Source: Candidatus Methanomethylicia archaeon | Lineage (GTDB): Archaea; Thermoproteota; Methanomethylicia; Culexarchaeales; Culexarchaeaceae | Length of the DNA stretch: 64,000 nucleotides | Reading direction: 5' to 3' | Assembly: GCA_038727515.1 (NCBI GenBank) | Contig: JAVYVS010000005.1 | Coordinates: forward strand, 48,609-112,608 | Shown here: positions 1 through 64,000 of the stretch, one piece after another | Layout of the letters: each line of letters starts with the position of its first letter | Position numbering within the stretch: position 1 is the first letter of the stretch | Program-made: the position numbers and the translations under genes | The notes under the pieces: generated by a model | What the model was told of the DNA's origin: nothing | Databases searched by the model: none | The model's input: the letters and a program-made list of their open reading frames with translations, nothing else

Positions 1-60
1 GTAATAGAGATAAATTGTGTGGTAAATTGTTGTATAAAGGGGTTAAGTTATTAGGTAAAG

Positions 61-408
61 TTGGTGATCAAAGTGAAGTTAAGGAGGAATAGATATATTA
101 TTTTTACGGTTTTTTGTAGAGATAATGTTAATATTAGTTTTCGTGAAATTTTAAATTCAATTTTTAACTCAATATTGTCACTATTTGGGGAAGTTGGTGC
201 AAGTAAAATTAGCTTTAGTTTGATGAGATATTACCCTGAAAAAAGGCTTGGGATTTTACGTTGTGATCATTTAAATTTAATTAAGATGAGGAGTGCATTA
301 GCTTTTATCAAAGATATTGAGGGGAATAATGTAACCTTTAGGGTTATTAAAGTTACTGGTACCTTCAGGAAAGCTGAGAAAATCCTTAATAGTTTGTCTA
401 TTACTTAA
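61..408 (+). CDS. rnp2: RNase P protein component Pop5/Rpp14
   Basis: RRNRYIIF, GILRCDH and VTGT motifs of Pop5; canonical position upstream of psmA. Confidence 0.88.
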   Translation: MVIKVKLRRNRYIIFTVFCRDNVNISFREILNSIFNSILSLFGEVGASKISFSLMRYYPEKRLGILRCDHLNLIKMRSALAFIKDIEGNNVTFRVIKVTGTFRKAEKILNSLSIT

Positions 409-413
409 ATTTA

Positions 414-480
414 TGGGGGATGAAGAAGCCGTCCCAGATGTTTGATGAATGGATGACATTCTCGCGACGAACAGACCCCA
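414..480 (+). ncRNA. Box C/D guide sRNA, probably targeting 23S rRNA
   Basis: GC-rich intergenic island. Terminal stem TGGGG/CCCCA, box C ATGAAGA (420-426), D' TTGA (442-445), C' TGGATGA (450-456), box D CAGA (472-475). Guides are complementary to conserved 23S segments recalled as CUGGGGCGGC and CGUCGCGAGA. Confidence 0.75.
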
Positions 481-549
481 CTCTCATAGATAGAGTAAAG
501 TTTATTGCTTAATTAAACATTAAACTAATAAAGTTAAGGTGATTAGAAA

Positions 550-1263
550 GTGTTTACACCACCTGGTATGGGTTATGATAGGGCTATAACCGTATTCTCT
601 CCTGATGGTAGATTATTTCAAGTTGAATATGCAATGGAAGCTGTCAGAAGAGGATTTACTGCTCTTGGAATTAAATGTGTTGAAGGCGTGGTTCTAGCTG
701 CTGAAAGGAGGAAAATCTTACCATTAATAGATTACTCATCTCTAGAAAAAATATTCAAGATAGATGAACATATTGGTATAACTTATGCAGGTTTTCCTTT
801 CGATGCTAGAATATTAATAGATTATGCACGTCAGGAAGCACAAATAAATAGGATTCTATATGATGAACCTATTGATGTTGAAGTTTTAACGAAGAGGATT
901 AGTGATGTTATGCAGATCTATACTCAACGTGGAGGTGTAAGGCCATTTGGTGTAGCGTTTTTAGTGGCTGGAGTAGATGATAATGGTCCAAGACTTTTAA
1001 TGACTGAACCAAGTGGCGCATATGCATCATATTTCGCTAGAGTTATTGGAGCTGGCAGTCAACAGGTTACTGAATTTCTTGAGAAGAATTATAAATTTGA
1101 AATTTCTCTTAACGACGCTATAAGGATAGCTATTAATGCGTTAAAACCTGTGATTGAAGGACCTATGGAACCTGATAAATTAGAGCTTGGTGTTGTCTCA
1201 GTTAAAGATAGAATTTTCAGAAAATTATCTAGAAATGAGATAGCTTCGTTATTAGGCGTATAA
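550..1263 (+). CDS. psmA: Proteasome subunit alpha
   Basis: GYDRAITVFSPDGRLFQVEYA signature. Confidence 0.98.
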   Translation: MFTPPGMGYDRAITVFSPDGRLFQVEYAMEAVRRGFTALGIKCVEGVVLAAERRKILPLIDYSSLEKIFKIDEHIGITYAGFPFDARILIDYARQEAQINRILYDEPIDVEVLTKRISDVMQIYTQRGGVRPFGVAFLVAGVDDNGPRLLMTEPSGAYASYFARVIGAGSQQVTEFLEKNYKFEISLNDAIRIAINALKPVIEGPMEPDKLELGVVSVKDRIFRKLSRNEIASLLGV

Positions 1264-1370
1264 AGCGTTCTTCATTTCATAAAGATAAAAATATAATATT
1301 ATTTTGACATAAAATTAGTATAAGTGCAATATTTATGGGCGAGGGTCCTCCTATAAATAGGGTGTATTAA

Positions 1371-2066
1371 ATGGGTTCGAAGAAAGATTTCATTATTGCA
1401 AGGTATCTATATAAAGGTGAAAAATTTGAAATTCTCGTGGATCCAAAATCTGCATGGATGTTTAAACAAGGTGAACCTATCAGTCTAGACTCTGTTTTAG
1501 TGGGCGATATCATATATAAGGATGCAAACAAGGGACTGAAAGCTTCTGAAGAAGTTTTAAAGAAAGTTTTTGGAACTACAGATATTAGTAAAATTGCTCC
1601 GATTATTTTGAAGAAAGGTGAATTGCAATTAACTGCTGAACAGAGGAAAGAAATGATAGAGAATAAGAAGAAACAAATTGTAAACTTTATATCTAAGTGT
1701 TGTGTAGATCCTCGTACAAATCTTCCTCATCCCCCTAAACGTATAGAATTAGCTTTAGAGGAATTGGGCGCATCAATAGATCCATTTAAAGATGCTGAAG
1801 AACAGGCAGTAAACATTATAAAAAGTTTAAAAAGCATTTTGCCATTGAAGGTTGCTAATGTCACCTTAATGGTTAAAGTAGGACCTGAATATGCTGGTAA
1901 AGTATATGGGGTAATTTCAAGTTTTGGGGTTATAAAACGTTCTGAATGGTTGAATGATGGTTCTCTATTATGTGAATTGGAAATGCCAGCTGGGCTTCAA
2001 TTATCTTTTATGGATAAAATTAATAAGCTATGTAAGGGGAACGTTGAAGTAAATATTCTACATTAA
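1371..2066 (+). CDS. sdo1: Ribosome maturation protein SBDS/Sdo1
   Basis: [10 protein letters not shown] and [14 protein letters not shown] motifs; synteny. Confidence 0.96.
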
Positions 2067-2081
2067 TGGAGGGAAGTAAGT

Positions 2082-2774
2082 ATGTCTGTTAAAACTCGAA
2101 AATTTGTTTTTCCTGGGGATGTAATTGCTGAAGGCAATTTAAAAGCTGGTGCTCATACTTATTATGAAGAGGGTAAAATTTTCTCTTCAGTATTTGGTTT
2201 ATGTGAAATTAGAAATAAAGTGGTAAATGTAATTCCATTACATGGATTCTATGTTCCCAGAGTTGGAGATGTTGTTATTGGGATAATTGTAGACAATTCA
2301 CCTACAAGTTGGCAAGTTGATATAAATTCACCTTACATGGCTATATTACAAGTTTCTGATGCATTATCAAAACCAGTGGATGTAGCTAGGGAGGATATTA
2401 GGAAATACCTTAAGATTGGGGATATCTTAATGGCTGAAGTTATTGCCTTTGATAAACTTAGAAATCCATTAATTTCTATTAAGGGGAATGAGTTAGGTAA
2501 ACTAGAACGTGGTTCCCTTATAACATTTTCACCAGTTAAAGTTCCGCGATTAATTGGTAGAAGAGGTTCTATGATAAATATGATTAAAAAGGAGCTTAAT
2601 TGTAAAATCATGATAGGTAGAAATGGTAGAATTTGGGTTTCATCTGTAGATCCAAAAGTAGTAAACCTAGTGAAAAAAGTGATTTTCCTCGTTGAGGAGG
2701 AATCTCATTTACCTGGACTTACGGATAAAGTTAGATCATTAATATTGGAAGAGCGTGAAAAGATTGGTGAATAA
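2082..2774 (+). CDS. rrp4: Exosome RNA-binding subunit Rrp4
   Basis: S1 domain (YVPRVGDVVIG) plus KH domain (VPRLIGRRGSM, GRNGRIW). Confidence 0.95.
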   Translation: MSVKTRKFVFPGDVIAEGNLKAGAHTYYEEGKIFSSVFGLCEIRNKVVNVIPLHGFYVPRVGDVVIGIIVDNSPTSWQVDINSPYMAILQVSDALSKPVDVAREDIRKYLKIGDILMAEVIAFDKLRNPLISIKGNELGKLERGSLITFSPVKVPRLIGRRGSMINMIKKELNCKIMIGRNGRIWVSSVDPKVVNLVKKVIFLVEEESHLPGLTDKVRSLILEEREKIGE

Positions 2775-2830
2775 CCATTTAACTTATATTTTTGGGATGT
2801 CAATTTTTTCTAGTCATTTTGTTTGGGGGG

Positions 2831-3577
2831 TTGTATACGACTGAAAGGAAGCTTATTAATGAGAATGGATTAAGACTGGATGGTAGGAGATGGAATGAAC
2901 TTAGACCATTGAAAATCGAAGTTGGTATACTTTCAAATGTAGATGGTTCTGCACGTATAATTCAAGGTAGAACACATATTCTTGTTGGCGTATATGGTCC
3001 AAGAGAAAGTTTTGCTAAACATATAAACTTGCCTGATAGAGCTATGATTAGATGTAGATATCGTATGGCACCTTTTTCTGTTGAAGAACGTAAATCTCCA
3101 GCTCCATCAAGACGTGAGATAGAGTTATCTAAAGTTATTAGGGAAGCTTTAGAACCTGCAATTATTGTTGATGAATTTCCAAGGACAACTATAGATATCT
3201 TTATTGAAGTGTTAGAAGCTGATGGTGGTACTAGATGTGCAAGTATAACAGCTGCTTCCGTCGCTCTTGCTGATGCTGGGATTCCAATGAGAGATCTTGT
3301 TGCAGCGTGTGCTGTTGGTAAAGTTAATGGTCAAATGGTTATTGATTTATCTGATTTAGAAGATAAGTATGGAGAGGCTGATGTTCCTGTAGCGTGTATG
3401 CCAAACAAAAATATGATTACATTACTTCAAATGGATGGTGTATTAAGTGTTGATGAATTTACTAGTTTAATAAAGCTTGCTATGGAAAGCTGTAAACGTA
3501 TAAATGAAGTTCAAAGAAACGCTTTAAAAAATGGGGTTTGGGAGGCTAAAGGAATTATATTGGAGGGATCGCTATGA
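2831..3577 (+). CDS. rrp41: Exosome catalytic subunit Rrp41
   Basis: [15 protein letters not shown] and ADGGTR motifs; start moved from 2792 to TTG 2831 (uncertain). Confidence 0.96.
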
Positions 3578-4401
3578 CTACTCTATCAATTCCCATAAAT
3601 AGGGATCTAGTATTAGCTTCACTTTCCAAAGGTGTTAGGACTGATAATCGAGGACTATTTGATTATAGACCTATAAAATTTGAGTTTAATGTTATAAGTA
3701 AAGCTAATGGTTCTGCAAGTGTTAGAATAGGTGATACATATGTTTTAGTAGGCGTCAAAGCTGAAATAGGAAAACCTTTTCCAGATACACCAAATGAAGG
3801 CGTTTTAATAGTTAACTCTGAATTTGTACCTTTAGCTTCACCTCAGTTTGAAGCAGGACCTCCAGATGAGAATTCAATAGAATTAGCCAGAGTTATAGAT
3901 AGAGGTTTAAGACATGGTAATGCTATTGATCTAAAAGATTTATGTATTATTCCCAATGAGAAAGTCTGGATATTATGGGTGGATATATACATTCTCGATC
4001 ACGGTGGAGATCTTTTTGATGCCACATCTTTAGCTTCTCTTGCAGCATTAATGACTACACAGATACCGGTAACTGTGGTTGAGGGTACACAAGTATCTTT
4101 ACATGAAGAAAAAAGACCTCTCAAAATAAATGATTACCCCATATCGGTAACTGTAAATAAGATTGGCCAATACTTATTTTTAGATCCAACTCTAGAGGAA
4201 TTAAATTTTGTTGAAACGAGAATAACCATTTTTACAAATTCTAAAAAGGAAATATGTGCGATTCAAAAGGGGCTTCCAGGGGCTCTAAGTTTTGATGAAA
4301 TTTCTAAAGCTGTAGAAATTGCAAAATCTAAGGGGGAAGAGTTAAGATTAACTTTATTAGACTCATTTAATAATTGGAAAAAGAGTATGGGAGGCATCTA
4401 A
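3574..4401 (+). CDS. rrp42: Exosome subunit Rrp42
   Basis: PFPDTPNEG and [22 protein letters not shown] motifs. Confidence 0.96.
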
Positions 4402-4402
4402 A

Positions 4403-4636
4403 TTGAGCCCAAAAAGTAAAGTTGGCCCAACTGGAAGATTTGGTGCACGTTATGGTTCTACCATTAGAGCTAGAGTTAGAAACATTGAAGTATTAATGCA
4501 TAGTAAACATAAATGTCCTAAATGTTATTCTGCTGGAAAGCTTAAAAGATTAAGTGTTGGAATATGGACCTGCAAAAAATGTGGTTATACCTTTGCTGGA
4601 GGCGCTTATTTACCTTCTTCCATTATGTTGAAATGA
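4403..4636 (+). CDS. rpl37ae: 50S ribosomal protein L37Ae (eL43)
   Basis: GRFGARYG, CPKC...GIWTCKKC, FAGGAY. Confidence 0.96.
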   Translation: MSPKSKVGPTGRFGARYGSTIRARVRNIEVLMHSKHKCPKCYSAGKLKRLSVGIWTCKKCGYTFAGGAYLPSSIMLK

Positions 4637-4640
4637 AAAT

Positions 4641-5186
4641 ATGAAAAGCACTTATATACGCTTCCTGATAACAATGTCTAGACGTAATAGCCCACGTACC
4701 AGAAGTTTTTGTAAAGACCTTTCATTTGCATTACCACATTCAATTAAGATTAATAGGGGGAAAATGTCTCTTAATGATTTACATCTAATATCTCTTCAAA
4801 ATAAGTGTGATAGAGTTTTAATAGTCAGTACTGCAAAGGGTAATCCAAGGAGTATAACATTTTATTATGTAGATGAGAAGGAACTTATTCAAATTAATCC
4901 ACGACTCTACATTGTTGGTGTAAAACTTATGTTTGAAACGTTAAATGTTAAAAGAATTAAACCAAGTGACATTGTTATATGTTCTTCTGAAGAGCTTCTT
5001 CAACCAGCAATTATATTATCTAAACTCTTAAACTGTAGAGTAGTTTCCGATGCTGATGTTAAATTTCTTTCAAATACAATTTCGATCGTTAGTTTAAGTA
5101 GCGTTGAAGATGGATACTATAATATTTCCTTCACAAATTCACTTGGAGATATTATTGGTCCTACTATGAGAGTTAAGTTTATTTAA
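4641..5186 (+). CDS. Brix/Imp4-domain ribosome biogenesis protein
   Basis: ITMSRRNSPRTRSF, INRGKMSL and KGNP motifs; synteny. Confidence 0.85.
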   Translation: MKSTYIRFLITMSRRNSPRTRSFCKDLSFALPHSIKINRGKMSLNDLHLISLQNKCDRVLIVSTAKGNPRSITFYYVDEKELIQINPRLYIVGVKLMFETLNVKRIKPSDIVICSSEELLQPAIILSKLLNCRVVSDADVKFLSNTISIVSLSSVEDGYYNISFTNSLGDIIGPTMRVKFI

Positions 5187-5231
5187 ATACTCCATTTAAC
5201 TTAATTTTATATATCATGATAACGTCTAGGG

Positions 5232-5489
5232 TTGTTGCTGATGATGTTTGAAGTTGAAATAAATTTAGACCTTAAAGATGATCTTTTTTCAAAAATAGTT
5301 TTTGAGGCGCTACTTCCAGAAGTTTTAAATCCTCCATCAAGTAGGGTTAAGGTTTTTATGAATCATTCTCCACCGAAAATTTCATTATTCTTCTCTTCCG
5401 ATAATCCCTCTTTATTAAGAGCAGCATTAAATTCCTTTCTTAGATTAATCATTTTGTTGGAAGAGATTATTAAAAGTCTTAGAATGTAA
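5232..5489 (+). CDS. pcc1: KEOPS complex subunit Pcc1
   Basis: ALLPE and LRAALNSFLR motifs; lies between brix and pfdB. Confidence 0.88.
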   Translation: MLLMMFEVEINLDLKDDLFSKIVFEALLPEVLNPPSSRVKVFMNHSPPKISLFFSSDNPSLLRAALNSFLRLIILLEEIIKSLRM

Positions 5490-5545
5490 AGTTTAATCGC
5501 AAATATTTTATTTTACCTTTTGATTGTTTATATGGGGTTGATAGC

Positions 5546-5908
5546 TTGGAGAGTAAATTTCCTCCTGAGATTGAAGAAAGAGTCGCGAAATTACAAGATA
5601 TTCAAGATCAACTAAGGTTAATTTTAATTAGGAAACAGCAATTACAACTTCAATTAGTAGAGTCTCAAAGCGCATTAGAAGAAGTAGAAAAACTTTCAGA
5701 TGATTGTGAAATATACAAAACTGCTGGGTACGTCATGTTTAAATCGTCTAAAAGTAAAATTTTGGAGGAATTAAGGGATAAGAGAGATACGTTAGAATTA
5801 AGGATAAAGACTTTGGAGAAACAAGAAGGGTTATTACGTAAACAATTTGAAGATTTAAGAAGAGAAGTTAATAGACTTTTATCTACAGTTTCACAAAGTA
5901 ATGTATGA
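5546..5908 (+). CDS. pfdB: Prefoldin beta subunit
   Basis: Coiled coil with IYKTAG hairpin and LELRIKTLEKQE. Confidence 0.93.
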   Translation: MESKFPPEIEERVAKLQDIQDQLRLILIRKQQLQLQLVESQSALEEVEKLSDDCEIYKTAGYVMFKSSKSKILEELRDKRDTLELRIKTLEKQEGLLRKQFEDLRREVNRLLSTVSQSNV

Positions 5909-6069
5909 TTACATGATATTTCATTAAACTTTATAACTAGGGTTAAAGATTTTCCATTATTAAAATTCAATTGATTTATTTAGAAGGGGGAATCTAATAA
6001 AAGGATGTGTAACAGCTTACCTTTACTTGTTTCAAAATTTCTAGGTAAGAATTATTTTAAAGTGTTTAT

Positions 6070-7083
6070 ATGAAGTTAATTGAAGTGGGTCCTAGTATGG
6101 GTGTGAATGATTTAGTAGGAGTTTTTAATAGGTTATCTCCAAGAAAGGTAGCTTTAACCTGCCATCATAATGCTGATCCTGACTCATTTGGTAGTGCATA
6201 TGCCATTAGAGAATTCCTAAATAAACTATATGAGGATTTAAATGTTTTTATAGTAGTTCCTGAAGGGTTAAGTTCAGTATCAAAAAGGCTTTTCAGTATT
6301 CTTGGTGATGTAAATATTCTAGAAAATGTTGAAGTTGATGAAATTGACTTATTTATAATGGTAGACTCCATTTCCTTTATACAATTAGGTTCAATTGGGA
6401 CTGTTGTGAAGGACTCAAATATTCCATTGATAGTTATAGATCATCATGAACCTACTGAAGAAACTGTTCATAGAGCTACATACATACTGTCTGATACTGG
6501 AGCTTCATCTACCGCTGAGATTGTTACGGATATGTATAGGGAATTTAATTTAGACATCAGTAAAAAGAGTTCTCTAGCTTTGCTTACAGCTTTAATTTAT
6601 GATTCTAAGCGTTTTTCTTTTGCTTCATATAAAACTTTTGAAGCTGCTTCATTTCTCCTTCGTCATGGAGGTGATTATAGTTTAGCCTTATCTATACTTT
6701 CAGAACCTATGGATATTTCTGAGAAGATTGCTAGGTTGAAGGGTGCACAAAGATTAAAGTTTTTTAGAATCAATAAATGGTTAATATCCTTTTCAAATGT
6801 AAGTTCCTTTGAAGCTTCCGTGGCTAGAGCATTAATAGAACTTGGTAGTGATTTAAGTATAGTTATTGGTGGAGATGATGAAATACGTGTAAGTGCAAGA
6901 TCCACTGAAGCCTTCTATAAAGAGACTAATTTCCATCTAGGTAGAGACCTTATGATACCACTTGGAGCTTTTATTGGAGGTTCTGGTGGAGGTCATTCTT
7001 TGGCTGCTGGTGCTAATGGCTATAAGAATAGGGATATGATACAAGATTTTTGTATGAATTTAATTTTGAGTAAAATAAGCTAA
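6070..7083 (+). CDS. DHH/DHHA1 phosphoesterase (NrnA-like)
   Basis: HHNADPD, IDHH, GGSGGGH...AAGA. Confidence 0.9.
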   Translation: MKLIEVGPSMGVNDLVGVFNRLSPRKVALTCHHNADPDSFGSAYAIREFLNKLYEDLNVFIVVPEGLSSVSKRLFSILGDVNILENVEVDEIDLFIMVDSISFIQLGSIGTVVKDSNIPLIVIDHHEPTEETVHRATYILSDTGASSTAEIVTDMYREFNLDISKKSSLALLTALIYDSKRFSFASYKTFEAASFLLRHGGDYSLALSILSEPMDISEKIARLKGAQRLKFFRINKWLISFSNVSSFEASVARALIELGSDLSIVIGGDDEIRVSARSTEAFYKETNFHLGRDLMIPLGAFIGGSGGGHSLAAGANGYKNRDMIQDFCMNLILSKIS

Positions 7084-7151
7084 TTTTATTATTAAGATCA
7101 TTATAGTTTCCTTATGTATCAATAGTAAAATAGTTGGCTGGGGGTTTATGA

Positions 7152-8006
7152 GTGGGGATAATTGAAGTTCATGGATTATCATATAGATATCCAAACACTT
7201 CAAATTACGTCCTAAATGATATTTCACTCAATATAAATGAAGGTGAATTCGTAGTTATAACTGGACCTAGTGGTTGTGGTAAAACTACGCTATGTAGATG
7301 TTTTAATGGTTTAATACCACATTTCTATGGTGGTGAATTTATTGGAGAAGTTATTGTTGATGGATTGTCTGTTAGAAATACGCCAACGAATATTCTATCT
7401 CAAAGGGTTGGAATGGTTTTTCAAGATCCAGAATCTCAGCTTTTTTCATTGAGTGTTGAGAGGGAGATAGCGTTTGGACTTGAGAATCTTAGTGTAAGTA
7501 GAGATGAGATGATACATAGGATTAATGAAATTTTGGATTTAATGGGGATTAAACATTTACGTCATCGAGCTCCTTATGAACTTTCTGGTGGTGAGCAGCA
7601 AAAAGTTGCTTTAGCCGCATGTTTAGTTATGAAACCCAAAGTATTAGTTTTAGATGAACCTACATCACATTTAGATCCTGTAAGTGCTTTATCATTGATT
7701 AATCTTTTAAATGATCTTAAAAATAAATTGAAATTAACTGTTATCATAGTTGAGCATAGATTGGAAGCCCTAGCTCCCATAAGTGACAGATTTATCATTA
7801 TGGATAATGGTAAAATAGTTTTTGATGGAGATGTTAGAAAAATTTTCTCATTTTCAAATGCTAACATTATTAAAAGTATCGGTATAGGTATACCAAAAGT
7901 AATCAGTTTATACTATGAACTTATGGAAAATGGATTGGTAATACGGGATGTTCCTCTAACTCCATCTATGTTAAGAGAATATCTTATGGAGGTGTTCAAA
8001 GGATGA
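7152..8006 (+). CDS. ecfA1: ECF transporter ATPase A
   Basis: GPSGCGKT, VFQDPESQ, LSGGEQQ, LDEP. Confidence 0.9.
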   Translation: MGIIEVHGLSYRYPNTSNYVLNDISLNINEGEFVVITGPSGCGKTTLCRCFNGLIPHFYGGEFIGEVIVDGLSVRNTPTNILSQRVGMVFQDPESQLFSLSVEREIAFGLENLSVSRDEMIHRINEILDLMGIKHLRHRAPYELSGGEQQKVALAACLVMKPKVLVLDEPTSHLDPVSALSLINLLNDLKNKLKLTVIIVEHRLEALAPISDRFIIMDNGKIVFDGDVRKIFSFSNANIIKSIGIGIPKVISLYYELMENGLVIRDVPLTPSMLREYLMEVFKG

Positions 8007-8815
8007 TTGAAGTAAATGATTTATGGTTTGATTATGATGGGCATCCAGTGTTAAAGGGGGTTTCATTTGAAATAAGTTCTGGAGAAATTGTTGCTATAAT
8101 GGGTGAAAATGGCGCTGGTAAAACGACTCTTATTAAGCATTTTAATGGTTTATTAAAGCCCAAACGTGGGTATGTGAAGATTTTTGGTGTAGATACTAGA
8201 GAAGTGACTGTGGCTCAACTTTCTCGAAAGGTTGGGCTAATTTTTCAAAATCCAGATCATCAACTTTTCGCAGAGACAGTTAAAGATGAGGTGTCTTTTG
8301 CTTTAAAAAATTTTGGTTTTCCTAAAGATGTTATTGAAGTTAGAGTTGAGAAAATACTTAAAATGTTGGATTTATATGATTTAAAGGATCGTTCTCCCTT
8401 TACTTTGAGTGGTGGTGAACGTAGAAGAGTTACCATAGCATCAGTTTTATGTTATGATCCTGACATTATTGTTTTTGATGAACCTACAGTTGGTCAGGAT
8501 TATAGGAATAAAGAGAGATTGGCTAGGTTAATTAAGTTGCTACATACACAATCTAAAACCATTGTCGTTGTTACTCATGATATAGAATTTGTAGCTGAAA
8601 ATATTCCCAGAGTTATACTTTTATCTTCAGGTAGAGTTATTGCTGATGGTAGTACACGTAGAATTCTCACAGATGAAAATTTAATTATGAAAGCTAACTT
8701 AGTATTACCTCAAATAACTCAAATTGCTTATTTTCTAAAGGATTTCGGTATTCCTAAAGATCTTTTATGGATCTCTGAAATTAGAGATTCTATAATCAAA
8801 GTTTTTCGTAGGTGA
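8003..8815 (+). CDS. ecfA2: ECF transporter ATPase A'
   Basis: GENGAGKT, FQNPDHQ, SPFTLSGGE, DEPTVGQD. Confidence 0.9.
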   Translation: MIEVNDLWFDYDGHPVLKGVSFEISSGEIVAIMGENGAGKTTLIKHFNGLLKPKRGYVKIFGVDTREVTVAQLSRKVGLIFQNPDHQLFAETVKDEVSFALKNFGFPKDVIEVRVEKILKMLDLYDLKDRSPFTLSGGERRRVTIASVLCYDPDIIVFDEPTVGQDYRNKERLARLIKLLHTQSKTIVVVTHDIEFVAENIPRVILLSSGRVIADGSTRRILTDENLIMKANLVLPQITQIAYFLKDFGIPKDLLWISEIRDSIIKVFRR

Positions 8816-9565
8816 GTGTTTATGTTGATTCTTAAAGCATTTGAATTTAAACGTGGCGATACCATTATACATAAGTTAGATCCACGTGTAAAGTTTATTT
8901 TCTCATTTTCTTGTTTACTATTGTCGTTCTTGTTTGGAAGCGTCATTATACTGTTTTGTATTCTCATAATGATACTTCCATTATTCTATATATCAAAATC
9001 CTTAGGTAACTATCTTAAAAGTTTAAGGGGTGCTTTATTCTTTATGATAATTATCTTTTTATTAAATTATTTTACCTCTGGTATAGATATGGCTATATTG
9101 ATCATTATACGATTAATTTTGATCATGTCTTCCTTTTCCATTTTCTTCTTAACAACCTATCCTGAAGATTTTGCACTTGCACTTGTGAGTATTGGTATTC
9201 CTTATGATTTTGCATTAACATTTATAATGGCTATGAGATTTGTTCCCACATTGGCTAGGGAAGCTCAATTAATAATTGATGCGCAAAGATCTAGAGGATT
9301 GGAGCTGGATAAAGGTGCTTTTATAACTAAGTTGAAAAATTATATTCCAATACTAGTTCCACTAATTGTAAGTTCATTAAGGCGTTCAATGAGCGTAGCT
9401 GAAGCCATGGAGTCAAGGGCTTTTGGTGCATCTCCTAAGAGGAGCAGTTTAATTGAACTTTCATTTAAGAGGCGGGATTATGTAGCTTTAACTCTTATAG
9501 TTTCATTTACAGTTTTAATGTTATTTTTAAAGTTTTACTTTCATATAGAAGACTACTTAAAATAA
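8816..9565 (+). CDS. ecfT: ECF transporter transmembrane component T
   Basis: HKLDPRVK, RFVP, AQRSRG, AMESRAF. Confidence 0.92.
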   Translation: MFMLILKAFEFKRGDTIIHKLDPRVKFIFSFSCLLLSFLFGSVIILFCILIMILPLFYISKSLGNYLKSLRGALFFMIIIFLLNYFTSGIDMAILIIIRLILIMSSFSIFFLTTYPEDFALALVSIGIPYDFALTFIMAMRFVPTLAREAQLIIDAQRSRGLELDKGAFITKLKNYIPILVPLIVSSLRRSMSVAEAMESRAFGASPKRSSLIELSFKRRDYVALTLIVSFTVLMLFLKFYFHIEDYLK

Positions 9566-9611
9566 CTTAACAACAAATAACAAATTAAATTTATATTAAA
9601 TTTATATTTAA

Positions 9612-10142
9612 TTATAGTTCACTACCTAATTTCACGCCTTCATCTATAGCTGCTAAATTTATTTCTATCATTCTTGTAACTCTATCTTTTACAGCTTTTT
9701 TTAAAGCTTCTATTGTTACTACCTTCGTTTTTGAAACTAGATATCCAAGCATCACCATGTTCGCCACAATTCTATTATATTTCTCTTCAGCTATTTTTGT
9801 TGCTCTTATTTTCAATGCTTTTTTCTCAAGCTCCTTTGGTATTTTAACTAAATCTTCATCTACAATTACTATCCCATCCTCTTTCAATATACCTATATTC
9901 ATATTAAATGCTTGTTGACTCATTGCAACTAGAATATCACATTTATCGATTATTGGGAAACCTATCTTTTCATTTGAAATCGTTACATCACTTATAGTTG
10001 ATGTCCCTCTTGCTTCAGCTCCATAACTACCCATTACTGCAGCATTTTTACCATCTATTACTGCAGCTGCTCCAAGTATTTCACCAGCTAATAATATTCC
10101 TTGTCCACCAAAACCACAAATTCTAATTTTCACTTTTTTCAC
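9612..10142 (-). CDS. 2-oxoacid:ferredoxin oxidoreductase gamma subunit
   Basis: GFGGQG, SYGAEARG, NMVMLG. Confidence 0.92.
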   Translation of the reverse strand: MKKVKIRICGFGGQGILLAGEILGAAAVIDGKNAAVMGSYGAEARGTSTISDVTISNEKIGFPIIDKCDILVAMSQQAFNMNIGILKEDGIVIVDEDLVKIPKELEKKALKIRATKIAEEKYNRIVANMVMLGYLVSKTKVVTIEALKKAVKDRVTRMIEINLAAIDEGVKLGSEL

Positions 10143-10909
10143 CCTATTTGGTTTATATATTCTCCAATAATTATTTTCCCTTCAATATCTTTCTCATCCA
10201 TTTCTTTTGCTCTAGATATTGGTATGGAGTTTTCCTTAAACCATTTTAACATTTCAAATGGCTTCTTAAATCCTGCATTTCTACCATATGCTGTTGGACA
10301 TTGACTGATAACTTCTATAAATGCGAATTTATCTACTGGTATAACCTTTTTTATGGAATTCTTTAATGGTAACATATGATATGTAGTCCATTTAGCAACG
10401 TACGGTACCTTCATAGCTGCCATTATTTTAGCGACATCCAATGGTTTTTCTGGATTTCCAAATGGGGTTGTTGTAGTTTTTATTCCCTTTGGCGTTGTTG
10501 GTGAAACTTGACCTCCAGTCATTCCATATATCATGTTATTTACCATTATAACTTTTATTCCTATATCCCTTCTAGCTGCATGTATAAGATGATTTAACCC
10601 TATCCCTGCAAGATCCCCATCTCCACTTATTACGAAAACATTCAATTCTGGTCTCATAATTTTTATTCCTGTTGCTACTGGAATAGCTCTTCCATGAAGT
10701 GTATGTATACTGTCTGCTTTAAAATGGGGTGACGGTATCCATGCTGCACACCCTATGCCACTACAAAATACAAAGTTTTTAAGATCTTCATATCCTAACT
10801 CACTTATAGCTTTAAATAGTGCGTTAATTATCATTCCATTTCCACATCCTGGGCAGAATGGACTTGGTAAAACTTCCTCTCTAATATATCTTATCGCATA
10901 ATGTTTCAT
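10139..10909 (-). CDS. 2-oxoacid:ferredoxin oxidoreductase beta subunit (TPP-binding)
   Basis: FCPGCG, SGIGC, HGRA, GDGD, YGMTGGQ. Confidence 0.94.
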   Translation of the reverse strand: MKHYAIRYIREEVLPSPFCPGCGNGMIINALFKAISELGYEDLKNFVFCSGIGCAAWIPSPHFKADSIHTLHGRAIPVATGIKIMRPELNVFVISGDGDLAGIGLNHLIHAARRDIGIKVIMVNNMIYGMTGGQVSPTTPKGIKTTTTPFGNPEKPLDVAKIMAAMKVPYVAKWTTYHMLPLKNSIKKVIPVDKFAFIEVISQCPTAYGRNAGFKKPFEMLKWFKENSIPISRAKEMDEKDIEGKIIIGEYINQIG

Positions 10910-10910
10910 T

Positions 10911-12044
10911 TCAAATCCTCCTTACAATTTCAATTATTTCTTGCGGCATAATTAATTCACCACCTCCTATCTTCGTTAATGATAATACTTTTGCTTTGCC
11001 ATGTGTTGAACGTTGTACCTCCCTGACTAATTGACCTAAACTTAATTCTGGAACTATTATCATATTTACCTTATCAGCTAATTCTTCAACTGCCCAATCT
11101 GGAAATGGCCATATGGTCTTTAATCTTAAATGCGAGATTTTCACCCCCTCTTTCTCCAGTATTTCTATTGCTCCATAGGCTGATCTCGAAGAACATCCAT
11201 ATGATACTATTCCAACCCTTGAATTATCCTCCAATTTTAATTCATATTCACATATCTTCTTCGAATTTCCCTCTATCTTATAATATAGTCTTGTAACCAA
11301 TTTTCTATGAATTTTTGGATCAGAAGTCGCTCTATAACCCCATTCATTATGTGTAGATCCCGTCACTAATACGTTTAATCCCATACCCAATAATGGCATT
11401 GGAGGGGCTTTTAATGGATCTTCTGAATCGAAGAATGGTTTAGAATCATCAATTGCTACTCTTCTATCTATTATTTCTATTTTTTCTGGAACTTCCACAG
11501 GTTCAAATATGTGTGCAGTTAATTCATCTGCAAGTAATATCACTGGCGTCCTATACTCCTCCGCATAATTAAATGCTTTTATAGTTAAATCAAACATTTC
11601 TTGTGCAGAATTTGGTGATAATACTATAGCACTATAATCTCCATGAGTCCCCCATCTTGATTGGTAAAAATTTCCCTGAGCTCCTTTACTTGCTTGACCA
11701 GTTGCCGGCCCAACACGCTGTACTACAACTATTACACAAGGCGTTTCCGTCATAAATGCGTATCCTATACCCTCCTGCATTAAACTAAATCCTGGGCCGC
11801 TTGTTGCCGTCATAGCTTTTGCTCCTGCCCAGCTCGCCCCTATAATTGCATTTATAGATGCTATTTCATCCTCCATCTGCATGAATTTTCCTCCAACTTT
11901 TGGTAAAAGTTCAGATAATCGTTCTCCTATTTCTGATGCTGGCGTTATTGGGTATGCAGCAAAAAATCTACACCCAGCAATTATGGCTGCTTCCGCACAT
12001 GCTATATTACCTTGAATAAAATACCTTCTACCTCTCTCAAGCAT
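10911..12044 (-). CDS. 2-oxoacid:ferredoxin oxidoreductase alpha subunit (KorA-like)
   Basis: YPITPASE, QMEDE, TATSGPGFSLMQE. Confidence 0.94.
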   Translation of the reverse strand: MLERGRRYFIQGNIACAEAAIIAGCRFFAAYPITPASEIGERLSELLPKVGGKFMQMEDEIASINAIIGASWAGAKAMTATSGPGFSLMQEGIGYAFMTETPCVIVVVQRVGPATGQASKGAQGNFYQSRWGTHGDYSAIVLSPNSAQEMFDLTIKAFNYAEEYRTPVILLADELTAHIFEPVEVPEKIEIIDRRVAIDDSKPFFDSEDPLKAPPMPLLGMGLNVLVTGSTHNEWGYRATSDPKIHRKLVTRLYYKIEGNSKKICEYELKLEDNSRVGIVSYGCSSRSAYGAIEILEKEGVKISHLRLKTIWPFPDWAVEELADKVNMIIVPELSLGQLVREVQRSTHGKAKVLSLTKIGGGELIMPQEIIEIVRRI

Positions 12045-12105
12045 TAATTTAACACCAGTATGGCATATTAATTTGTTTTACATTAAATTTTTTGGTGTAT
12101 ATGAT

Positions 12106-12795
12106 TTGACTTTAAGAGTATTTATTGATGAAAGAGAAAAGAATTGTAAAGTCCCCTCATATTTGAGAGAGTACGGCTTATATATAATATTTAAACAACT
12201 GCCTGTTGGTGATTATATAATTTCAAATGATTGTGCTATTGAACGTAAGAATGTTAGAGACTTTGTTAATAGTGTTATTGAAGGGAGACTTTTCGATCAA
12301 GCTGATAGGCTTTCTCAATCTTATCTTAAATCTGCGATAATTATTGAAGGTGATTTAGAGTATATTTATGGATCTTTAAAAGCTGGAATAAAAGCTTTTT
12401 ATGGAATTTTATCATCTATATGGCTGAATTTAGGTGTTGCCTTCTTTTTCACTAGAGATGAGCAGGATACTGCTCAATTAATATACTCGATGATCAAACA
12501 TGAACAGGAGGGATTTAGAAAAGTTATTACGGTAAAAGGGAAGTCAAAGTATACTAGTATTAGTGAAAAACAATTATTAACCGTTAGTAGTTTTCCTGGA
12601 ATAGGCAATAAACTTGCCATTAGGTTACTTAATAAATTTGGTTCTTTAAAGAACATTATACTTGCTTCTGTAGCTGAATTGTCAATGGTTGAAGGTTTAA
12701 GTAGAAGTAAAGCTGAAAAACTAGTTGAATTCTTTAATGCTAAATTTGAAGGTTTGAATTCTACTACTAAACAGAGTAAGTTAAATTTAAGTTAG
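12106..12795 (+). CDS. xpf: Xpf/ERCC4 structure-specific endonuclease, short crenarchaeal type
   Basis: IDERE, GDY and IERK nuclease motifs, HhH2 (FPGIG), PIP-like C-terminus KQSKL; start moved to TTG 12106. Confidence 0.9.
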   Translation: MTLRVFIDEREKNCKVPSYLREYGLYIIFKQLPVGDYIISNDCAIERKNVRDFVNSVIEGRLFDQADRLSQSYLKSAIIIEGDLEYIYGSLKAGIKAFYGILSSIWLNLGVAFFFTRDEQDTAQLIYSMIKHEQEGFRKVITVKGKSKYTSISEKQLLTVSSFPGIGNKLAIRLLNKFGSLKNIILASVAELSMVEGLSRSKAEKLVEFFNAKFEGLNSTTKQSKLNLS

Positions 12796-12846
12796 TTAAT
12801 AGAAAAACTTTAACTATCAGTATTTATAATCTTTTAATGGATTAAA

Positions 12847-13458
12847 TTGCCACTAGAAGCTATGAGAGACTTTTTTAACATAATCATAACCTTCATCAGT
12901 AAACTTTCATCTATCATAGATGAATCTCAAGTTGAAAAATTAATTGACATATTAATATATGCTCAAGCGGCAAAACACTCAATTTTCGTTGTTGGTGCTG
13001 GTAGATCTGGACTTGTTGCACGTGCCTTCGCCATGAGATTAATGCATTTAGGATTTCAAGTGTATGTAATTGGAGAAACAATAACTCCTGCTGCTGGGAA
13101 AGGTGATGTATTGTTAGCCATATCTGGTTCGGGTAGTACAGGTATAGTTGTTAATGTAGCTCAAGCTGCAAAGAAGGTTGGTTGTACTATTGTAGCTATA
13201 ACTTCACATGTGGATTCACCACTTGGTCAATTGGCAGATCACATAGTTTACATTCCTGGTAGAACAAAAGTATCTGAAACCACTGATTACTTTTCTAGAC
13301 AAGTTTTAGGTTTACATGAACCATTAGCTCCTCTTGGAACTCTATTCGAAATAGCTGCAACCATATTCTTAGAATCTCTTGTTGGAGAACTTATGAAGAG
13401 GCTTGGAAAAACTGAAGAAGATTTAAGAAGTAGACATGCAACACTAGAATCTTTATAA
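12847..13458 (+). CDS. hxlB: 6-phospho-3-hexuloisomerase
   Basis: GAGRSGLV, FAMRLMHLG, ISGSG, APLGTLFE, HATLE. Confidence 0.93.
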   Translation: MPLEAMRDFFNIIITFISKLSSIIDESQVEKLIDILIYAQAAKHSIFVVGAGRSGLVARAFAMRLMHLGFQVYVIGETITPAAGKGDVLLAISGSGSTGIVVNVAQAAKKVGCTIVAITSHVDSPLGQLADHIVYIPGRTKVSETTDYFSRQVLGLHEPLAPLGTLFEIAATIFLESLVGELMKRLGKTEEDLRSRHATLESL

Positions 13459-13477
13459 CATGAATTATGAATAAATA

Positions 13478-13987
13478 TTGTTTGTTACGGTGGGATATTT
13501 GAATTCCAATATTTTAATTCGTCCTTCATGGGATGAGTATTTCATGAAGATTGCACATATAGTAAAAGAGAGATCTACCTGTTTACGTAGAAAGGTTGGT
13601 GCTGTATTAGTTAAAGATAAACATATACTGTCCACTGGTTATAATGGTGCCCCAAAAGGTTTACCTCATTGTTCTGAAACTGGATGTTTAAGGGAGAAGT
13701 TAAATATACCTTCTGGTCAGAGGCATGAGCTTTGTAGAGGTGTTCATGCAGAGCAGAATGCAATAATACAAGCAGCTGTTTTTGGTGTTAGTACTCGTGG
13801 TTCAACATTGTATGTAACTGATTTTCCATGTTCTATTTGTGCAAAAATTATTATTAATGCTGAAGTTAAAGAAATTGTCTATGATGCTCAATATGAAGAT
13901 CCTGTATCTATGGATTTATTACATTCTGCAGAAATTGTTATAAGACGTGTTCAAATAAAGGATAAAAAGGAATTGTTTATTAACTAA
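13478..13987 (+). CDS. dCMP deaminase family protein
   Basis: [27 protein letters not shown]. Confidence 0.92.
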
Positions 13988-14020
13988 TTTTTGACATATT
14001 ATATTTGAGGTGTATTTTAA

Positions 14021-14383
14021 TTGAAAACATATATCAAAATATATGGGCCTCCAATTATTGAAGCGTTAAAAGCCCTTGAACGAGTGGCTATTGAAATATC
14101 TAAAGAATTGCCAGAAGTATGTTTTTATGATACTCTTGGAGGTACTGCTTTACCGCAAAGTGATGTTACAGCTTTTATCTCTGAGAGACTTGGTATCTCA
14201 GTTGATGAAGCACGTATGCATTATGAAAAAATGATAAGTAAGAGTGGATGGACTTTAGGGGAGCATGACTTTTATTTTGAATGGACTGTTCCACCAACCT
14301 TTGAGCAGTTAAAATTATTGATTTCAAAAATTGATGAAGCATTACAACCATTAGGATGTAAATATACTGTGACAACGAAATAA
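14021..14383 (+). CDS. Hypothetical protein
   Basis: SD GAGGTG before a TTG start; protein-like composition; no motif recognised. Confidence 0.65.
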   Translation: MKTYIKIYGPPIIEALKALERVAIEISKELPEVCFYDTLGGTALPQSDVTAFISERLGISVDEARMHYEKMISKSGWTLGEHDFYFEWTVPPTFEQLKLLISKIDEALQPLGCKYTVTTK

Positions 14384-14419
14384 TCTTAATTCACCTTTTT
14401 TATACATTTTTAAAGATCT

Positions 14420-15220
14420 TTAATCATATATTTTGTGTTTTCTTGTTAGTATACTTTCTGCCAATTCAAGCTCTTTTAATGTATTTATTGGTATCCAATC
14501 ATTTCTATCATTTGCATATAGTATTAGACTATAAAGCTTCCCTTTTTCTGCTAATTTTGGTAATATTGTTGACTCATATTCTATTGCTTCTGCACTATTT
14601 ATATCTATTAATTCATCTACTAATTGATATACATTTGGTTCAATAACGCACATTCCTATATGAGTTAAGACATTTATAAATGGTTTTTCAACAAATCTCT
14701 TTATTCTTCCAACTTCATCTATTTCCGCTATTCCATATGGATATGTTGTTGAAGTTATTAATGTTGATGTAGCCCAAATATCATAGTTTTCCACTCCATG
14801 TATGTGTTGTGCTAAGAGGATTAATGGTAAAAATCTATTTAATTTTAAATCGTCTGGAAATGTTATTATAGCCCTTTTATCACGTTCTATTACTCCACTT
14901 TTTAATGCATGTTTTAATGCCTTCCCCTTTCCAACTTTTTCCACATTTGGATCCATAGAATATTGTATTTCTACATTCCATTTTTCCCCATTACCCGCAT
15001 ACTTCATTATTTCTTCTCCTAAATGTCCTATTAATAACTTGTATTTTTTAAATCCACAATTTCTAAATAATTCTATTTCTCTTTCAAGTAATGTTTTTCC
15101 AGCAACTTTTATTAATGCTTTATTTACATCTGGTAATCCCATCCTTTTAGCTTTTCCACCTATTGGCATTATTACCTGTGTTGTAGCAGCTTCATTAATT
15201 AATTCTTCAATAGTCTTCAT
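14420..15220 (-). CDS. Sugar-phosphate nucleotidyltransferase family protein
   Basis: GGKAKRM...NKAL, YGIAE, FVEKP. Confidence 0.85.
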   Translation of the reverse strand: MKTIEELINEAATTQVIMPIGGKAKRMGLPDVNKALIKVAGKTLLEREIELFRNCGFKKYKLLIGHLGEEIMKYAGNGEKWNVEIQYSMDPNVEKVGKGKALKHALKSGVIERDKRAIITFPDDLKLNRFLPLILLAQHIHGVENYDIWATSTLITSTTYPYGIAEIDEVGRIKRFVEKPFINVLTHIGMCVIEPNVYQLVDELIDINSAEAIEYESTILPKLAEKGKLYSLILYANDRNDWIPINTLKELELAESILTRKHKIYD

Positions 15221-15372
15221 ATAAACACCCTACTATAACTTTGCCTTTATTTTATTTTTAATGTTTTCACTTGACATTTATATTATACAGTTAATTGTTA
15301 GCCCTAGTAAAGTTTAAGAAAGACTTTATATATTTACTTTCTAGTTTTGATTGTTTGGAGGGTGTGCTGTAC

Positions 15373-17586
15373 TTGGTTAAGTATAAAACTACTGAACAAA
15401 TATTGAAGATAATGGATGCATTAGATAATGTTAGAAATATCGGTACTTTAGCGCATGTTGATCATGGTAAAACTACTTTGTCTGATTCTCTTCTAATGGC
15501 TGCAGGTCTTATTTCTCCCAAAGTTGCTGGTAAAGCTCTCGCTTTAGATTATGTTCCAATAGAGCAAATGAGGCAGATGACTGTTAAAGCTGCCAATGTT
15601 TCTCTTTACCATGAATATAATGGAAATGAATATTTAATTAATCTTGTTGATACTCCTGGGCATGTTGATTTTACAGGTCATGTTACGAGGTCGTTGAGGG
15701 TTATGGATGGTGCTATAGTAGTTGTTGATGCAGTTGAAGGTGTTATGACACAAACAGAAACTGTTGTTAGACAGGGATTAGAAGAAAGAGTTCGTCCACT
15801 TCTATATGTAAATAAAATTGATAGATTAATTAGAGAACTCAAGCTTACTCCAGAAGAAGTTCAACATAAATTATTAGAGATAATTAGAGATTTTAATAAT
15901 TTAATTGATTTATATGCTGAACCAGAATTTAAAGAATTATGGAAGATCAATCCTTTAAAGGGGCAGATGGCATTTGGTTCTGCATTACATAAATGGGGGC
16001 TAACAATACCCATAGCGCAAAAAGCTGGAATTAAGTTTAGTGAAATAGTTAAAGCTTATGAGAAAGGACCTGAAGAAGTGGCTCATTTAGCTGAAGATTT
16101 CCCATTATATAGAGCAATTTTAGATATGGTTGTTCAACATGTTCCAAGTCCAAGAGTGGCTCAAAAATATAGAATACCTAAGCTTTGGCGTGGAGATATA
16201 GATAGTGAAATTGGGCAATCTATGCTTAAATGCGACCCTAAAGGTCCTCTAGTTGTTTGTGTAAGTAAGATAGTTGTGGACCCTCATGCGGGTCTTGTAG
16301 CTACAGGTAGAGTTTTCAGTGGAATGGTTAATAGTGGTGATGAAGTTTACTTACTAATGGCAAAGAGAGCTGGCAGAATTCAGCAAGTAGGTTTATACAT
16401 GGGGCCTTACAGAGAAGTTGTAGATAGAGTTCTTGCTGGAAACATTGTTGCTATTCTTGGTTTAGACGATGCTAGAGCTGGTGAAACCATAGTTGATGTT
16501 AACTATAAGGATGTTATGTTTCCCTTTGAAAAATTGGTTTATATAAGTGAACCTGTAGTTACTGTTGCTCTTGAACCTAAGAAAAGCGCTGAACTTCCAC
16601 GTTTAGTAGATACTTTAAGGAAAATGGCTATAGAAGATCCAACATTACACGTAAAAATAAATGAGGAAACCGGAGAATATTTGATTAGTGGTATGGGGAC
16701 GTTACATCTAGAAATTGCTTTATGGGATTTACAGCAACGAACCGGTGGAATAGATATAGAGGTATCTCCTCCTATAGTGGTTTATAGAGAAAGTATTAAG
16801 GGTTCTGCTGGACCTATAGAAGGTAAATCTCCAAATAGGCATAACCGGATATACATTAGTATTGAACCTCTTGATGAAAATACTTTAAGATTACTTAGTA
16901 CTGGTGCTGTTTATGATGATCAAGATTGGCGTACAAGAGCAAAGATTCTACGTTCTGAAGCTGGATGGGATGCTGATGAAGCTAGGGGTATAATGGCTAT
17001 TGATGAGCATCTAAACATATTTGTAGATGTAACTAAGGGTATTCAATATCTAAGGGATATTAGAGAAACACTTATATCTGCCTTTAGATGGGCTATGGAG
17101 GCTGGACCATTGGCCCATGAACCTATTAGGGGAGTTAAAGTTAAATTAGTTGATGCAATGGTTCATGAAGATCCAGCTCATAGGGGGCCTGCTCAAATAA
17201 TGCCTGCAACTAGAAATGCTATTTTTGCAGCTTTCCTTTCTGCTTCTCCAATAATTTTGGAACCCGTTTTAAAAATGGATGCAAAAGTTCCACAGGAATT
17301 CGTCAGTGGATTACTTCGAGTAATAACCTCTAAACGTGGTAAAATAATAAGTATGGAAGATCAAAAGCTTCTAATGTTTGTTAAATGTCATATACCTGTT
17401 TCGGAAACCTTTGATTTATCAGATCAGATTAGAGGTGCAACTCAGGGTAGATGTTTCTGGAGTACAGAATTTTCACATTGGAGCCCATTACCTCAACAAT
17501 TAGCTGAAGATGTAATTAGACAAATTAGAAAGAGAAAGGGATTACCTATGAATCCACCAAAAGTTGAAGATTTCTTAACTCCATAA
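15373..17586 (+). CDS. fusA: Translation elongation factor 2 (aEF-2)
   Basis: AHVDHGKTT, DTPGHVDF, NKID, diphthamide loop HEDPAHRGPAQ; start moved to SD-led TTG 15373. Confidence 0.98.
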   Translation: MVKYKTTEQILKIMDALDNVRNIGTLAHVDHGKTTLSDSLLMAAGLISPKVAGKALALDYVPIEQMRQMTVKAANVSLYHEYNGNEYLINLVDTPGHVDFTGHVTRSLRVMDGAIVVVDAVEGVMTQTETVVRQGLEERVRPLLYVNKIDRLIRELKLTPEEVQHKLLEIIRDFNNLIDLYAEPEFKELWKINPLKGQMAFGSALHKWGLTIPIAQKAGIKFSEIVKAYEKGPEEVAHLAEDFPLYRAILDMVVQHVPSPRVAQKYRIPKLWRGDIDSEIGQSMLKCDPKGPLVVCVSKIVVDPHAGLVATGRVFSGMVNSGDEVYLLMAKRAGRIQQVGLYMGPYREVVDRVLAGNIVAILGLDDARAGETIVDVNYKDVMFPFEKLVYISEPVVTVALEPKKSAELPRLVDTLRKMAIEDPTLHVKINEETGEYLISGMGTLHLEIALWDLQQRTGGIDIEVSPPIVVYRESIKGSAGPIEGKSPNRHNRIYISIEPLDENTLRLLSTGAVYDDQDWRTRAKILRSEAGWDADEARGIMAIDEHLNIFVDVTKGIQYLRDIRETLISAFRWAMEAGPLAHEPIRGVKVKLVDAMVHEDPAHRGPAQIMPATRNAIFAAFLSASPIILEPVLKMDAKVPQEFVSGLLRVITSKRGKIISMEDQKLLMFVKCHIPVSETFDLSDQIRGATQGRCFWSTEFSHWSPLPQQLAEDVIRQIRKRKGLPMNPPKVEDFLTP

Positions 17587-17588
17587 AT

Positions 17589-18692
17589 TTAAAATTTTAC
17601 AGTCCATTTTCCTCTTTCATATAATTCCATTGGCAATTTCTTCTCCTTTTTTACTTTCCTATCAATTAAACCAATACTGCAATCCTTTATTATTCCTATT
17701 TTCTTCATAATTATCAATGCTTTGTTTAATTCTATAATTTGGTCTAATGGTACGTAATTGTATATTACTACTATGTTGTTTTCTAAGTTTATTAATGCTC
17801 TACTTGTAAATGGCTTTCCCTCAAGTGAAGCTAAGAATGTGCACATATTTTTTCTACTTGTAAATTGAATTTGGGTTAATATATGTGCTGATATTTCTTC
17901 TGGATATAGTTTTAACTCTGCTTCATACCCTTTTATAATGTCGTATTTAATTAAATGTTTATAATAGTGGTATCGTATTGTTGGTGGAGTAACCCCCATT
18001 TCACTTGCAATTTCTTTAAATGAAGTTTCAGCGTCTTCTTCTAGTTTCCTTATTATGAAGACATCTGGTTTATCTAATACCATATATTCTTCACTTTTTA
18101 TTAATGGTACTTCTATCTCTTTACCATGGATTACTTCATCTATCCATTCCTCCCATTTAAAATCCCATTTTCTTTCTTCATCATTAAACCAGTCAATATT
18201 TGGTTTTGTGTTATACTCTATTGGGTTTGTATTTATATAAGTGATCTTTATGTTGCCTTCTTTTTCTAATGACCTAATAAATTTATTGAATTCACTTATG
18301 GCTTCTTTAGGTATATTATAATATGCATGCCAATATGTATCCATTTGCACATAGTATTTTTCGATTCTTCTCCAATAGTCTATACGTTCTAAATCTGTCT
18401 CTAATCTTATCTCTCCTTTTTCACTTTCGTCTTTAAAAATTATCTCTATTGGTTGTAACCCAATGTTTCTTACATTTATCTTTACTTTTAGTTTTAATAT
18501 GTTCCTGCCTGTTAATTTGTCATAATAATAGTGGACTAATGCAGGTGACATTTCAGCCTTTTTTGCCAATAATGATAGGTTGTTTGTTCCTGTTTCATGT
18601 AGAGTTTTTATTATCTTTTGACAATTTTTATCTATTGCTTTAGAATATTTCCTGAAACTTTGACTTTCTCTCCAATCGAACATTGCAATCAA
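17589..18692 (-). CDS. Transcriptional regulator with two Lrp/AsnC-type wHTH domains
   Basis: Two HTH segments: LSLLAKKAEMSPALVHYYY and LDKPD...SFKEIASEMGVTPPTIRYH. Confidence 0.7.
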   Translation of the reverse strand: MIAMFDWRESQSFRKYSKAIDKNCQKIIKTLHETGTNNLSLLAKKAEMSPALVHYYYDKLTGRNILKLKVKINVRNIGLQPIEIIFKDESEKGEIRLETDLERIDYWRRIEKYYVQMDTYWHAYYNIPKEAISEFNKFIRSLEKEGNIKITYINTNPIEYNTKPNIDWFNDEERKWDFKWEEWIDEVIHGKEIEVPLIKSEEYMVLDKPDVFIIRKLEEDAETSFKEIASEMGVTPPTIRYHYYKHLIKYDIIKGYEAELKLYPEEISAHILTQIQFTSRKNMCTFLASLEGKPFTSRALINLENNIVVIYNYVPLDQIIELNKALIIMKKIGIIKDCSIGLIDRKVKKEKKLPMELYERGKWTVKF

Positions 18693-18748
18693 CTTTTTAA
18701 TTTTTTATTTTGCATATTTTTAAAGGTTTTCTTTTTCTTTTTTACTTT

Positions 18749-18805
18749 TGGCTCAGAGCCTGTTGGCTCATCATTGTTCAGCCCTTACACGCATCGTCAT
18801 AGCCA
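18749..18805 (-). ncRNA. Box C/D guide sRNA
   Basis: Minus strand reads TGGCT ATGACGA(C) TGCGTGTAAGGG CTGA(D') ACA ATGATGA(C') GCCAACAGGCT CTGA(D) GCCA, with a terminal stem. Confidence 0.9.
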
Positions 18806-18844
18806 TGTATTTATTCAATCACCTTATTTTTATCTTTATTTTTG

Positions 18845-19927
18845 TTATTCCTCTATTCTATACCTTAGTATTGCTGCTATTCCTCCTAAAGAAAGGAGTT
18901 TCTTTCCAGCTTCACTTATTTCTGATATAATTCTAATTTCTCCACCTTGTCTTTCAACATCTTCTATTATTTCTTCTATTTTCTCCCTTTTTTCTCCATA
19001 ACTTTTAAGCATTCTATTGGATATCATCAATGTTTTTACAGCACCAATTTTTGCAGCTTTATACGTTTCATTTAATCCATAGGTTGCCTTCCCCTTTTCT
19101 TTAGCTAAAATCTCTAAGTAGTCTTCCATAATTTTAGAGTCTTCAATCATTTTTATTTCTTTTAATGCTTTTAGTATGCTATTTTTCCTTAATGCTTCAT
19201 TTATTCCTCTTATTCCCCCATTTGATGTATCTTCGCTTATTAATATGATTTTATTCTTCATTTTCTGTATTTCCTTTGAAATTTCTGATGCTAATTTTTC
19301 TCTCAAGTAGTTTATTCCTACTACAACTATGGTTTTCATATTGTTTTTCTCAATAATTTCAGCAATTTTTTTCGCGAGTTCGTTTATTACTCTCTCCATT
19401 TTTTCTTCCCTCATTTTTTCTTCTCTTTTACTTGGCAATTTAAGTTGAATTTCAAGTTGTACGTCTATTCCATATTCTCTTATCACTCCTATAGCTGCTT
19501 CTTCATCATCTATAGCTATTATTAGAACGTTTCTATTTTCACCTTTTATTTTACATTTTTCTTCTATTTGTTTTATTAAGGATTTAGTCCATTTACTTTT
19601 TATTATTTTTATTTCGTCTGAAGCCTTTACATTTATCGTATGATAACTTCCTAAAAATCCATATTTTTCATATTCTTCCGGATGATATATTATTACTCCA
19701 TTGATTCTTAGCCTATTTGTAAATGGTTGAAATTCTACCTTTTCTACTTTTATCCCAATTTGCACATATTTTCTCACGCTTTCATCCCCTATCTTTATTT
19801 CTCTTGTGGTTTTTGCATATACTTCATCATCTTTTTCAATTATAGTATCTAGTATCCAAAGGTCATCTTCATCTTCTATTTTCAATTGCAGTTCTCTACT
19901 TTTCTCATCCCATTTTATTATTTTCAT
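18845..19927 (-). CDS. pelA: Pelota (aPelota/Dom34) ribosome rescue factor
   Basis: DDLWIL, FQPFTNRLRING, GSYHT, LGGIAAILRY. Confidence 0.95.
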   Translation of the reverse strand: MKIIKWDEKSRELQLKIEDEDDLWILDTIIEKDDEVYAKTTREIKIGDESVRKYVQIGIKVEKVEFQPFTNRLRINGVIIYHPEEYEKYGFLGSYHTINVKASDEIKIIKSKWTKSLIKQIEEKCKIKGENRNVLIIAIDDEEAAIGVIREYGIDVQLEIQLKLPSKREEKMREEKMERVINELAKKIAEIIEKNNMKTIVVVGINYLREKLASEISKEIQKMKNKIILISEDTSNGGIRGINEALRKNSILKALKEIKMIEDSKIMEDYLEILAKEKGKATYGLNETYKAAKIGAVKTLMISNRMLKSYGEKREKIEEIIEDVERQGGEIRIISEISEAGKKLLSLGGIAAILRYRIEE

Positions 19928-20003
19928 TTTAATAACATCTTAATTATTCCAAATAGATATTAAAATTTTAAATTTTTGGTATATAACAATTTTATAGGTT
20001 ACT

Positions 20004-20999
20004 TTGAGGGTAAAGCTTGACATTAATAAGGCAGCTGCTTTAGGTTGGCTTTTGAGCATATATGACTTTCCTATTAATTATTACTGTAATGAACTTTTCT
20101 ATCCCGTTTCATCATATGATGATGAAAACATTCTAAACTACTTTTTGTTTATGGTTCTTATGGATTATAATTTTCCCGATTCACATTTTTATGGTTATAT
20201 TGATGATGTTTACTATAGTGGGTCCCTACTTTTTTGGCGTTTAGGGAAAATTAGGTTTGATGATAATCCTGAATTCTTCTCTCTTGATTCGATTGCCAGT
20301 TTAAAAGTTGATGAATTTAGAAGTATGTTTAATATTGGGCGTATTTATGGTGTTGATCTTTTAAATCTTAATTTAAGAGTTCAAATTTTAAGAGAGGTTG
20401 CTAATAAGATCTTAAAAGATTATAATGGTTCTTTTTACAATCTTATTGATGCTTCTTCCAATTATTTGTATTGTAATGGTTCTGGATTTATTGAGAGATT
20501 AAGTAAATTTAGGGGATTTAATGATCCAGTTGAATATAAAAGTTTACTTTTGGCTAAGATCCTCTTTAGACGTGGATTTTTATCGTTGAATGATATTGAC
20601 AATTTTCATGTGCCTGTTGAGAGTAAAATTCTTGTTTTTTCTTTAAGGTTTGGCTTAATTTATTTGGATGATGAATTTATGGATAGATTTTTAAGTGGAT
20701 TAATAACTTTGTCTGAAGATTATGCTTTGAGAATTCGTATTAGGGAGGGATTAGATTTTACTTCTAAAATTTCGAAGAAGGATTCTATGCTACTCCACGA
20801 CTTTTTAGATATGTTTACATCTTATTGCTGTAAATTTTCTCATCCAAAATGTGTTTATAAGTGTGATGAAAAGTGTTCTTTATCCCTCTTTTTTAAATGT
20901 GATAGTAATTGTTTACTGAGGGGGTTATGTAGATTTTGTGGAACTGACTTAGTTAATAGGATACATAAACCAGCTATTCCTGATAGCATTTATTATTAG
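20004..20999 (+). CDS. Divergent queuosine-salvage (DUF2419/Qng1)-like HhH-fold protein with Cys-rich C-terminus
   Basis: NYFLFMVLMDYNF, R..ILRE, DPVEYKSLLLAK, VPVE...LRFG; C-terminal Cys cluster. Confidence 0.55.
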   Translation: MRVKLDINKAAALGWLLSIYDFPINYYCNELFYPVSSYDDENILNYFLFMVLMDYNFPDSHFYGYIDDVYYSGSLLFWRLGKIRFDDNPEFFSLDSIASLKVDEFRSMFNIGRIYGVDLLNLNLRVQILREVANKILKDYNGSFYNLIDASSNYLYCNGSGFIERLSKFRGFNDPVEYKSLLLAKILFRRGFLSLNDIDNFHVPVESKILVFSLRFGLIYLDDEFMDRFLSGLITLSEDYALRIRIREGLDFTSKISKKDSMLLHDFLDMFTSYCCKFSHPKCVYKCDEKCSLSLFFKCDSNCLLRGLCRFCGTDLVNRIHKPAIPDSIYY

Positions 21000-21003
21000 G
21001 GGG

Positions 21004-21834
21004 TTGTGTGGAAACATGTTTAATATTGGTGTTTCATCTCTATGTTTTATTTCAAAAAATTTTGAAGTTTTCATTGATTCTTTAAAATTTTCCAATATAC
21101 GTTTTTGGGAGATTGTAGATGATGGTCCGCACTTTTTAGATTTAAATAAAATTTCCCTCCTTCTTAATGCTATTTCTAGTGAGGATATAATTTTTAGTTT
21201 GCATGCTCCATATACTTCAGTCAATATTTCTGCAACAAATTATAAAGTTAGAAAATTCAGTATGGATGTTTATATAGAGTCTGTGGAACATGCTCATGCT
21301 ATAGGGTGTAAGTATATTGTTTTTCATCCAGGTTTATTGGATTCTTTTTCTTATTTATTTAATGATTTAAGAGATTCTGTAATTGAAAGTATATACTTTC
21401 TTTTATCTCTTGGTGATAAATGTGCTAGTTATGGTATAACTCCATTATTGGAGAATCTAGCTACTGAGAGATCCACTATCCTCTCCATTAATAGTTTTAA
21501 GGATTTTCTAAGTAAATCCAGTAAGTTCATGGTTGCATTAGACATATCTCACGCTCATGTTATGGGTTTATTCAATGGATATTTAAATAACCTCCATAAC
21601 AGAATTGCATATCTACATATTAGTGGTAATGATGATAAAGCTGATAGACATTGGCCTTTAAATGTTGGCTCTCAATATTGGAGGGGCTATCTTAAAGAAA
21701 TTTTAAATTTTGGTTTTAATTGTCCTTTAATTATTGAAAATCTTTCATATTTTGATGCATTAAAAAGTTTGGATATTTTAAAATCTTTTTTCAAAAATGA
21801 GTTTTCCACGGAGTTTTTCCATATCTCCATATAA
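21004..21834 (+). CDS. Sugar phosphate isomerase/epimerase (AP endonuclease 2 TIM barrel)
   Basis: SLHAPY, VFHPG, LEN, LDISHAH, HISGN..DRH, IIE. Confidence 0.85.
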   Translation: MCGNMFNIGVSSLCFISKNFEVFIDSLKFSNIRFWEIVDDGPHFLDLNKISLLLNAISSEDIIFSLHAPYTSVNISATNYKVRKFSMDVYIESVEHAHAIGCKYIVFHPGLLDSFSYLFNDLRDSVIESIYFLLSLGDKCASYGITPLLENLATERSTILSINSFKDFLSKSSKFMVALDISHAHVMGLFNGYLNNLHNRIAYLHISGNDDKADRHWPLNVGSQYWRGYLKEILNFGFNCPLIIENLSYFDALKSLDILKSFFKNEFSTEFFHISI

Positions 21835-22728
21835 CTCAATGATTTTCTTGTATTCTTCTTCATCATAAAATTTACAGATTCCATTCGTGTAATCTTTAGC
21901 TACTTCTATACAGAATCTAGTGGCTTCTTCTAAGCTTTTTATATATGTAGCTCCAGTTGCACAACCAGCTACTGGTACTTCTGCTGTTATGGCTACACCT
22001 ACCACTGGTGATTTTGTAGCTATCCATGGTTGCATTATACTATTTATGTGGTATATTCCATCTATGTATGGTGTTATATCTTGCATAGTTATTGGAACTA
22101 TATATGCTCTATGCCCAGTAACTCTCTCATAGATATTTATTAGATCATCGCTGACCTTTAGTATCCAACCATTTAATACCGTGGGTGTTATGGCAAAACC
22201 ATTAACCTTTATGACTCTATTACCTTTCGTAGCGTCAACTGATAGTATTGCATCCATTCTTTCATCAACTTCATTAATGACCATTGTATACATGTCTACT
22301 GGCGAATCCATAAATGGTACTGGTTTATGTGGTTTCGTTGGAGCTTTAGGGCATATATGTGTTGTTATTATTACATCTCCTTGTATTTTATCACCTTTTT
22401 TCATGAGGTCTGCCAATTTAAATGCAGATGCTATTGCTACTATTGCTCCATCAGCATCTGATACTAAACCCAACATTTGAGGTCTAGCTCCCAATCCGCC
22501 AAGTCTACCGATGATTCCAAGCGTTGGTTTATTTCCACTTTTAGTTTTACCGTTTTCACCTTGTATAAGTATTTTTACTAAGTCTGTTTTCCCCCTTTTT
22601 CCCTCTATAGTTTTTACTTCTACTTCTTCTATTCCTCTTCTTCGGAGTTCATTTTCTATTTCAAATCCAGTTATATTGGCATTTTCAAGAATATCTATTG
22701 CTTCCATAACTTGTTTTAAGCATGATAT
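21778..22728 (-). CDS. DUF1177 family protein
   Basis: GIIGRLGG, VSDADGA, THICP, SVDATKGNR, HINSIMQP; probable ATA start at 22728 (ORF track start 22707). Confidence 0.85.
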   Translation of the reverse strand: MSCLKQVMEAIDILENANITGFEIENELRRRGIEEVEVKTIEGKRGKTDLVKILIQGENGKTKSGNKPTLGIIGRLGGLGARPQMLGLVSDADGAIVAIASAFKLADLMKKGDKIQGDVIITTHICPKAPTKPHKPVPFMDSPVDMYTMVINEVDERMDAILSVDATKGNRVIKVNGFAITPTVLNGWILKVSDDLINIYERVTGHRAYIVPITMQDITPYIDGIYHINSIMQPWIATKSPVVGVAITAEVPVAGCATGATYIKSLEEATRFCIEVAKDYTNGICKFYDEEEYKKIIELYGDMEKLRGKLIFEKRF

Positions 22729-22766
22729 TTTAAGTCACCTCCATAAATTCCCAATTAACTATTGAT

Positions 22767-23141
22767 TCAACTTTTAATTAAATTTTCAAATTTTGTTCCA
22801 GACTTATCCTCTTCCAAAATTTTTTTCACTTTATCCCAATCAACAAGTTCTAGTATTATCTTTTTAAGATGTATTTTGAGTTTTTCCGCTGTTTCTTCAT
22901 ATCCTAACCTACTAGAATTCCATGTTACAAATGGTGTATGAAATTCCGCTTTACTGAATTTTATGTTTCCATGTTCATTTAATTCAAATTTTATCCATCC
23001 CAATTCCTTTAAGTAGCATAAATCATTTGGGCATAGTATATCTATTTCAAATGATTCTTTCCTTATGAAAACTAGCTTATATTGTTTAGGATCTGAAATT
23101 TTCGTTCCACAAGGACATTGTATCTCTTCATCCAATGGCAT
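22767..23141 (-). CDS. Hypothetical protein with CxC...CPxxxC putative Zn site
   Basis: ORF with QCPCG and LCPNDLC. Confidence 0.7.
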   Translation of the reverse strand: MPLDEEIQCPCGTKISDPKQYKLVFIRKESFEIDILCPNDLCYLKELGWIKFELNEHGNIKFSKAEFHTPFVTWNSSRLGYEETAEKLKIHLKKIILELVDWDKVKKILEEDKSGTKFENLIKS

Positions 23142-23234
23142 ATCAATACATTATAAACCTTTTATTATAAATAGTTTATTAAGAATGATATTAGAAAAGT
23201 TTTAATTTTATGTTTGAAAAAGCTTATTTTAGTT

Positions 23235-23327
23235 GCGGCGGTGGTCTAGCCTGGACTAGGACACAGGCTTGCCGAGCCTGTTATCCATTTGGGACAGGAA
23301 ACCCGGGTTCAAATCCCGGCCGCCGCA
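23235..23327 (+). tRNA. tRNA-Gly(GCC) with 18-nt intron (23283-23300) at position 45/46
   Basis: Acceptor GCGGCGG/CCGCCGC, anticodon arm CAGGC-TTGCCGA-GCCTG, T arm CCGGG-TTCAAAT-CCCGG; the insert forms a BHB motif. Confidence 0.93.
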
Positions 23328-23400
23328 TAATTTCTACATCATCTCGTACTGAACTTTTATTAATTTGGCACAGTATTTATTATTGTTAATGGTGGCATAA

Positions 23401-24282
23401 TTGAAATTGGTCATCGGCCCCTCATCACATGGTTTAGGTAAGTCTATATCTAAACTATTATCATTGGATATTGTTAATTTAGAGTGGAAGATTTTTCCTG
23501 ATGGTGAAAGTTATTTTAGATTTCTATCTAAGGTTGATGATGATATTATTTTAGTACATTCGTTATCTCCACCTCAGGATAAGAGGATTTTAGAATTGTT
23601 TTTTTTATTGAAAGGTTTACGTAGTTATGGCGCTAATGATGTAATATTAGTATTACCATATATTGCATACATGCGTCAAGACAAGAAGTTTCTTGAGGGG
23701 GAGATTATCAGTATTGAAGTTCTTGGGGAATTACTGAGTTTTTATGGTGTTAATAAATATGTGTTTGTTGATGTTCATAGTGAAGAGGTATTGAAATTTT
23801 TTAAGGGAAGGGTAATTGAAGTTTCAGCGTTTCCACTTTTTCGTAACATCCTTTTAATGTATAATCTTACTAATCCCTTTGTTTTAGCTCCAGATGCTAA
23901 AGCCTTGAAATATGCTGAGGTTGTAGCTCATGGTATTAATGCTGAATATGACTATGTCGTTAAGAAGAGGGATAGAAGCACTGGTGAAGTTGAATCTTAT
24001 ATTAAAGATTTGAATGTTAGTGGTAGAGATGTCATCTTAGTTGATGATATTATTAGTACTGGTGGAACTATTATTAATGCTACAAGAATTTTGAAGAAGT
24101 ATGGTGTAAATAGAATTTTTGCATGTTGTACTCATGGTGTTTTTGTTGGTAATGCTATAACTAACATGTATAATGCTGGTGTTTATGAAATAATATCTAC
24201 TGATACCATTGAATCTTATTATAGCCGTGTATCTGTAGCACCAGTTATAGTTTCCGCAATAAAATCTTTAGTTGAAGGATAA
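23401..24282 (+). CDS. prs: Ribose-phosphate pyrophosphokinase
   Basis: FPDGESY, PYIAYMRQDK, VDVH, VDDIISTGGT, CTHG. Confidence 0.94.
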   Translation: MKLVIGPSSHGLGKSISKLLSLDIVNLEWKIFPDGESYFRFLSKVDDDIILVHSLSPPQDKRILELFFLLKGLRSYGANDVILVLPYIAYMRQDKKFLEGEIISIEVLGELLSFYGVNKYVFVDVHSEEVLKFFKGRVIEVSAFPLFRNILLMYNLTNPFVLAPDAKALKYAEVVAHGINAEYDYVVKKRDRSTGEVESYIKDLNVSGRDVILVDDIISTGGTIINATRILKKYGVNRIFACCTHGVFVGNAITNMYNAGVYEIISTDTIESYYSRVSVAPVIVSAIKSLVEG

Positions 24283-24284
24283 TT

Positions 24285-25316
24285 ATGGAGGATGTCTTTT
24301 TTAGATTATCATGTGAACATGAATCTCTTCCAACAGCGGAAGTTAAAGCTGTCATGGAAGCTGAAAGGATTCCATATAAGTCTAAATTTTCGCCTCCATG
24401 TATATTTAGAGTTTCAATGCCATTGAAATATGTTGATATAATTCTGAAAAGGTCTGGTATGGTCTTTTTCTGTGCTAAGGAACTTGTGTTTTGTGATGCA
24501 AATTATGATAGTATTTTTAAATCTTGTAGAGATGTTGATTGGTCATTCATTTCCAATAAGTCTTTTTGTGTAAGGGTTAAAAGGGTATTGGCTTCTTCCA
24601 CAGATTTATCGACAAGATTTTTGGAATTTGAAATTGGAAGGATAATTAGCAATAGTTTGTCTGGTTCTACTCATGTTAACTTAAAATCTCCAGATGTAAC
24701 TATCATTGGAGTTTTAAGTGGTGGGAATTTTATTTTGGGAGTTCTATTGGGTGAATCTCTTAGGAGTACTTTTTATTCGAGATGGGTTGGTAATAGACCA
24801 TTTATACATCCAAGTTCTTTAGATCCCATTGTTTCTAGATTATTTGTTAATTTATGTAGAGCTAGGCGTGGAGAAATTTTCCTTGATCCATTTTGTGGTT
24901 CTGGTGGTTTTCTCATAGAGGCTGCATTAATTGGTTGTGAAGTTATTGGTTTAGATGTAGATGAAAAAATGCTTCGTGGATGTAAACTTAATATGGAATC
25001 TTTAGGTTTAAAAGGGTTTCATCTTTTTTTGGGGGATGCGAGAAAGGTTCCATTTAAATCTGTAAGATATGTTGCTACAGATCCTCCTTATGGTAGAACT
25101 GCATCTACTAAGGGTATGAATTTGAAAGATTTATTGATAGATTTCTTCGAGGAAATGAAAACTTTATTATCTAAAGATGGATATTTATGTTTAGCGTCTC
25201 CATATACTATTGGTTTAAGCCATCTTGGTTTAAGTATGGGATTCAATCTCATTGAATCTCATTTAATGAGGGTTCATAAAAGTTTAGTTAGGGAAATTTG
25301 CATCTTTAAATTATAG
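24285..25316 (+). CDS. trm11: tRNA m2G10 methyltransferase (THUMP + MTase, Trm11)
   Basis: RPFIHPSSL, LDPFCGSGG, TDPPYG, MRVHKSL. Confidence 0.88.
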   Translation: MEDVFFRLSCEHESLPTAEVKAVMEAERIPYKSKFSPPCIFRVSMPLKYVDIILKRSGMVFFCAKELVFCDANYDSIFKSCRDVDWSFISNKSFCVRVKRVLASSTDLSTRFLEFEIGRIISNSLSGSTHVNLKSPDVTIIGVLSGGNFILGVLLGESLRSTFYSRWVGNRPFIHPSSLDPIVSRLFVNLCRARRGEIFLDPFCGSGGFLIEAALIGCEVIGLDVDEKMLRGCKLNMESLGLKGFHLFLGDARKVPFKSVRYVATDPPYGRTASTKGMNLKDLLIDFFEEMKTLLSKDGYLCLASPYTIGLSHLGLSMGFNLIESHLMRVHKSLVREICIFKL

Positions 25317-25325
25317 GTGATTGTT

Positions 25326-26267
25326 ATGAGTATAAAATTGGTGTTTTTAGGAACAAGTGCTGGTTTACCTACAATAAAACGTGGATTATCTTGTATAGCT
25401 CTTAAATATCATGGTGATTTATTGATATTTGATTGTGGTGAAGGTGCTCAAAGAAGTATTATCATGGCTGGTTTAGGATTTCCAAAAAACCTTAAAATCT
25501 TCATTACACATATGCATAGTGATCATGTTTTAGGTATTTTAGGTTTACTTCAAACATTATCCTTAATAAATAGATCCTTTGATTTACATGTCTACGGTCC
25601 TAGAGGGATATCTGATTTTATTAATTTTAATAAGAAGATTTTAAACTTTCATTTATCATATGAATTATTTTTACATGAAATAAATCCTGGTGTAATATTG
25701 GATGATAAAGATTATATTGTTAGAGCTGTAGAAGCTGAACATGTTAAACCTAGTTTTGCGTATTCATTTGAAGAAAAACCTAGACCTGGCAAATTTCATC
25801 CTGATAGGGCTTTAGCGCTTGGTATTCCTAAAGGTCCTTTGTGGAGGAAATTGCAGAATGGTTTTCCCGTTAGTAATATTTTTGGGGATTTAGTATTTCC
25901 AGAACAAGTTATGGATCCTCCTAGAGCTGGTTTAAAAATTGTTTTCTCCGGAGATACGCGTCCATGTGAGAATATTTTAAATTTAAGTAGGAATGCTGAT
26001 ATTTTGATTTATGACTCTACCTTTGATGATTCCATGATAGATAAAGCTATTTCAGATATGCATTCCACTGCTGGTGAAGCTGCTGAATTAGCAGCTAAAG
26101 CTAATGTGAAATTACTTGTTTTAACGCATATAAGTGCTAGATATGAATCTTCACCTGATATCTTGCTTAAGCAAGCTAAGGAGAAGTTTAGTAATGTTAT
26201 TATAGCTGAAGATTTCCTTGAATTATCTATTTCAAAAAATACCTTTAACTTAAGACGTTTAATTTAG
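25326..26267 (+). CDS. rnz: Ribonuclease Z
   Basis: FLGTSAG, DCGEG, THMHSDH, GIPKGP flexible arm, SGDTRP, THISARY. Confidence 0.96.
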   Translation: MSIKLVFLGTSAGLPTIKRGLSCIALKYHGDLLIFDCGEGAQRSIIMAGLGFPKNLKIFITHMHSDHVLGILGLLQTLSLINRSFDLHVYGPRGISDFINFNKKILNFHLSYELFLHEINPGVILDDKDYIVRAVEAEHVKPSFAYSFEEKPRPGKFHPDRALALGIPKGPLWRKLQNGFPVSNIFGDLVFPEQVMDPPRAGLKIVFSGDTRPCENILNLSRNADILIYDSTFDDSMIDKAISDMHSTAGEAAELAAKANVKLLVLTHISARYESSPDILLKQAKEKFSNVIIAEDFLELSISKNTFNLRRLI

Positions 26268-26273
26268 TATTTT

Positions 26274-26669
26274 TTATTCTGAGGTGAGCCAATTTATTGC
26301 TTCATTTATTTCATCGATATTATTACATGATATTTCTATAGTTATTGGTCCAAGTGGAGATTCTCCATCTTTCTCGCAGAATGATACTTGCCCCATATAT
26401 GCTGCCTGTTTATTTAAATAGAATGCTATCTTATTTTCCATTATTGATCGTTTTAATATTGCTTTTGCAGTAGTTAGTATTCTCCTTCTCCTTAATGTTT
26501 CACGTAATTTTGATAGGACTTCTATGTTATCCCCTTCTGCTATTAATGTTTTTACCCCATTTTCTTCTATTAATTTGATTGTTTCTGAATTTATGATATT
26601 TAGTATTGCCTTCCTTACTTTTTCCTCATCTTCTGTGGGTTTCACTTCAGATTTAATTATTATTTTCAT
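26274..26669 (-). CDS. UPF0201/DUF54 RNA-binding protein
   Basis: PTEDEEKV, LNKQAAY, ESPLGPI. Confidence 0.88.
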   Translation of the reverse strand: MKIIIKSEVKPTEDEEKVRKAILNIINSETIKLIEENGVKTLIAEGDNIEVLSKLRETLRRRRILTTAKAILKRSIMENKIAFYLNKQAAYMGQVSFCEKDGESPLGPITIEISCNNIDEINEAINWLTSE

Positions 26670-27213
26670 GAGCTTTTACCACCTCTTCTAGAGTTTTAAA
26701 TGTTATCCTCTCTAGTTCCTCTAGTGTACCTTCATTTATTATTACTTTATCTGCTAATGCTATTACTTTACCTATTCCAACTTCTAATTCCCTAAAATCT
26801 CTTTTTTCAAATTCTTCCCAAGTTTTTGGGTCGTCTTTTCTTCCTCTATCTATGAGTCTTTTAAATCTAGTTTTTGGAGATGCATGTACAGCTATTATTG
26901 TTACTTTTCCAATATTCTTAAATTCTTTAATTTCTTCTATATTTCTAACACCCTCTATTAAAATCTTATCTGATTTTATCCTCTCAATTTTCTCTATACA
27001 TCTTAATGCTACTATATTTGCACCCATTTTTTCTCTTAATTCCATCATTAACCATCCAAGATTATTTGAAGTTGGTTCTATACTTCTAATTTCAGCTTCT
27101 TCTCTAATAATATCACCCATAGAGATTGTTGGTATACCCATCTTCTTTGCAATTTCACTTACAACTGTTTTTCCAGCTCCTGGCATTCCAGTAAGACATA
27201 TTATGATTCTAAT
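26653..27213 (-). CDS. UPF0200 NMP kinase / dephospho-CoA kinase-like P-loop protein
   Basis: TGMPGAGKT P-loop, MGDIIR, RGRKDD, RDFREL; the ORF-track Met lies inside the P-loop, so an ATT start at 27213 is probable. Confidence 0.85.
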   Translation of the reverse strand: MRIIICLTGMPGAGKTVVSEIAKKMGIPTISMGDIIREEAEIRSIEPTSNNLGWLMMELREKMGANIVALRCIEKIERIKSDKILIEGVRNIEEIKEFKNIGKVTIIAVHASPKTRFKRLIDRGRKDDPKTWEEFEKRDFRELEVGIGKVIALADKVIINEGTLEELERITFKTLEEVVKAHENNN

Positions 27214-27273
27214 AGTGAATCCCCTCTAAATATCTATTAAAGTTTATTTAGTTTTTCTCCTTATTTATTTGAG

Positions 27274-27843
27274 GTGTTAATTTTGAATTTGATTAGAGCC
27301 TTTATAGCAATTGATATCGATGAAAAAATTGTAGATTCTTTGGTTAAATTTCAAGAGGAATTGGCTTCTTTAGATTGTGATATTAAATTTGTTGAGAGGG
27401 ATAATATTCATTTAACATTAAAATTTCTTGGTGAACTTTCTTTAAATAAGATTAATGAAATTTGTAGATTAATGGATGATATTGAATTTCCTCCTTTTAC
27501 GCTTGAGGTTAAGGGGATAGGTGTATTTCCATCTCTTAATAGACCTAGAGTTGTTTGGGCTGGTGTTGGTGAGGGGTATCAGAATGTTGTAGAAATCTTT
27601 AAAATTTTGGATTCTAATTTAAGAAAATTAAATTTTAAATCTGAAGCTGAAGAATTTACTCCCCATATAACTATTGGAAGGTTTAGAAGTAATAGGAATA
27701 TGAGCGTATTTGTAAAATTTATTAAAAACTATGAGAATACCGTTTTCGGACAATTTAATGTTACTTGTATACGTTTAAAGAAGAGCGTATTAACTCCTAG
27801 AGGTCCTATATATTCAAATTTATATGAGGTAAAATTGGTGTAG
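27274..27843 (+). CDS. thpR: RNA 2',3'-cyclic phosphodiesterase (2'-5' RNA ligase family)
   Basis: Two HxT motifs (HLTLKFLG, PHITIGR); RAFIAID. Confidence 0.93.
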   Translation: MLILNLIRAFIAIDIDEKIVDSLVKFQEELASLDCDIKFVERDNIHLTLKFLGELSLNKINEICRLMDDIEFPPFTLEVKGIGVFPSLNRPRVVWAGVGEGYQNVVEIFKILDSNLRKLNFKSEAEEFTPHITIGRFRSNRNMSVFVKFIKNYENTVFGQFNVTCIRLKKSVLTPRGPIYSNLYEVKLV

Positions 27844-27846
27844 ATT

Positions 27847-29253
27847 ATGGATTTAGATGAAATTTTGTTTGAAGCCTTAAAAATATTAAAGCCAAATGTG
27901 GAAGAAAAACTGAAAATTGAAAAATTGTTGAATGAGTTATTAGAGCACTTAAGAAAATGTATTGGAAAACTTAATTTGAACTTAGAAGTTGAAGTCGAAG
28001 GATCAATTGCAAAAGATACTTGGCTTTCGGGAGAACAGGATATAGATGTATTCATACTATTCCCAAAAAACTCCAAGAAGGAAGATTTAAAAGGTACAAT
28101 TTTGCGTTTAGCGGAATGTGTTGTAGGGGATAAATTTATTGAAGCCTATGCTGAACATCCTTATGTAGAGTTAGATTACCATGGTGTTAAAATAGATTTA
28201 GTTCCCTGCATTAAATCATCATCTATTGATGAAGCTAAAACTGCCGTAGATAGAACTCCATTTCACACCATATATATAAAGAGCAACTTAAGTGATAATC
28301 TTAAAGATGAAGTTAGATTACTTAAAGGGTTTATGAAAGGAATTGGATGTTACGGTGCTGAAACAAAGATTAAGGGGTTTTCTGGATATTTATGTGAACT
28401 TCTAGTCCTATATTATGGGTCATTTATAAACGTTTTAAGAAGTTCAATCAATTGGAAACCATATAGTACATTAATAGATATTGAAGGATATTATAAAGAT
28501 GCTGAAGAAGCTCTAAAATTATTTAATGCTCCATTAGTAGTTATAGACCCTGTAGATAGAAATAGAAATGTTGCTGCAGCATTATCTTTAGAGTCAATGT
28601 CAAAGTTTATTTCAGCATCAAAATTTTTCCTAGAATCTCCAAATCTAAGCTTCTTTCAACCTAAATCAATAAAACCCTTATCAACCAATGAACTTATAGA
28701 AGAGATTAAGAGAAGAGGAAGCAACTTAATTTTCATAATTACAAAATGTCCAAAGGTTCATAGCGAAATTCTTTGGGGTCAATTATATAGGTCCCTTGAA
28801 GGATTAAAGAAACTAATATCAAATTTTGATTTCAAAATAATCAATTGTGACGTCTGGTCTGATGAAAAAGAATTAATCATTTTCATTTTTGAATTAGAAA
28901 ATGCAACTTTACCAAGCATTAAGAGGCATGTAGGTCCTCCAGTCTACATACAGAATGAAGTTAAAAACTTTCTAAACAAATATTTAAATTCCCCCATAGT
29001 CTTTTTAGGTCCTAAGATTGAAGATTGTAGATGGGTTGTTTACATTAAGCGCAAATATACTGATGTTAAACGATTATTATCTGAGAAAATACTTACTGCA
29101 AGATTAGGTGATCTAATTAAATCTTCATTAAAAGAAAGATGTGTGATCATAGAGAACGAGGAAATAACTAAGTTGTATAGTAGTAACAATGATTTTTCAA
29201 TATACCTTACAAATTATCTTAAAGGTACATATCCATGGTTAACTAAAGAATAA
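27847..29253 (+). CDS. cca: CCA-adding enzyme (class I)
   Basis: GSIAKDTWL, DIDVF, YAEHPY, VDRTPFH, GFSGYLCELL, DPVD. Confidence 0.96.
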   Translation: MDLDEILFEALKILKPNVEEKLKIEKLLNELLEHLRKCIGKLNLNLEVEVEGSIAKDTWLSGEQDIDVFILFPKNSKKEDLKGTILRLAECVVGDKFIEAYAEHPYVELDYHGVKIDLVPCIKSSSIDEAKTAVDRTPFHTIYIKSNLSDNLKDEVRLLKGFMKGIGCYGAETKIKGFSGYLCELLVLYYGSFINVLRSSINWKPYSTLIDIEGYYKDAEEALKLFNAPLVVIDPVDRNRNVAAALSLESMSKFISASKFFLESPNLSFFQPKSIKPLSTNELIEEIKRRGSNLIFIITKCPKVHSEILWGQLYRSLEGLKKLISNFDFKIINCDVWSDEKELIIFIFELENATLPSIKRHVGPPVYIQNEVKNFLNKYLNSPIVFLGPKIEDCRWVVYIKRKYTDVKRLLSEKILTARLGDLIKSSLKERCVIIENEEITKLYSSNNDFSIYLTNYLKGTYPWLTKE

Positions 29254-29264
29254 CGGTATAGTGA

Positions 29265-29340
29265 TGGGGCCGCTGGGATTTGAACCCAGGACCACCAGCG
29301 CCCCAGGCTGGCATCCTAATCCAAGCTAGACGACGGCCCC
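29265..29340 (-). tRNA. tRNA-Pro(GGG)
   Basis: Minus-strand cloverleaf: GGGGCCG acceptor, anticodon arm CCAGC-CTGGGGC-GCTGG, T arm CTGGG-TTCAAAT-CCCAG. Confidence 0.96.
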
Positions 29341-29365
29341 AGCCAATATTTAACTTTAATTTTAT

Positions 29366-30598
29366 CTATATTAATTGTTTCCTTGCTTCGATTAATTTCT
29401 TTATGTCTTTTAATACTCTTTCTCTTATTTCTTGTGGCTTAGATATTTCAAATAGTATTTTCCCATTGTCTATTATCTTTTGTAACATTGGTTTTAGATT
29501 TTTACTTCCACATTTTACACATTTATCTGAGCTTTCACTCATTAATGTAACAATATCTGTGAAACAATCTTGGCATCTCCAAACCTGTTTCTTACCACTT
29601 GCCTTTCCTCTTTTTGCTATTGGGATTCCATCAACTTCCACTATGTCCAATGCAAAATCTATAGTTTTTGCATTTGATATGCTAGTGCCAACACCAAACA
29701 TATCCACTCCCTCCTTACTTAACTCCATTACACTCTTTTCATCTAAACCTCCTGAAACCATTATTTTCACATTTCTGTAACCTCTTATGTTAAGTTCCCA
29801 TCTTACTTCTCTAACTATTGCCGCCATATCCCCCCTTCTTGAACTTGGCGTATCCAGTCTCACTCCATATAGTTTATTTCCTAATGTTTCTGCAGCCATT
29901 ATTGCTTCTATTTTTTCATCATAAAATGTGTCTATTAATGCTACCCTTGGAACATGTTCATCAATAACTTCATCAAACTTCTTCCAAGCTTCTTTTTGGT
30001 CTCCAATTATTATTATTAGGGCATGAGGCATAGTTCCCACTGGCTCTATTCCAATAAGTTTTGCACCGCTAACTCCTGAAACTCCATCTAATCCACCTAT
30101 ATATGCAGCTCTATCTATCATTGGTGCTATTGCTGGATGCATTCTTCTAATTCCAAATGAGTATACAGGTTTGAAATTCGCTGCTACTTTTATATGTGCT
30201 GCTGCAGTTGCTATTCCTGAAGCTTGACATAATAGTCCAAGTATAGCTGTTTCTAAATGACCAAAGTCTTCATATTTTCCTTCAATTATCATTACTGGTT
30301 CCCTAATACCATCATATGTTATTGGATAAAATATGCTTCCTTCTGGCATTGCATATACATTTACTGGATAACCTTCAAGCAAGTTTATTTCTTCCTCTAT
30401 TCCACATAATATCCCCCAATCCCAATTGTTTGGTAGTCTACCGGTAGTTATCTCTGCAACCACCCATACTTCACTTTTCCCTATGCTCTTTAAAACTTCC
30501 ATAGTTCTACGAAAGTATATGTCTGTGGTTTCACCTCTCTTTATCTCTTCTGGTAATGCTATGTGAAATTTTCTCATAACTATCCCCAAACTATACAT
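29366..30598 (-). CDS. pncB: Nicotinate phosphoribosyltransferase
   Basis: TDIYF, FGIRRMHP, GTMPHA, VRLDTPSSRRG, SGGL. Confidence 0.92.
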   Translation of the reverse strand: MYSLGIVMRKFHIALPEEIKRGETTDIYFRRTMEVLKSIGKSEVWVVAEITTGRLPNNWDWGILCGIEEEINLLEGYPVNVYAMPEGSIFYPITYDGIREPVMIIEGKYEDFGHLETAILGLLCQASGIATAAAHIKVAANFKPVYSFGIRRMHPAIAPMIDRAAYIGGLDGVSGVSGAKLIGIEPVGTMPHALIIIIGDQKEAWKKFDEVIDEHVPRVALIDTFYDEKIEAIMAAETLGNKLYGVRLDTPSSRRGDMAAIVREVRWELNIRGYRNVKIMVSGGLDEKSVMELSKEGVDMFGVGTSISNAKTIDFALDIVEVDGIPIAKRGKASGKKQVWRCQDCFTDIVTLMSESSDKCVKCGSKNLKPMLQKIIDNGKILFEISKPQEIRERVLKDIKKLIEARKQLI

Positions 30599-31649
30599 TC
30601 CAATACTTTGATAAAACCTTCTTTGCTTTCTTTATTAATATTTCTATGATTCTCTTTTCAATTACATTTATTTTTTCCTCTTTTATCTCATAATATATGT
30701 GATCACCCATAGCTTCTAAAGTTCTCAATATTGATTGTGGTGTATATTTTAAATCGTATCCACCTTCTAGCATAGCTATAATTTTTCCATTACTTACCTT
30801 TTCTGCAACTTCTATTATGTGTTTCATGAAATTGTAATATGTATCTTCTGTATATCTTAGATCTGCTAATTTATCACGCCAGTGTCCATCGTATCCTGCA
30901 GATATTAGTATTATATCTGGTTTAAATTCTTCAATTACTGGAATAATTATTTCATATAAGCATGCAATTGCCATAGCTCCACTGGAATTTGGTGGAAGCG
31001 GTATATTTATTGTGTATCCTTCACCATCTCCAATCCCTACTTCTTCTATCCCCCCACTATATGGATATAGTGTTTTCCCATCCTGATGTATAGATGCATA
31101 AAATACGTTTGGGTTCTCATAGAAAATCTTTTGGGTCCCATTTCCATGATGAGCATCCCAATCTAATATGAAAATTCTCTTAAATCCCATATTCAATGCA
31201 TTTCTAGCAGTTACAGCGATATTATTTATTAGGCAAAATCCTCTTGCTACATCTCTTTCAGCATGGTGACCTGGAGGTCTACATAACACAAATACTCTTT
31301 TTACCTCATTTATTATTTTAAGTGCTTTCAAACCTCCACCAGCAGCTAATAATGCAACATTATATGAATCCCTTGAAACGTAAGTATCAGGCGCTATCTT
31401 CCCACCACCATGCTCTGCCAACTTTTTAATTCTCATAAGTAATTCATTTGAATGAACATACAAAACCTCTTTTTCATGTGCTTTAATCGGTTGCATTATA
31501 CTAATAATCCCACTTTTATATAACCATGATTTCTCTATAATCTCAATTGTTTTAGTAAGTCTCAAAGGATTTTCTGGGTGTTTAGTAACTTTATGTTTCA
31601 AATAATCATCAGAGTATATTACCGCAATCTTCTCCATACTATTCATCAT
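30591..31649 (-). CDS. Histone deacetylase family protein
   Basis: HPENPLR, RPPGHHA, GFC..NN, DWDAHHGNGTQ, SAGYD, LEGGY. Confidence 0.94.
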   Translation of the reverse strand: MMNSMEKIAVIYSDDYLKHKVTKHPENPLRLTKTIEIIEKSWLYKSGIISIMQPIKAHEKEVLYVHSNELLMRIKKLAEHGGGKIAPDTYVSRDSYNVALLAAGGGLKALKIINEVKRVFVLCRPPGHHAERDVARGFCLINNIAVTARNALNMGFKRIFILDWDAHHGNGTQKIFYENPNVFYASIHQDGKTLYPYSGGIEEVGIGDGEGYTINIPLPPNSSGAMAIACLYEIIIPVIEEFKPDIILISAGYDGHWRDKLADLRYTEDTYYNFMKHIIEVAEKVSNGKIIAMLEGGYDLKYTPQSILRTLEAMGDHIYYEIKEEKINVIEKRIIEILIKKAKKVLSKYWNV

Positions 31650-31743
31650 TTAGCTATTGTAATTTAAAGTTTTACATATATAGTCTATGGAGGAGAATTA
31701 TGAAACTTAAATATCATATTAATCATTATTATGTTGGGTTGAT

Positions 31744-31974
31744 ATGGGTGGTAAAGAATTGTCCATAAAATTATCTAATATCGAAAGATCTGTTGAAGAA
31801 ATGAAAATTGATATATCGTACTTAAAGAATCATGTAGATGGCATAATAGATTTCATGAATTCTAACCAATTAAGAAATGAATTATTACAGAGGGATATGG
31901 TAATATATGAGTTACTCAACGAAATTAAAATATTATTAAATGAAATCTTAAACATTCTACTCAATAAAAAATAA
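31744..31974 (+). CDS. Small hypothetical coiled-coil protein
   Basis: ATG ORF with heptad pattern, followed by A/T runs. Confidence 0.55.
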   Translation: MGGKELSIKLSNIERSVEEMKIDISYLKNHVDGIIDFMNSNQLRNELLQRDMVIYELLNEIKILLNEILNILLNKK

Positions 31975-32004
31975 AAAAGAATTTTATTGCATTAACTTGG
32001 TTTA

Positions 32005-32523
32005 CTAGTAAACTACAATTATTTTGAAATCTATGATTCCACCATCGTAAAATATCACTGCCCTATATATATTTCCAATCTTCCAATCTCCTTGAGAATT
32101 TATTTCAAAGTATATTGTTGCTACACAGCCCTGAGGTATTAGTAATTTATTGTCAGCATCCACTACTACATCTTTTGATGATCCATATATTTGTCCAAAT
32201 TGTAATGAGTTTGTTAAATTTATTGTTGCCCCATTATTTGGTGAAAAAGTTATATTCGCTTTTTCATTGCTTTTTTCTGTGTCTATCTCTATTTTACTTA
32301 TCTTTATTGTTGTTGTCCCTGTATTCCTTAGTACTATTTGTATCCTGGCTTTATTATTTGATGGACTCAGAATTATTTTTGACTCGGATGCATCTATTTT
32401 CACAATGTTTATTGCACCACTGAACCATCCCATCATTGTTGATGCGTACGCTATGGCCATTCCAAGTGAAACTGCTAAGAGTATTAATGAAACCATTATG
32501 GCACTTATCCCTTTCCTATTCAT
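32005..32523 (-). CDS. Archaeal type IV pilin (class III signal peptide)
   Basis: MNRKG|ISAIMVSLILLAVSLGMA hydrophobic N-terminus; LRNTGT beta-sandwich motif. Confidence 0.85.
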   Translation of the reverse strand: MNRKGISAIMVSLILLAVSLGMAIAYASTMMGWFSGAINIVKIDASESKIILSPSNNKARIQIVLRNTGTTTIKISKIEIDTEKSNEKANITFSPNNGATINLTNSLQFGQIYGSSKDVVVDADNKLLIPQGCVATIYFEINSQGDWKIGNIYRAVIFYDGGIIDFKIIVVY

Positions 32524-32587
32524 TTAACCCTTTATCTAATGAAATCTTAGAGTATAAAATTGCATACTGAATTTGTGCAGTTAATTT

Positions 32588-33313
32588 TTATATTATAACG
32601 TCTAATTGTTTTATTGCGTATAATGCTATTGAGAGAGGTATACTTATCTTTTTTAAGGGTTCTTTACATGTAAATGTCGCTTTTTCAATACCTAAACCTT
32701 TCATGCATCCAATTTTCTCTTTCCTAGAGTTTAATATTGCAATTTCTCTTCCCCAAATTCTTTTTATAATCATATTCTCTCCTTTATAAAATGATTCTAT
32801 AGGTTTCATAAAACCAATTCTATAGGCTTCAAAAATAATTTCATCCATCTTCTTTATGGTGAATCCTGCAAATTTGTACGTTTTAAATATTATTTCATAA
32901 TTTTCTTCTCCATTTACATGGTATATTGATTTTAATATACCTTCTCTTTTTGCTTGAGCCACTAATTTTCCTACTCCATTCACTATCTTGTATACGTTTA
33001 TGGGAGGTTCTATTTTATTTAGTGGTTTATCATATGATAGTATTAATGTATCGCTTAATTCCTTCATGTACATATCCAGTTTATCTTTGTCTTCAACATC
33101 CAAATAGTAATATTTCATTTTCTTATTGTATTTTATTATCCCTTCTTTACTTATTTTCTTAATTATCGCATTAATCTTCCTTATATCTCCACTTTCCTTA
33201 ATCTTTCTCGCTAAACTTCTAGATGTAAATTTATACTGTTCTCTCGCTAAATATTCTACTTCTTCTCTCAAACATTTTATTACTTTATATGTTAGTTCTA
33301 TGTTTTGGCTCAA
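32588..33313 (-). CDS. wHTH + putative Tubby/LURP-like beta-barrel protein
   Basis: N-terminal FTSRSLARKI...KISKEGII wHTH; C-terminal beta-hairpin series ending in a hydrophobic helix. Confidence 0.5.
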   Translation of the reverse strand: MSQNIELTYKVIKCLREEVEYLAREQYKFTSRSLARKIKESGDIRKINAIIKKISKEGIIKYNKKMKYYYLDVEDKDKLDMYMKELSDTLILSYDKPLNKIEPPINVYKIVNGVGKLVAQAKREGILKSIYHVNGEENYEIIFKTYKFAGFTIKKMDEIIFEAYRIGFMKPIESFYKGENMIIKRIWGREIAILNSRKEKIGCMKGLGIEKATFTCKEPLKKISIPLSIALYAIKQLDVII

Positions 33314-34280
33314 TTTTCATTTTCACCATTAAGTTTTCTTCTATACTCCTTTTTTCTTCATTTAATTTACATACTTCTTCCTCTAGGTAGCTTCTCTTCC
33401 TAATTAAGGTGTTTACATCTTTTTCCAACTTTTCTTTTTCCTCTTTTAATTCCTTAATCCTTTTTTCAATTTCTTTTTCTTTTTCCTCTAAAATTTTTAA
33501 GTATGTAATCCTCGAATTTGTTAATTTCATTATTTCTTCATATTCCTTTATTTTTTCCATTAATGTATTTGCTAATTTTGTTAATTCTCTTTCTTTTTCA
33601 TTTAATTCTTCTTCTTTTCTGTGTAATTTTTCTTCATACATCGATAATTCTTCAATTTTACCTTTAATTTCTTTATTTCTCATTTCTGCTTTCTCCATTA
33701 ATATGCCTAATTCTACTTTTGTAGATGCTACTTGATCTATTGCTGCTTTATAATTTTCTAATAGTCTTTTTATGTTTACTTCCATTTCACTGATTTCCTT
33801 TTGTATTATTGTTGCTGTTGATATGTTTTTTAGTGCGTTTATTTCTAGGTCTTTTATGTTAATTATATTTTTCATAGCTTCTTGATTTATTTCTTCAATA
33901 TTACTCATCTTTCCAATTATTGTATTTAGATTTGTTTTCATTTCATTTTTCATATGTGCAATTTCATCCATAATTTTCATCGTATTTTCTTGTAAAATAT
34001 TAGATTTATTAATGATCTCCGTAAGTATGTCTGAATTTGTTATTTTATTTAATGTTTCTTTAAATTTCTCAGCTTCATCTATTACTTCTTTCACTTTTCC
34101 AATACTTTCAATAACCTTTATTAATTGTTCTTCTATTTCATTTACTTTGCTTCTCTTTAATTCTGCTTCAAGCTTCATAACTCTAGATATATTTTCATTT
34201 ATTTTTGTGTTCATTTCATTTAGTATTTGCATTATCCATTCAAGTTTCTCTATGATTCCCTTCGCATTAGATTTAAACAT
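33285..34280 (-). CDS. Long coiled-coil protein
   Basis: 331 aa, E/K/I/N-rich heptads, no Pro until the extreme C-terminus. Confidence 0.75.
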   Translation of the reverse strand: MFKSNAKGIIEKLEWIMQILNEMNTKINENISRVMKLEAELKRSKVNEIEEQLIKVIESIGKVKEVIDEAEKFKETLNKITNSDILTEIINKSNILQENTMKIMDEIAHMKNEMKTNLNTIIGKMSNIEEINQEAMKNIINIKDLEINALKNISTATIIQKEISEMEVNIKRLLENYKAAIDQVASTKVELGILMEKAEMRNKEIKGKIEELSMYEEKLHRKEEELNEKERELTKLANTLMEKIKEYEEIMKLTNSRITYLKILEEKEKEIEKRIKELKEEKEKLEKDVNTLIRKRSYLEEEVCKLNEEKRSIEENLMVKMKIEPKHRTNI

Positions 34281-34383
34281 TACCTCTACTTTTTTGCTAC
34301 ATATTACAGTATTAAAATGTATATGTTTCTTTTCTCTCGGTTTTAAATATCCAAATATTTTCTTTAAATGTGGAGTTTGAGAT

Positions 34384-35943
34384 ATGTTTTTAAAGAAGAT
34401 TTTTAAGCATGAAAAGAATCCTTCGCATCAAAATTTCGATTTTAAGATTTTTAGATCTAAACTTCCTGTGGATTCATCTATTCTTTCATCTTATAAAATT
34501 TGTAATAATCAAGTTCATGTAATTATTGCAGAAAATAATGGTGAAGGATTATATATAGTTTCTGAACCTGAATTAATGGATATAGAGTTAAAAGTCTATA
34601 GGGAATTATCTAAAATATTAAAATTTGAGATCAATATTCCACATGATCTTTCCGATATTGATTTACACAAGTATATTCACGATTGTATACTTAGGATTGC
34701 TAAAGATTATGGATTTAAAAATTTGTACGAATTAAGTATAGATAGAATCGCCTATTATATTTCTAGGGATTTAGGTTATGGTTATATAGAACCCCTTCTT
34801 AGGGATCCAGATATTGAAGATGTTAAATGTGTTGGCCCCAATATGCCTTTCTTTGTTTGGCATAGAAAGTTTGGGTATTTTGATTGGCTTACTACTAACA
34901 TTGTTTTAAATGAGTATGAATTGAATTCTTTAGCTTCAAAACTTGCACATATGTGTGGTAAACATGTTTCTATAGCTTTTCCAATAGTTGATGCCATTTT
35001 ACCAGATAAAAATAGGCTTTCTATATGTTATGGTAGAGAAGTTAGTGCTAGATCTACTAATATCTGTATTAGGAAGTTTAGGGAGAAGCCATATACCATT
35101 ATGCATTTAGTTTATGATTATTCAACTTTAAGCCCTCTTATGGCTTGTTATTTATGGGTTTTAATTGAAAATAAAAGAAACATATTTATATTGGGTGGTA
35201 CTGCTACTGGTAAAACTACTCTTTTATGTGCTTTAAGCGCATTATTCAAGCCGAATTGGTCTGTAGATTCTATTGAGGACGTTCCTGAACTCAAAATTCC
35301 AGTTAAAGGTTGGGAACCTCTTATAGCTAGACATGCATATTCAATGGACAGTAAACAATTTGAAATTTCACTTTTTGATTTAGTTAAAGTGGCTGTTAGG
35401 AAGCGTCCTGATTATATTGTTGTAGGTGAAATTCGTGGTGAAGAAGCTTATGTACTTTTCCAAGCAGCAGCTACTGGACATGGATGTATGTGTACTATGC
35501 ATGCTGATTCAATAGAATCAGCCATTAAACGTCTTTCTTCCCCACCAATGAACGTTTCCCCAACATATATTCCACTTATGAACTGTGTTATTGTTTTAAG
35601 GAAAATTGAAAATGGTAGGGATGTAAGGAGGAAGGTTGTAAGTATATATGAGCTAAAGTCTTTAGATAATTATATTGAGGTCTTTAAGTGGATTCCATTG
35701 TATAATACTTTTTCACCATCAAGTGTTGATTCTCTCATCTCTTCAAGTATTCTATTGAAAGAAATAGCTGAAGAAAATGGTTGGTCCACTAAAGATGTAG
35801 CTCATGAAATAAGTTCTAGATTATCCTTCTTAGAAGGTTTACGTAAACAGGGTGTTAGGGAGTATGATGATTTTGTTACAAACCTTAGATTATTTAATTA
35901 TTCTAGAAGTTCAAAGGTGGTTAAAGTTGTTTATGGAAAGTAA
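34384..35943 (+). CDS. Type IV pilus/secretion assembly ATPase (ArlI/TadA/VirB11 family)
   Basis: PLLRDPDIED, Walker A GGTATGKTT, SIEDVPEL, RPDYIVVGEIRGEE, His box GHGCMCTMHA. Confidence 0.93.
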   Translation: MFLKKIFKHEKNPSHQNFDFKIFRSKLPVDSSILSSYKICNNQVHVIIAENNGEGLYIVSEPELMDIELKVYRELSKILKFEINIPHDLSDIDLHKYIHDCILRIAKDYGFKNLYELSIDRIAYYISRDLGYGYIEPLLRDPDIEDVKCVGPNMPFFVWHRKFGYFDWLTTNIVLNEYELNSLASKLAHMCGKHVSIAFPIVDAILPDKNRLSICYGREVSARSTNICIRKFREKPYTIMHLVYDYSTLSPLMACYLWVLIENKRNIFILGGTATGKTTLLCALSALFKPNWSVDSIEDVPELKIPVKGWEPLIARHAYSMDSKQFEISLFDLVKVAVRKRPDYIVVGEIRGEEAYVLFQAAATGHGCMCTMHADSIESAIKRLSSPPMNVSPTYIPLMNCVIVLRKIENGRDVRRKVVSIYELKSLDNYIEVFKWIPLYNTFSPSSVDSLISSSILLKEIAEENGWSTKDVAHEISSRLSFLEGLRKQGVREYDDFVTNLRLFNYSRSSKVVKVVYGK

Positions 35944-37624
35944 AAAGTTTTTCTTTATACCCGTAAATTTGGCATTTAAAATTTTTGGAGGGATTGCATA
36001 TTCATTTTCGAAGAAGTTTGATTTAGATAATTTAATTTATCGTTCTGGTTTAAAGATTAGCCCTCAAGGGTATTGTTCAATTTTTCTTTTTCAATTCTTC
36101 TTTATCGTACTACCAGTTTCTCTTATAACGTTTATCATATTTCAATTTTTAAATCATTTTACACTCTCATGCATAGTTCCATTATGTCTTATGTCTTTTT
36201 CAGTAGTATTCTTCTATGCATATCCATTCATTAGAATTTCTCTTCGTAGAAATGGTGTCTTATCTGAACTTCCATTTATATCTACTTATTTTAGTATATT
36301 GGGTTTATCGCATGTTCCAATATATAGAGGTTTCGAGAAATTATCTTCTCAAAATATTTTCCCATGGTTTAAATTTGAGAGTGAACTCTTTTTAATTGAT
36401 TATATATTTTTCAGTAAGGATCCACTGATATCCATGAAAAATTTATCTAATAATCATCCATGTAAAGAGTTTAAAGATTACTTAGAATCTTATATTAGAT
36501 CTATTGAAAGTGGTGGATATCCTCTTTCTTTCCTATTAGATTATAGTTCAAATTTAAGTGAACGTTTATCAAATAGGCTTAAACGTTTTTCAGAAGATGT
36601 CAATATCTTTGGTGATTTAATAATCACTTTATTTGTTTTTTTACCTCTTGGCTTAATTGGAATTTTCATAGTTGTAAATTCATTTAATACACTTTTTTGG
36701 TTGAAGCTTTATGGATTTGTTTTTTCACCATTAATTGCACTTTCACTATTATTAATTGTAGATTCTAGTCAATTAAAACTTCCATTTAAACTTAATGATT
36801 ATAAACGTATATTATTGTTTTCTATTCCACCATCATTAGTAATACTTCTAGTTATTCTAACAAAATTTAATTTTGATTTTCCAATTACTTTTACGGTTTT
36901 TTCATCATTTCTATTGGCTCCAACAAGCGTTATGTATGAACTCAATGTTATAAGGAATAGGTCTTTAGAATTTAATCTTCCAAAATTTGTTAGAGATGTT
37001 TCGGAGTATATTAAAATTGGATTAAGTATTGAAGGTGCTATTTCATTGGTTTCAAAAAATTCTTATGGGGCTTCTTTAAATAAAGTTATTAACGATATAA
37101 ATAGGTCTCTATCTTTCTCCACAAAATCTATAAGTGATATTTTTAATGATTTGATTTCTAAGATTAATTCTTGGTTTGCAAAAACTGTATTTTGGCTTTT
37201 TGGGGAAGCTATTTCTACTGGTGGAGGTACCGCTGAAGTTTTTTCTCATATTTCAAAGTTTTGTTGGGATTATTATGAATTTAAACGTAAAATTGAAAAT
37301 GAGCTGAAAGTATATATCTTTATAGGATACTTTGCTTCACTAATATTGATTTTTGTTTCTTCCCAACTTATAACTTTTTTAAACTTCTTTAGAAGTGGGT
37401 ATAGAACCTTTGATTTTAATATTAGCTTTATGATTGTAGATGAAGTTTTAATTTCAGATCTAATAACTACAATATATTCAACTATAACAATATTATCATT
37501 TCTAACCGGTATTTTAATGGGTAAAATATCTGGTGGGACTATTTTTAGTGGATTTAAACATGCTTTGGTATCATGTTACATTTGTTTATTCGGAATATAT
37601 TGTGGTGGTGTAAAATTATGGTGA
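35933..37624 (+). CDS. Type IV pilus membrane platform protein (ArlJ/TadC, two T2SSF domains)
   Basis: Multi-TM protein; ELPF, IESGG, LPKFVRDV, SYGASL, ILMGKISGG..GFKH; start moved to ATG 35933. Confidence 0.87.
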   Translation: MESKKFFFIPVNLAFKIFGGIAYSFSKKFDLDNLIYRSGLKISPQGYCSIFLFQFFFIVLPVSLITFIIFQFLNHFTLSCIVPLCLMSFSVVFFYAYPFIRISLRRNGVLSELPFISTYFSILGLSHVPIYRGFEKLSSQNIFPWFKFESELFLIDYIFFSKDPLISMKNLSNNHPCKEFKDYLESYIRSIESGGYPLSFLLDYSSNLSERLSNRLKRFSEDVNIFGDLIITLFVFLPLGLIGIFIVVNSFNTLFWLKLYGFVFSPLIALSLLLIVDSSQLKLPFKLNDYKRILLFSIPPSLVILLVILTKFNFDFPITFTVFSSFLLAPTSVMYELNVIRNRSLEFNLPKFVRDVSEYIKIGLSIEGAISLVSKNSYGASLNKVINDINRSLSFSTKSISDIFNDLISKINSWFAKTVFWLFGEAISTGGGTAEVFSHISKFCWDYYEFKRKIENELKVYIFIGYFASLILIFVSSQLITFLNFFRSGYRTFDFNISFMIVDEVLISDLITTIYSTITILSFLTGILMGKISGGTIFSGFKHALVSCYICLFGIYCGGVKLW

Positions 37625-40600
37625 AACGCCTTCTATTTTCCTTAATCTTAATATTTTCTATTTTAATGATCTCAATCCCATTTTCAAATGAATCTCTGTA
37701 CTATCCTTTAGCTCCTCCATTCAATGAAGTCCAAGTATTCTATCATAGTCGTGGCAGTGGAACTTTTTCGTATATGTATGATAAGAATCGAGGTGTTATG
37801 AAGGGTATTTGTACTGCAGTTAAAAACATTGGCTCTATATTAGATGAAGCGGATTTAACTCTAATTTTTAAGGGTTATTTAACCACGTCTTTTAGTGGTG
37901 TAATAGAAAGATTATTTGTTAAATATACTTTGAAGGGTAGGTTATATGTTAAATCTGTGTGTTTACCTAATACGTTTTCTGCTTCAGCTGAAGTTGGTGT
38001 TTACGTTGATTTAATGGGATCAAGAATGGTTTTAGCTTCTAAAACTATAGAGCTATATTATTCTGGTGAAGATCAGTATGTCTTTAACGATATTTCTCAA
38101 ACCGTTTCTAAGGAATTAAATTTAAGAGTTTTTAAAGGTGAAGTTATTGAGTTTACAGTTACAATGCATATTAGTAGTGTAGCTCTAGGTGCTCTTGAAG
38201 ATTATTCATATTCACTTGCAGATTTTAGTAGTGGAGATTATGGTTTACGCATAATACTGTATATCGGATATTTAGAGGATTCATATATTTCCGCTTCAAT
38301 AAATCCTTCTAAAGCTTATATTGGTGATTCTATTGAGATAAGTGGTTATTTGGTGGATAGTAATGGGCGTGGTATTCAAAATTCCATTTTGCTTTTATAT
38401 CTAGATTCAAATTACATATCCTCTACGCGTACTGAGAGTAATGGTTACTTCTACTTTCAATATATTGTTCCAATGGATATAGTCCCTGGTGAGAAGATTT
38501 TCAAAGTTGTTTTTGAAGGTGATAGTGGCCATTTACCTTCTTCTCAGGAATTTAAATTGATAGTTCCATCATTCTCTTTACATGCTTCACATTACAGTAT
38601 TAAGATACCCTTTGGCTCCGTTAGGGGTGTTGATATATACGTTAATGATATTTATAACTACAACCTACCTGTTGAAGTTAAAATTGGTGATTTACCGAAT
38701 TGGATTAGTTATGGAATAGTAGGTGATACTCTATCTATTCCACCATTTCAATTCCATATCTACTTTACCACTTATGATGTTGGTGAATTTAATCTTGAAA
38801 TTTTGGCTGTAGGTTCTGATGGTCAAATTAAGAAAATACTATTAAATATTGAAAGTTATCTCCAACCTACATACTCAATATCTGTTATTCCATATGTAAA
38901 TGAAGTTTTCCAAGGTTCTTCAACCACATATACAGTTATCTTAACCCCATTAAATGGCTATAATGGTCTAATTAACCTATTTCTTGAAGTTAATGGACTT
39001 AATTTCTCATCACATTTCTCTTTGAATCCAGTTCCTCTATATTCTTATGAGAAACAAATTACACTTACTATTCAAGTACCACCCTTTGTTAATGTGGGAT
39101 CTTATGATCTGATAGTTAAGGGTGTTGATAGTAATGGATTAATTGTATATAGCAATCCATTTAAATTGAATGTGAAGGAAGGTCCATATTTTAAAATTTC
39201 TGTTCATCCAACTTTTTCATCAATTTTTAGTGGTGAAACAGCAATATTTTATGTTAACTTAACGTCATTTAATGGATTTAATGATTACATTTCACTTGAA
39301 GTTTTATGTGATGTAAATGTTTCAAAATCCTTTAGATTCATTTTCTCAGAGAATCACATCAATCTTTCACCATCAAATTTAACTAAGATTGTTAAATTAT
39401 ATGTATCTCCTTCATCAGATGTTTACGGCATATTCAATTTTACTATTTATGCATATTCATCTTTTCATCAAGATTCATGTAGTTTTTCCCTTGAAGTTAA
39501 AAAGTCTGCATCTATTGAACTTTATTATGTTAATTGGCTTAGAAATACTTGGCACCATGAGTATGTTTTTATGCCTTATGAAGCTATTGGCATTATTATT
39601 AGTTATGAACCCCTCAAAAATCTTACAATGATATTACCTAAACATATCTTTGGTGAATTCAATTCTTCGGTTATAAAATTGTTTACTGACGAGAATGGTA
39701 CATGTAGATTTATAGTATTTTTAAATGGTTTACAGTGTCCTACTGGTTTCTATGAAATTTACCTACTGGATGATTCTGGAGAAATTGTCTGTACAAGCCA
39801 TATATGTATTGATAGTTTAAACGCTTTTTATCAAGTTTACAATGATTATAATTATAGTAGAATACTTTTTTATTTGAAATGGTCTCATAACAATGAAAGT
39901 ATTAGATTTAGAGGGGGAAACATAGAATTTATTTTGAAATCCAATATTCCAACTTTAAATCGTTGTTTAATTAATGATAGTGGTGTTGCTATATTTAATG
40001 TACCACCGATCATCCTTGATTCTCATTTAATTTTCCATGTTCATTATGCTTTTTCCCCTATTAGAGTTAAAAGCGCTAATTCAAGCTTACTTTCAATAAT
40101 TGTTCCATATAGACGTATATCGTATGATATTCTTAGAATTTCATTTAATGATTTCAATTTCAATTTAAATCTTAGATTCTACTATGAAGATAATACTCCT
40201 GCAAAACTAATGTTATTACTAGTGGCTTATTACGATGATTCTATAGTTGAATTTAATTATGTAACTGATGTTAATGGGTTTGCCTCAATTAATTTCAGTT
40301 TGCCCCCTTCCAAATATATAGTGTTCAAACTTCTTTGTAGAGATATTAATGATAGATGGGTTTCAAGAGTTAAGGATCCTTCAGATCTTTATTGGGATGA
40401 AAATATCGGTGTATTATCTTATGTTAATGTTCAAAATGGATTTGTTAATTTTACCTTTATCCCAACGTCGAGATTCATGAATTTTAAATGTACTTTTTAT
40501 GCTATGTTTTATGATGAATTTGATACATTATTTTATTCTTTCTCTACACTTATTCCTTTAAATCATGGTTCAATCAATTACTACACTTTTTCACTTCATA

Positions 40601-40698
40601 AGAAGGTTCATAGAATACTTTTCTATATCTCTGTGCATGGTTATGAAGTTTTTGAAGGAATATGGATTGATGGTGATTTTTCATGGAAAACGTTGTAG
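37618..40698 (+). CDS. Large secreted surface protein with tandem Ig-like repeats
   Basis: Signal peptide MVKRLLFSLILIFSILM; repeated F.IS..P......G....Y.V.LT..NG(F/Y)N units; T..NG motifs. Confidence 0.75.
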   Translation: MVKRLLFSLILIFSILMISIPFSNESLYYPLAPPFNEVQVFYHSRGSGTFSYMYDKNRGVMKGICTAVKNIGSILDEADLTLIFKGYLTTSFSGVIERLFVKYTLKGRLYVKSVCLPNTFSASAEVGVYVDLMGSRMVLASKTIELYYSGEDQYVFNDISQTVSKELNLRVFKGEVIEFTVTMHISSVALGALEDYSYSLADFSSGDYGLRIILYIGYLEDSYISASINPSKAYIGDSIEISGYLVDSNGRGIQNSILLLYLDSNYISSTRTESNGYFYFQYIVPMDIVPGEKIFKVVFEGDSGHLPSSQEFKLIVPSFSLHASHYSIKIPFGSVRGVDIYVNDIYNYNLPVEVKIGDLPNWISYGIVGDTLSIPPFQFHIYFTTYDVGEFNLEILAVGSDGQIKKILLNIESYLQPTYSISVIPYVNEVFQGSSTTYTVILTPLNGYNGLINLFLEVNGLNFSSHFSLNPVPLYSYEKQITLTIQVPPFVNVGSYDLIVKGVDSNGLIVYSNPFKLNVKEGPYFKISVHPTFSSIFSGETAIFYVNLTSFNGFNDYISLEVLCDVNVSKSFRFIFSENHINLSPSNLTKIVKLYVSPSSDVYGIFNFTIYAYSSFHQDSCSFSLEVKKSASIELYYVNWLRNTWHHEYVFMPYEAIGIIISYEPLKNLTMILPKHIFGEFNSSVIKLFTDENGTCRFIVFLNGLQCPTGFYEIYLLDDSGEIVCTSHICIDSLNAFYQVYNDYNYSRILFYLKWSHNNESIRFRGGNIEFILKSNIPTLNRCLINDSGVAIFNVPPIILDSHLIFHVHYAFSPIRVKSANSSLLSIIVPYRRISYDILRISFNDFNFNLNLRFYYEDNTPAKLMLLLVAYYDDSIVEFNYVTDVNGFASINFSLPPSKYIVFKLLCRDINDRWVSRVKDPSDLYWDENIGVLSYVNVQNGFVNFTFIPTSRFMNFKCTFYAMFYDEFDTLFYSFSTLIPLNHGSINYYTFSLHKKVHRILFYISVHGYEVFEGIWIDGDFSWKTL

Positions 40699-41993
40699 AA
40701 TATATCTTCGTAGGATTTATGTTTTCACTTCTTTTATATTCAAGTTTAATGTTTATGGGAGAATTGGCTGATCGTTATTATTTTGCATATAATTTTAAAC
40801 CTAACTTTATCTATGATTATATACTCTCTTCTTTAGCTCCTGAGGGTCGTTTAGATGCCTTCTTCATGCAATCTTTATCATATAATTATTCATCATTTTT
40901 CGGATACTATTGGAGTTATGAGAATATTAAGGAAATTTTAAAAATTGATGATTATCCTATTTCCATTCAAATTTCTCCATCTTTAAAGGTATTTGTAGAC
41001 TTTATTGATGGTTTTCTAGTCATAAATTCATTTCATGCTCAATTTTTAAAACCATGTGGTCAAGAGGCATTTATCTATGTATTTAGTAATGGAAGTTTAA
41101 ACCATTTTGTACATTTATATTTAATTGATGGATTTGGGAAATCTAAATTAAGTTTCAAACCTGAATTAGTTGTAGCATTTGTTAAGTATGGTTCTCTTTT
41201 TGGATATGGATTTTATGGGGAATTTGAAATCTTTCATATGTTTATTCCTCCTGGAGTTCTATATCTATCAAGTTTTGAATGTGAACAAGGGTTTTACGCT
41301 ATTGATGGTATAGCTGGAAGCTCCTCATCTAGATTAGTTGATAGCTCTGGAGTATCATTTTACACTAGAGATTTTAGAAACTTTACGATTTTTAGTGGGT
41401 ATTTGAATATTTCTATTTTTATTAGAGGTTTTGGAAGTTTATGTGTGTCTTTCGGCGTATGTTCATACAATTTTAGTAATATGATTATTTTAGGGAATGC
41501 TTCGTTTCCAATTAACTCTAGTGAGATTAATGAGTATTTTTTAACGATTCCAATAACAAAAAGTTTTCATGGTGAAAATATGAGGTTATTCATAAGATTT
41601 TATTCAATTAGTGATGATACTATATACATTTATTTCGGTGGTTGGAGTTATTCGTCAAAATTCACTTTAAATTGTAGTATACCTATTTTTTCTCAAAGTC
41701 CTTTATCTAATTGCCTCCATACTAAATTTATTTGGCGTCTTTGGTTTGAAGAAGCTGCTAACATCAGTAGTCTCCATCAATTTAAACCTCTATGTATAGT
41801 GGTTTCCAATTTTAATGGAATGTTTTATGTAGCCCTTATACCGGAATTAGAAATTTCTATTGGTTGTATAATTAATGGTGATGCCACCTATAGACTTCTT
41901 AACATTAATGGATATCATTTATTGTGTAAATTGTCCTTACCATTAGCGTCTGATAGCATCCACCAAAAAATTACAGTAATACATGAGGTGTGA
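40683..41993 (+). CDS. Pilin-like/adhesin protein with N-terminal hydrophobic helix
   Basis: MENVVEYIFVGFMFSLLLY N-terminus, beta-rich body, operon context. Confidence 0.55.
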   Translation: MENVVEYIFVGFMFSLLLYSSLMFMGELADRYYFAYNFKPNFIYDYILSSLAPEGRLDAFFMQSLSYNYSSFFGYYWSYENIKEILKIDDYPISIQISPSLKVFVDFIDGFLVINSFHAQFLKPCGQEAFIYVFSNGSLNHFVHLYLIDGFGKSKLSFKPELVVAFVKYGSLFGYGFYGEFEIFHMFIPPGVLYLSSFECEQGFYAIDGIAGSSSSRLVDSSGVSFYTRDFRNFTIFSGYLNISIFIRGFGSLCVSFGVCSYNFSNMIILGNASFPINSSEINEYFLTIPITKSFHGENMRLFIRFYSISDDTIYIYFGGWSYSSKFTLNCSIPIFSQSPLSNCLHTKFIWRLWFEEAANISSLHQFKPLCIVVSNFNGMFYVALIPELEISIGCIINGDATYRLLNINGYHLLCKLSLPLASDSIHQKITVIHEV

Positions 41994-41999
41994 TGGTGG

Positions 42000-42392
42000 A
42001 TGTCCAATAAGGGTTTTTCAAGGATTATTGAATTACTTTTTGCACTCATTATAATATCTTCTGCTTCTGTTATTTTCCCACTTATTAGCTATAGAGTTTA
42101 CATTGATGTAGAATTCATGTATAGTATTGCCTTTAATGCTCTTTCTACAGTTGAAGAGAATGGGTACTTAAGTTTTATGGTTTATAATGGAAATTGGGGT
42201 GAATTAACAAATTATATTAAAAACTTCATACCTGCGAATTTTAAATTTCGCTTAATTGTTTATGATGAATCTCTTAATGTACTTTATTCCAATGGAGTTA
42301 ATCCTAGCGATTTTGTTCATCTAATCTCTATTCCATATATATTGAAATTCAAGGGGGTGACTAGAATAATTGTATTGGAGATTTGGAGATAA
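42000..42392 (+). CDS. Minor pilin (class III signal peptide)
   Basis: MSNKG|FSRIIELLFALIII. Confidence 0.72.
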   Translation: MSNKGFSRIIELLFALIIISSASVIFPLISYRVYIDVEFMYSIAFNALSTVEENGYLSFMVYNGNWGELTNYIKNFIPANFKFRLIVYDESLNVLYSNGVNPSDFVHLISIPYILKFKGVTRIIVLEIWR

Positions 42393-43035
42393 AGGACAGA
42401 TTATAATTATTTTTGCAGTATTATGTGTTGCATTAATTTATCAATTAGCTTACTTTATACCATACTATAGTGTTAGTGTAAGTTCACCCAAACCATATAT
42501 TCAACTTTTAAACCTTATGATTAAGAGATTCGTATGGGATTCACTTATTTACAATATTAGTGGATATTCATTCATAGATAAATTTAATTCAAATTTAAAT
42601 ATTCTTTATAAATTTTATCCATTATCTATAAACCTATCATCTCATAGGCTAGTTTCTCACAATGGATATGTTGAAGCTTTTGTTTCTCTAGACATATATG
42701 ATTTTAGATATGGTTGTAAGTATAATTTTATCTATAGATGTTTCCTTGGTTTAAATCTCGTTAACTTTACAATTTTACGTTCTTATCTGCCTAGTTTTAA
42801 AGGTATTAAAGTTATAGTTAAAGTTTTTGGGGATGAAGATTTCCTAATTAATTCTCCAATCTTTGAAGTGTCTTATTCATATAATGAAACTATTCTCACC
42901 TGTATCCCTGAAGTAGAGTATCTTCAAGATCAATACTATTGCATCTACTTCATTGCTCCCCTCAACACTCGTCATTTTACTCTATGTATAACTGATTGGA
43001 GAGGGGTGAAATGTATTGTGTTTTTTGAATGTTAA
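42370..43035 (+). CDS. Minor pilin (class III signal peptide)
   Basis: DKG|QIIIIFAVLCVALI; C-terminal DWRGV. Confidence 0.68.
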   Translation: MYWRFGDKGQIIIIFAVLCVALIYQLAYFIPYYSVSVSSPKPYIQLLNLMIKRFVWDSLIYNISGYSFIDKFNSNLNILYKFYPLSINLSSHRLVSHNGYVEAFVSLDIYDFRYGCKYNFIYRCFLGLNLVNFTILRSYLPSFKGIKVIVKVFGDEDFLINSPIFEVSYSYNETILTCIPEVEYLQDQYYCIYFIAPLNTRHFTLCITDWRGVKCIVFFEC

Positions 43036-43690
43036 GGGGATTTCGACTATTATTTCAAATGTTATTATATTTTCAGTATTTATGGTGTTATTAGTTGCTT
43101 CATTCCATTCTGGATTTCAATACTTAAGCGTTTTAGAACTTTATTTAAAATCTAATGATGCTATTGATTTTTTGAGATATCTAAGATTAGAGATTAATAG
43201 GCTTTCATTTGTCAATGATTCTGTGAAGATATTTAATACTCATTATGAAATTAAATTGGAAAATGCTGATAGAATAGCTATTTTCATTGATGATTTATTT
43301 TTGGGAAGCTTTCCCCTCAACATTTTTTCAATACCACTCTATTATTATTCTCCTCCAATAATTCATGAAAGTTTTATACATTTTAATGGGACTTTAGGTT
43401 CTATACATTTACGTGGTTATAATGCCCATCTCATTCCATCAATTTCAGTATCAAACTTAGATTCTGTCTTATATGTTAAGTTTTTTGTTGTAAATGGTAC
43501 TGGTAGTATCCATGGGAATTTTATTTTGAAGGTTAAAGGTTTAATGAAGGCCCATTACTCTATAGCATCTAATGGTGAAGTTTCAATTAAAGTTTATACC
43601 AATCTATATAATGGTTCAGAGGTTTTGCACTTACGTGGTATTATAAAATTGTTATTTGAAGTTGTTTTCTTAGAGGTGGTTCCATTATGA
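43016..43690 (+). CDS. Minor pilin (class III signal peptide)
   Basis: VKG|ISTIISNVIIFSVFMVLL. Confidence 0.7.
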   Translation: MCFLNVKGISTIISNVIIFSVFMVLLVASFHSGFQYLSVLELYLKSNDAIDFLRYLRLEINRLSFVNDSVKIFNTHYEIKLENADRIAIFIDDLFLGSFPLNIFSIPLYYYSPPIIHESFIHFNGTLGSIHLRGYNAHLIPSISVSNLDSVLYVKFFVVNGTGSIHGNFILKVKGLMKAHYSIASNGEVSIKVYTNLYNGSEVLHLRGIIKLLFEVVFLEVVPL

Positions 43691-44355
43691 TCTCTTCAGA
43701 AATTTTTTCGTCTATAATTCTTATTGGATTGATTTTGACAATAGGATCTATTGGTTTGCAATTGTATGTATCCCATTATGTTTTTACATTGGTATCTTTG
43801 GAAATTGAGAGTGTGAAGTCTTTCTTTAGAGATTTAGTAAATGGTTTAAATATGTTAAATCCAGTTACATATACGTTTTCTCTTAGATATGGTATTTTGA
43901 TAATTTCAGTGGATGGATTTCAATTTCTAAATTTTGCTAATGAAACTATATTTTCCTCTTATTTTATGATTTTGAAATATGTTTCTCAATATAAAATTTA
44001 TCCATCAAGAAATGTGATAATTGAAAGTGGCAACTCTACATATTTTTCATTCTATATTGTTGGGTGTGAAAATCAGCTTATACTCTACCTATATCCTCTC
44101 CTCTCCATAGATATGGATAAGGTTGTTGTTGGAGCAGTTGTTTTTAACATTAATAATTCTCTCAAAATCGTTAGTGGAAAATATATTTTCAATCCATCTA
44201 TAATTTTCATTAATCGTTTTTATAGAATTACTATGCCTATAAATATGTATCTTCACTATCATTTTCATTCATATAACTTTGTTTTTAATGCGGAGAAATT
44301 TTCACATATAAATTTAGATTTTAGGTTAATCTCAATAGGTATTTCTGGTGGTTGA
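43687..44355 (+). CDS. Pilin-like protein without a basic leader
   Basis: MISSEIFSSIILIGLILTIG; ATGA overlap with the previous gene. Confidence 0.6.
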   Translation: MISSEIFSSIILIGLILTIGSIGLQLYVSHYVFTLVSLEIESVKSFFRDLVNGLNMLNPVTYTFSLRYGILIISVDGFQFLNFANETIFSSYFMILKYVSQYKIYPSRNVIIESGNSTYFSFYIVGCENQLILYLYPLLSIDMDKVVVGAVVFNINNSLKIVSGKYIFNPSIIFINRFYRITMPINMYLHYHFHSYNFVFNAEKFSHINLDFRLISIGISGG

Positions 44356-44773
44356 TTTGAGGAATGTATTATCTAATTGTATTTTGACTTTCGGTCTTAT
44401 GCTTTCATGTATATTGTCTTTCTCCTCTCTGAGTATCTTCTGTTATAATGTTATGGATAATGAACGCATTTATTCAACTTTAGCATGTGTTTTTAAAGAT
44501 TCTATAATTTATGGTGCTCAAATATGTAAAGATCTTGGTCCAAATTCTAGTATACGTTTGAAATTAGAGGTACCAACTAAATTAATTGGGTTTACGATCT
44601 TTATACTTAATTGTGAATGTGTATTATTCGATATTAATGGAAGAATAGTCTTTAGGTTTAAGCTACCTTCTTCACCCTCTATTTCTTATGTTAATTCATC
44701 AGCCTCTATTTCTTATGAATATATTTTCATTTATTTCTACAGTCTTGATGGTAAAATATTTGTTAAATTGTAA
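44348..44773 (+). CDS. Pilin-like protein
   Basis: N-terminal hydrophobic helix, helix, then beta strands (LEVPTKL); last gene of the operon. Confidence 0.55.
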   Translation: MVDLRNVLSNCILTFGLMLSCILSFSSLSIFCYNVMDNERIYSTLACVFKDSIIYGAQICKDLGPNSSIRLKLEVPTKLIGFTIFILNCECVLFDINGRIVFRFKLPSSPSISYVNSSASISYEYIFIYFYSLDGKIFVKL

Positions 44774-46913
44774 ATTTTGCCCCCTCTAATTGTTCTTTTA
44801 TCTTCTTTATAGTTTCTTCTCCCATCAACGGTATCTTCCTTAAGTCTTCAATTTTCGCCTTTTTCAAATCTTCAATAGATTTATAACCAGCTCTATATAG
44901 TAGTCTTGCCCTTACTCTCCCTATACCTCTTAACTGTACTAATTCAAGTAATTCTGGTTTGCATCCATATTCTAGTCTAGATGTTAATTCTTCAAGTTTT
45001 TGTATATGATTTGTTAATCCTAGAACTTTACATATTTCTGCAGCTGAATATGTTAACCATTGTGTTGTTAAGGCTATAGTGTATATATCTCCAGGTCCAA
45101 CATCATATTTATCTATTATATCATCTTCCTTTTCTTCATTTATCCAATCATTTAACATCATAGCAGTTTTTAATGCTTGTAGCATTATTGTTTGGTCAAT
45201 TTCATCTTCACATTCTTCCATGTTAATGAGTAGTTCTCCCCCCATTTCCATAATTTTTGAAATTAGTAATGATCTTTCTCTCCTCGTTATATGTAATTTT
45301 GGCATATCTGGTGTTGTAGATACTAGGTGTAGATATGCGATTTCACTAGCCTTTCTCTTTTTCTGTAATCCTCTTATAATGTATACTGCTGATAATGGGT
45401 CTATGTATAATTGTGATACTCTAAATCCCAGTTTTGTTGCATTCATGTATTCTCCCAAGATCTTTACCATTTCATTTTCTATTAAGAACCCTAATACTCT
45501 TCTCAGAACTTTCATTAACTGTCTTTCTTCACCATATTGTTTATAATAAAATGTTTTTCTCATGAATTCCATGATCTCTTCCTCCGTTTTGACAAAATCT
45601 GTGGATATTATTGCAAGTATATGTGATCTTAATGCTGATTCTGAAGCTAATTTAGACCATATTCTCTCCGGTGGTGCTTTAACATAATTTTCCATTAAAA
45701 ATTCTTGTTCTTGTATTGTTCTTGCTATTAATATTGCATCCCCATTTTCATCATATTTTGGTCTTCCAGCTCTCCCAGCCATTTGATGATATTCAAGTAT
45801 TGGTATTGTTTGGTATCCTGTTATACTATCATATCTATAGTAATTCTTTATTATCACTCTTCTTGCTGGTAAGTTTACTCCTGCAGCTAGTGTTGGTGTG
45901 GCACATATAACCTTTATTTTGAATTCTCTAAAACCCTTTTCAATGGTGCTTCTTTGATTCGCAGATAATCCTGCATGATGAAAAGCTACTCCATTTCTAA
46001 TACATGTAGCTAATTCTTCACTTACTCTTGTAGTTTCTTCTGATGATAGTATTTCATTCGCGATACTCATCAACTCCCTTTTTTCATTAGCCTTTATATA
46101 TTTTGATATTAATGGTATCAGTTTGAATGCTGTTTCCCTAGAATTGTTTCTAGTATTTGTAAATATTAGAACTTGCCCTCCCTCTTCTAATATTTGCTTT
46201 GTTAATGCTTCGCATGGATCCATCTTTTCCCTTGTAACTTCAATTACACTCTTATCTTCATATACTATCTTTCCATCTATGTACACACCTTTCCTTAATG
46301 GTACTGGTCTCCACTCACTCTTAATTAATTTTGCATTTAACCATTCTGATATTTCATCTGAGTTCATTATTGTAGCGCTTAAACCTATTATTTGCGTGTT
46401 TGGATTTATCAATTGTAATTTTGATAATACCACTTCGAGTGTGGGACCTCTTTCTTGATCATTTATTAAATGTATTTCATCTGCTACAACAATGTTTATA
46501 TCATTTATCCATGAAGGTTTATTTCTTAAGATGCTATCAGCTTTTTCATTGGTCATAACAATTATATCGTATTGTTTTAACCATGGTTCTGGATTATCAT
46601 AATCTCCCGTGCTTATTGCAACTTTCAACCCCGCTTCTTCATATTTCTTAAATTCTTCATATTTTTCCGATGCCAATGCTTTTAATGGTGTAAGATAAAG
46701 TGCTTTTCCTCCATTTTCAATTAATCTTTTAGTTATTGCAAGTTCTGCAATTAATGTTTTTCCAGCGGCAGTAGGTATTGCTAATACTATGCTTTTACCA
46801 TTTAAAACTCCACTTTTTATTGCTTGTATTTGTGGTGGGTATAGTTCGATGATTCCATGTTTTTCTAATATATTTTTTATGGTGTTTGGTATTGGTAATT
46901 CTCTTATCTTAAT
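44763..46913 (-). CDS. hel308: Hel308/Hjm SF2 DNA helicase
   Basis: Frame stays open 79 codons upstream of the track start and contains LYPPQ and Walker A PTAAGKT; DEIH, HHAGL, QMAGRAGRP, C-terminal HhH; probable ATT start at 46913. Confidence 0.95.
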   Translation of the reverse strand: MKIRELPIPNTIKNILEKHGIIELYPPQIQAIKSGVLNGKSIVLAIPTAAGKTLIAELAITKRLIENGGKALYLTPLKALASEKYEEFKKYEEAGLKVAISTGDYDNPEPWLKQYDIIVMTNEKADSILRNKPSWINDINIVVADEIHLINDQERGPTLEVVLSKLQLINPNTQIIGLSATIMNSDEISEWLNAKLIKSEWRPVPLRKGVYIDGKIVYEDKSVIEVTREKMDPCEALTKQILEEGGQVLIFTNTRNNSRETAFKLIPLISKYIKANEKRELMSIANEILSSEETTRVSEELATCIRNGVAFHHAGLSANQRSTIEKGFREFKIKVICATPTLAAGVNLPARRVIIKNYYRYDSITGYQTIPILEYHQMAGRAGRPKYDENGDAILIARTIQEQEFLMENYVKAPPERIWSKLASESALRSHILAIISTDFVKTEEEIMEFMRKTFYYKQYGEERQLMKVLRRVLGFLIENEMVKILGEYMNATKLGFRVSQLYIDPLSAVYIIRGLQKKRKASEIAYLHLVSTTPDMPKLHITRRERSLLISKIMEMGGELLINMEECEDEIDQTIMLQALKTAMMLNDWINEEKEDDIIDKYDVGPGDIYTIALTTQWLTYSAAEICKVLGLTNHIQKLEELTSRLEYGCKPELLELVQLRGIGRVRARLLYRAGYKSIEDLKKAKIEDLRKIPLMGEETIKKIKEQLEGAKFTI

Positions 46914-46926
46914 AGTTTTTCCTCCA

Positions 46927-48978
46927 TTATGTTGGCATTATATATCCTGGTTTTGCCTCGAAGAGAATACCCTCTTTTAATAATCTATCTATTATTTCGA
47001 TAACTGTATTTTTCGATATATCATATTCTTTTTCTATTTCTTCTGCTGCAAAATCTTTTTTGATAGGTCCTCCAATTTCCTTTACCTTATTCTTAATATA
47101 ATCCATTATTACATTCATTTTATCCCTTTGAGATTTAGATTTACCTGTTAATAGAACATCTATATCTATTCTCTCGGTTTCTGTATCGTATGCTGTTTTT
47201 TCAAGTACATAGTTCATCAATTTTATTGCTGCATCTGCATCTGCTTCTGTAGCTACTTCTCTTAATGCCATTTTTGCTCTTGCTTCAGTCATTCTCACTA
47301 ATGCTTCTAATTGTCTTGGGGTTATGGGGATGCTTCCACCTTCCTTTCCAGTTTTACGCATTTCCACATAATATCTCTTTATCTTTTCTAAAGCTTCATC
47401 TGATATTTTTGGTTTTATGTTCTTTCTTACATATGCTATATACTTTTTAAGTAATTCCGGTTCTATTGGTGGTGAAGTAACATATCCTCTTACTTGATGT
47501 AACTTTAATATATGTTCACTCATTTTCGTATCGATTTCTTCATCAGGTTTATCTTTTATTGGGAATATTAAATCGAATCTTGAAAGTATCGTTATTGGTA
47601 AATTCACATTTTCAATTACTGGTTTTTGCTCTACGAATCTTCCAAGTGTTGGATTTGCTGAAGCTAATATTGATGTTCTTGCGTTTAATGTTGCTACTAT
47701 TCCAGCTTTTGCTATACTTACTGTTTGTTGCTCCATTACTTCATGCATAGCCACTCTATCCTCATTCCTCATTTTATCTATTTCATCTACACATGCTATT
47801 CCACCATCTGCTAATACTAGTGCACCTGCTTCTAAATACCAATCTCCAGTTGTTCTATCTTTAACTACAGCAGCTGTTAACCCTGCGGCTGTCGACCCCT
47901 TCCCCGAAGTATATATCCCTCTAGGGGCTATTCTAGCTACATACTGTAGCAATTGACTTTTTGCTGTTCCTGGATCTCCAACTAGTAGTATATTTATGTC
48001 TCCTCTTATCCTAATACCATCTGGTAGAACTTTTGGTACTCCTCCAAATAAAAGATATGCAATGCCCTCCTTTATTTCTCTATATCCATATATAGATGGA
48101 GCTATTGATTGTATTATTTTCTCATGGATCATGGGGTCTTTAGACAACTTTTTTATTTTCTCTTCATCTTCAGGTGTTATTTCTATTTCTTCTAATCCCT
48201 TTTCTGATAGTTCTATGTAATTTACATCTATTTCTGGTCTAAATGTCATACCCATCCCATGTTGCTCTCTAACGGATCTTAAAATTCCCACAACTACTAT
48301 CCTATCTCCAGGTTTTGCTACATCCACTAAGTCTTCTCTTGCAATTGCTTCTATTGATCTTGGTAATTGAGCTGGAGGAAGTTCTTCAGGTCTTTCTTGG
48401 ATAGTTAATCTTTGCCAATCTATAAATTCTGATTCTTCTGGTATTAGTTTAAATATTTTACCACCACAATGTGTACATCTTTCTGGGGGTGTTATTCTCT
48501 CATTTACGTCTGTTGCTTCAACATACGTTATTTCTGAGCATTTTTCACATCTATATGCTGCTTTTACTATTTGTTGTCTTATTGATGAAACCCTTGTCAA
48601 TATTCCTTCTATCATTATTAATTTTCCGACATGTTCTGATCTTATCTTCCTTATAGGTGTAAGTTCTGGAAGCTTCTTGAATCTAGCTATGAATCTTCTC
48701 ACTTTTCTAGCGTAAGCAATATTTATTGTGCTCATAACATCTCTTATTGCTGTTGAAGCTGCCTCAATAACTCTAATAGGTTTTTCTATTAATTGTTCCG
48801 CTAATTTTGGATCGTTCTCTAATAGATCTTCAAAGTTTATTACTAAATGTTTTTGCCCAGTTATTGCCATTTGACTTAAAGCCTTTTTATAATAGTATTC
48901 CCCACTTTTATCTTTAAAAGATTTTAAAAATTCAACGAATCTCTCTCTTAAATCTGCTTCCAATAGTTCTATACTCAT
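46927..48978 (-). CDS. mcm: MCM replicative helicase
   Basis: GDPGTAKSQ, GLTAAV, DEIDKM, SRFD, Zn finger; no intein. Confidence 0.98.
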   Translation of the reverse strand: MSIELLEADLRERFVEFLKSFKDKSGEYYYKKALSQMAITGQKHLVINFEDLLENDPKLAEQLIEKPIRVIEAASTAIRDVMSTINIAYARKVRRFIARFKKLPELTPIRKIRSEHVGKLIMIEGILTRVSSIRQQIVKAAYRCEKCSEITYVEATDVNERITPPERCTHCGGKIFKLIPEESEFIDWQRLTIQERPEELPPAQLPRSIEAIAREDLVDVAKPGDRIVVVGILRSVREQHGMGMTFRPEIDVNYIELSEKGLEEIEITPEDEEKIKKLSKDPMIHEKIIQSIAPSIYGYREIKEGIAYLLFGGVPKVLPDGIRIRGDINILLVGDPGTAKSQLLQYVARIAPRGIYTSGKGSTAAGLTAAVVKDRTTGDWYLEAGALVLADGGIACVDEIDKMRNEDRVAMHEVMEQQTVSIAKAGIVATLNARTSILASANPTLGRFVEQKPVIENVNLPITILSRFDLIFPIKDKPDEEIDTKMSEHILKLHQVRGYVTSPPIEPELLKKYIAYVRKNIKPKISDEALEKIKRYYVEMRKTGKEGGSIPITPRQLEALVRMTEARAKMALREVATEADADAAIKLMNYVLEKTAYDTETERIDIDVLLTGKSKSQRDKMNVIMDYIKNKVKEIGGPIKKDFAAEEIEKEYDISKNTVIEIIDRLLKEGILFEAKPGYIMPT

Positions 48979-49532
48979 AAGTTTTCACCTATACTTATCA
49001 ATTTGTTTTTCCAAGTAGATAATACATATCTTATCTCTCTCAAAAGCATTTTCTCTTCCATCGTCATGTTTTCCATTATTGTTTGTGGTATTGCTTCTGT
49101 TATTGCTAATTGCAATATCTTCTGTATCCTACAATTTACTATATCTATAAATGTATTTTCATAATTTCTTTGTTCTTGTATTTTTTCTGGTGTAGGTTCC
49201 TTCTTTAATTCTTCCCTCATCTTTTGTATTTTCTGTCTCACCTTCGCATAAAATTGTGGGTCTATTTTTGCTAAACTTGTTTCCCTAGATTCTTTCCAGA
49301 GGATTTTTCTAATATCCTTTATCCCTAGTTCTTCAGTCGTTTTTAATTCTATTAATCCCATCTTTAACATTTTTTCTGAAGCCCATTTTGGTATTTGAAT
49401 TTCAGCACCTTCTGGTTCCAAAATTATTTTATTTCCCCCTACTTCTATTGGTTGCCTAACATTTTTCACTATGGCCTTTATTGATTCTACTTCAGATATT
49501 AAGTTTGATATTTTATCAACAATTTCAAGCAT
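48975..49532 (-). CDS. gins23: GINS subunit (Gins23)
   Basis: IPKWA B-domain then helical A-domain (FY, RIQKI, MTMEE); overlaps the mcm start. Confidence 0.85.
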   Translation of the reverse strand: MLEIVDKISNLISEVESIKAIVKNVRQPIEVGGNKIILEPEGAEIQIPKWASEKMLKMGLIELKTTEELGIKDIRKILWKESRETSLAKIDPQFYAKVRQKIQKMREELKKEPTPEKIQEQRNYENTFIDIVNCRIQKILQLAITEAIPQTIMENMTMEEKMLLREIRYVLSTWKNKLISIGENL

Positions 49533-49630
49533 TATATTTCACACTCAACATTTTTCTTTTTAAACTTTCTAAGTATTATTTCTTCCTATTTTACGTGTTA
49601 ATTTAATATTTACCCTTACTTATATTATGT

Positions 49631-50620
49631 TTGGTGTATTTCATGTGTTCTGAAGTATTTATGTTATGGACTGAGAAATATAGACCAAAAACCTTAGATG
49701 AAGTTGTAAATCAAAAGGATATTGTACCTAGATTAAAAAGTTTTGTCCAGAGTCGGAATATTCCCCATATGTTGTTTGCAGGTCCTCCTGGTTGTGGTAA
49801 AACTACTGTGGCATTGGCTTTAGCTTATGATTTATATGGAAATTATTGGAGGCAAAATGTTTTAGAACTTAATGCATCTGATGAACGTGGTATTCAAACT
49901 GTTAGAGAGAGAGTTAAGGATTATGCTAGAACTATGCCGATAGGCGACGTCCCATTTAAAATAATAATTTTAGATGAAGCAGATAATATGACTGCTGATG
50001 CTCAGCAGGCTTTGAGGCGTATAATGGAGCTTTACACTAGGACATGTAGATTTATATTGATTGCGAATTACTCTAGTAAAATTATTGAGCCTATACAGTC
50101 TAGATGTGCAATCTTTAGGTTTCAACCATTATCTGATGAAGATATTGCGGGAAGGTTGAAGTATATTGCTCAAAAGGAGAATGTAAAATTAACTTCGGGC
50201 GGTCTTGAAGCAATATTATATGTAGCTGAAGGAGATATGAGAAAGGCTATAAATACTCTTCAAGCTGCTGCAGCTATAGGTGATGTTGATGAATCCACTG
50301 TATATAGAGTTGTCGGTAAAGCTAATCCTGTGGAAATTAGGGAGATGATGACTCTTGCCCTAAAAGGAGATTTTGTTAATGCTAGAAATAAGCTTAGGGA
50401 GTTAATGGTGAACTATGGGTTATCCGGTGTAGATATAGTTAAACAAATGCATAGAGAAGTTTTCACATTAGATATACCTGAAGGACTTAAGGTTATTTTA
50501 TCAGATAAAATTGGTGAAGTTAATTTTAGAATGATTGAAGGAGCTGATGAAGATATTCAATTAAGCTATCTATTAGCATGCTTCTCTCTGTATGGTGAAG
50601 AATTGAGGGGTAGTAAATGA
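49631..50620 (+). CDS. rfcS: Replication factor C small subunit
   Basis: [31 protein letters not shown]. Confidence 0.97.
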
Positions 50621-51885
50621 GTACTGCTGAAATGCTTTTATGGGTTAATAAATATAAGCCAAAATCATTTGATGAAATCATTGGAAATAAAGAAGCTATA
50701 TCCACCTTTAGAAACTGGCTTGATAGTTTTTTTAATGGTACTTCACAAAATAAAGCAGCTCTCCTTTGGGGTCCTCCTGGAGTTGGTAAAACTCTTACTG
50801 TGGAAGTTGCAGCTATAGAGTATAAAGCTGAATTAATTCAGATGAATGCTAGTGATAGTAGAAGTTATGATGATGTTGAGAGAATTGCAATAACTACATC
50901 AAAACATGTAGGATTTAGTGTTTCTAGGAAGATAATTCTTGTTGATGAAATTGATGGAATACTAGTATCTGAAGATAAGGGTGGGTTAAATGCTTTAATA
51001 AAACTTATTGAAGTTTCTAAGTTTCCAGTGGTTTTTACAGCTAATGATCCTTGGGATCCACGATTTAAACAGTTAAGGGATGCATGTTTAATGATACAGT
51101 TTAATGCTGTTAGAAGTACATCTATAATTCCTTTTCTCGAAAAGATTTGTCGTGCAGAAGGTATTTCATATAATCGTGAAGCACTTAAAATTATTGCTGA
51201 GAGATGTGAAGGTGATGTTAGATCTGCTATAAATGATCTTCAAACATGTGTTGCTGGTAGGAAAGTCCTTAAGTTGGAGGATGTTAAATGGCTTGCATAT
51301 AGGGATAGGGTTATTCCTGCATTTGAAGTTTTAAGAGGCATATTCTCCGCTAACACATGTAATTCCGCTAAGAGATATACTATAACTTCAGATCTCTCCT
51401 ACGATGAGCTTATACAATGGCTTAATGAAAACATTCCAATACAGTATAGTGAACCAAAGGAACTTGTAGACGCCTTTAATTCTCTTTCAAAGGCAGATGT
51501 CTATTTAGGTAGGATAAAGAGTTCTCAAGATTGGTCGCTTTTAAGTTATGCTATGGATCTAATGACTGCAGGAGTTGCTTTAGCTAAAAAGGGAAAGTAC
51601 AAGTTTGTTAAATACTCATTTCCAGAACGTATTAGACTTCTTCAGAGAAGTGTGGAAATACGAGAGTTAATGAATGAGATTGCAAAGCTTTTAGCTAAAA
51701 ATTGCCATGTATCTTCTAAAACAGCAATTTCAGAGTATATTCCAATATTGAAGATTATATTCAATCATAATGTTAAGATGGCTGCTGGAATAGCTTCTTG
51801 GCTTGATTTAGACGATAGAATGATAGAATTCTTAACTGGAGATATTAATAAGAGTAATGAGATAAAGTCTCTAATTAGACATTGA
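50617..51885 (+). CDS. rfcL: Replication factor C large subunit
   Basis: [34 protein letters not shown]. Confidence 0.94.
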
Positions 51886-52704
51886 AGTATATATTTCATT
51901 GAATTCTTTTATTTCATTCAACAATCTTCTAAAGTCTTTTAGCATTTCTCTTAATATATATGCTTCTTCTGGTGATTCACTTAACCTTCTATTTAGTATA
52001 CTTAATACTTTCTCTACTCCTATATCATTTATCTTATAATTTAATGGATAGTATGAGTTCACTAGATATAGATTTTCTGGAGGAGCCATGTGGAGTTTTC
52101 CATTAAAATCCCATATATTAGTATAATTTAATTTTCCACTTCCAATTTCCATTAATAGTGTTATTAAATTTCTTATTAATCCTCTAGCAAATTTTGAACC
52201 TATAAACTCTATTATGACATATCCATCTTCAGTTTTTTCAGTTTTCGCATAGTATATCCTTCTTATGACCGGTCCCCTAATCTTATAGCAAAACTTCCTG
52301 AAATCGTGTACACCAATTAAATCCTTTAAAGCATTCTTTATTCTTTCTAAATCTAAATCTTTCCTCTGTATTATGTACTTGTAATGTCTATATATTGTGC
52401 CTCTTCTAGCATCAAAGTTTTTTGGTGCTTTAGCATAAGCCCATATGGCTATATCCTCTGGAAGTTTTATGTTTAAGTTATCTATATCTAAGTTACTTAC
52501 ATTTATGGTTATTATCTGTCCTATTGCATGCACCCCTCTATCAGTTCTACTTGAATACGTTATGTGAATCTTTCTATCTTTAACTAAATCCCTTAGTACT
52601 TCTCTTAAATATCCTTCTACTGTTGGTACATCTTTCTGGGCAGAAAAACCATAATATTTATACCCGAGGTAAAATATTTTTAAAACATTAATTTCGTTTT
52701 CCAA
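51871..52704 (-). CDS. truA: tRNA pseudouridine(38-40) synthase
   Basis: SRTDRGVHA, FDAR, GVHDF, APPENLYL. Confidence 0.9.
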   Translation of the reverse strand: MENEINVLKIFYLGYKYYGFSAQKDVPTVEGYLREVLRDLVKDRKIHITYSSRTDRGVHAIGQIITINVSNLDIDNLNIKLPEDIAIWAYAKAPKNFDARRGTIYRHYKYIIQRKDLDLERIKNALKDLIGVHDFRKFCYKIRGPVIRRIYYAKTEKTEDGYVIIEFIGSKFARGLIRNLITLLMEIGSGKLNYTNIWDFNGKLHMAPPENLYLVNSYYPLNYKINDIGVEKVLSILNRRLSESPEEAYILREMLKDFRRLLNEIKEFNEIYTSMSN

Positions 52705-53618
52705 TATGGTTCTCTCACCTCAATAGCCTTTAAAAAGCACTTTATAAGCTCTACTTCACTTAAATTGTTTTTCAATATTTTACTTATATCTATTAAATTG
52801 TCATTTCTCATTAAACACGTTTTTATCTTTCCATCAGCAGTAAGTCTTATCCTTGTACATGCTGAACAAAAATTTCCATCTTCATATGGTTTAACTACTT
52901 CGACTTCTCCCCCATTTTTGAGTATATATCTTCGCCTATTCTGCATATTTCTCCTAATTATAACTTCTTTTGCTTCCATTTTCAATTTCTCTTCTATTAA
53001 TGATAAGTCTAAATAATGTTTTAAGAAGAATTCATTGTTTATTCCAACATTTTCCAATTCTATTAACTGAAGTATTAGATTTTCTCTTTTTACGTATTCC
53101 ATTAAGTCATATATTTCATTATCATTTATACCTTTCAAAACAACCATATTCACTTTTATTAGTTTTATACCGAATCTTTTCGCCTCCATAATACCTTCTA
53201 ATATTTGTTTTGGAGTATATTCACTATTAGTTATCTTTCTATAGGTTTCTTCTCTTATTGATGGTAAATTTACGTTAATCCTCTTTAACTTTGCTTCTGC
53301 AAGTCTTTTAGCCATTTGTTTTAAGAGAGATCCATTTGTTGTTACTGCTACATCCACTAAACCTTCTATATTGGACGTTTTCTCTATGATCTCTGGTAAA
53401 TCTTTTCTAATTAAAGGTTCTCCACCAGTAAATTTTACCCTTTTTATTCCCAGTTTTACAGTTGCTTTTACTACTCTTTCTATTTCTTCTGGTGTTAATT
53501 CTTCATGTGAAGGTTCTTCCCCCTCCATATGACAATATATGCATTTATAATTACATTGATGGGTAAGTGTTATTCTCAAATTCTCTATGGGTCTACCATA
53601 CCTATCTATTAATGGCAT
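52680..53618 (-). CDS. moaA: GTP 3',8-cyclase MoaA
   Basis: DRYGR, CNYKCIYC, TGGEP, FCSACTRIR..KTCL. Confidence 0.95.
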   Translation of the reverse strand: MPLIDRYGRPIENLRITLTHQCNYKCIYCHMEGEEPSHEELTPEEIERVVKATVKLGIKRVKFTGGEPLIRKDLPEIIEKTSNIEGLVDVAVTTNGSLLKQMAKRLAEAKLKRINVNLPSIREETYRKITNSEYTPKQILEGIMEAKRFGIKLIKVNMVVLKGINDNEIYDLMEYVKRENLILQLIELENVGINNEFFLKHYLDLSLIEEKLKMEAKEVIIRRNMQNRRRYILKNGGEVEVVKPYEDGNFCSACTRIRLTADGKIKTCLMRNDNLIDISKILKNNLSEVELIKCFLKAIEVREPYWKTKLMF

Positions 53619-53657
53619 ATAACTCTTCTCTATATCTATTTAGCTTTCTATTTATCT

Positions 53658-54110
53658 CTATTTATGTAAATCTTTCATTTTCATTTTAACTTCGATTTTC
53701 TCTATCATGGTTTTTGGGTATGCTCCATGCTCATCTTTTTCATATTTCTTAACCATATCCCATATCGTTATTAGAGCTATAGCTGTAGCTGTTAATGCTT
53801 CTATTTCTACACCTGTTTTTGCTTCAGTTTTTACGGTAGCTTCTACTTCTATGGTTTCTTCTCCTACAACTTTTATATCTACATTAACATTGGTTATTGG
53901 TATTGGGTGGCATAATGGTATTATTTCAGAAGTCTTTTTTGCAGCCATTATTGCAGCTATTTTAGCTGTTGAAAATACATCTCCCTTTTCTATATCCCCC
54001 TTTAATATTTTATTAATAGTTTCAGGTTTTAATTTTATTCTTCCATTTGCTGTTGATATTCTTATTGAGGTTTCCTTTCCTGTTATATCAATCATTTTTA
54101 TACTTCCCAT
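53658..54110 (-). CDS. moaC: Cyclic pyranopterin monophosphate synthase
   Basis: IPLCHP, TGVEIEAL, WDMVK. Confidence 0.95.
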   Translation of the reverse strand: MGSIKMIDITGKETSIRISTANGRIKLKPETINKILKGDIEKGDVFSTAKIAAIMAAKKTSEIIPLCHPIPITNVNVDIKVVGEETIEVEATVKTEAKTGVEIEALTATAIALITIWDMVKKYEKDEHGAYPKTMIEKIEVKMKMKDLHK

Positions 54111-54113
54111 AAA

Positions 54114-54374
54114 TCACACCTTCATAAGGAATTCTTCCATAGCTTTTACAACTTTGTTTTGTTCATTTAATTTAAATATTCTTATTCTCCCAAATTTCTT
54201 CTCCAATACTATTCCTTTACTCTTTAATTCCTCTAAATGTTTATTTACTGATGCATAACTTAACTTTGTTTGTTTAGCTATTTCAGAAATATTTAATTCT
54301 CTTTTCATGGTTAATGTTTTAAGTATTTTAGTTCTACCTCTCGATGTAAATATATCTTCTATCTCTATGTGCAT
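54114..54374 (-). CDS. ArsR-like wHTH protein
   Basis: SRGRTKIL, NISEIAK, HLEEL, FGRIRIF; directly downstream of cdc6. Confidence 0.85.
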   Translation of the reverse strand: MHIEIEDIFTSRGRTKILKTLTMKRELNISEIAKQTKLSYASVNKHLEELKSKGIVLEKKFGRIRIFKLNEQNKVVKAMEEFLMKV

Positions 54375-55570
54375 TACTTATTCACCTCTAAGTTTTTTAA
54401 TAATTCCCTTTCAAGGATTTCTATTGGAATTTCTGGTAAAGATATCTGTGTCGTCCTACCTTTTGGTTCTAAGTTCATTACCTTGGTTGATATTAATCCA
54501 ATATTTTTTAAGTTTTGTATACTCTCCCATATTTTTGTATGTGCTCTTGGCTCAAAATTGTATTCTTCGCAAACAATTTTATACATTTTCTCAACTTCTC
54601 CAATACTCACATACTGTTGTTCATATTTCTTTAAACATTTTACAATGGATAATAACAACAGTTTTTCATGTTTGGATAGTGTATCTATTTCTTCTCCTCT
54701 TATACTTGGGTGCATCAGTGAAGTAGCCATCCTCACATTTTCTAAACTTACAAGTTTCCTCCCTTCCATTTCAGCTATTTTGGCTGCTCTCCAAAGTAAT
54801 TCCAATGCATATCTTGCATCCCCTGTTTTTGCAGCTATCTCAGCTATACTCCAAATAACTTCACTACTTATCGTATTTTCATAAAATGCTTCTCTTACTC
54901 TTTCAATTAATATGTCTTTTAATTGTTCTGCTGTGTAAGGTTTAAATTTTATTATATTCTGCATTAAAACACTTTGTGTACTGCGATCCAGTAATGGTAT
55001 AAATGAGCTATCTCTAGCTATTAATATGAAACTAACTCTTTGCGGTTTATTTAAGTATTCATCAGAGACTCTTAATAGATCATAGAGTGATGTTTCCCCT
55101 CCAATTCTTATGAAGTAATCTACTTCATCTAGTGTTAAAAGCATGTATTCATTTTCCTCTTCCAATTTTTCATAAATTATATTTAATAATTCTTGAGTTG
55201 AAAGTCCTCTATCTGGAAATCCATCTATCAAATTTTTCGCCATCTTAGTTAATATTAGAAATGGCGTTCTATCTTTATGGCAATTTATGTGGATATACCT
55301 CAATTTTATATTTCTTCGTTTTGCGGCGTCTGAAAAACTTAAACCAAATAGTTTTGAGGTTGCAGTTTTCCCACTTCCTACAGGTCCTATTATTAAAACT
55401 TTTTGTGACATTCTTCCCGGTGCATCAATCATGCATCTTAAATAACTTAATAATTGTCTAATTTCATTTTCTCTATGAACTAGATTTTGTGGTACATAGT
55501 CTGGTGAAAGTTTGCTCTCATCTTTAAATATAGTTTTCTTAAATAATTCCTCTTCAATTATTTTAGACAA
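54374..55570 (-). CDS. cdc6: Orc1/Cdc6 replication initiator family protein
   Basis: YVP..HRE, GPVGSGKT, INC, LDEVD, GDARYAL, wH domain GRT. Confidence 0.95.
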   Translation of the reverse strand: MSKIIEEELFKKTIFKDESKLSPDYVPQNLVHRENEIRQLLSYLRCMIDAPGRMSQKVLIIGPVGSGKTATSKLFGLSFSDAAKRRNIKLRYIHINCHKDRTPFLILTKMAKNLIDGFPDRGLSTQELLNIIYEKLEEENEYMLLTLDEVDYFIRIGGETSLYDLLRVSDEYLNKPQRVSFILIARDSSFIPLLDRSTQSVLMQNIIKFKPYTAEQLKDILIERVREAFYENTISSEVIWSIAEIAAKTGDARYALELLWRAAKIAEMEGRKLVSLENVRMATSLMHPSIRGEEIDTLSKHEKLLLLSIVKCLKKYEQQYVSIGEVEKMYKIVCEEYNFEPRAHTKIWESIQNLKNIGLISTKVMNLEPKGRTTQISLPEIPIEILERELLKNLEVNK

Positions 55571-55661
55571 AATTCATCAAAAGCATTTACTTTTTCAATG
55601 AATTTATATGTTTCGTTCATTTAAACTAACTTATAGTAGAGAGTTAACTGAAAGTAATCTT

Positions 55662-56174
55662 CTATAAAAATTTATTTAATTCCCATACGTCATTACGCTC
55701 AATCAATGACAATATAGTTCCCCAATTAAAGATAAATAAGAAGACCATTATATCTGGATTCTTTAAATTAACAGTCCATCCCTTTCTCTCCTTCAACTTT
55801 TCAGCAATAATATTCATCAATTCTCTACTCATATTTAATTTTCCATAATCTTTCAAATAGATTTTAAAAGTTTTATTAGAATCTTTAATGTTTTCTGAAA
55901 GCATGATTACACTATTCAATATTTCATTAATACTATTTCCTACGACTCTATCTATGGGTATAATTTTCTTAGCTTGACTAACGAAACACTTTCTAAAAAT
56001 ATTGATAATATCTTTCCCATTGAGTTTTGACTCTATTAACAATACTCCTGGGGCATTTAATTTCACAATTCTAGACTCTAAATCATATGGCAATATACAA
56101 TCTAGAATTTCCAATTCCGCTTCTGCTTCATGTGATGTCCTTACTATTGCTAGCGCCGCAGGTTTTACGCTCAA
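55662..56174 (-). CDS. THUMP-domain protein
   Basis: IIPID and VNLKNPD motifs. Confidence 0.75.
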   Translation of the reverse strand: MSVKPAALAIVRTSHEAEAELEILDCILPYDLESRIVKLNAPGVLLIESKLNGKDIINIFRKCFVSQAKKIIPIDRVVGNSINEILNSVIMLSENIKDSNKTFKIYLKDYGKLNMSRELMNIIAEKLKERKGWTVNLKNPDIMVFLFIFNWGTILSLIERNDVWELNKFL

Positions 56175-56223
56175 ATCTATATACCTACCATTAAATTAAA
56201 ATATGATTTCATTAAAATGTTTA

Positions 56224-56282
56224 TTGGGATGATGACTCTAGCCCTGATGAACTAATGATTGGGATCTTGAGTGCTGAACCAA
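56224..56282 (+). ncRNA. Box C/D guide sRNA (predicted Cm34 of tRNA-Leu(CAA))
   Basis: TTGG stem, box C ATGATGA (56229-35), D' CTGA/ATGA (56244-50), C' CTAATGA, guide TTGGGATCTTGAGTG, box D CTGA (56274-77), CCAA stem. Confidence 0.85.
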
Positions 56283-56318
56283 CTTTAAATTATTTTAGTT
56301 TTTAGTTAATGTTTATTT

Positions 56319-57404
56319 TTGAGTAATTTTATTACTATTAGAAGTTATATGAAGCTTTTAATTGGTGGGGGAGCTATTTTAGATGTTAATGAAATAATTA
56401 AGGGTATTGTTGAGCTTTCTGGAGGACATAATTGTAAGATAGGGATAATACCTTTAGCTAGTGGGTCTCCTTATGAAACTTGGAAAGAACATAAAAAGTG
56501 TTTTGAAAGTTTTAATGTTGATCCAATACTTTTAGATATAACTTCTGAAAACTATAGAGTTAATGCATTTTCAAATGAAATCGTTGATTTAATATTGGAT
56601 TTAGATGGAATCTACTTTACTGGTGGGGTTCAAGAAAGGATAATTAAAGGATTAATAGTGGATGGAGAAGAAACGCCAGCGCTCAAAGCTATAAGGAAAT
56701 TATATTCAAATGGAAAATTAATTGCTGGTTCAAGTGCTGGTGCAGCAATAATGAGTAATCCAATGATATATGAGGGTATGGATGTGAATGTTAAAGTTGG
56801 AATTGGGTTAGGCTTCCTAATGAATGGGAAAGTAATTGTAGATCAACATTTTATTCAAAGAGGTCGCTTTACAAGACTTTTTGAAGCAATGTGGAAAACT
56901 GAAGTTAAACTTGGTATAGGGGTTGATGAAAAGACGGCATTAAAAATTAAGGATAATGTAGGTGAAGTTATTGGTAGATCAATGATAATTATACTTGAAA
57001 TGAAAGACAAAAATAATTTTAAATTATCCTGTATCTCTTCTGGTGATATTATTGATTTAGATAGTTTGGAGATTCATGTAAGTGAGGGAAAAAGAATCTT
57101 AGAAAAAACTAGTAGAGATAATAAGGTGAAGGAATATGTTTTTGATATATTAACTCCTCATGGATTTTATAATACCCTTATGAAACTTTATAATATTGAT
57201 AATTCTTTAGAAGCTTTAGTTATTAGAGTATTGGATGATAGAGGTTACGAGAAAAGTGGATATGCATATAGTTTTACATTTGAAAAAGATTCAGAAACAT
57301 TATTTTACTCTGGAGAGAATGGGAAAATTTCAACAGCAATTAATATAAACGTTCTCGTGGAGAGGAAGAATGTTAAGATTTTGTTTGGAGATGATGGTCT
57401 TTAA
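56319..57404 (+). CDS. Cyanophycinase-like S51 peptidase
   Basis: IPLAS, YFTGGVQ, GSSAGA nucleophile, VDQHF.QRGR, GVDE. Confidence 0.82.
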   Translation: MSNFITIRSYMKLLIGGGAILDVNEIIKGIVELSGGHNCKIGIIPLASGSPYETWKEHKKCFESFNVDPILLDITSENYRVNAFSNEIVDLILDLDGIYFTGGVQERIIKGLIVDGEETPALKAIRKLYSNGKLIAGSSAGAAIMSNPMIYEGMDVNVKVGIGLGFLMNGKVIVDQHFIQRGRFTRLFEAMWKTEVKLGIGVDEKTALKIKDNVGEVIGRSMIIILEMKDKNNFKLSCISSGDIIDLDSLEIHVSEGKRILEKTSRDNKVKEYVFDILTPHGFYNTLMKLYNIDNSLEALVIRVLDDRGYEKSGYAYSFTFEKDSETLFYSGENGKISTAININVLVERKNVKILFGDDGL

Positions 57405-57448
57405 TTAAATTCTCCATTTAAACTTAATTGATTAACTACTTATATAAC

Positions 57449-58399
57449 TTATATTGGTGGCGGCTCTTTCCCACGATGTTTATTTATTGACTTACACCAT
57501 TTCAAAAATTCTTTTGATGGTTCATATTTTTCATATAATAAATCCCTTATACATTCAAGTGTTTTATTTCTTCCCCCCATGTACTCTGCTGCTGTTTGTA
57601 CCTTATTTTCCCCTTTCTCCCTTATTTTATTGAAATATTTTCTCCAATCTTTATCTCTTAGGATATGGTGGTCTAAAATTATTTTTGGTATATTATTTTT
57701 CAGTGTTTTAATATTATCTATGATTTCTATAACTTTTTTCTTCTCTGTAGCTATATATGTAGTCGGCCCCCCAATTATTGTTATATTTGGTTTTAACATT
57801 ATTATTTCGTTTGTGAGTTTTAGGGTTTGCGGTCCTTGTATATCTGATGTATATAGTACCTTCTCATCTTCTTCCTCTATTTCCACCATTAATACATATC
57901 CTAATTTTGAATATTCTTCTCCATGTGGTATTGGTTTACTTATACGTATCCTTGTGTTATTGATATTAATGGTTTTATTATCTGCTATTTCCACTTTACA
58001 CTCTATTTTATTTAGTAATTTCCAGTGTATCCATCCTCTCCTCTTTTGATTTAAATTAATATTATTCTTATAGTCTTTTAAAAGTATATTCTTTCCTTCA
58101 TACAACTTTTCTGCATTTTCAGGATCACTCCATGTCCACATATAATCAGTTATCTTAAGTTGGGTGTAATGATCTATATGATAATGTGTAATGATTATTA
58201 AATCAGCTTTTTCCGCTTCTTTATACATTCTCTTCCTAGCTTTAATTAAACTCTTATATTCCTTTGGATGCGGCATCTTTCCATATCTTAATCCTAAGGA
58301 CATTCCTGGATCTATCATCAACCTTATATCCTTTGTTTCAATGAATGTGCACATAGATCGTACTCCTAAACTTTCAAATGCTATTGGAATTATTTTCAT
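57449..58399 (-). CDS. UPF0282 metallo-beta-lactamase-fold hydrolase
   Basis: AFESLGVRSM, THYHIDH, PHG, SDIQGP, DHHILRD. Confidence 0.88.
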   Translation of the reverse strand: MKIIPIAFESLGVRSMCTFIETKDIRLMIDPGMSLGLRYGKMPHPKEYKSLIKARKRMYKEAEKADLIIITHYHIDHYTQLKITDYMWTWSDPENAEKLYEGKNILLKDYKNNINLNQKRRGWIHWKLLNKIECKVEIADNKTININNTRIRISKPIPHGEEYSKLGYVLMVEIEEEDEKVLYTSDIQGPQTLKLTNEIIMLKPNITIIGGPTTYIATEKKKVIEIIDNIKTLKNNIPKIILDHHILRDKDWRKYFNKIREKGENKVQTAAEYMGGRNKTLECIRDLLYEKYEPSKEFLKWCKSINKHRGKEPPPI

Positions 58400-58421
58400 G
58401 GTCTATAATCAATTCTATTGA

Positions 58422-58841
58422 TTAATTTTTACCATTTTGTGGATTATTTATAAATCCTTTCCTCTTCAAATCTCTCATAACCTTTTCTATGCTTCTTAAA
58501 TCAGTATTCAATATTCTTGCCAGATCTTCCTTTGTAAGATTTGGTTCACGTTCTAAAAGTTTCATTACATTTCTCTCTAAATCCTTCTTTTTCCCCTTAT
58601 TCTTAACCCACTTTATATAGCTTATTGATGATCCTGGGATTAACATGTATTCATTAGTATCATCTTCTTCTCCTGAAGGTTTTTCAATTATTAGATTTAG
58701 ATAATCTGGGTCCATCCCTATGAGTTTTCCTGTTATTGTATTTCCATCAACCAATTGAATCTTAACCAATACATTCTTCAATTTCATAATTTTCCTTACA
58801 AATTTCTCTCTATTATTTTCCTCGTACAATAATTCCACCAC
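58422..58841 (-). CDS. Sm/Lsm-fold protein with C-terminal HTH
   Basis: Sm1 VKIQLVDGNTITGKLIGMD..LNLII, Sm2 LIPGSSISYI, then helix-turn-helix LTKEDLARILNTDLRSIEKVMRDL. Confidence 0.72.
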   Translation of the reverse strand: MVELLYEENNREKFVRKIMKLKNVLVKIQLVDGNTITGKLIGMDPDYLNLIIEKPSGEEDDTNEYMLIPGSSISYIKWVKNKGKKKDLERNVMKLLEREPNLTKEDLARILNTDLRSIEKVMRDLKRKGFINNPQNGKN

Positions 58842-58902
58842 GTACTCTCTGTGTCATTTCTCCTTGGATGTATATATTATTTTCTCCAGTATGTTTATGT
58901 AG

Positions 58903-58978
58903 TGCGGCGGCCGGGATTTGAACCCGGGATCACGAGCTTGGGAGACTCGGGTCCTAGACCAGGCTGGACGACCGCCGC
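58903..58978 (-). tRNA. tRNA-Gly(CCC)
   Basis: Minus-strand cloverleaf: GCGGCGG acceptor, anticodon arm CGAGT-CTCCCAA-GCTCG, T arm CCGGG-TTCAAAT-CCCGG. Confidence 0.95.
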
Positions 58979-59086
58979 ATAGCATATATGGGGCTCCTCC
59001 TAATGCCTTTATATCACTTCTCATTTTAACTCTGATCAGTCATTGCCCCAATATATTTATTTTTATAATGCCCTTTTAAATTTTAA

Positions 59087-59806
59087 TTGGGGTTTTATTT
59101 GTTTAGGGTAGGATTATTAATTCCTTCTTCTAATACTACAATGGAGGAAGAGTTTTGGCGAATTCTACCTCGAGGCTTTTCTGTTCATGTTGCACGTTTA
59201 AAACTTCGTAATGTTAATGTTGAAGAATTGTCTTTAATGGAGTCTTATATTGATGATGAAGTTTTAAAACTTGTTGATGCTGATGTTGATATTATAGTTT
59301 ATGGTTGTACCACTGGTAGTCTTTTTAGGGGGTTGGGTCATGATAAAGCTATTGAAGATAAAATTGAGAGAATTAGTGGTAAACCTGCAATATCAACTTC
59401 TGGTGCTGTGGTTAAGGCTTTAAATTTCCTTGGCGCTAGGAATATTTCTATTGCTACACCATATATTGATGAACTAAATAATTTGGAAAGAAAATTCTTT
59501 GTTGATAATGGTTTTAATGTTTTAGATTTGAAGTCTCTAAATATTTTGAGGAATACTGATATTGGTAGGGTGCCCTCCAATATGGTGATAGATTTAGTTT
59601 TAAAGCTTAATTACTCCTCCTCTGATGCTATATTTATAAGTTGTACAAATCTACCAACTTTGAATTTAATTGATTATTTAGAGAATATTGTTGGTAAACC
59701 TGTTGTATCAAGTAATAGTGCAACTCTATGGGCTATTTTGAATAGGTTGAATTGTAAGATTGATGTTTATGGTTTTGGTAAGTTGCTTTCTTCATTGAGA
59801 GGATGA
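59087..59806 (+). CDS. Maleate cis-trans isomerase / Asp-Glu racemase family protein
   Basis: PSSNTTME, YGCTTGS, ATPY, ISCTNL (two catalytic Cys), SSN. Confidence 0.88.
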   Translation: MGFYLFRVGLLIPSSNTTMEEEFWRILPRGFSVHVARLKLRNVNVEELSLMESYIDDEVLKLVDADVDIIVYGCTTGSLFRGLGHDKAIEDKIERISGKPAISTSGAVVKALNFLGARNISIATPYIDELNNLERKFFVDNGFNVLDLKSLNILRNTDIGRVPSNMVIDLVLKLNYSSSDAIFISCTNLPTLNLIDYLENIVGKPVVSSNSATLWAILNRLNCKIDVYGFGKLLSSLRG

Positions 59807-59843
59807 GGAATAGTAATATATTTTTGCGTTATATATCTATATT

Positions 59844-60176
59844 GTGTCAAGTGGATATGATAAGTTTAGTGCTACATTGATTCTCTTAGGTTCTTTCTCA
59901 TTAGCATTATGGTTAGTATCTACCATGTTATTTTCAAAAGATTTTCTTATACAAATTATATATGGAGTTCTTTCAGCCTTTTTCATCTTCATGATTTATC
60001 AAGCTTTTAGATATAAATCTCCTAGGGGAAAGGTGATAATTGCTTTTTCAGGTGCCTTATTGGGAGTTATGGTGGCGTTATCTTGGGCTACTTATAACTT
60101 TTCCTTAGTGAATTCCATGGTTATTGCAGGTGTAGGTACACTATTACTACTTTATGGTTTCTATGGCGTTGAATAA
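59844..60176 (+). CDS. Hypothetical 4-TM membrane protein
   Basis: Four hydrophobic segments. Confidence 0.65.
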   Translation: MSSGYDKFSATLILLGSFSLALWLVSTMLFSKDFLIQIIYGVLSAFFIFMIYQAFRYKSPRGKVIIAFSGALLGVMVALSWATYNFSLVNSMVIAGVGTLLLLYGFYGVE

Positions 60177-60289
60177 ATTGACTATAACTTTCTATAGTGT
60201 ATCTAGAATTCTAGGAAATTTTTCTATGTTTCTTAAATAATATTTATAAACGTAAATATTATATTTCCTTTAGGAAAGAGTTATTTGTA

Positions 60290-62350
60290 TTGGGGTGTGA
60301 TTTTATGTTGCTTTATCTAGCACCTTTTATTGGTTTAATTTCTGTTTTATTATCGTTTTATTTGTATAGTTATGTTATAAAGCAAGATCGTGGTACTGAA
60401 AGAATGAAGTATATTGCTGATGCTATAAAGGAAGGTGCTGAAGCATATCTTAAAAGGCAAAATAAAACTTTAGCTTTTTTCGTTATGGTTATGGCTATAG
60501 TTTTATTCTTCGTCTACCTTTTTTCTTCTAGAAGCGTTGTTTATGGTTTAAGTATGTCTATTGCATATGTTTTTGGCTCTATTTGTACTACAGTTGCTGC
60601 ATATTTCGGTATGAAAGCTGCTGTAGAAGCTAATGTTAGAACAACTAATGCTGCTAGAATTGGTATGAATAAAGCTTTTCCAATAGCTTTCTATGGTGGA
60701 GCTGTCATGGGTTTATTCATAGTTGGATTAGCCATTCTAGGAATAAGTTTACTATTCTTCATATACTACTTTATCTTTGGATGGAGTGATATTGAAGCTT
60801 CAACAATAGTTTTAGGTTTTAGCTTTGGTGCTAGTGCTCTTGCACTTTTCGCTAAAGCTGGTGGAGGAATATATACTAAAACTGCAGATATTAGTGCTGA
60901 TCTTGTGGGGAAAGTTGAACTTGGTATTCCAGAGGATGATCCACGTAATCCAGCTGTTATTGCAGATAATGTTGGTGATAATGTTGGTGATTGTGCTGGT
61001 ATGGGAGCAGATCTTATAGATTCATATATAGCTAGTATAGTGGCTAGTATGATTATTGGTGCAGAATTAGGTGAAAGGGTATTGATGACTTTACCATTAA
61101 TTATAGCGGCTATGGGGCTTATAGCATCTATAATTGGTGTGTTAATTGTTAGATTAAGTATTAAGGGTAATCCTGGGAAAACTCTTAATAGAGGATCTTT
61201 TTCAACTTGGATTTTATTTGGAGTCCTCCTCTTAATAGTAACATACTTCTCTGAACTTGGAAATAAATGGTTAGGGGTTTTCCTTCCAACTGCCGCTGGT
61301 TTAACTGCTGGAGTAATTATCGGTATAACTTCTGATTATTTCACTTCTATTGATAGATTTCCAGCAAAAAAGGTGGCTGAAGCATCAACAACTGGTGCTG
61401 CTATAAATATTTTAACAGGTTTCTCCTATGGTTTAATAAGTATAGTTCCACCAATTTTAGGTATATGTATAGCTACATTAGCTGCTTGGTATCTATCAAT
61501 ACAATTTAATGTTAATCCATTCTATGGAATAGCAATTTCAGCTGTAGGTATGCTTGCAACTGTTGGTATGACTATATCTGCAGATGCATATGGTCCTATA
61601 TCTGATAATTCCAAGGGTATAGCGGAACAATCTGGATTAAGTGAAGAAGTAATTGAAGTTTTAGATAAATTGGATGCTGCAGGTAATACGACTAAGGCTA
61701 TAACTAAGGGGTTTGCAATTGGTGCTGCAGCATTAACGGTATTAGCACTTTTTGCAGCTTATGCTCATTCAGTGGATATCACTATACTTGATTTAATGAA
61801 ACCAGAAGTTATTTCAGGTTTATTCTTGGGTGGTATGATGCCTCCACTACTTTCTGCACTATTAATATTGGCTGTAGGTAGAAACTCTGAGAGGATGATT
61901 GAAGAAATAAGACGGCAATTTAAAGAAATTCCAGGACTTATTGAAGGGAAATCCAAACCTGATTATGCTAGATGTGTAGATATAGCTACTAAAGGAGCTC
62001 TCAAAGAACTTATGCTACCATGCTCATTAGCCATAATAGTTCCAATATTAACACTAGTGTTTCTTGGGAAAGAGGCTCTTGCAAGTTTTCTAGCAGGAAG
62101 TATAATTACGGGTATAATATTTGCATTATTTATGGCGAATTCCGGAGGATTATGGGATAATGCAAAGAAATACATAGAATCTGGTATTTATGGTGGTAAG
62201 GGATCTGAAGCTCATAAAGCAGCTGTAATAGGAGATACTGTTGGCGATCCATTCAAGGATACTGCAGGTCCATCATTAAATACTATGATAACAGTGATGT
62301 CACTAGTGGCTGAAGTATTCGCACCATTACTCATCCTATTAACAACATAA
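60290..62350 (+). CDS. hppA: Membrane-bound H+-translocating pyrophosphatase, K+-independent type
   Basis: [35 protein letters not shown]; GNTTKAIT carries the Lys/Thr signature of K+ independence. Confidence 0.95.
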
Positions 62351-62457
62351 ATCTTAAAACCCAGTATTCTTAACAATCAATTTTATCATTATCTATTGTA
62401 ATTCAAGCACAACCCTTTTAAATTAATAATCCTCATATAATCCTACAGTGATTCATA

Positions 62458-62601
62458 TTGGTAGAGGCATATTGTGTGAAATGTAAAGCGAAGAGAACGA
62501 TAGTTGACACAGAACAAGTGACTTTGAAAAATGGTAGACCTGCTATTCGTGGAAAATGCTCAGTATGTGGAACAACACTATATAGAATAGGGAAGTTATA
62601 A
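62458..62601 (+). CDS. 47-aa Zn-ribbon protein (DUF5679-like), absent from the ORF track
   Basis: TTG start; MVEAYCVKCKAKRTIVDTEQVTLKNGRPAIRGKCSVCGTTLYRIGKL with two CxxC. Confidence 0.85.
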   Translation: MVEAYCVKCKAKRTIVDTEQVTLKNGRPAIRGKCSVCGTTLYRIGKL

Positions 62602-62822
62602 GTGAATTAAACAAATCAAATAATTTTTTTAACGTTTTTATAAACAGTTGACTTTATTTTCCTCAAGGGTAATTCTTATAAAAATAATCTAAAAATGATT
62701 TTTTAAATAATTCATTTAAGTTTTCTCTAATACTTCCTTATATAAATGTCTCTAAAAATATTGTTGAAGAATCTAGGTAGAGAATAAGAATCTCTCTTTA
62801 GGGTATAAAAAAGGGTATAAAT

Positions 62823-63485
62823 TTAGTTATATTTTTTATAGCAGAACCACCAATCTATACACTTTATTTCTCCAGCCTTTTCTTGTTCTCTCCTCTTTAA
62901 GATCATGTCTATAGTGTTTGCTGGTGGGACTATTACATTATCGCCTATTATCTCATTATTTGGCCAATTAGCTGGTATAGCATAACCTTTATCGGCAATT
63001 TGAAGTGCCTTAACCATTCGAAGTATTTCATTCATGTTTCTACCGAGTTCCATCGGATAATAGAGTATTGCTCTAATAATACCCTTAGGGTCAACTATAA
63101 AGACTGCTCTAACAGTTTGCGTTCCTGCAGCTTGTTTATGGCGCATACCTAATCTTGCAGATATTTCACCAGCATTATCTGCAATTATTGGAAATTGTAT
63201 TTCTATGCCAAGTTTTTCTTTAATCCATTCTTCCCATTTTAGATGTGCAAAAACCTGGTCTATACTCAATCCTATCAACTCACAATTTAACTTCTTGAAT
63301 TCTTCATATCGTTTTTGAAATGCAACAAATTCTGTAGTACATACTGGCGTGAAATCCGCTGGGTGACTAAACAAAATAAACCATTTGCCACTATAATCTT
63401 CTGGAAGTTTAATTATACCCCTAGTAGTTCTAACTTCCATATGAGGGAAACTATCACCTATTAATGGCATTTTATACTCTTCCAT
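62823..63485 (-). CDS. Peroxiredoxin (Prx6/TDXH type)
   Basis: [31 protein letters not shown]. Confidence 0.95.
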
Positions 63486-63560
63486 AAATTCACCGATAAA
63501 AATTGAAATATGAAAATCTAAATATAAGATTTTCCCTACGAAAACCCGGATTCCAAATTA

Positions 63561-64000
63561 TTGCACATATATCCAATAGATCCTGAGGGATATCATCTCG
63601 AAGAGTGGCACGCTAGGTTAAAGAGCCTTACAGTGGGTAAGGGTGGAGATATTCTCATTAGGCTCGATAAGCAGGAGATAAATATTCCAATACCAGTTAG
63701 CTACGACTACTCTGATAAATCATTAAAGACTAAATTTAAGGATTTACATACCTTTGGGAGTTTTAAGAAGGACATTAAGGTTTTCTCTTGTAGAGGAAGA
63801 TTGCCTGAAACTACCAACGTAAGTTTCTGCGAGTATCTTAGTTGGAATGAGAAGAATAAGGTAATGGCTCTCTTCGGTGGGAAGAACGGCGAAGTCATAC
63901 GCCTCTATAGGCATCAACTTGAAGCGCTAAGAATACTTGAGGAGTCAGGACCAGAAAGGCTTTGCCTAATACTTGCATCCGGAATGGCTAGTGGAAAAAC
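63561..64000 (+). CDS. 5' part of an SF2 DEAD/DEAH helicase (YprA/MrfA/Hrq1/DrmB-like), runs off the window
   Basis: Frame open from 63528 to the window end; Q motif LYRHQLEAL followed by Walker A-like ASGMASGK(T). Confidence 0.7.
   Translation, partial: MHIYPIDPEGYHLEEWHARLKSLTVGKGGDILIRLDKQEINIPIPVSYDYSDKSLKTKFKDLHTFGSFKKDIKVFSCRGRLPETTNVSFCEYLSWNEKNKVMALFGGKNGEVIRLYRHQLEALRILEESGPERLCLILASGMASGK

Follow-up and report, generated by a model that had tools for sequence, protein, structure and literature searches.

We found that positions 32005-44773 of the window (the whole 64,000-nt stretch of DNA that was analysed) hold 12 genes in two divergent transcription units, which, judging from their sequences, form a real and conserved type IV pilus-like cluster of hot-spring Culexarchaeia. 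The minus-strand unit encodes a PilA-type pilin, a 241-aa protein and a coiled-coil protein, and the plus-strand unit of nine genes encodes a secretion ATPase, a TadC-type platform protein, a 1026-aa all-beta protein and six proteins with a single N-terminal helix. All ORFs were confirmed at the coordinates in Table 1. The core pilus machinery is present and, at the level of sequence, intact. An initial annotation had described a type IV pilus-like system, and this was supported by matches of the ATPase to PF00437 (E 1.3e-26) and of the platform to PF00482 (two stretches, E 6e-15), by the PilA-type pilin and by conserved class III sites.

Table 1 Features of the pilus-like locus and the evidence for each assignment
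Feature	Position in window	Strand	Evidence or remark
orf76, 76-aa coiled-coil ORF	31744..31974	+	convergent with pilin gene
PilA-type pilin, candidate major pilin	32005..32523	-	NCBIfam UpsA below cut-off; conserved class III site
241-aa basic cytoplasmic protein	32588..33313	-	kept in 5/5 loci
331-aa cytoplasmic coiled-coil protein	33285..34280	-	weak coiled-coil-type matches; kept in 5/5 loci
Divergent intergenic region, 103 bp	34281..34383	.	sequence inspection
519-aa secretion ATPase, GspE/FlaI/PilB superfamily	34384..35943	+	PF00437
563-aa TadC/ArlJ-type platform protein	35933..37624	+	PF00482; start from orthologue alignment
1026-aa all-beta multidomain protein, candidate adhesin	37618..40698	+	AF2, Foldseek
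p436, 436 aa, trio member 1	40683..41993	+	hhalign to wC
p130, 130-aa pilin-like protein, trio member 2	42000..42392	+	KG|FSRIIE; hhalign to wD
p221, 221-aa pilin-like protein, trio member 3	42370..43035	+	KG|Q; hhalign to wE
p224, 224-aa pilin-like protein	43016..43690	+	class III site KG|IS
p222, 222-aa N-terminal-helix protein	43687..44355	+	kept in 5/5 loci
p141, 141-aa N-terminal-helix protein	44348..44773	+	kept in 4/5 loci

Gene order and conservation

The tightly overlapping plus-strand operon and the divergent operon about 100 bp away, both noted earlier, were recovered. Successive plus-strand genes overlapped or were separated by 6 nt. The longest platform ORF spans 35852-37624, and the orthologue-supported start at 35933 leaves an 11-nt overlap with the ATPase gene; the longest ORF of the 1026-aa protein runs from 37573, and its conserved start MVKR at 37618 gives a 7-nt overlap with the platform gene. 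The start of p436 overlaps the 1026-aa gene by 16 nt, a 6-nt gap separates p436 from p130, and the remaining junctions overlap by 23 nt (p130/p221), 20 nt (p221/p224), 4 nt (p224/p222) and 8 nt (p222/p141). The convergent hel308 overlaps the end of p141 by 11 nt (44763-44773). AT-rich TATA-like stretches were read on both strands of the gap between the two units, which is a putative promoter region.

Five related Culexarchaeia MAG loci are syntenic with this one. BLASTP detected all 12 genes in L008, L009, L010 and L012; in L011 it detected 10 of the 12, missing p224 and p141 at a threshold of E<=1e-3. This recurrence across related loci indicates that the genes are real and not chance ORFs. 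L011 may end too early for p141. Orf76 was present in three of the five loci (L008, L009 and L010; 43-57% identity) and was not found by BLASTP in L011 or L012; it matched no Pfam or NCBIfam family above threshold, and its membership of the pilus system is uncertain. Contigs of the metatranscriptome library X18, 95-99% identical, fell on the pilin, ATPase, giant-protein and p224 genes (one spanning 31744-32473, from orf76 into the pilin gene, and another covering 43111-43288 in p224); their source is a close relative instead of this strain, and they could derive from contaminating DNA.

The motor and its relatives

The best PDB matches of the ATPase, both full-length, were the archaeal GspE2 2OAP (E 2e-77) and FlaI 4II7, and its NCBIfam scores for FlaI (322 bits) and BasE (310 bits) were both under the model cut-offs. 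In the ATPase tree, it formed with its Culexarchaeia orthologues a separate clade (support 100/100) that lies outside the FlaI, UpsE, AapE-like and C6/Bathyarchaeia-like clades. The platform has six hydrophobic segments in a hydropathy scan, and one gene encodes the whole protein. The genome holds three further ATPase/platform pairs, one of which is the archaellum, and one A24 prepilin peptidase (contig C2, G000:C2:100617-100952). ArlB/G/H/I/J are encoded on contig C1, and the NCBIfam search gave no Arl or Che family match within the locus, in agreement with the earlier view that it is not an archaellum.

Of all secreted proteins of the locus, the pilin of the minus-strand unit is the best conserved (49-71% identity, 59 invariant columns). 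It matched NCBIfam UpsA with E 1.9e-9 (37.8 bits, under the cut-off of 130), and its class III site [KR/AS]G|[IV]SA is kept in 6/6 sequences. This presumed major pilin sits in a transcription unit separate from the ATPase and platform. The coiled-coil protein beside it showed weak coiled-coil-type matches to SMC (E 3e-5) and Rad50 in NCBIfam and 25-56% identity across 5/5 loci; the divergent operon with a coiled coil and a pilin stands as first described. The 241-aa protein (pI 9.5; identity across 5/5 loci 36-55% by BLASTP and 36-56% by alignment) had no significant match in Pfam, NCBIfam or PDB and no usable Atlas match; its N-terminus was judged by eye to be winged-helix-like. Neither of these two proteins has a hydrophobic N-terminal or TM segment in the hydropathy scan.

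Helix-anchored proteins and the giant protein

Exactly one N-terminal hydrophobic segment was found by the hydropathy scan in the pilin, in the giant protein and in all six of the smaller downstream proteins, to which the initial annotation had assigned pilin-type helices. The three class III sites that it had listed were also retained in orthologues: KG|F in p130 (consensus [KRYFLS]G|[FI]S), KG|Q in p221 ([KR]G|Q) and KG|I in p224 ([KRN]G|[IL]S). In p221, G9 and Q10 are invariant in 6/6 sequences, and the protein has 8 Cys and four sequons (1.3 expected); in p224, N5, G8 and S10 are invariant in 5/5 sequences, with four sequons against 1.9 expected. Across 63 p130 sequences, one column alone is invariant, a Glu that lies six residues beyond the Gly. 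The AF2 model of p130 (pLDDT 84) has a helix at residues 4-53, an antiparallel sheet of four strands and a pair of short helices, and predicts a lollipop of a 50-residue helix and a sheet. No solved pilin was found with this model: Foldseek returned 0 PDB matches at E<=0.001, and the best VIA-align match (Z 8.1, within the range that the tool itself terms common) was to the ribosomal protein uS3 and to sensor domains of the PDC/PAS-like type.

The p436 ORF starts right on the hydrophobic helix (MENVVEYIFVGF...) and a leader peptide is absent; a stop codon lies two codons upstream of its Met in the four Culexarchaeum-type sequences (the window and L008-L010). Its M1, E2 and E6 are invariant, nine sequons were observed against 3.3 expected, and a profile search returned 7 strong matches together with relatives of about 290 aa sharing the N-terminus. 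In p222, whose helix begins MISSE..., a canonical class III site is missing, and p141 has no Gly, Ala or Ser where cleavage would be expected ([RK]N|V). Lacking such sites, p436, p222 and p141 may be membrane-anchored base components instead of pilins.

Profile comparison showed that p436, p130 and p221 match, in order, a trio downstream of ATPase and platform genes in four loci of other Thermoproteota (Bathyarchaeia-like) and in the contig C6 locus of the same genome. Against five widespread families, hhalign gave 99.0% for p130 and wD (E 9.4e-18, full length), 95.2% for p436 and wC (E 2.9e-8, residues 4-170) and 94.3% for p221 and wE (E 1e-7, residues 5-220); the other 32 of the 35 pairs scored only 57.5% (p224 and wA, 70 N-terminal columns), 20.1% (p222 and wB) and at most 3.3%, and p141 matched none of the five families by profile (at most 1%). 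The conserved order of the trio across loci is an argument that it is a structural module. The p130 family was present in 127/401 sampled Thermoproteota genomes, and comparative genomics has already catalogued complex crenarchaeal type IV pilus loci that combine numerous minor pilins with large adhesins (passages of PMC4858521 and PMC13705601). These results do not sustain the initial proposal that the locus was the best candidate for an undescribed system.

The AF2 model of the 1026-aa protein (mean pLDDT 75) predicts one N-terminal helix followed almost throughout by beta strands, amid which lie two short helices of 4 and 7 residues, and Foldseek returned Ig/MG-domain arrays at a TM of about 0.1. 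The model supports a tandem array of Ig-like beta sandwiches, as the early 'Ig-repeat' label had it. The protein is predicted to be secreted or N-terminally anchored, with an N-terminus of Sec or anchor type and not class III, and it has no C-terminal TM segment; N-X-S/T sequons number 16 against 10.3 expected. Its homologues were confined to Culexarchaeia, which accounted for eight of the nine matches. Culexmicrobium-type p436 orthologues are fused to C-terminal domains that resemble its central part (25-35% identity, E 1e-5 to 4e-6), which suggests that p436 and the giant protein are functionally linked.

Possible function of the locus

We consider it somewhat probable that the locus encodes a Culexarchaeia-specific type IV pilus of the T4F superfamily, an adhesive pilus whose minor-pilin tip or priming complex displays the Ig-array protein as a candidate adhesin. 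A multi-subunit tip complex, suggested from the outset, together with an adhesin is the most economical reading of the locus. Counting against the adhesive pilus are the missing class III sites of p436, p222 and p141, the Sec- or anchor-type N-terminus of the giant protein, the failure of the p130 model to match a solved pilin and the placing of the presumed major pilin in another transcription unit.

Alternatively, the ATPase, platform and seven helix-anchored proteins could form a short envelope-embedded pseudopilus, a T2SS- or bindosome-like stub that makes no long adhesive fibre and exports, anchors or positions the 1026-aa or other surface proteins. This is unlikely, although many pilin-like proteins accompany one shaft pilin, four proteins (the giant protein, p436, p222 and p141) are without class III sites, and the giant-protein gene directly follows the platform within the operon. 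Passages of PMC13705601 also argue that T4F machines are often adapted to non-fibre purposes. The near-equal BasE and FlaI scores of the ATPase point the same way, two paralogues of the same genome scoring 237-241 and 341-353 bits, respectively; however, BasE (310 of 1000) and BasF (72 of 1300) are far under cut-offs, and a dedicated PilA-type pilin is conserved beside the machine. Moreover, a crude search of the genome for N-termini of class III type, made without a family check, yielded 64 candidates, most of them ordinary membrane proteins, and among these no substrate-binding protein with a leader of this kind was evident.

An Ups-like pilus for cell-cell recognition in DNA exchange or repair, whose fibre and adhesin would gather same-species cells while a separate Ced-like system moves DNA, appears quite unlikely. 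The Culexarchaeia ATPase clade does group with Methanomethylicia/Nezhaarchaeales-type and UpsE-containing clades and not with the FlaI, AapE-like or C6/Bathyarchaeia-like ones, but the nodes behind this grouping have weak support (83/77 and 71/95). The sister-clade type IV pilus operon is followed, in two related families, by a same-strand ATP-dependent DNA ligase gene, which lies 23 bp downstream of the platform in L079 and beyond a single 233-aa ORF in L080, and L079 has a CedD-like ATPase (84.7 bits, cut-off 600) and an XPD/Rad3 helicase 3 kb further on; the pattern of nearby DNA genes was, however, spotted post hoc. According to passages of PMC13705601, the Sulfolobales Ups neighbourhood contains a helicase and an endonuclease. 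No UpsX-like gene was recognised at our locus, and the platform (135 of 400 bits for UpsF) and pilin scores are far under the Ups cut-offs. The operon adjoins hel308-mcm in Culexarchaeum- and Culexmicrobium-type genomes, yet both are convergent housekeeping genes, and the opposite flank (a histone deacetylase-family gene and a phosphoribosyltransferase) is conserved equally, so that plain synteny explains the adjacency. The DNA-uptake link once drawn from the hel308 overlap therefore stays speculative: the adjacency is kept across the order, but the convergent orientation and the conserved housekeeping flank speak against it.

It is very improbable that the 1026-aa protein belongs to the S-layer, or modifies it, as a passenger of the operon that opens or patches the envelope where the pilus crosses and is not an adhesin. 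Such a role has been proposed for Ig-fold S-layer-like proteins of archaellum loci (passages of PMC13705601), and Culexarchaeales are reported to have Ig-rich S-layer proteins (passages of bioRxiv 10.64898/2026.08.21.746120). However, the 1026-aa protein lacks the C-terminal TM helix and basic tail that define the PySLP-like family in the latter source, and better candidates lie elsewhere, such as the 1518-aa product of G000:C7:29124-33680, which has both features, its basic tail ending in Lys.

In the adhesive pilus that we favour, the A24 peptidase would first cut the class III leaders off the pilins, and the hexameric-type ATPase with its single TadC-type platform would pull them out of the membrane. 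The PilA-type pilin of the divergent unit would build the shaft, and the six N-terminal-helix proteins, with the conserved trio as their core, would be low-abundance minor pilins that prime assembly and finish at the tip. The coiled-coil and 241-aa proteins may be locus-specific accessory or regulatory factors. Displayed by or near the tip complex, the Ig-array protein would bind the cell to surfaces or to other cells of the hot-spring sediment. The locus is an uncharacterised variant of a known machine type and not a new type; it joins a motor of its own with widespread helper pilins and with a giant surface protein that is unique to it.

Gene content and conservation of the pilus-like locus

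All ORFs reported in the initial annotation were present at their positions, nine on the plus strand and three on the minus strand. Genes of the plus unit overlap by 4-23 nt or lie 6 nt apart, and a 103-bp gap with TATA-like AT-rich stretches separates the two divergent units. Orthologue alignment shifted the start of the platform gene to 35933 and that of the giant protein to 37618 (MVKR...), giving the latter 1026 aa. The locus is flanked by housekeeping genes, with a CCA-adding enzyme, a tRNA, a phosphoribosyltransferase and a histone-deacetylase-family gene on one side and hel308 and mcm on the other. The window corresponds to positions 48609-112608 of contig C5. The host genome (G000) comprises 1.59 Mb in 12 contigs, is 93.6% complete and has a G+C content of ~30%; near-identical DNA (at least half of the sampled words) was found in 16 hot-spring metagenome runs.

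Pfam and NCBIfam recognised the ATPase (PF00437, 93.6 bits vs cut-off 24.9), the platform protein (two stretches of PF00482, 55.8 bits vs cut-off 25.2; UpsF model) and the minus-strand pilin, pilinA (UpsA model, E 1.9e-9), while the hit of the 331-aa protein was coiled-coil noise. No Pfam or NCBIfam family was found for the remaining eight locus proteins. The ATPase also matched 2OAP (E 2e-77) and FlaI 4II7 (E 3.8e-63), and the best PDB profile match of pilinA was 8q30 (E 0.088). For the 241-aa minus-strand protein, the PDB profile search gave no significant match and ESM Atlas nothing usable. In a hydropathy scan, the pilin, the giant protein and the six accessory proteins (p436, p130, p221, p224, p222 and p141, named by length) each showed a single, N-terminal hydrophobic segment, the platform showed six, and the 241-aa and coiled-coil proteins had none.

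PilinA begins MNRKG↓ISA (↓, cleavage site), and the motif [KR/AS]G↓[IV]SA was kept in 6/6 sequences. The class III sites proposed earlier for p130, p221 and p224 proved conserved in the orthologues, as G↓[FI]S[RK]Ix(E), [KR]G↓Q and [KRN]G↓[IL]S, respectively. The p222 N-terminus reads M-x-S-S-E, the would-be site of p141 is [RKS]N↓[VI], and p436 opens on its helix (ME-x-V-[VI]-E-[YH]); p436 cannot have a leader peptide, because a stop codon lies two codons upstream of its Met in the window and in the Culexarchaeum-type loci L008-L010. In the giant protein, the N-terminus is of Sec or anchor type, and the LAPP motif after it is invariant. The sole A24 prepilin peptidase of the genome (PF01478, 40.3 bits vs cut-off 26.5) is encoded on contig C2, outside the locus. 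Judged from sequence, the features of the T4F/T4P superfamily, namely predicted ATPase, platform, class III pilin and A24 peptidase, are all represented in the locus or genome. Beside the peptidase gene lie two small ORFs (133 and 221 aa) whose N-termini resemble class III leaders, and a second such pair is on contig C1; identified by no more than a crude motif scan, they may be orphan pilins.

Searching with the ATPase yielded six related loci, five of them long. The synteny comparison suggested in the initial annotation recovered 12/12 genes by BLASTP in L008, L009, L010 and L012, with order and orientation kept. In L011, 10/12 were recovered, with p224 and p141 undetected at E<=1e-3; this locus may end before p141. 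The flanking genes were syntenic as well. The MAGs holding the closest relatives are Candidatus Methanomethylicia archaeon, Ca. Culexarchaeum nevadense and Ca. Culexmicrobium cathedralense. Identity to orthologues was 62-76% for the ATPase and dropped to 24-55% in the small proteins, a pattern typical of fast-evolving surface proteins. When p436 relatives were used as queries, the Culexarchaeia protein was found in 4/4 genomes of the same family, in 3/4 and 0/1 genomes of two further families of the same order (f2 and f3, respectively), and in 0/50 other genomes of the class (f4-f9). The predicted T4P-like system is real and conserved.

Coordinates of the features in the window and in related genomes.
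Feature	Location	Remark
Minus unit	window 34280 down to 32005	three genes
Plus unit	window 34384-44773	nine genes
hel308 region	window 44763-46676 (-), 46927-48978 (-)	
X18 contig	window 31585-32473	orf76 (76-aa ORF beside pilinA) + pilin
X18 contig	window 34468-35922	ATPase
X18 contigs	window 37839-38193 and 39488-39781	giant protein
X18 contig	window 43111-43288	p224
A24 prepilin peptidase	G000:C2:100617-100952	
Small ORF pair	G000:C2:102098-103152	133, 221 aa
Second small ORF pair	G000:C1:149083-150496	
C6 T4P locus	G000:C6:47200-56800	L022 7214-16821
PySLP-like candidate	G000:C7:29124-33680	1518 aa
PySLP-like candidate	G000:C9:255-3473	1072 aa
PySLP-like candidate	G000:C4:25367-29398	1343 aa
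Small coiled-coil protein	L024 8280-8705	c2_141
Small coiled-coil protein	L040 1441-2007	
Small coiled-coil protein	L079 12276-12857	
Small coiled-coil protein	L080 14374-14904	
Long p436 form	L011 16330-18624	
Long p436 form	L012 16314-18539	
L079	G193:C1:712000-731999	Nezhaarchaeales-type
L080	G248:C4:24000-43999	Nezhaarchaeales-type

ATPase lineage and the p436-p130-p221 trio

To place the motor, a tree of 47 ATPases was computed with IQ-TREE (LG+C20+F+G4; support as ultrafast bootstrap/SH-aLRT). The set held this ATPase, 5 orthologues, 3 paralogues of the genome, 4 sequences from the 'Bathyarchaeia-like' Thermoproteota loci L037-L040, 17 from five genomes labelled by NCBIfam scores and UpsF adjacency, and 17 picked for spread among the 120 matches listed. 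The Culexarchaeia ATPases of this type formed their own clade (100/100), joined by one metagenomic protein, P0025 (100/98). Its sister, at weak support (83/77), was a clade with Methanomethylicia- and Nezhaarchaeales-named ATPases, and the next join, also weak (71/95), was to the UpsE-containing clade. The clade lay outside FlaI (100/100), outside the 'AapE-like' clade (100/100; the third Sulfolobaceae ATPase, labelled by elimination only), outside the C6 and C2 paralogues and outside the L037-L040 clade (100/98).

The genome has four ATPase/platform pairs, that of the studied locus on C5 and three others. The pair on C1 belongs to an archaellum, with ArlB-like, ArlG/F, ArlH (204.7 bits, over cut-off), ArlI (538.7 bits) and ArlJ proteins; C2 carries a simple locus with a pilin; and on C6 a pilin, ATPase and platform are followed by five helix-anchored proteins (259, 181, 388, 156 and 275 aa). 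An archaellum would have ArlH, ArlF/ArlG and ArlX or ArlCDE beside ArlI/ArlJ; no Arl families were detected within the studied locus beyond sub-threshold FlaI and ArlJ scores. With a separate archaellum on C1, no Arl set in the locus and an ATPase outside the FlaI clade, the earlier view that this is not an archaellum stands, and the locus is thus one of three non-archaellar T4P systems of the genome. In the C6 locus, a DUF438/hemerythrin/PAS protein (430 aa) and a small HTH protein follow the five, which hints at redox or O2-responsive pilus control. Small cytoplasmic coiled-coil proteins (140-190 aa) recur beside T4P loci of different ATPase clades, those of L024 (c2_141) and L040 matching at E 6e-13, and may be an unrecognised accessory family.

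The p436 profile, searched against 1.84 billion representative proteins, gave 7 strong matches, from Culexarchaeia, and five weak ones of ~290 aa with the same leaderless acidic N-terminus (MHExxEH...). Searching p436 relatives in 401 Thermoproteota genomes revealed four loci in other families, L037-L040, with the order [~279 aa class III][~152 aa leaderless] ATPase, platform, [~356 aa leaderless][~140 aa G↓QxRxxE][~277 aa SG↓Q]. The C6 locus (L022) has the same five accessory families. Profile-profile comparison of 35 pairs with hhalign matched p130 to the ~140-aa family over its full length (99.0%, E 9.4e-18), p436 to the ~356-aa family over residues 4-170 (95.2%, E 2.9e-8) and p221 to the ~277-aa family over residues 5-220 (94.3%, E 1e-7). 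The match of p224 to the ~279-aa family covered 70 N-terminal columns (57.5%, E 1e-4), that of p222 to the ~152-aa family residues 17-60 (20.1%, E 1.1e-3), and the other 30 pairs scored at most 3.3%. Single-sequence hhalign against the C6 paralogues gave a signal for p130 (89%) and p224 (60%) only; p436 and p221 became significant only once family alignments were used. Since the trio p436-p130-p221 matches the last three genes of these loci in kept order, half of the six pilin-like genes belong to one conserved module; p224 may correspond to the first gene.

The p130 family had 108 members in a 5.8-billion-protein search, all 'hypothetical' and without a Pfam domain. Members with a source organism came from Bathyarchaeia or Bathyarchaeota MAGs, the sole basis of the label given to L037-L040. 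At E<=1e-5, the family occurs in 127/401 sampled Thermoproteota genomes, being frequent in f4 (23/32), f15 (13/17) and f20 (17/25), with none in f10 (0/56) or in f27 (0/15), the family with true UpsF. Across 63 sequences, the only invariant column was a Glu six residues after the cleavage-site Gly, common to the studied locus and the L037-L040 type. A p130 model from these 63 sequences (pLDDT 84) showed a helix (4-53), two short helices and a four-stranded antiparallel sheet, so that the predicted fold is a pilin-like lollipop; Foldseek gave it 0 matches at E<=0.001, the 50 best rows from VIA included no solved pilin, and the PDB profile search of the family returned nothing significant. For p436, there was no significant PDB profile match and ESM Atlas scores were all below 0.8. 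Complex prediction for the trio with the helices cut (p436 28-436, p221 30-221, p130 28-130) gave a median score of 0.61, compared with 0.00 in both partner-replaced controls and 0.55 in the p436-replaced control, a result that speaks neither for nor against binding.

Unlike the studied locus, the L037-L040/C6 type has no giant Ig-array protein between platform and trio, no p222 or p141 counterparts at significant scores and no divergent coiled-coil/241-aa unit, and the L037-L040 ATPases belong to their different, well-supported clade. The trio was not found in five T4P loci of the nearer ATPase relatives (L064, L065, L066, L079 and L080). The locus therefore joins an ATPase motor from one lineage to a minor-pilin module that is otherwise found beside a different one. 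Modular evolution of exactly such kind is described in the available text of Makarova et al. (PMC4858521).

The giant protein, a hint of expression and the possible DNA link

The giant protein was modelled from a 10-sequence alignment (mean pLDDT 75, pTM 0.38) as one N-terminal helix followed by nearly all beta structure, with two short helices at 675-678 and 921-927. Foldseek against the PDB returned Ig, FN3 and macroglobulin domain arrays (E ~1e-14 to 1e-19, TM ~0.1), including complement C5, alpha-2-macroglobulin, titin and the neck of the Aureispira grappling-hook protein 9flp, which for this model shows likeness of domain type, not homology. Sequence homologues were confined to Culexarchaeia (8/9 matches, the ninth being spurious), and a PDB profile search gave nothing significant. 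In Culexmicrobium-type genomes the p436 orthologue reaches ~740-765 aa (also proteins P0133, P0135 and P0136), with C-terminal Ig-like domains resembling the middle of the giant protein, as if domains had been shuffled between these two proteins, which share an operon. Pfam gave nothing useful on these long forms or on the C6 accessory proteins.

On balance, we slightly favour reading the locus as that of an adhesive pilus, with minor pilins forming a tip or priming complex and the Ig-array protein serving as adhesin. Minor pilins of bacterial T4aP with PilY1 and the GspH-I-J-K tip complex of T2SS consist of several low-abundance pilin-like proteins. By analogy, the locus encodes pilin-like proteins together with a ~1000-aa non-pilin adhesin candidate, with a small, a medium and a large member and an invariant N-terminal Glu in one of them. 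However, no sequence or fold match to these systems was found, the Glu lies at +6 rather than +5, the largest member is leaderless, and the giant protein is an Ig array rather than a beta-propeller.

One metatranscriptome library (X18) holds contigs 95-99% identical to parts of the locus, a hint of expression, although DNA can be present in such libraries; locus parts without a contig are no evidence of silence.

A minority reading ties the pilus to DNA. The convergent hel308 overlaps the operon end by 11 nt, and the T4P/hel308/mcm adjacency is kept in two Culexmicrobium-type genomes. For the longest hel308 ORF, alignment to the family profile begins only at position 79, so that the N-terminus is missing. 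In the Nezhaarchaeales-type relatives L079 and L080, the T4P operon consists of pilins, ATPase and platform. In these two related families, an ATP-dependent DNA ligase follows this sister-clade operon on the same strand; in L079 it starts 23 bp after the platform, and another 3 kb along come a CedD-like membrane ATPase (84.7 bits, cut-off 600) and a helicase of the XPD/Rad3 type. The pattern is suggestive, but it was noticed post hoc, involves housekeeping genes and depends on weak tree nodes, and the DNA link is for these reasons kept as a minority reading. In its full form, the locus would be the Culexarchaeia counterpart of the Sulfolobales Ups, a recognition pilus for DNA exchange in which a tip-displayed, fast-evolving Ig-array adhesin, not the shaft pilin, gives partner specificity. 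The ATPase lineage (Culexarchaeia, Methanomethylicia/Nezhaarchaeales-type and Ups) would then be ancestrally tied to DNA repair or import genes (DNA ligase, CedD-like ATPase with XPD, and hel308). We consider this improbable.

Comparison with described systems and significance

Crenarchaeal loci that combine large adhesin or S-layer-like proteins with several components of untraceable origin, termed 'minor pilins', are described in the available text of Makarova, Koonin & Albers (2016, PMC4858521), and in that of Sivabalasarma & Albers (2026, PMC13705601) such loci are sorted into subsystems 4A-4I, with Methanomethylicia placed among 4A, 4B and 4I in supplementary table 1, without loci. Like these 'system 4' loci, the studied one combines ATPase, TadC platform and PilA-family pilin with a run of fast-evolving predicted minor pilins downstream of the platform and a large signal-peptide protein of Ig folds, its accessory proteins being likewise without experimental data. 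Two subsystems come nearest: in 4A, accessory genes follow the platform and an adhesin is present, and 4G combines numerous minor pilins with a large adhesin of Ig fold. However, 4A and 4B have two platform genes whereas here a single ORF carries both T2SSF stretches, so that the locus fits neither. 4G has a dedicated FleN/MinD ATPase and a diverged ATPase and platform (arCOG05609/05611); no MinD/FleN match was found among the 14 locus proteins in Pfam and NCBIfam. The studied locus further differs from system 4 in a giant protein without detectable homologue outside Culexarchaeia and an ATPase in a separate clade.

Several features recall the Ups pilus and bindosome of Sulfolobales (4I): weak UpsA similarity of the pilin, UpsF as the best NCBIfam model for the platform, an ATPase scoring about equally with BasE and FlaI and showing weak tree affinity to the UpsE-containing clade, and DNA-metabolism genes nearby. 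Ups, however, consists of five genes (upsX, E, F, A, B) without minor-pilin set or giant protein. The scores here (UpsF 135.3 bits vs 400; UpsA 37.8 vs 130) fall far below the cut-offs, the ATPase lies outside the UpsE clade and there is only one PilA-type pilin, so an Ups pilus was rejected. True UpsF, over the cut-off, occurs in 11 of the 401 genomes, all of one family, and UpsF-model similarity was discarded as a marker: 125/401 genomes have a platform at E<=1e-30, which makes 135 bits ordinary. A bindosome, which has three Bas pilins besides BasE, BasF and class III substrate-binding proteins, was rejected on BasE (310.4 bits vs 1000) and BasF (72 vs 1300) scores and because no class III substrate-binding protein was evident in a rough genome scan. 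The Aap pilus has AapX (an Fe-S protein), two arCOG03871 pilins and an AapE-clade ATPase; the studied locus showed no Fe-S family match, and its ATPase lies outside the clade labelled AapE-like by elimination.

PySLP-like S-layer proteins of Culexarchaeales have at their C-terminus a TM helix and a basic cytoplasmic tail whose last residue is Lys, according to the available text of bioRxiv 10.64898/2026.08.21.746120; such an identity is ruled out for the giant protein, which lacks both (sole hydrophobic segment residues 1-24; C-terminus ...GDFSWKTL). Three large ORFs on contigs C7, C9 and C4 combine a signal-like segment at the N-terminus with a TM helix and basic tail at the C-terminus and are PySLP-like candidates.

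In the available text, pili and archaella terms are absent from the Culexarchaeia description (PMC9723716), Culexarchaeia are not mentioned in the main text of PMC4858521 or PMC13705601, and literature on Methanomethylicia and pili holds nothing on this system by title or abstract. As far as the available text of the two surveys goes, this kind of locus is already known at catalogue level. Within the same scope, the gene set, the conservation of the trio with its invariant Glu, the leaderless member, the Culexarchaeia-only Ig-array protein and the divergent cytoplasmic pair appear undescribed, though per-genome tables might hold an assignment.

The trio amounts to a three-gene minor-pilin module. 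Its members are a large leaderless protein, a KG↓Q pilin and a small pilin in which the Glu six positions past the cleavage site never varies. The module is common to many Thermoproteota, and we know of no study of any of its proteins; to our knowledge, beyond a few model organisms there are only gene lists for archaeal type IV pili. A structure of the trio would explain priming or capping in a large class of archaeal pili. The locus also offers a case of modular evolution, with one module and two unrelated ATPase lineages in a single 1.6-Mb genome, and its lineage-restricted 1026-aa Ig-array protein is a good adhesin candidate of uncultured hot-spring generalists. If the DNA-exchange reading were true, Ups-type behaviour would extend beyond Sulfolobales.
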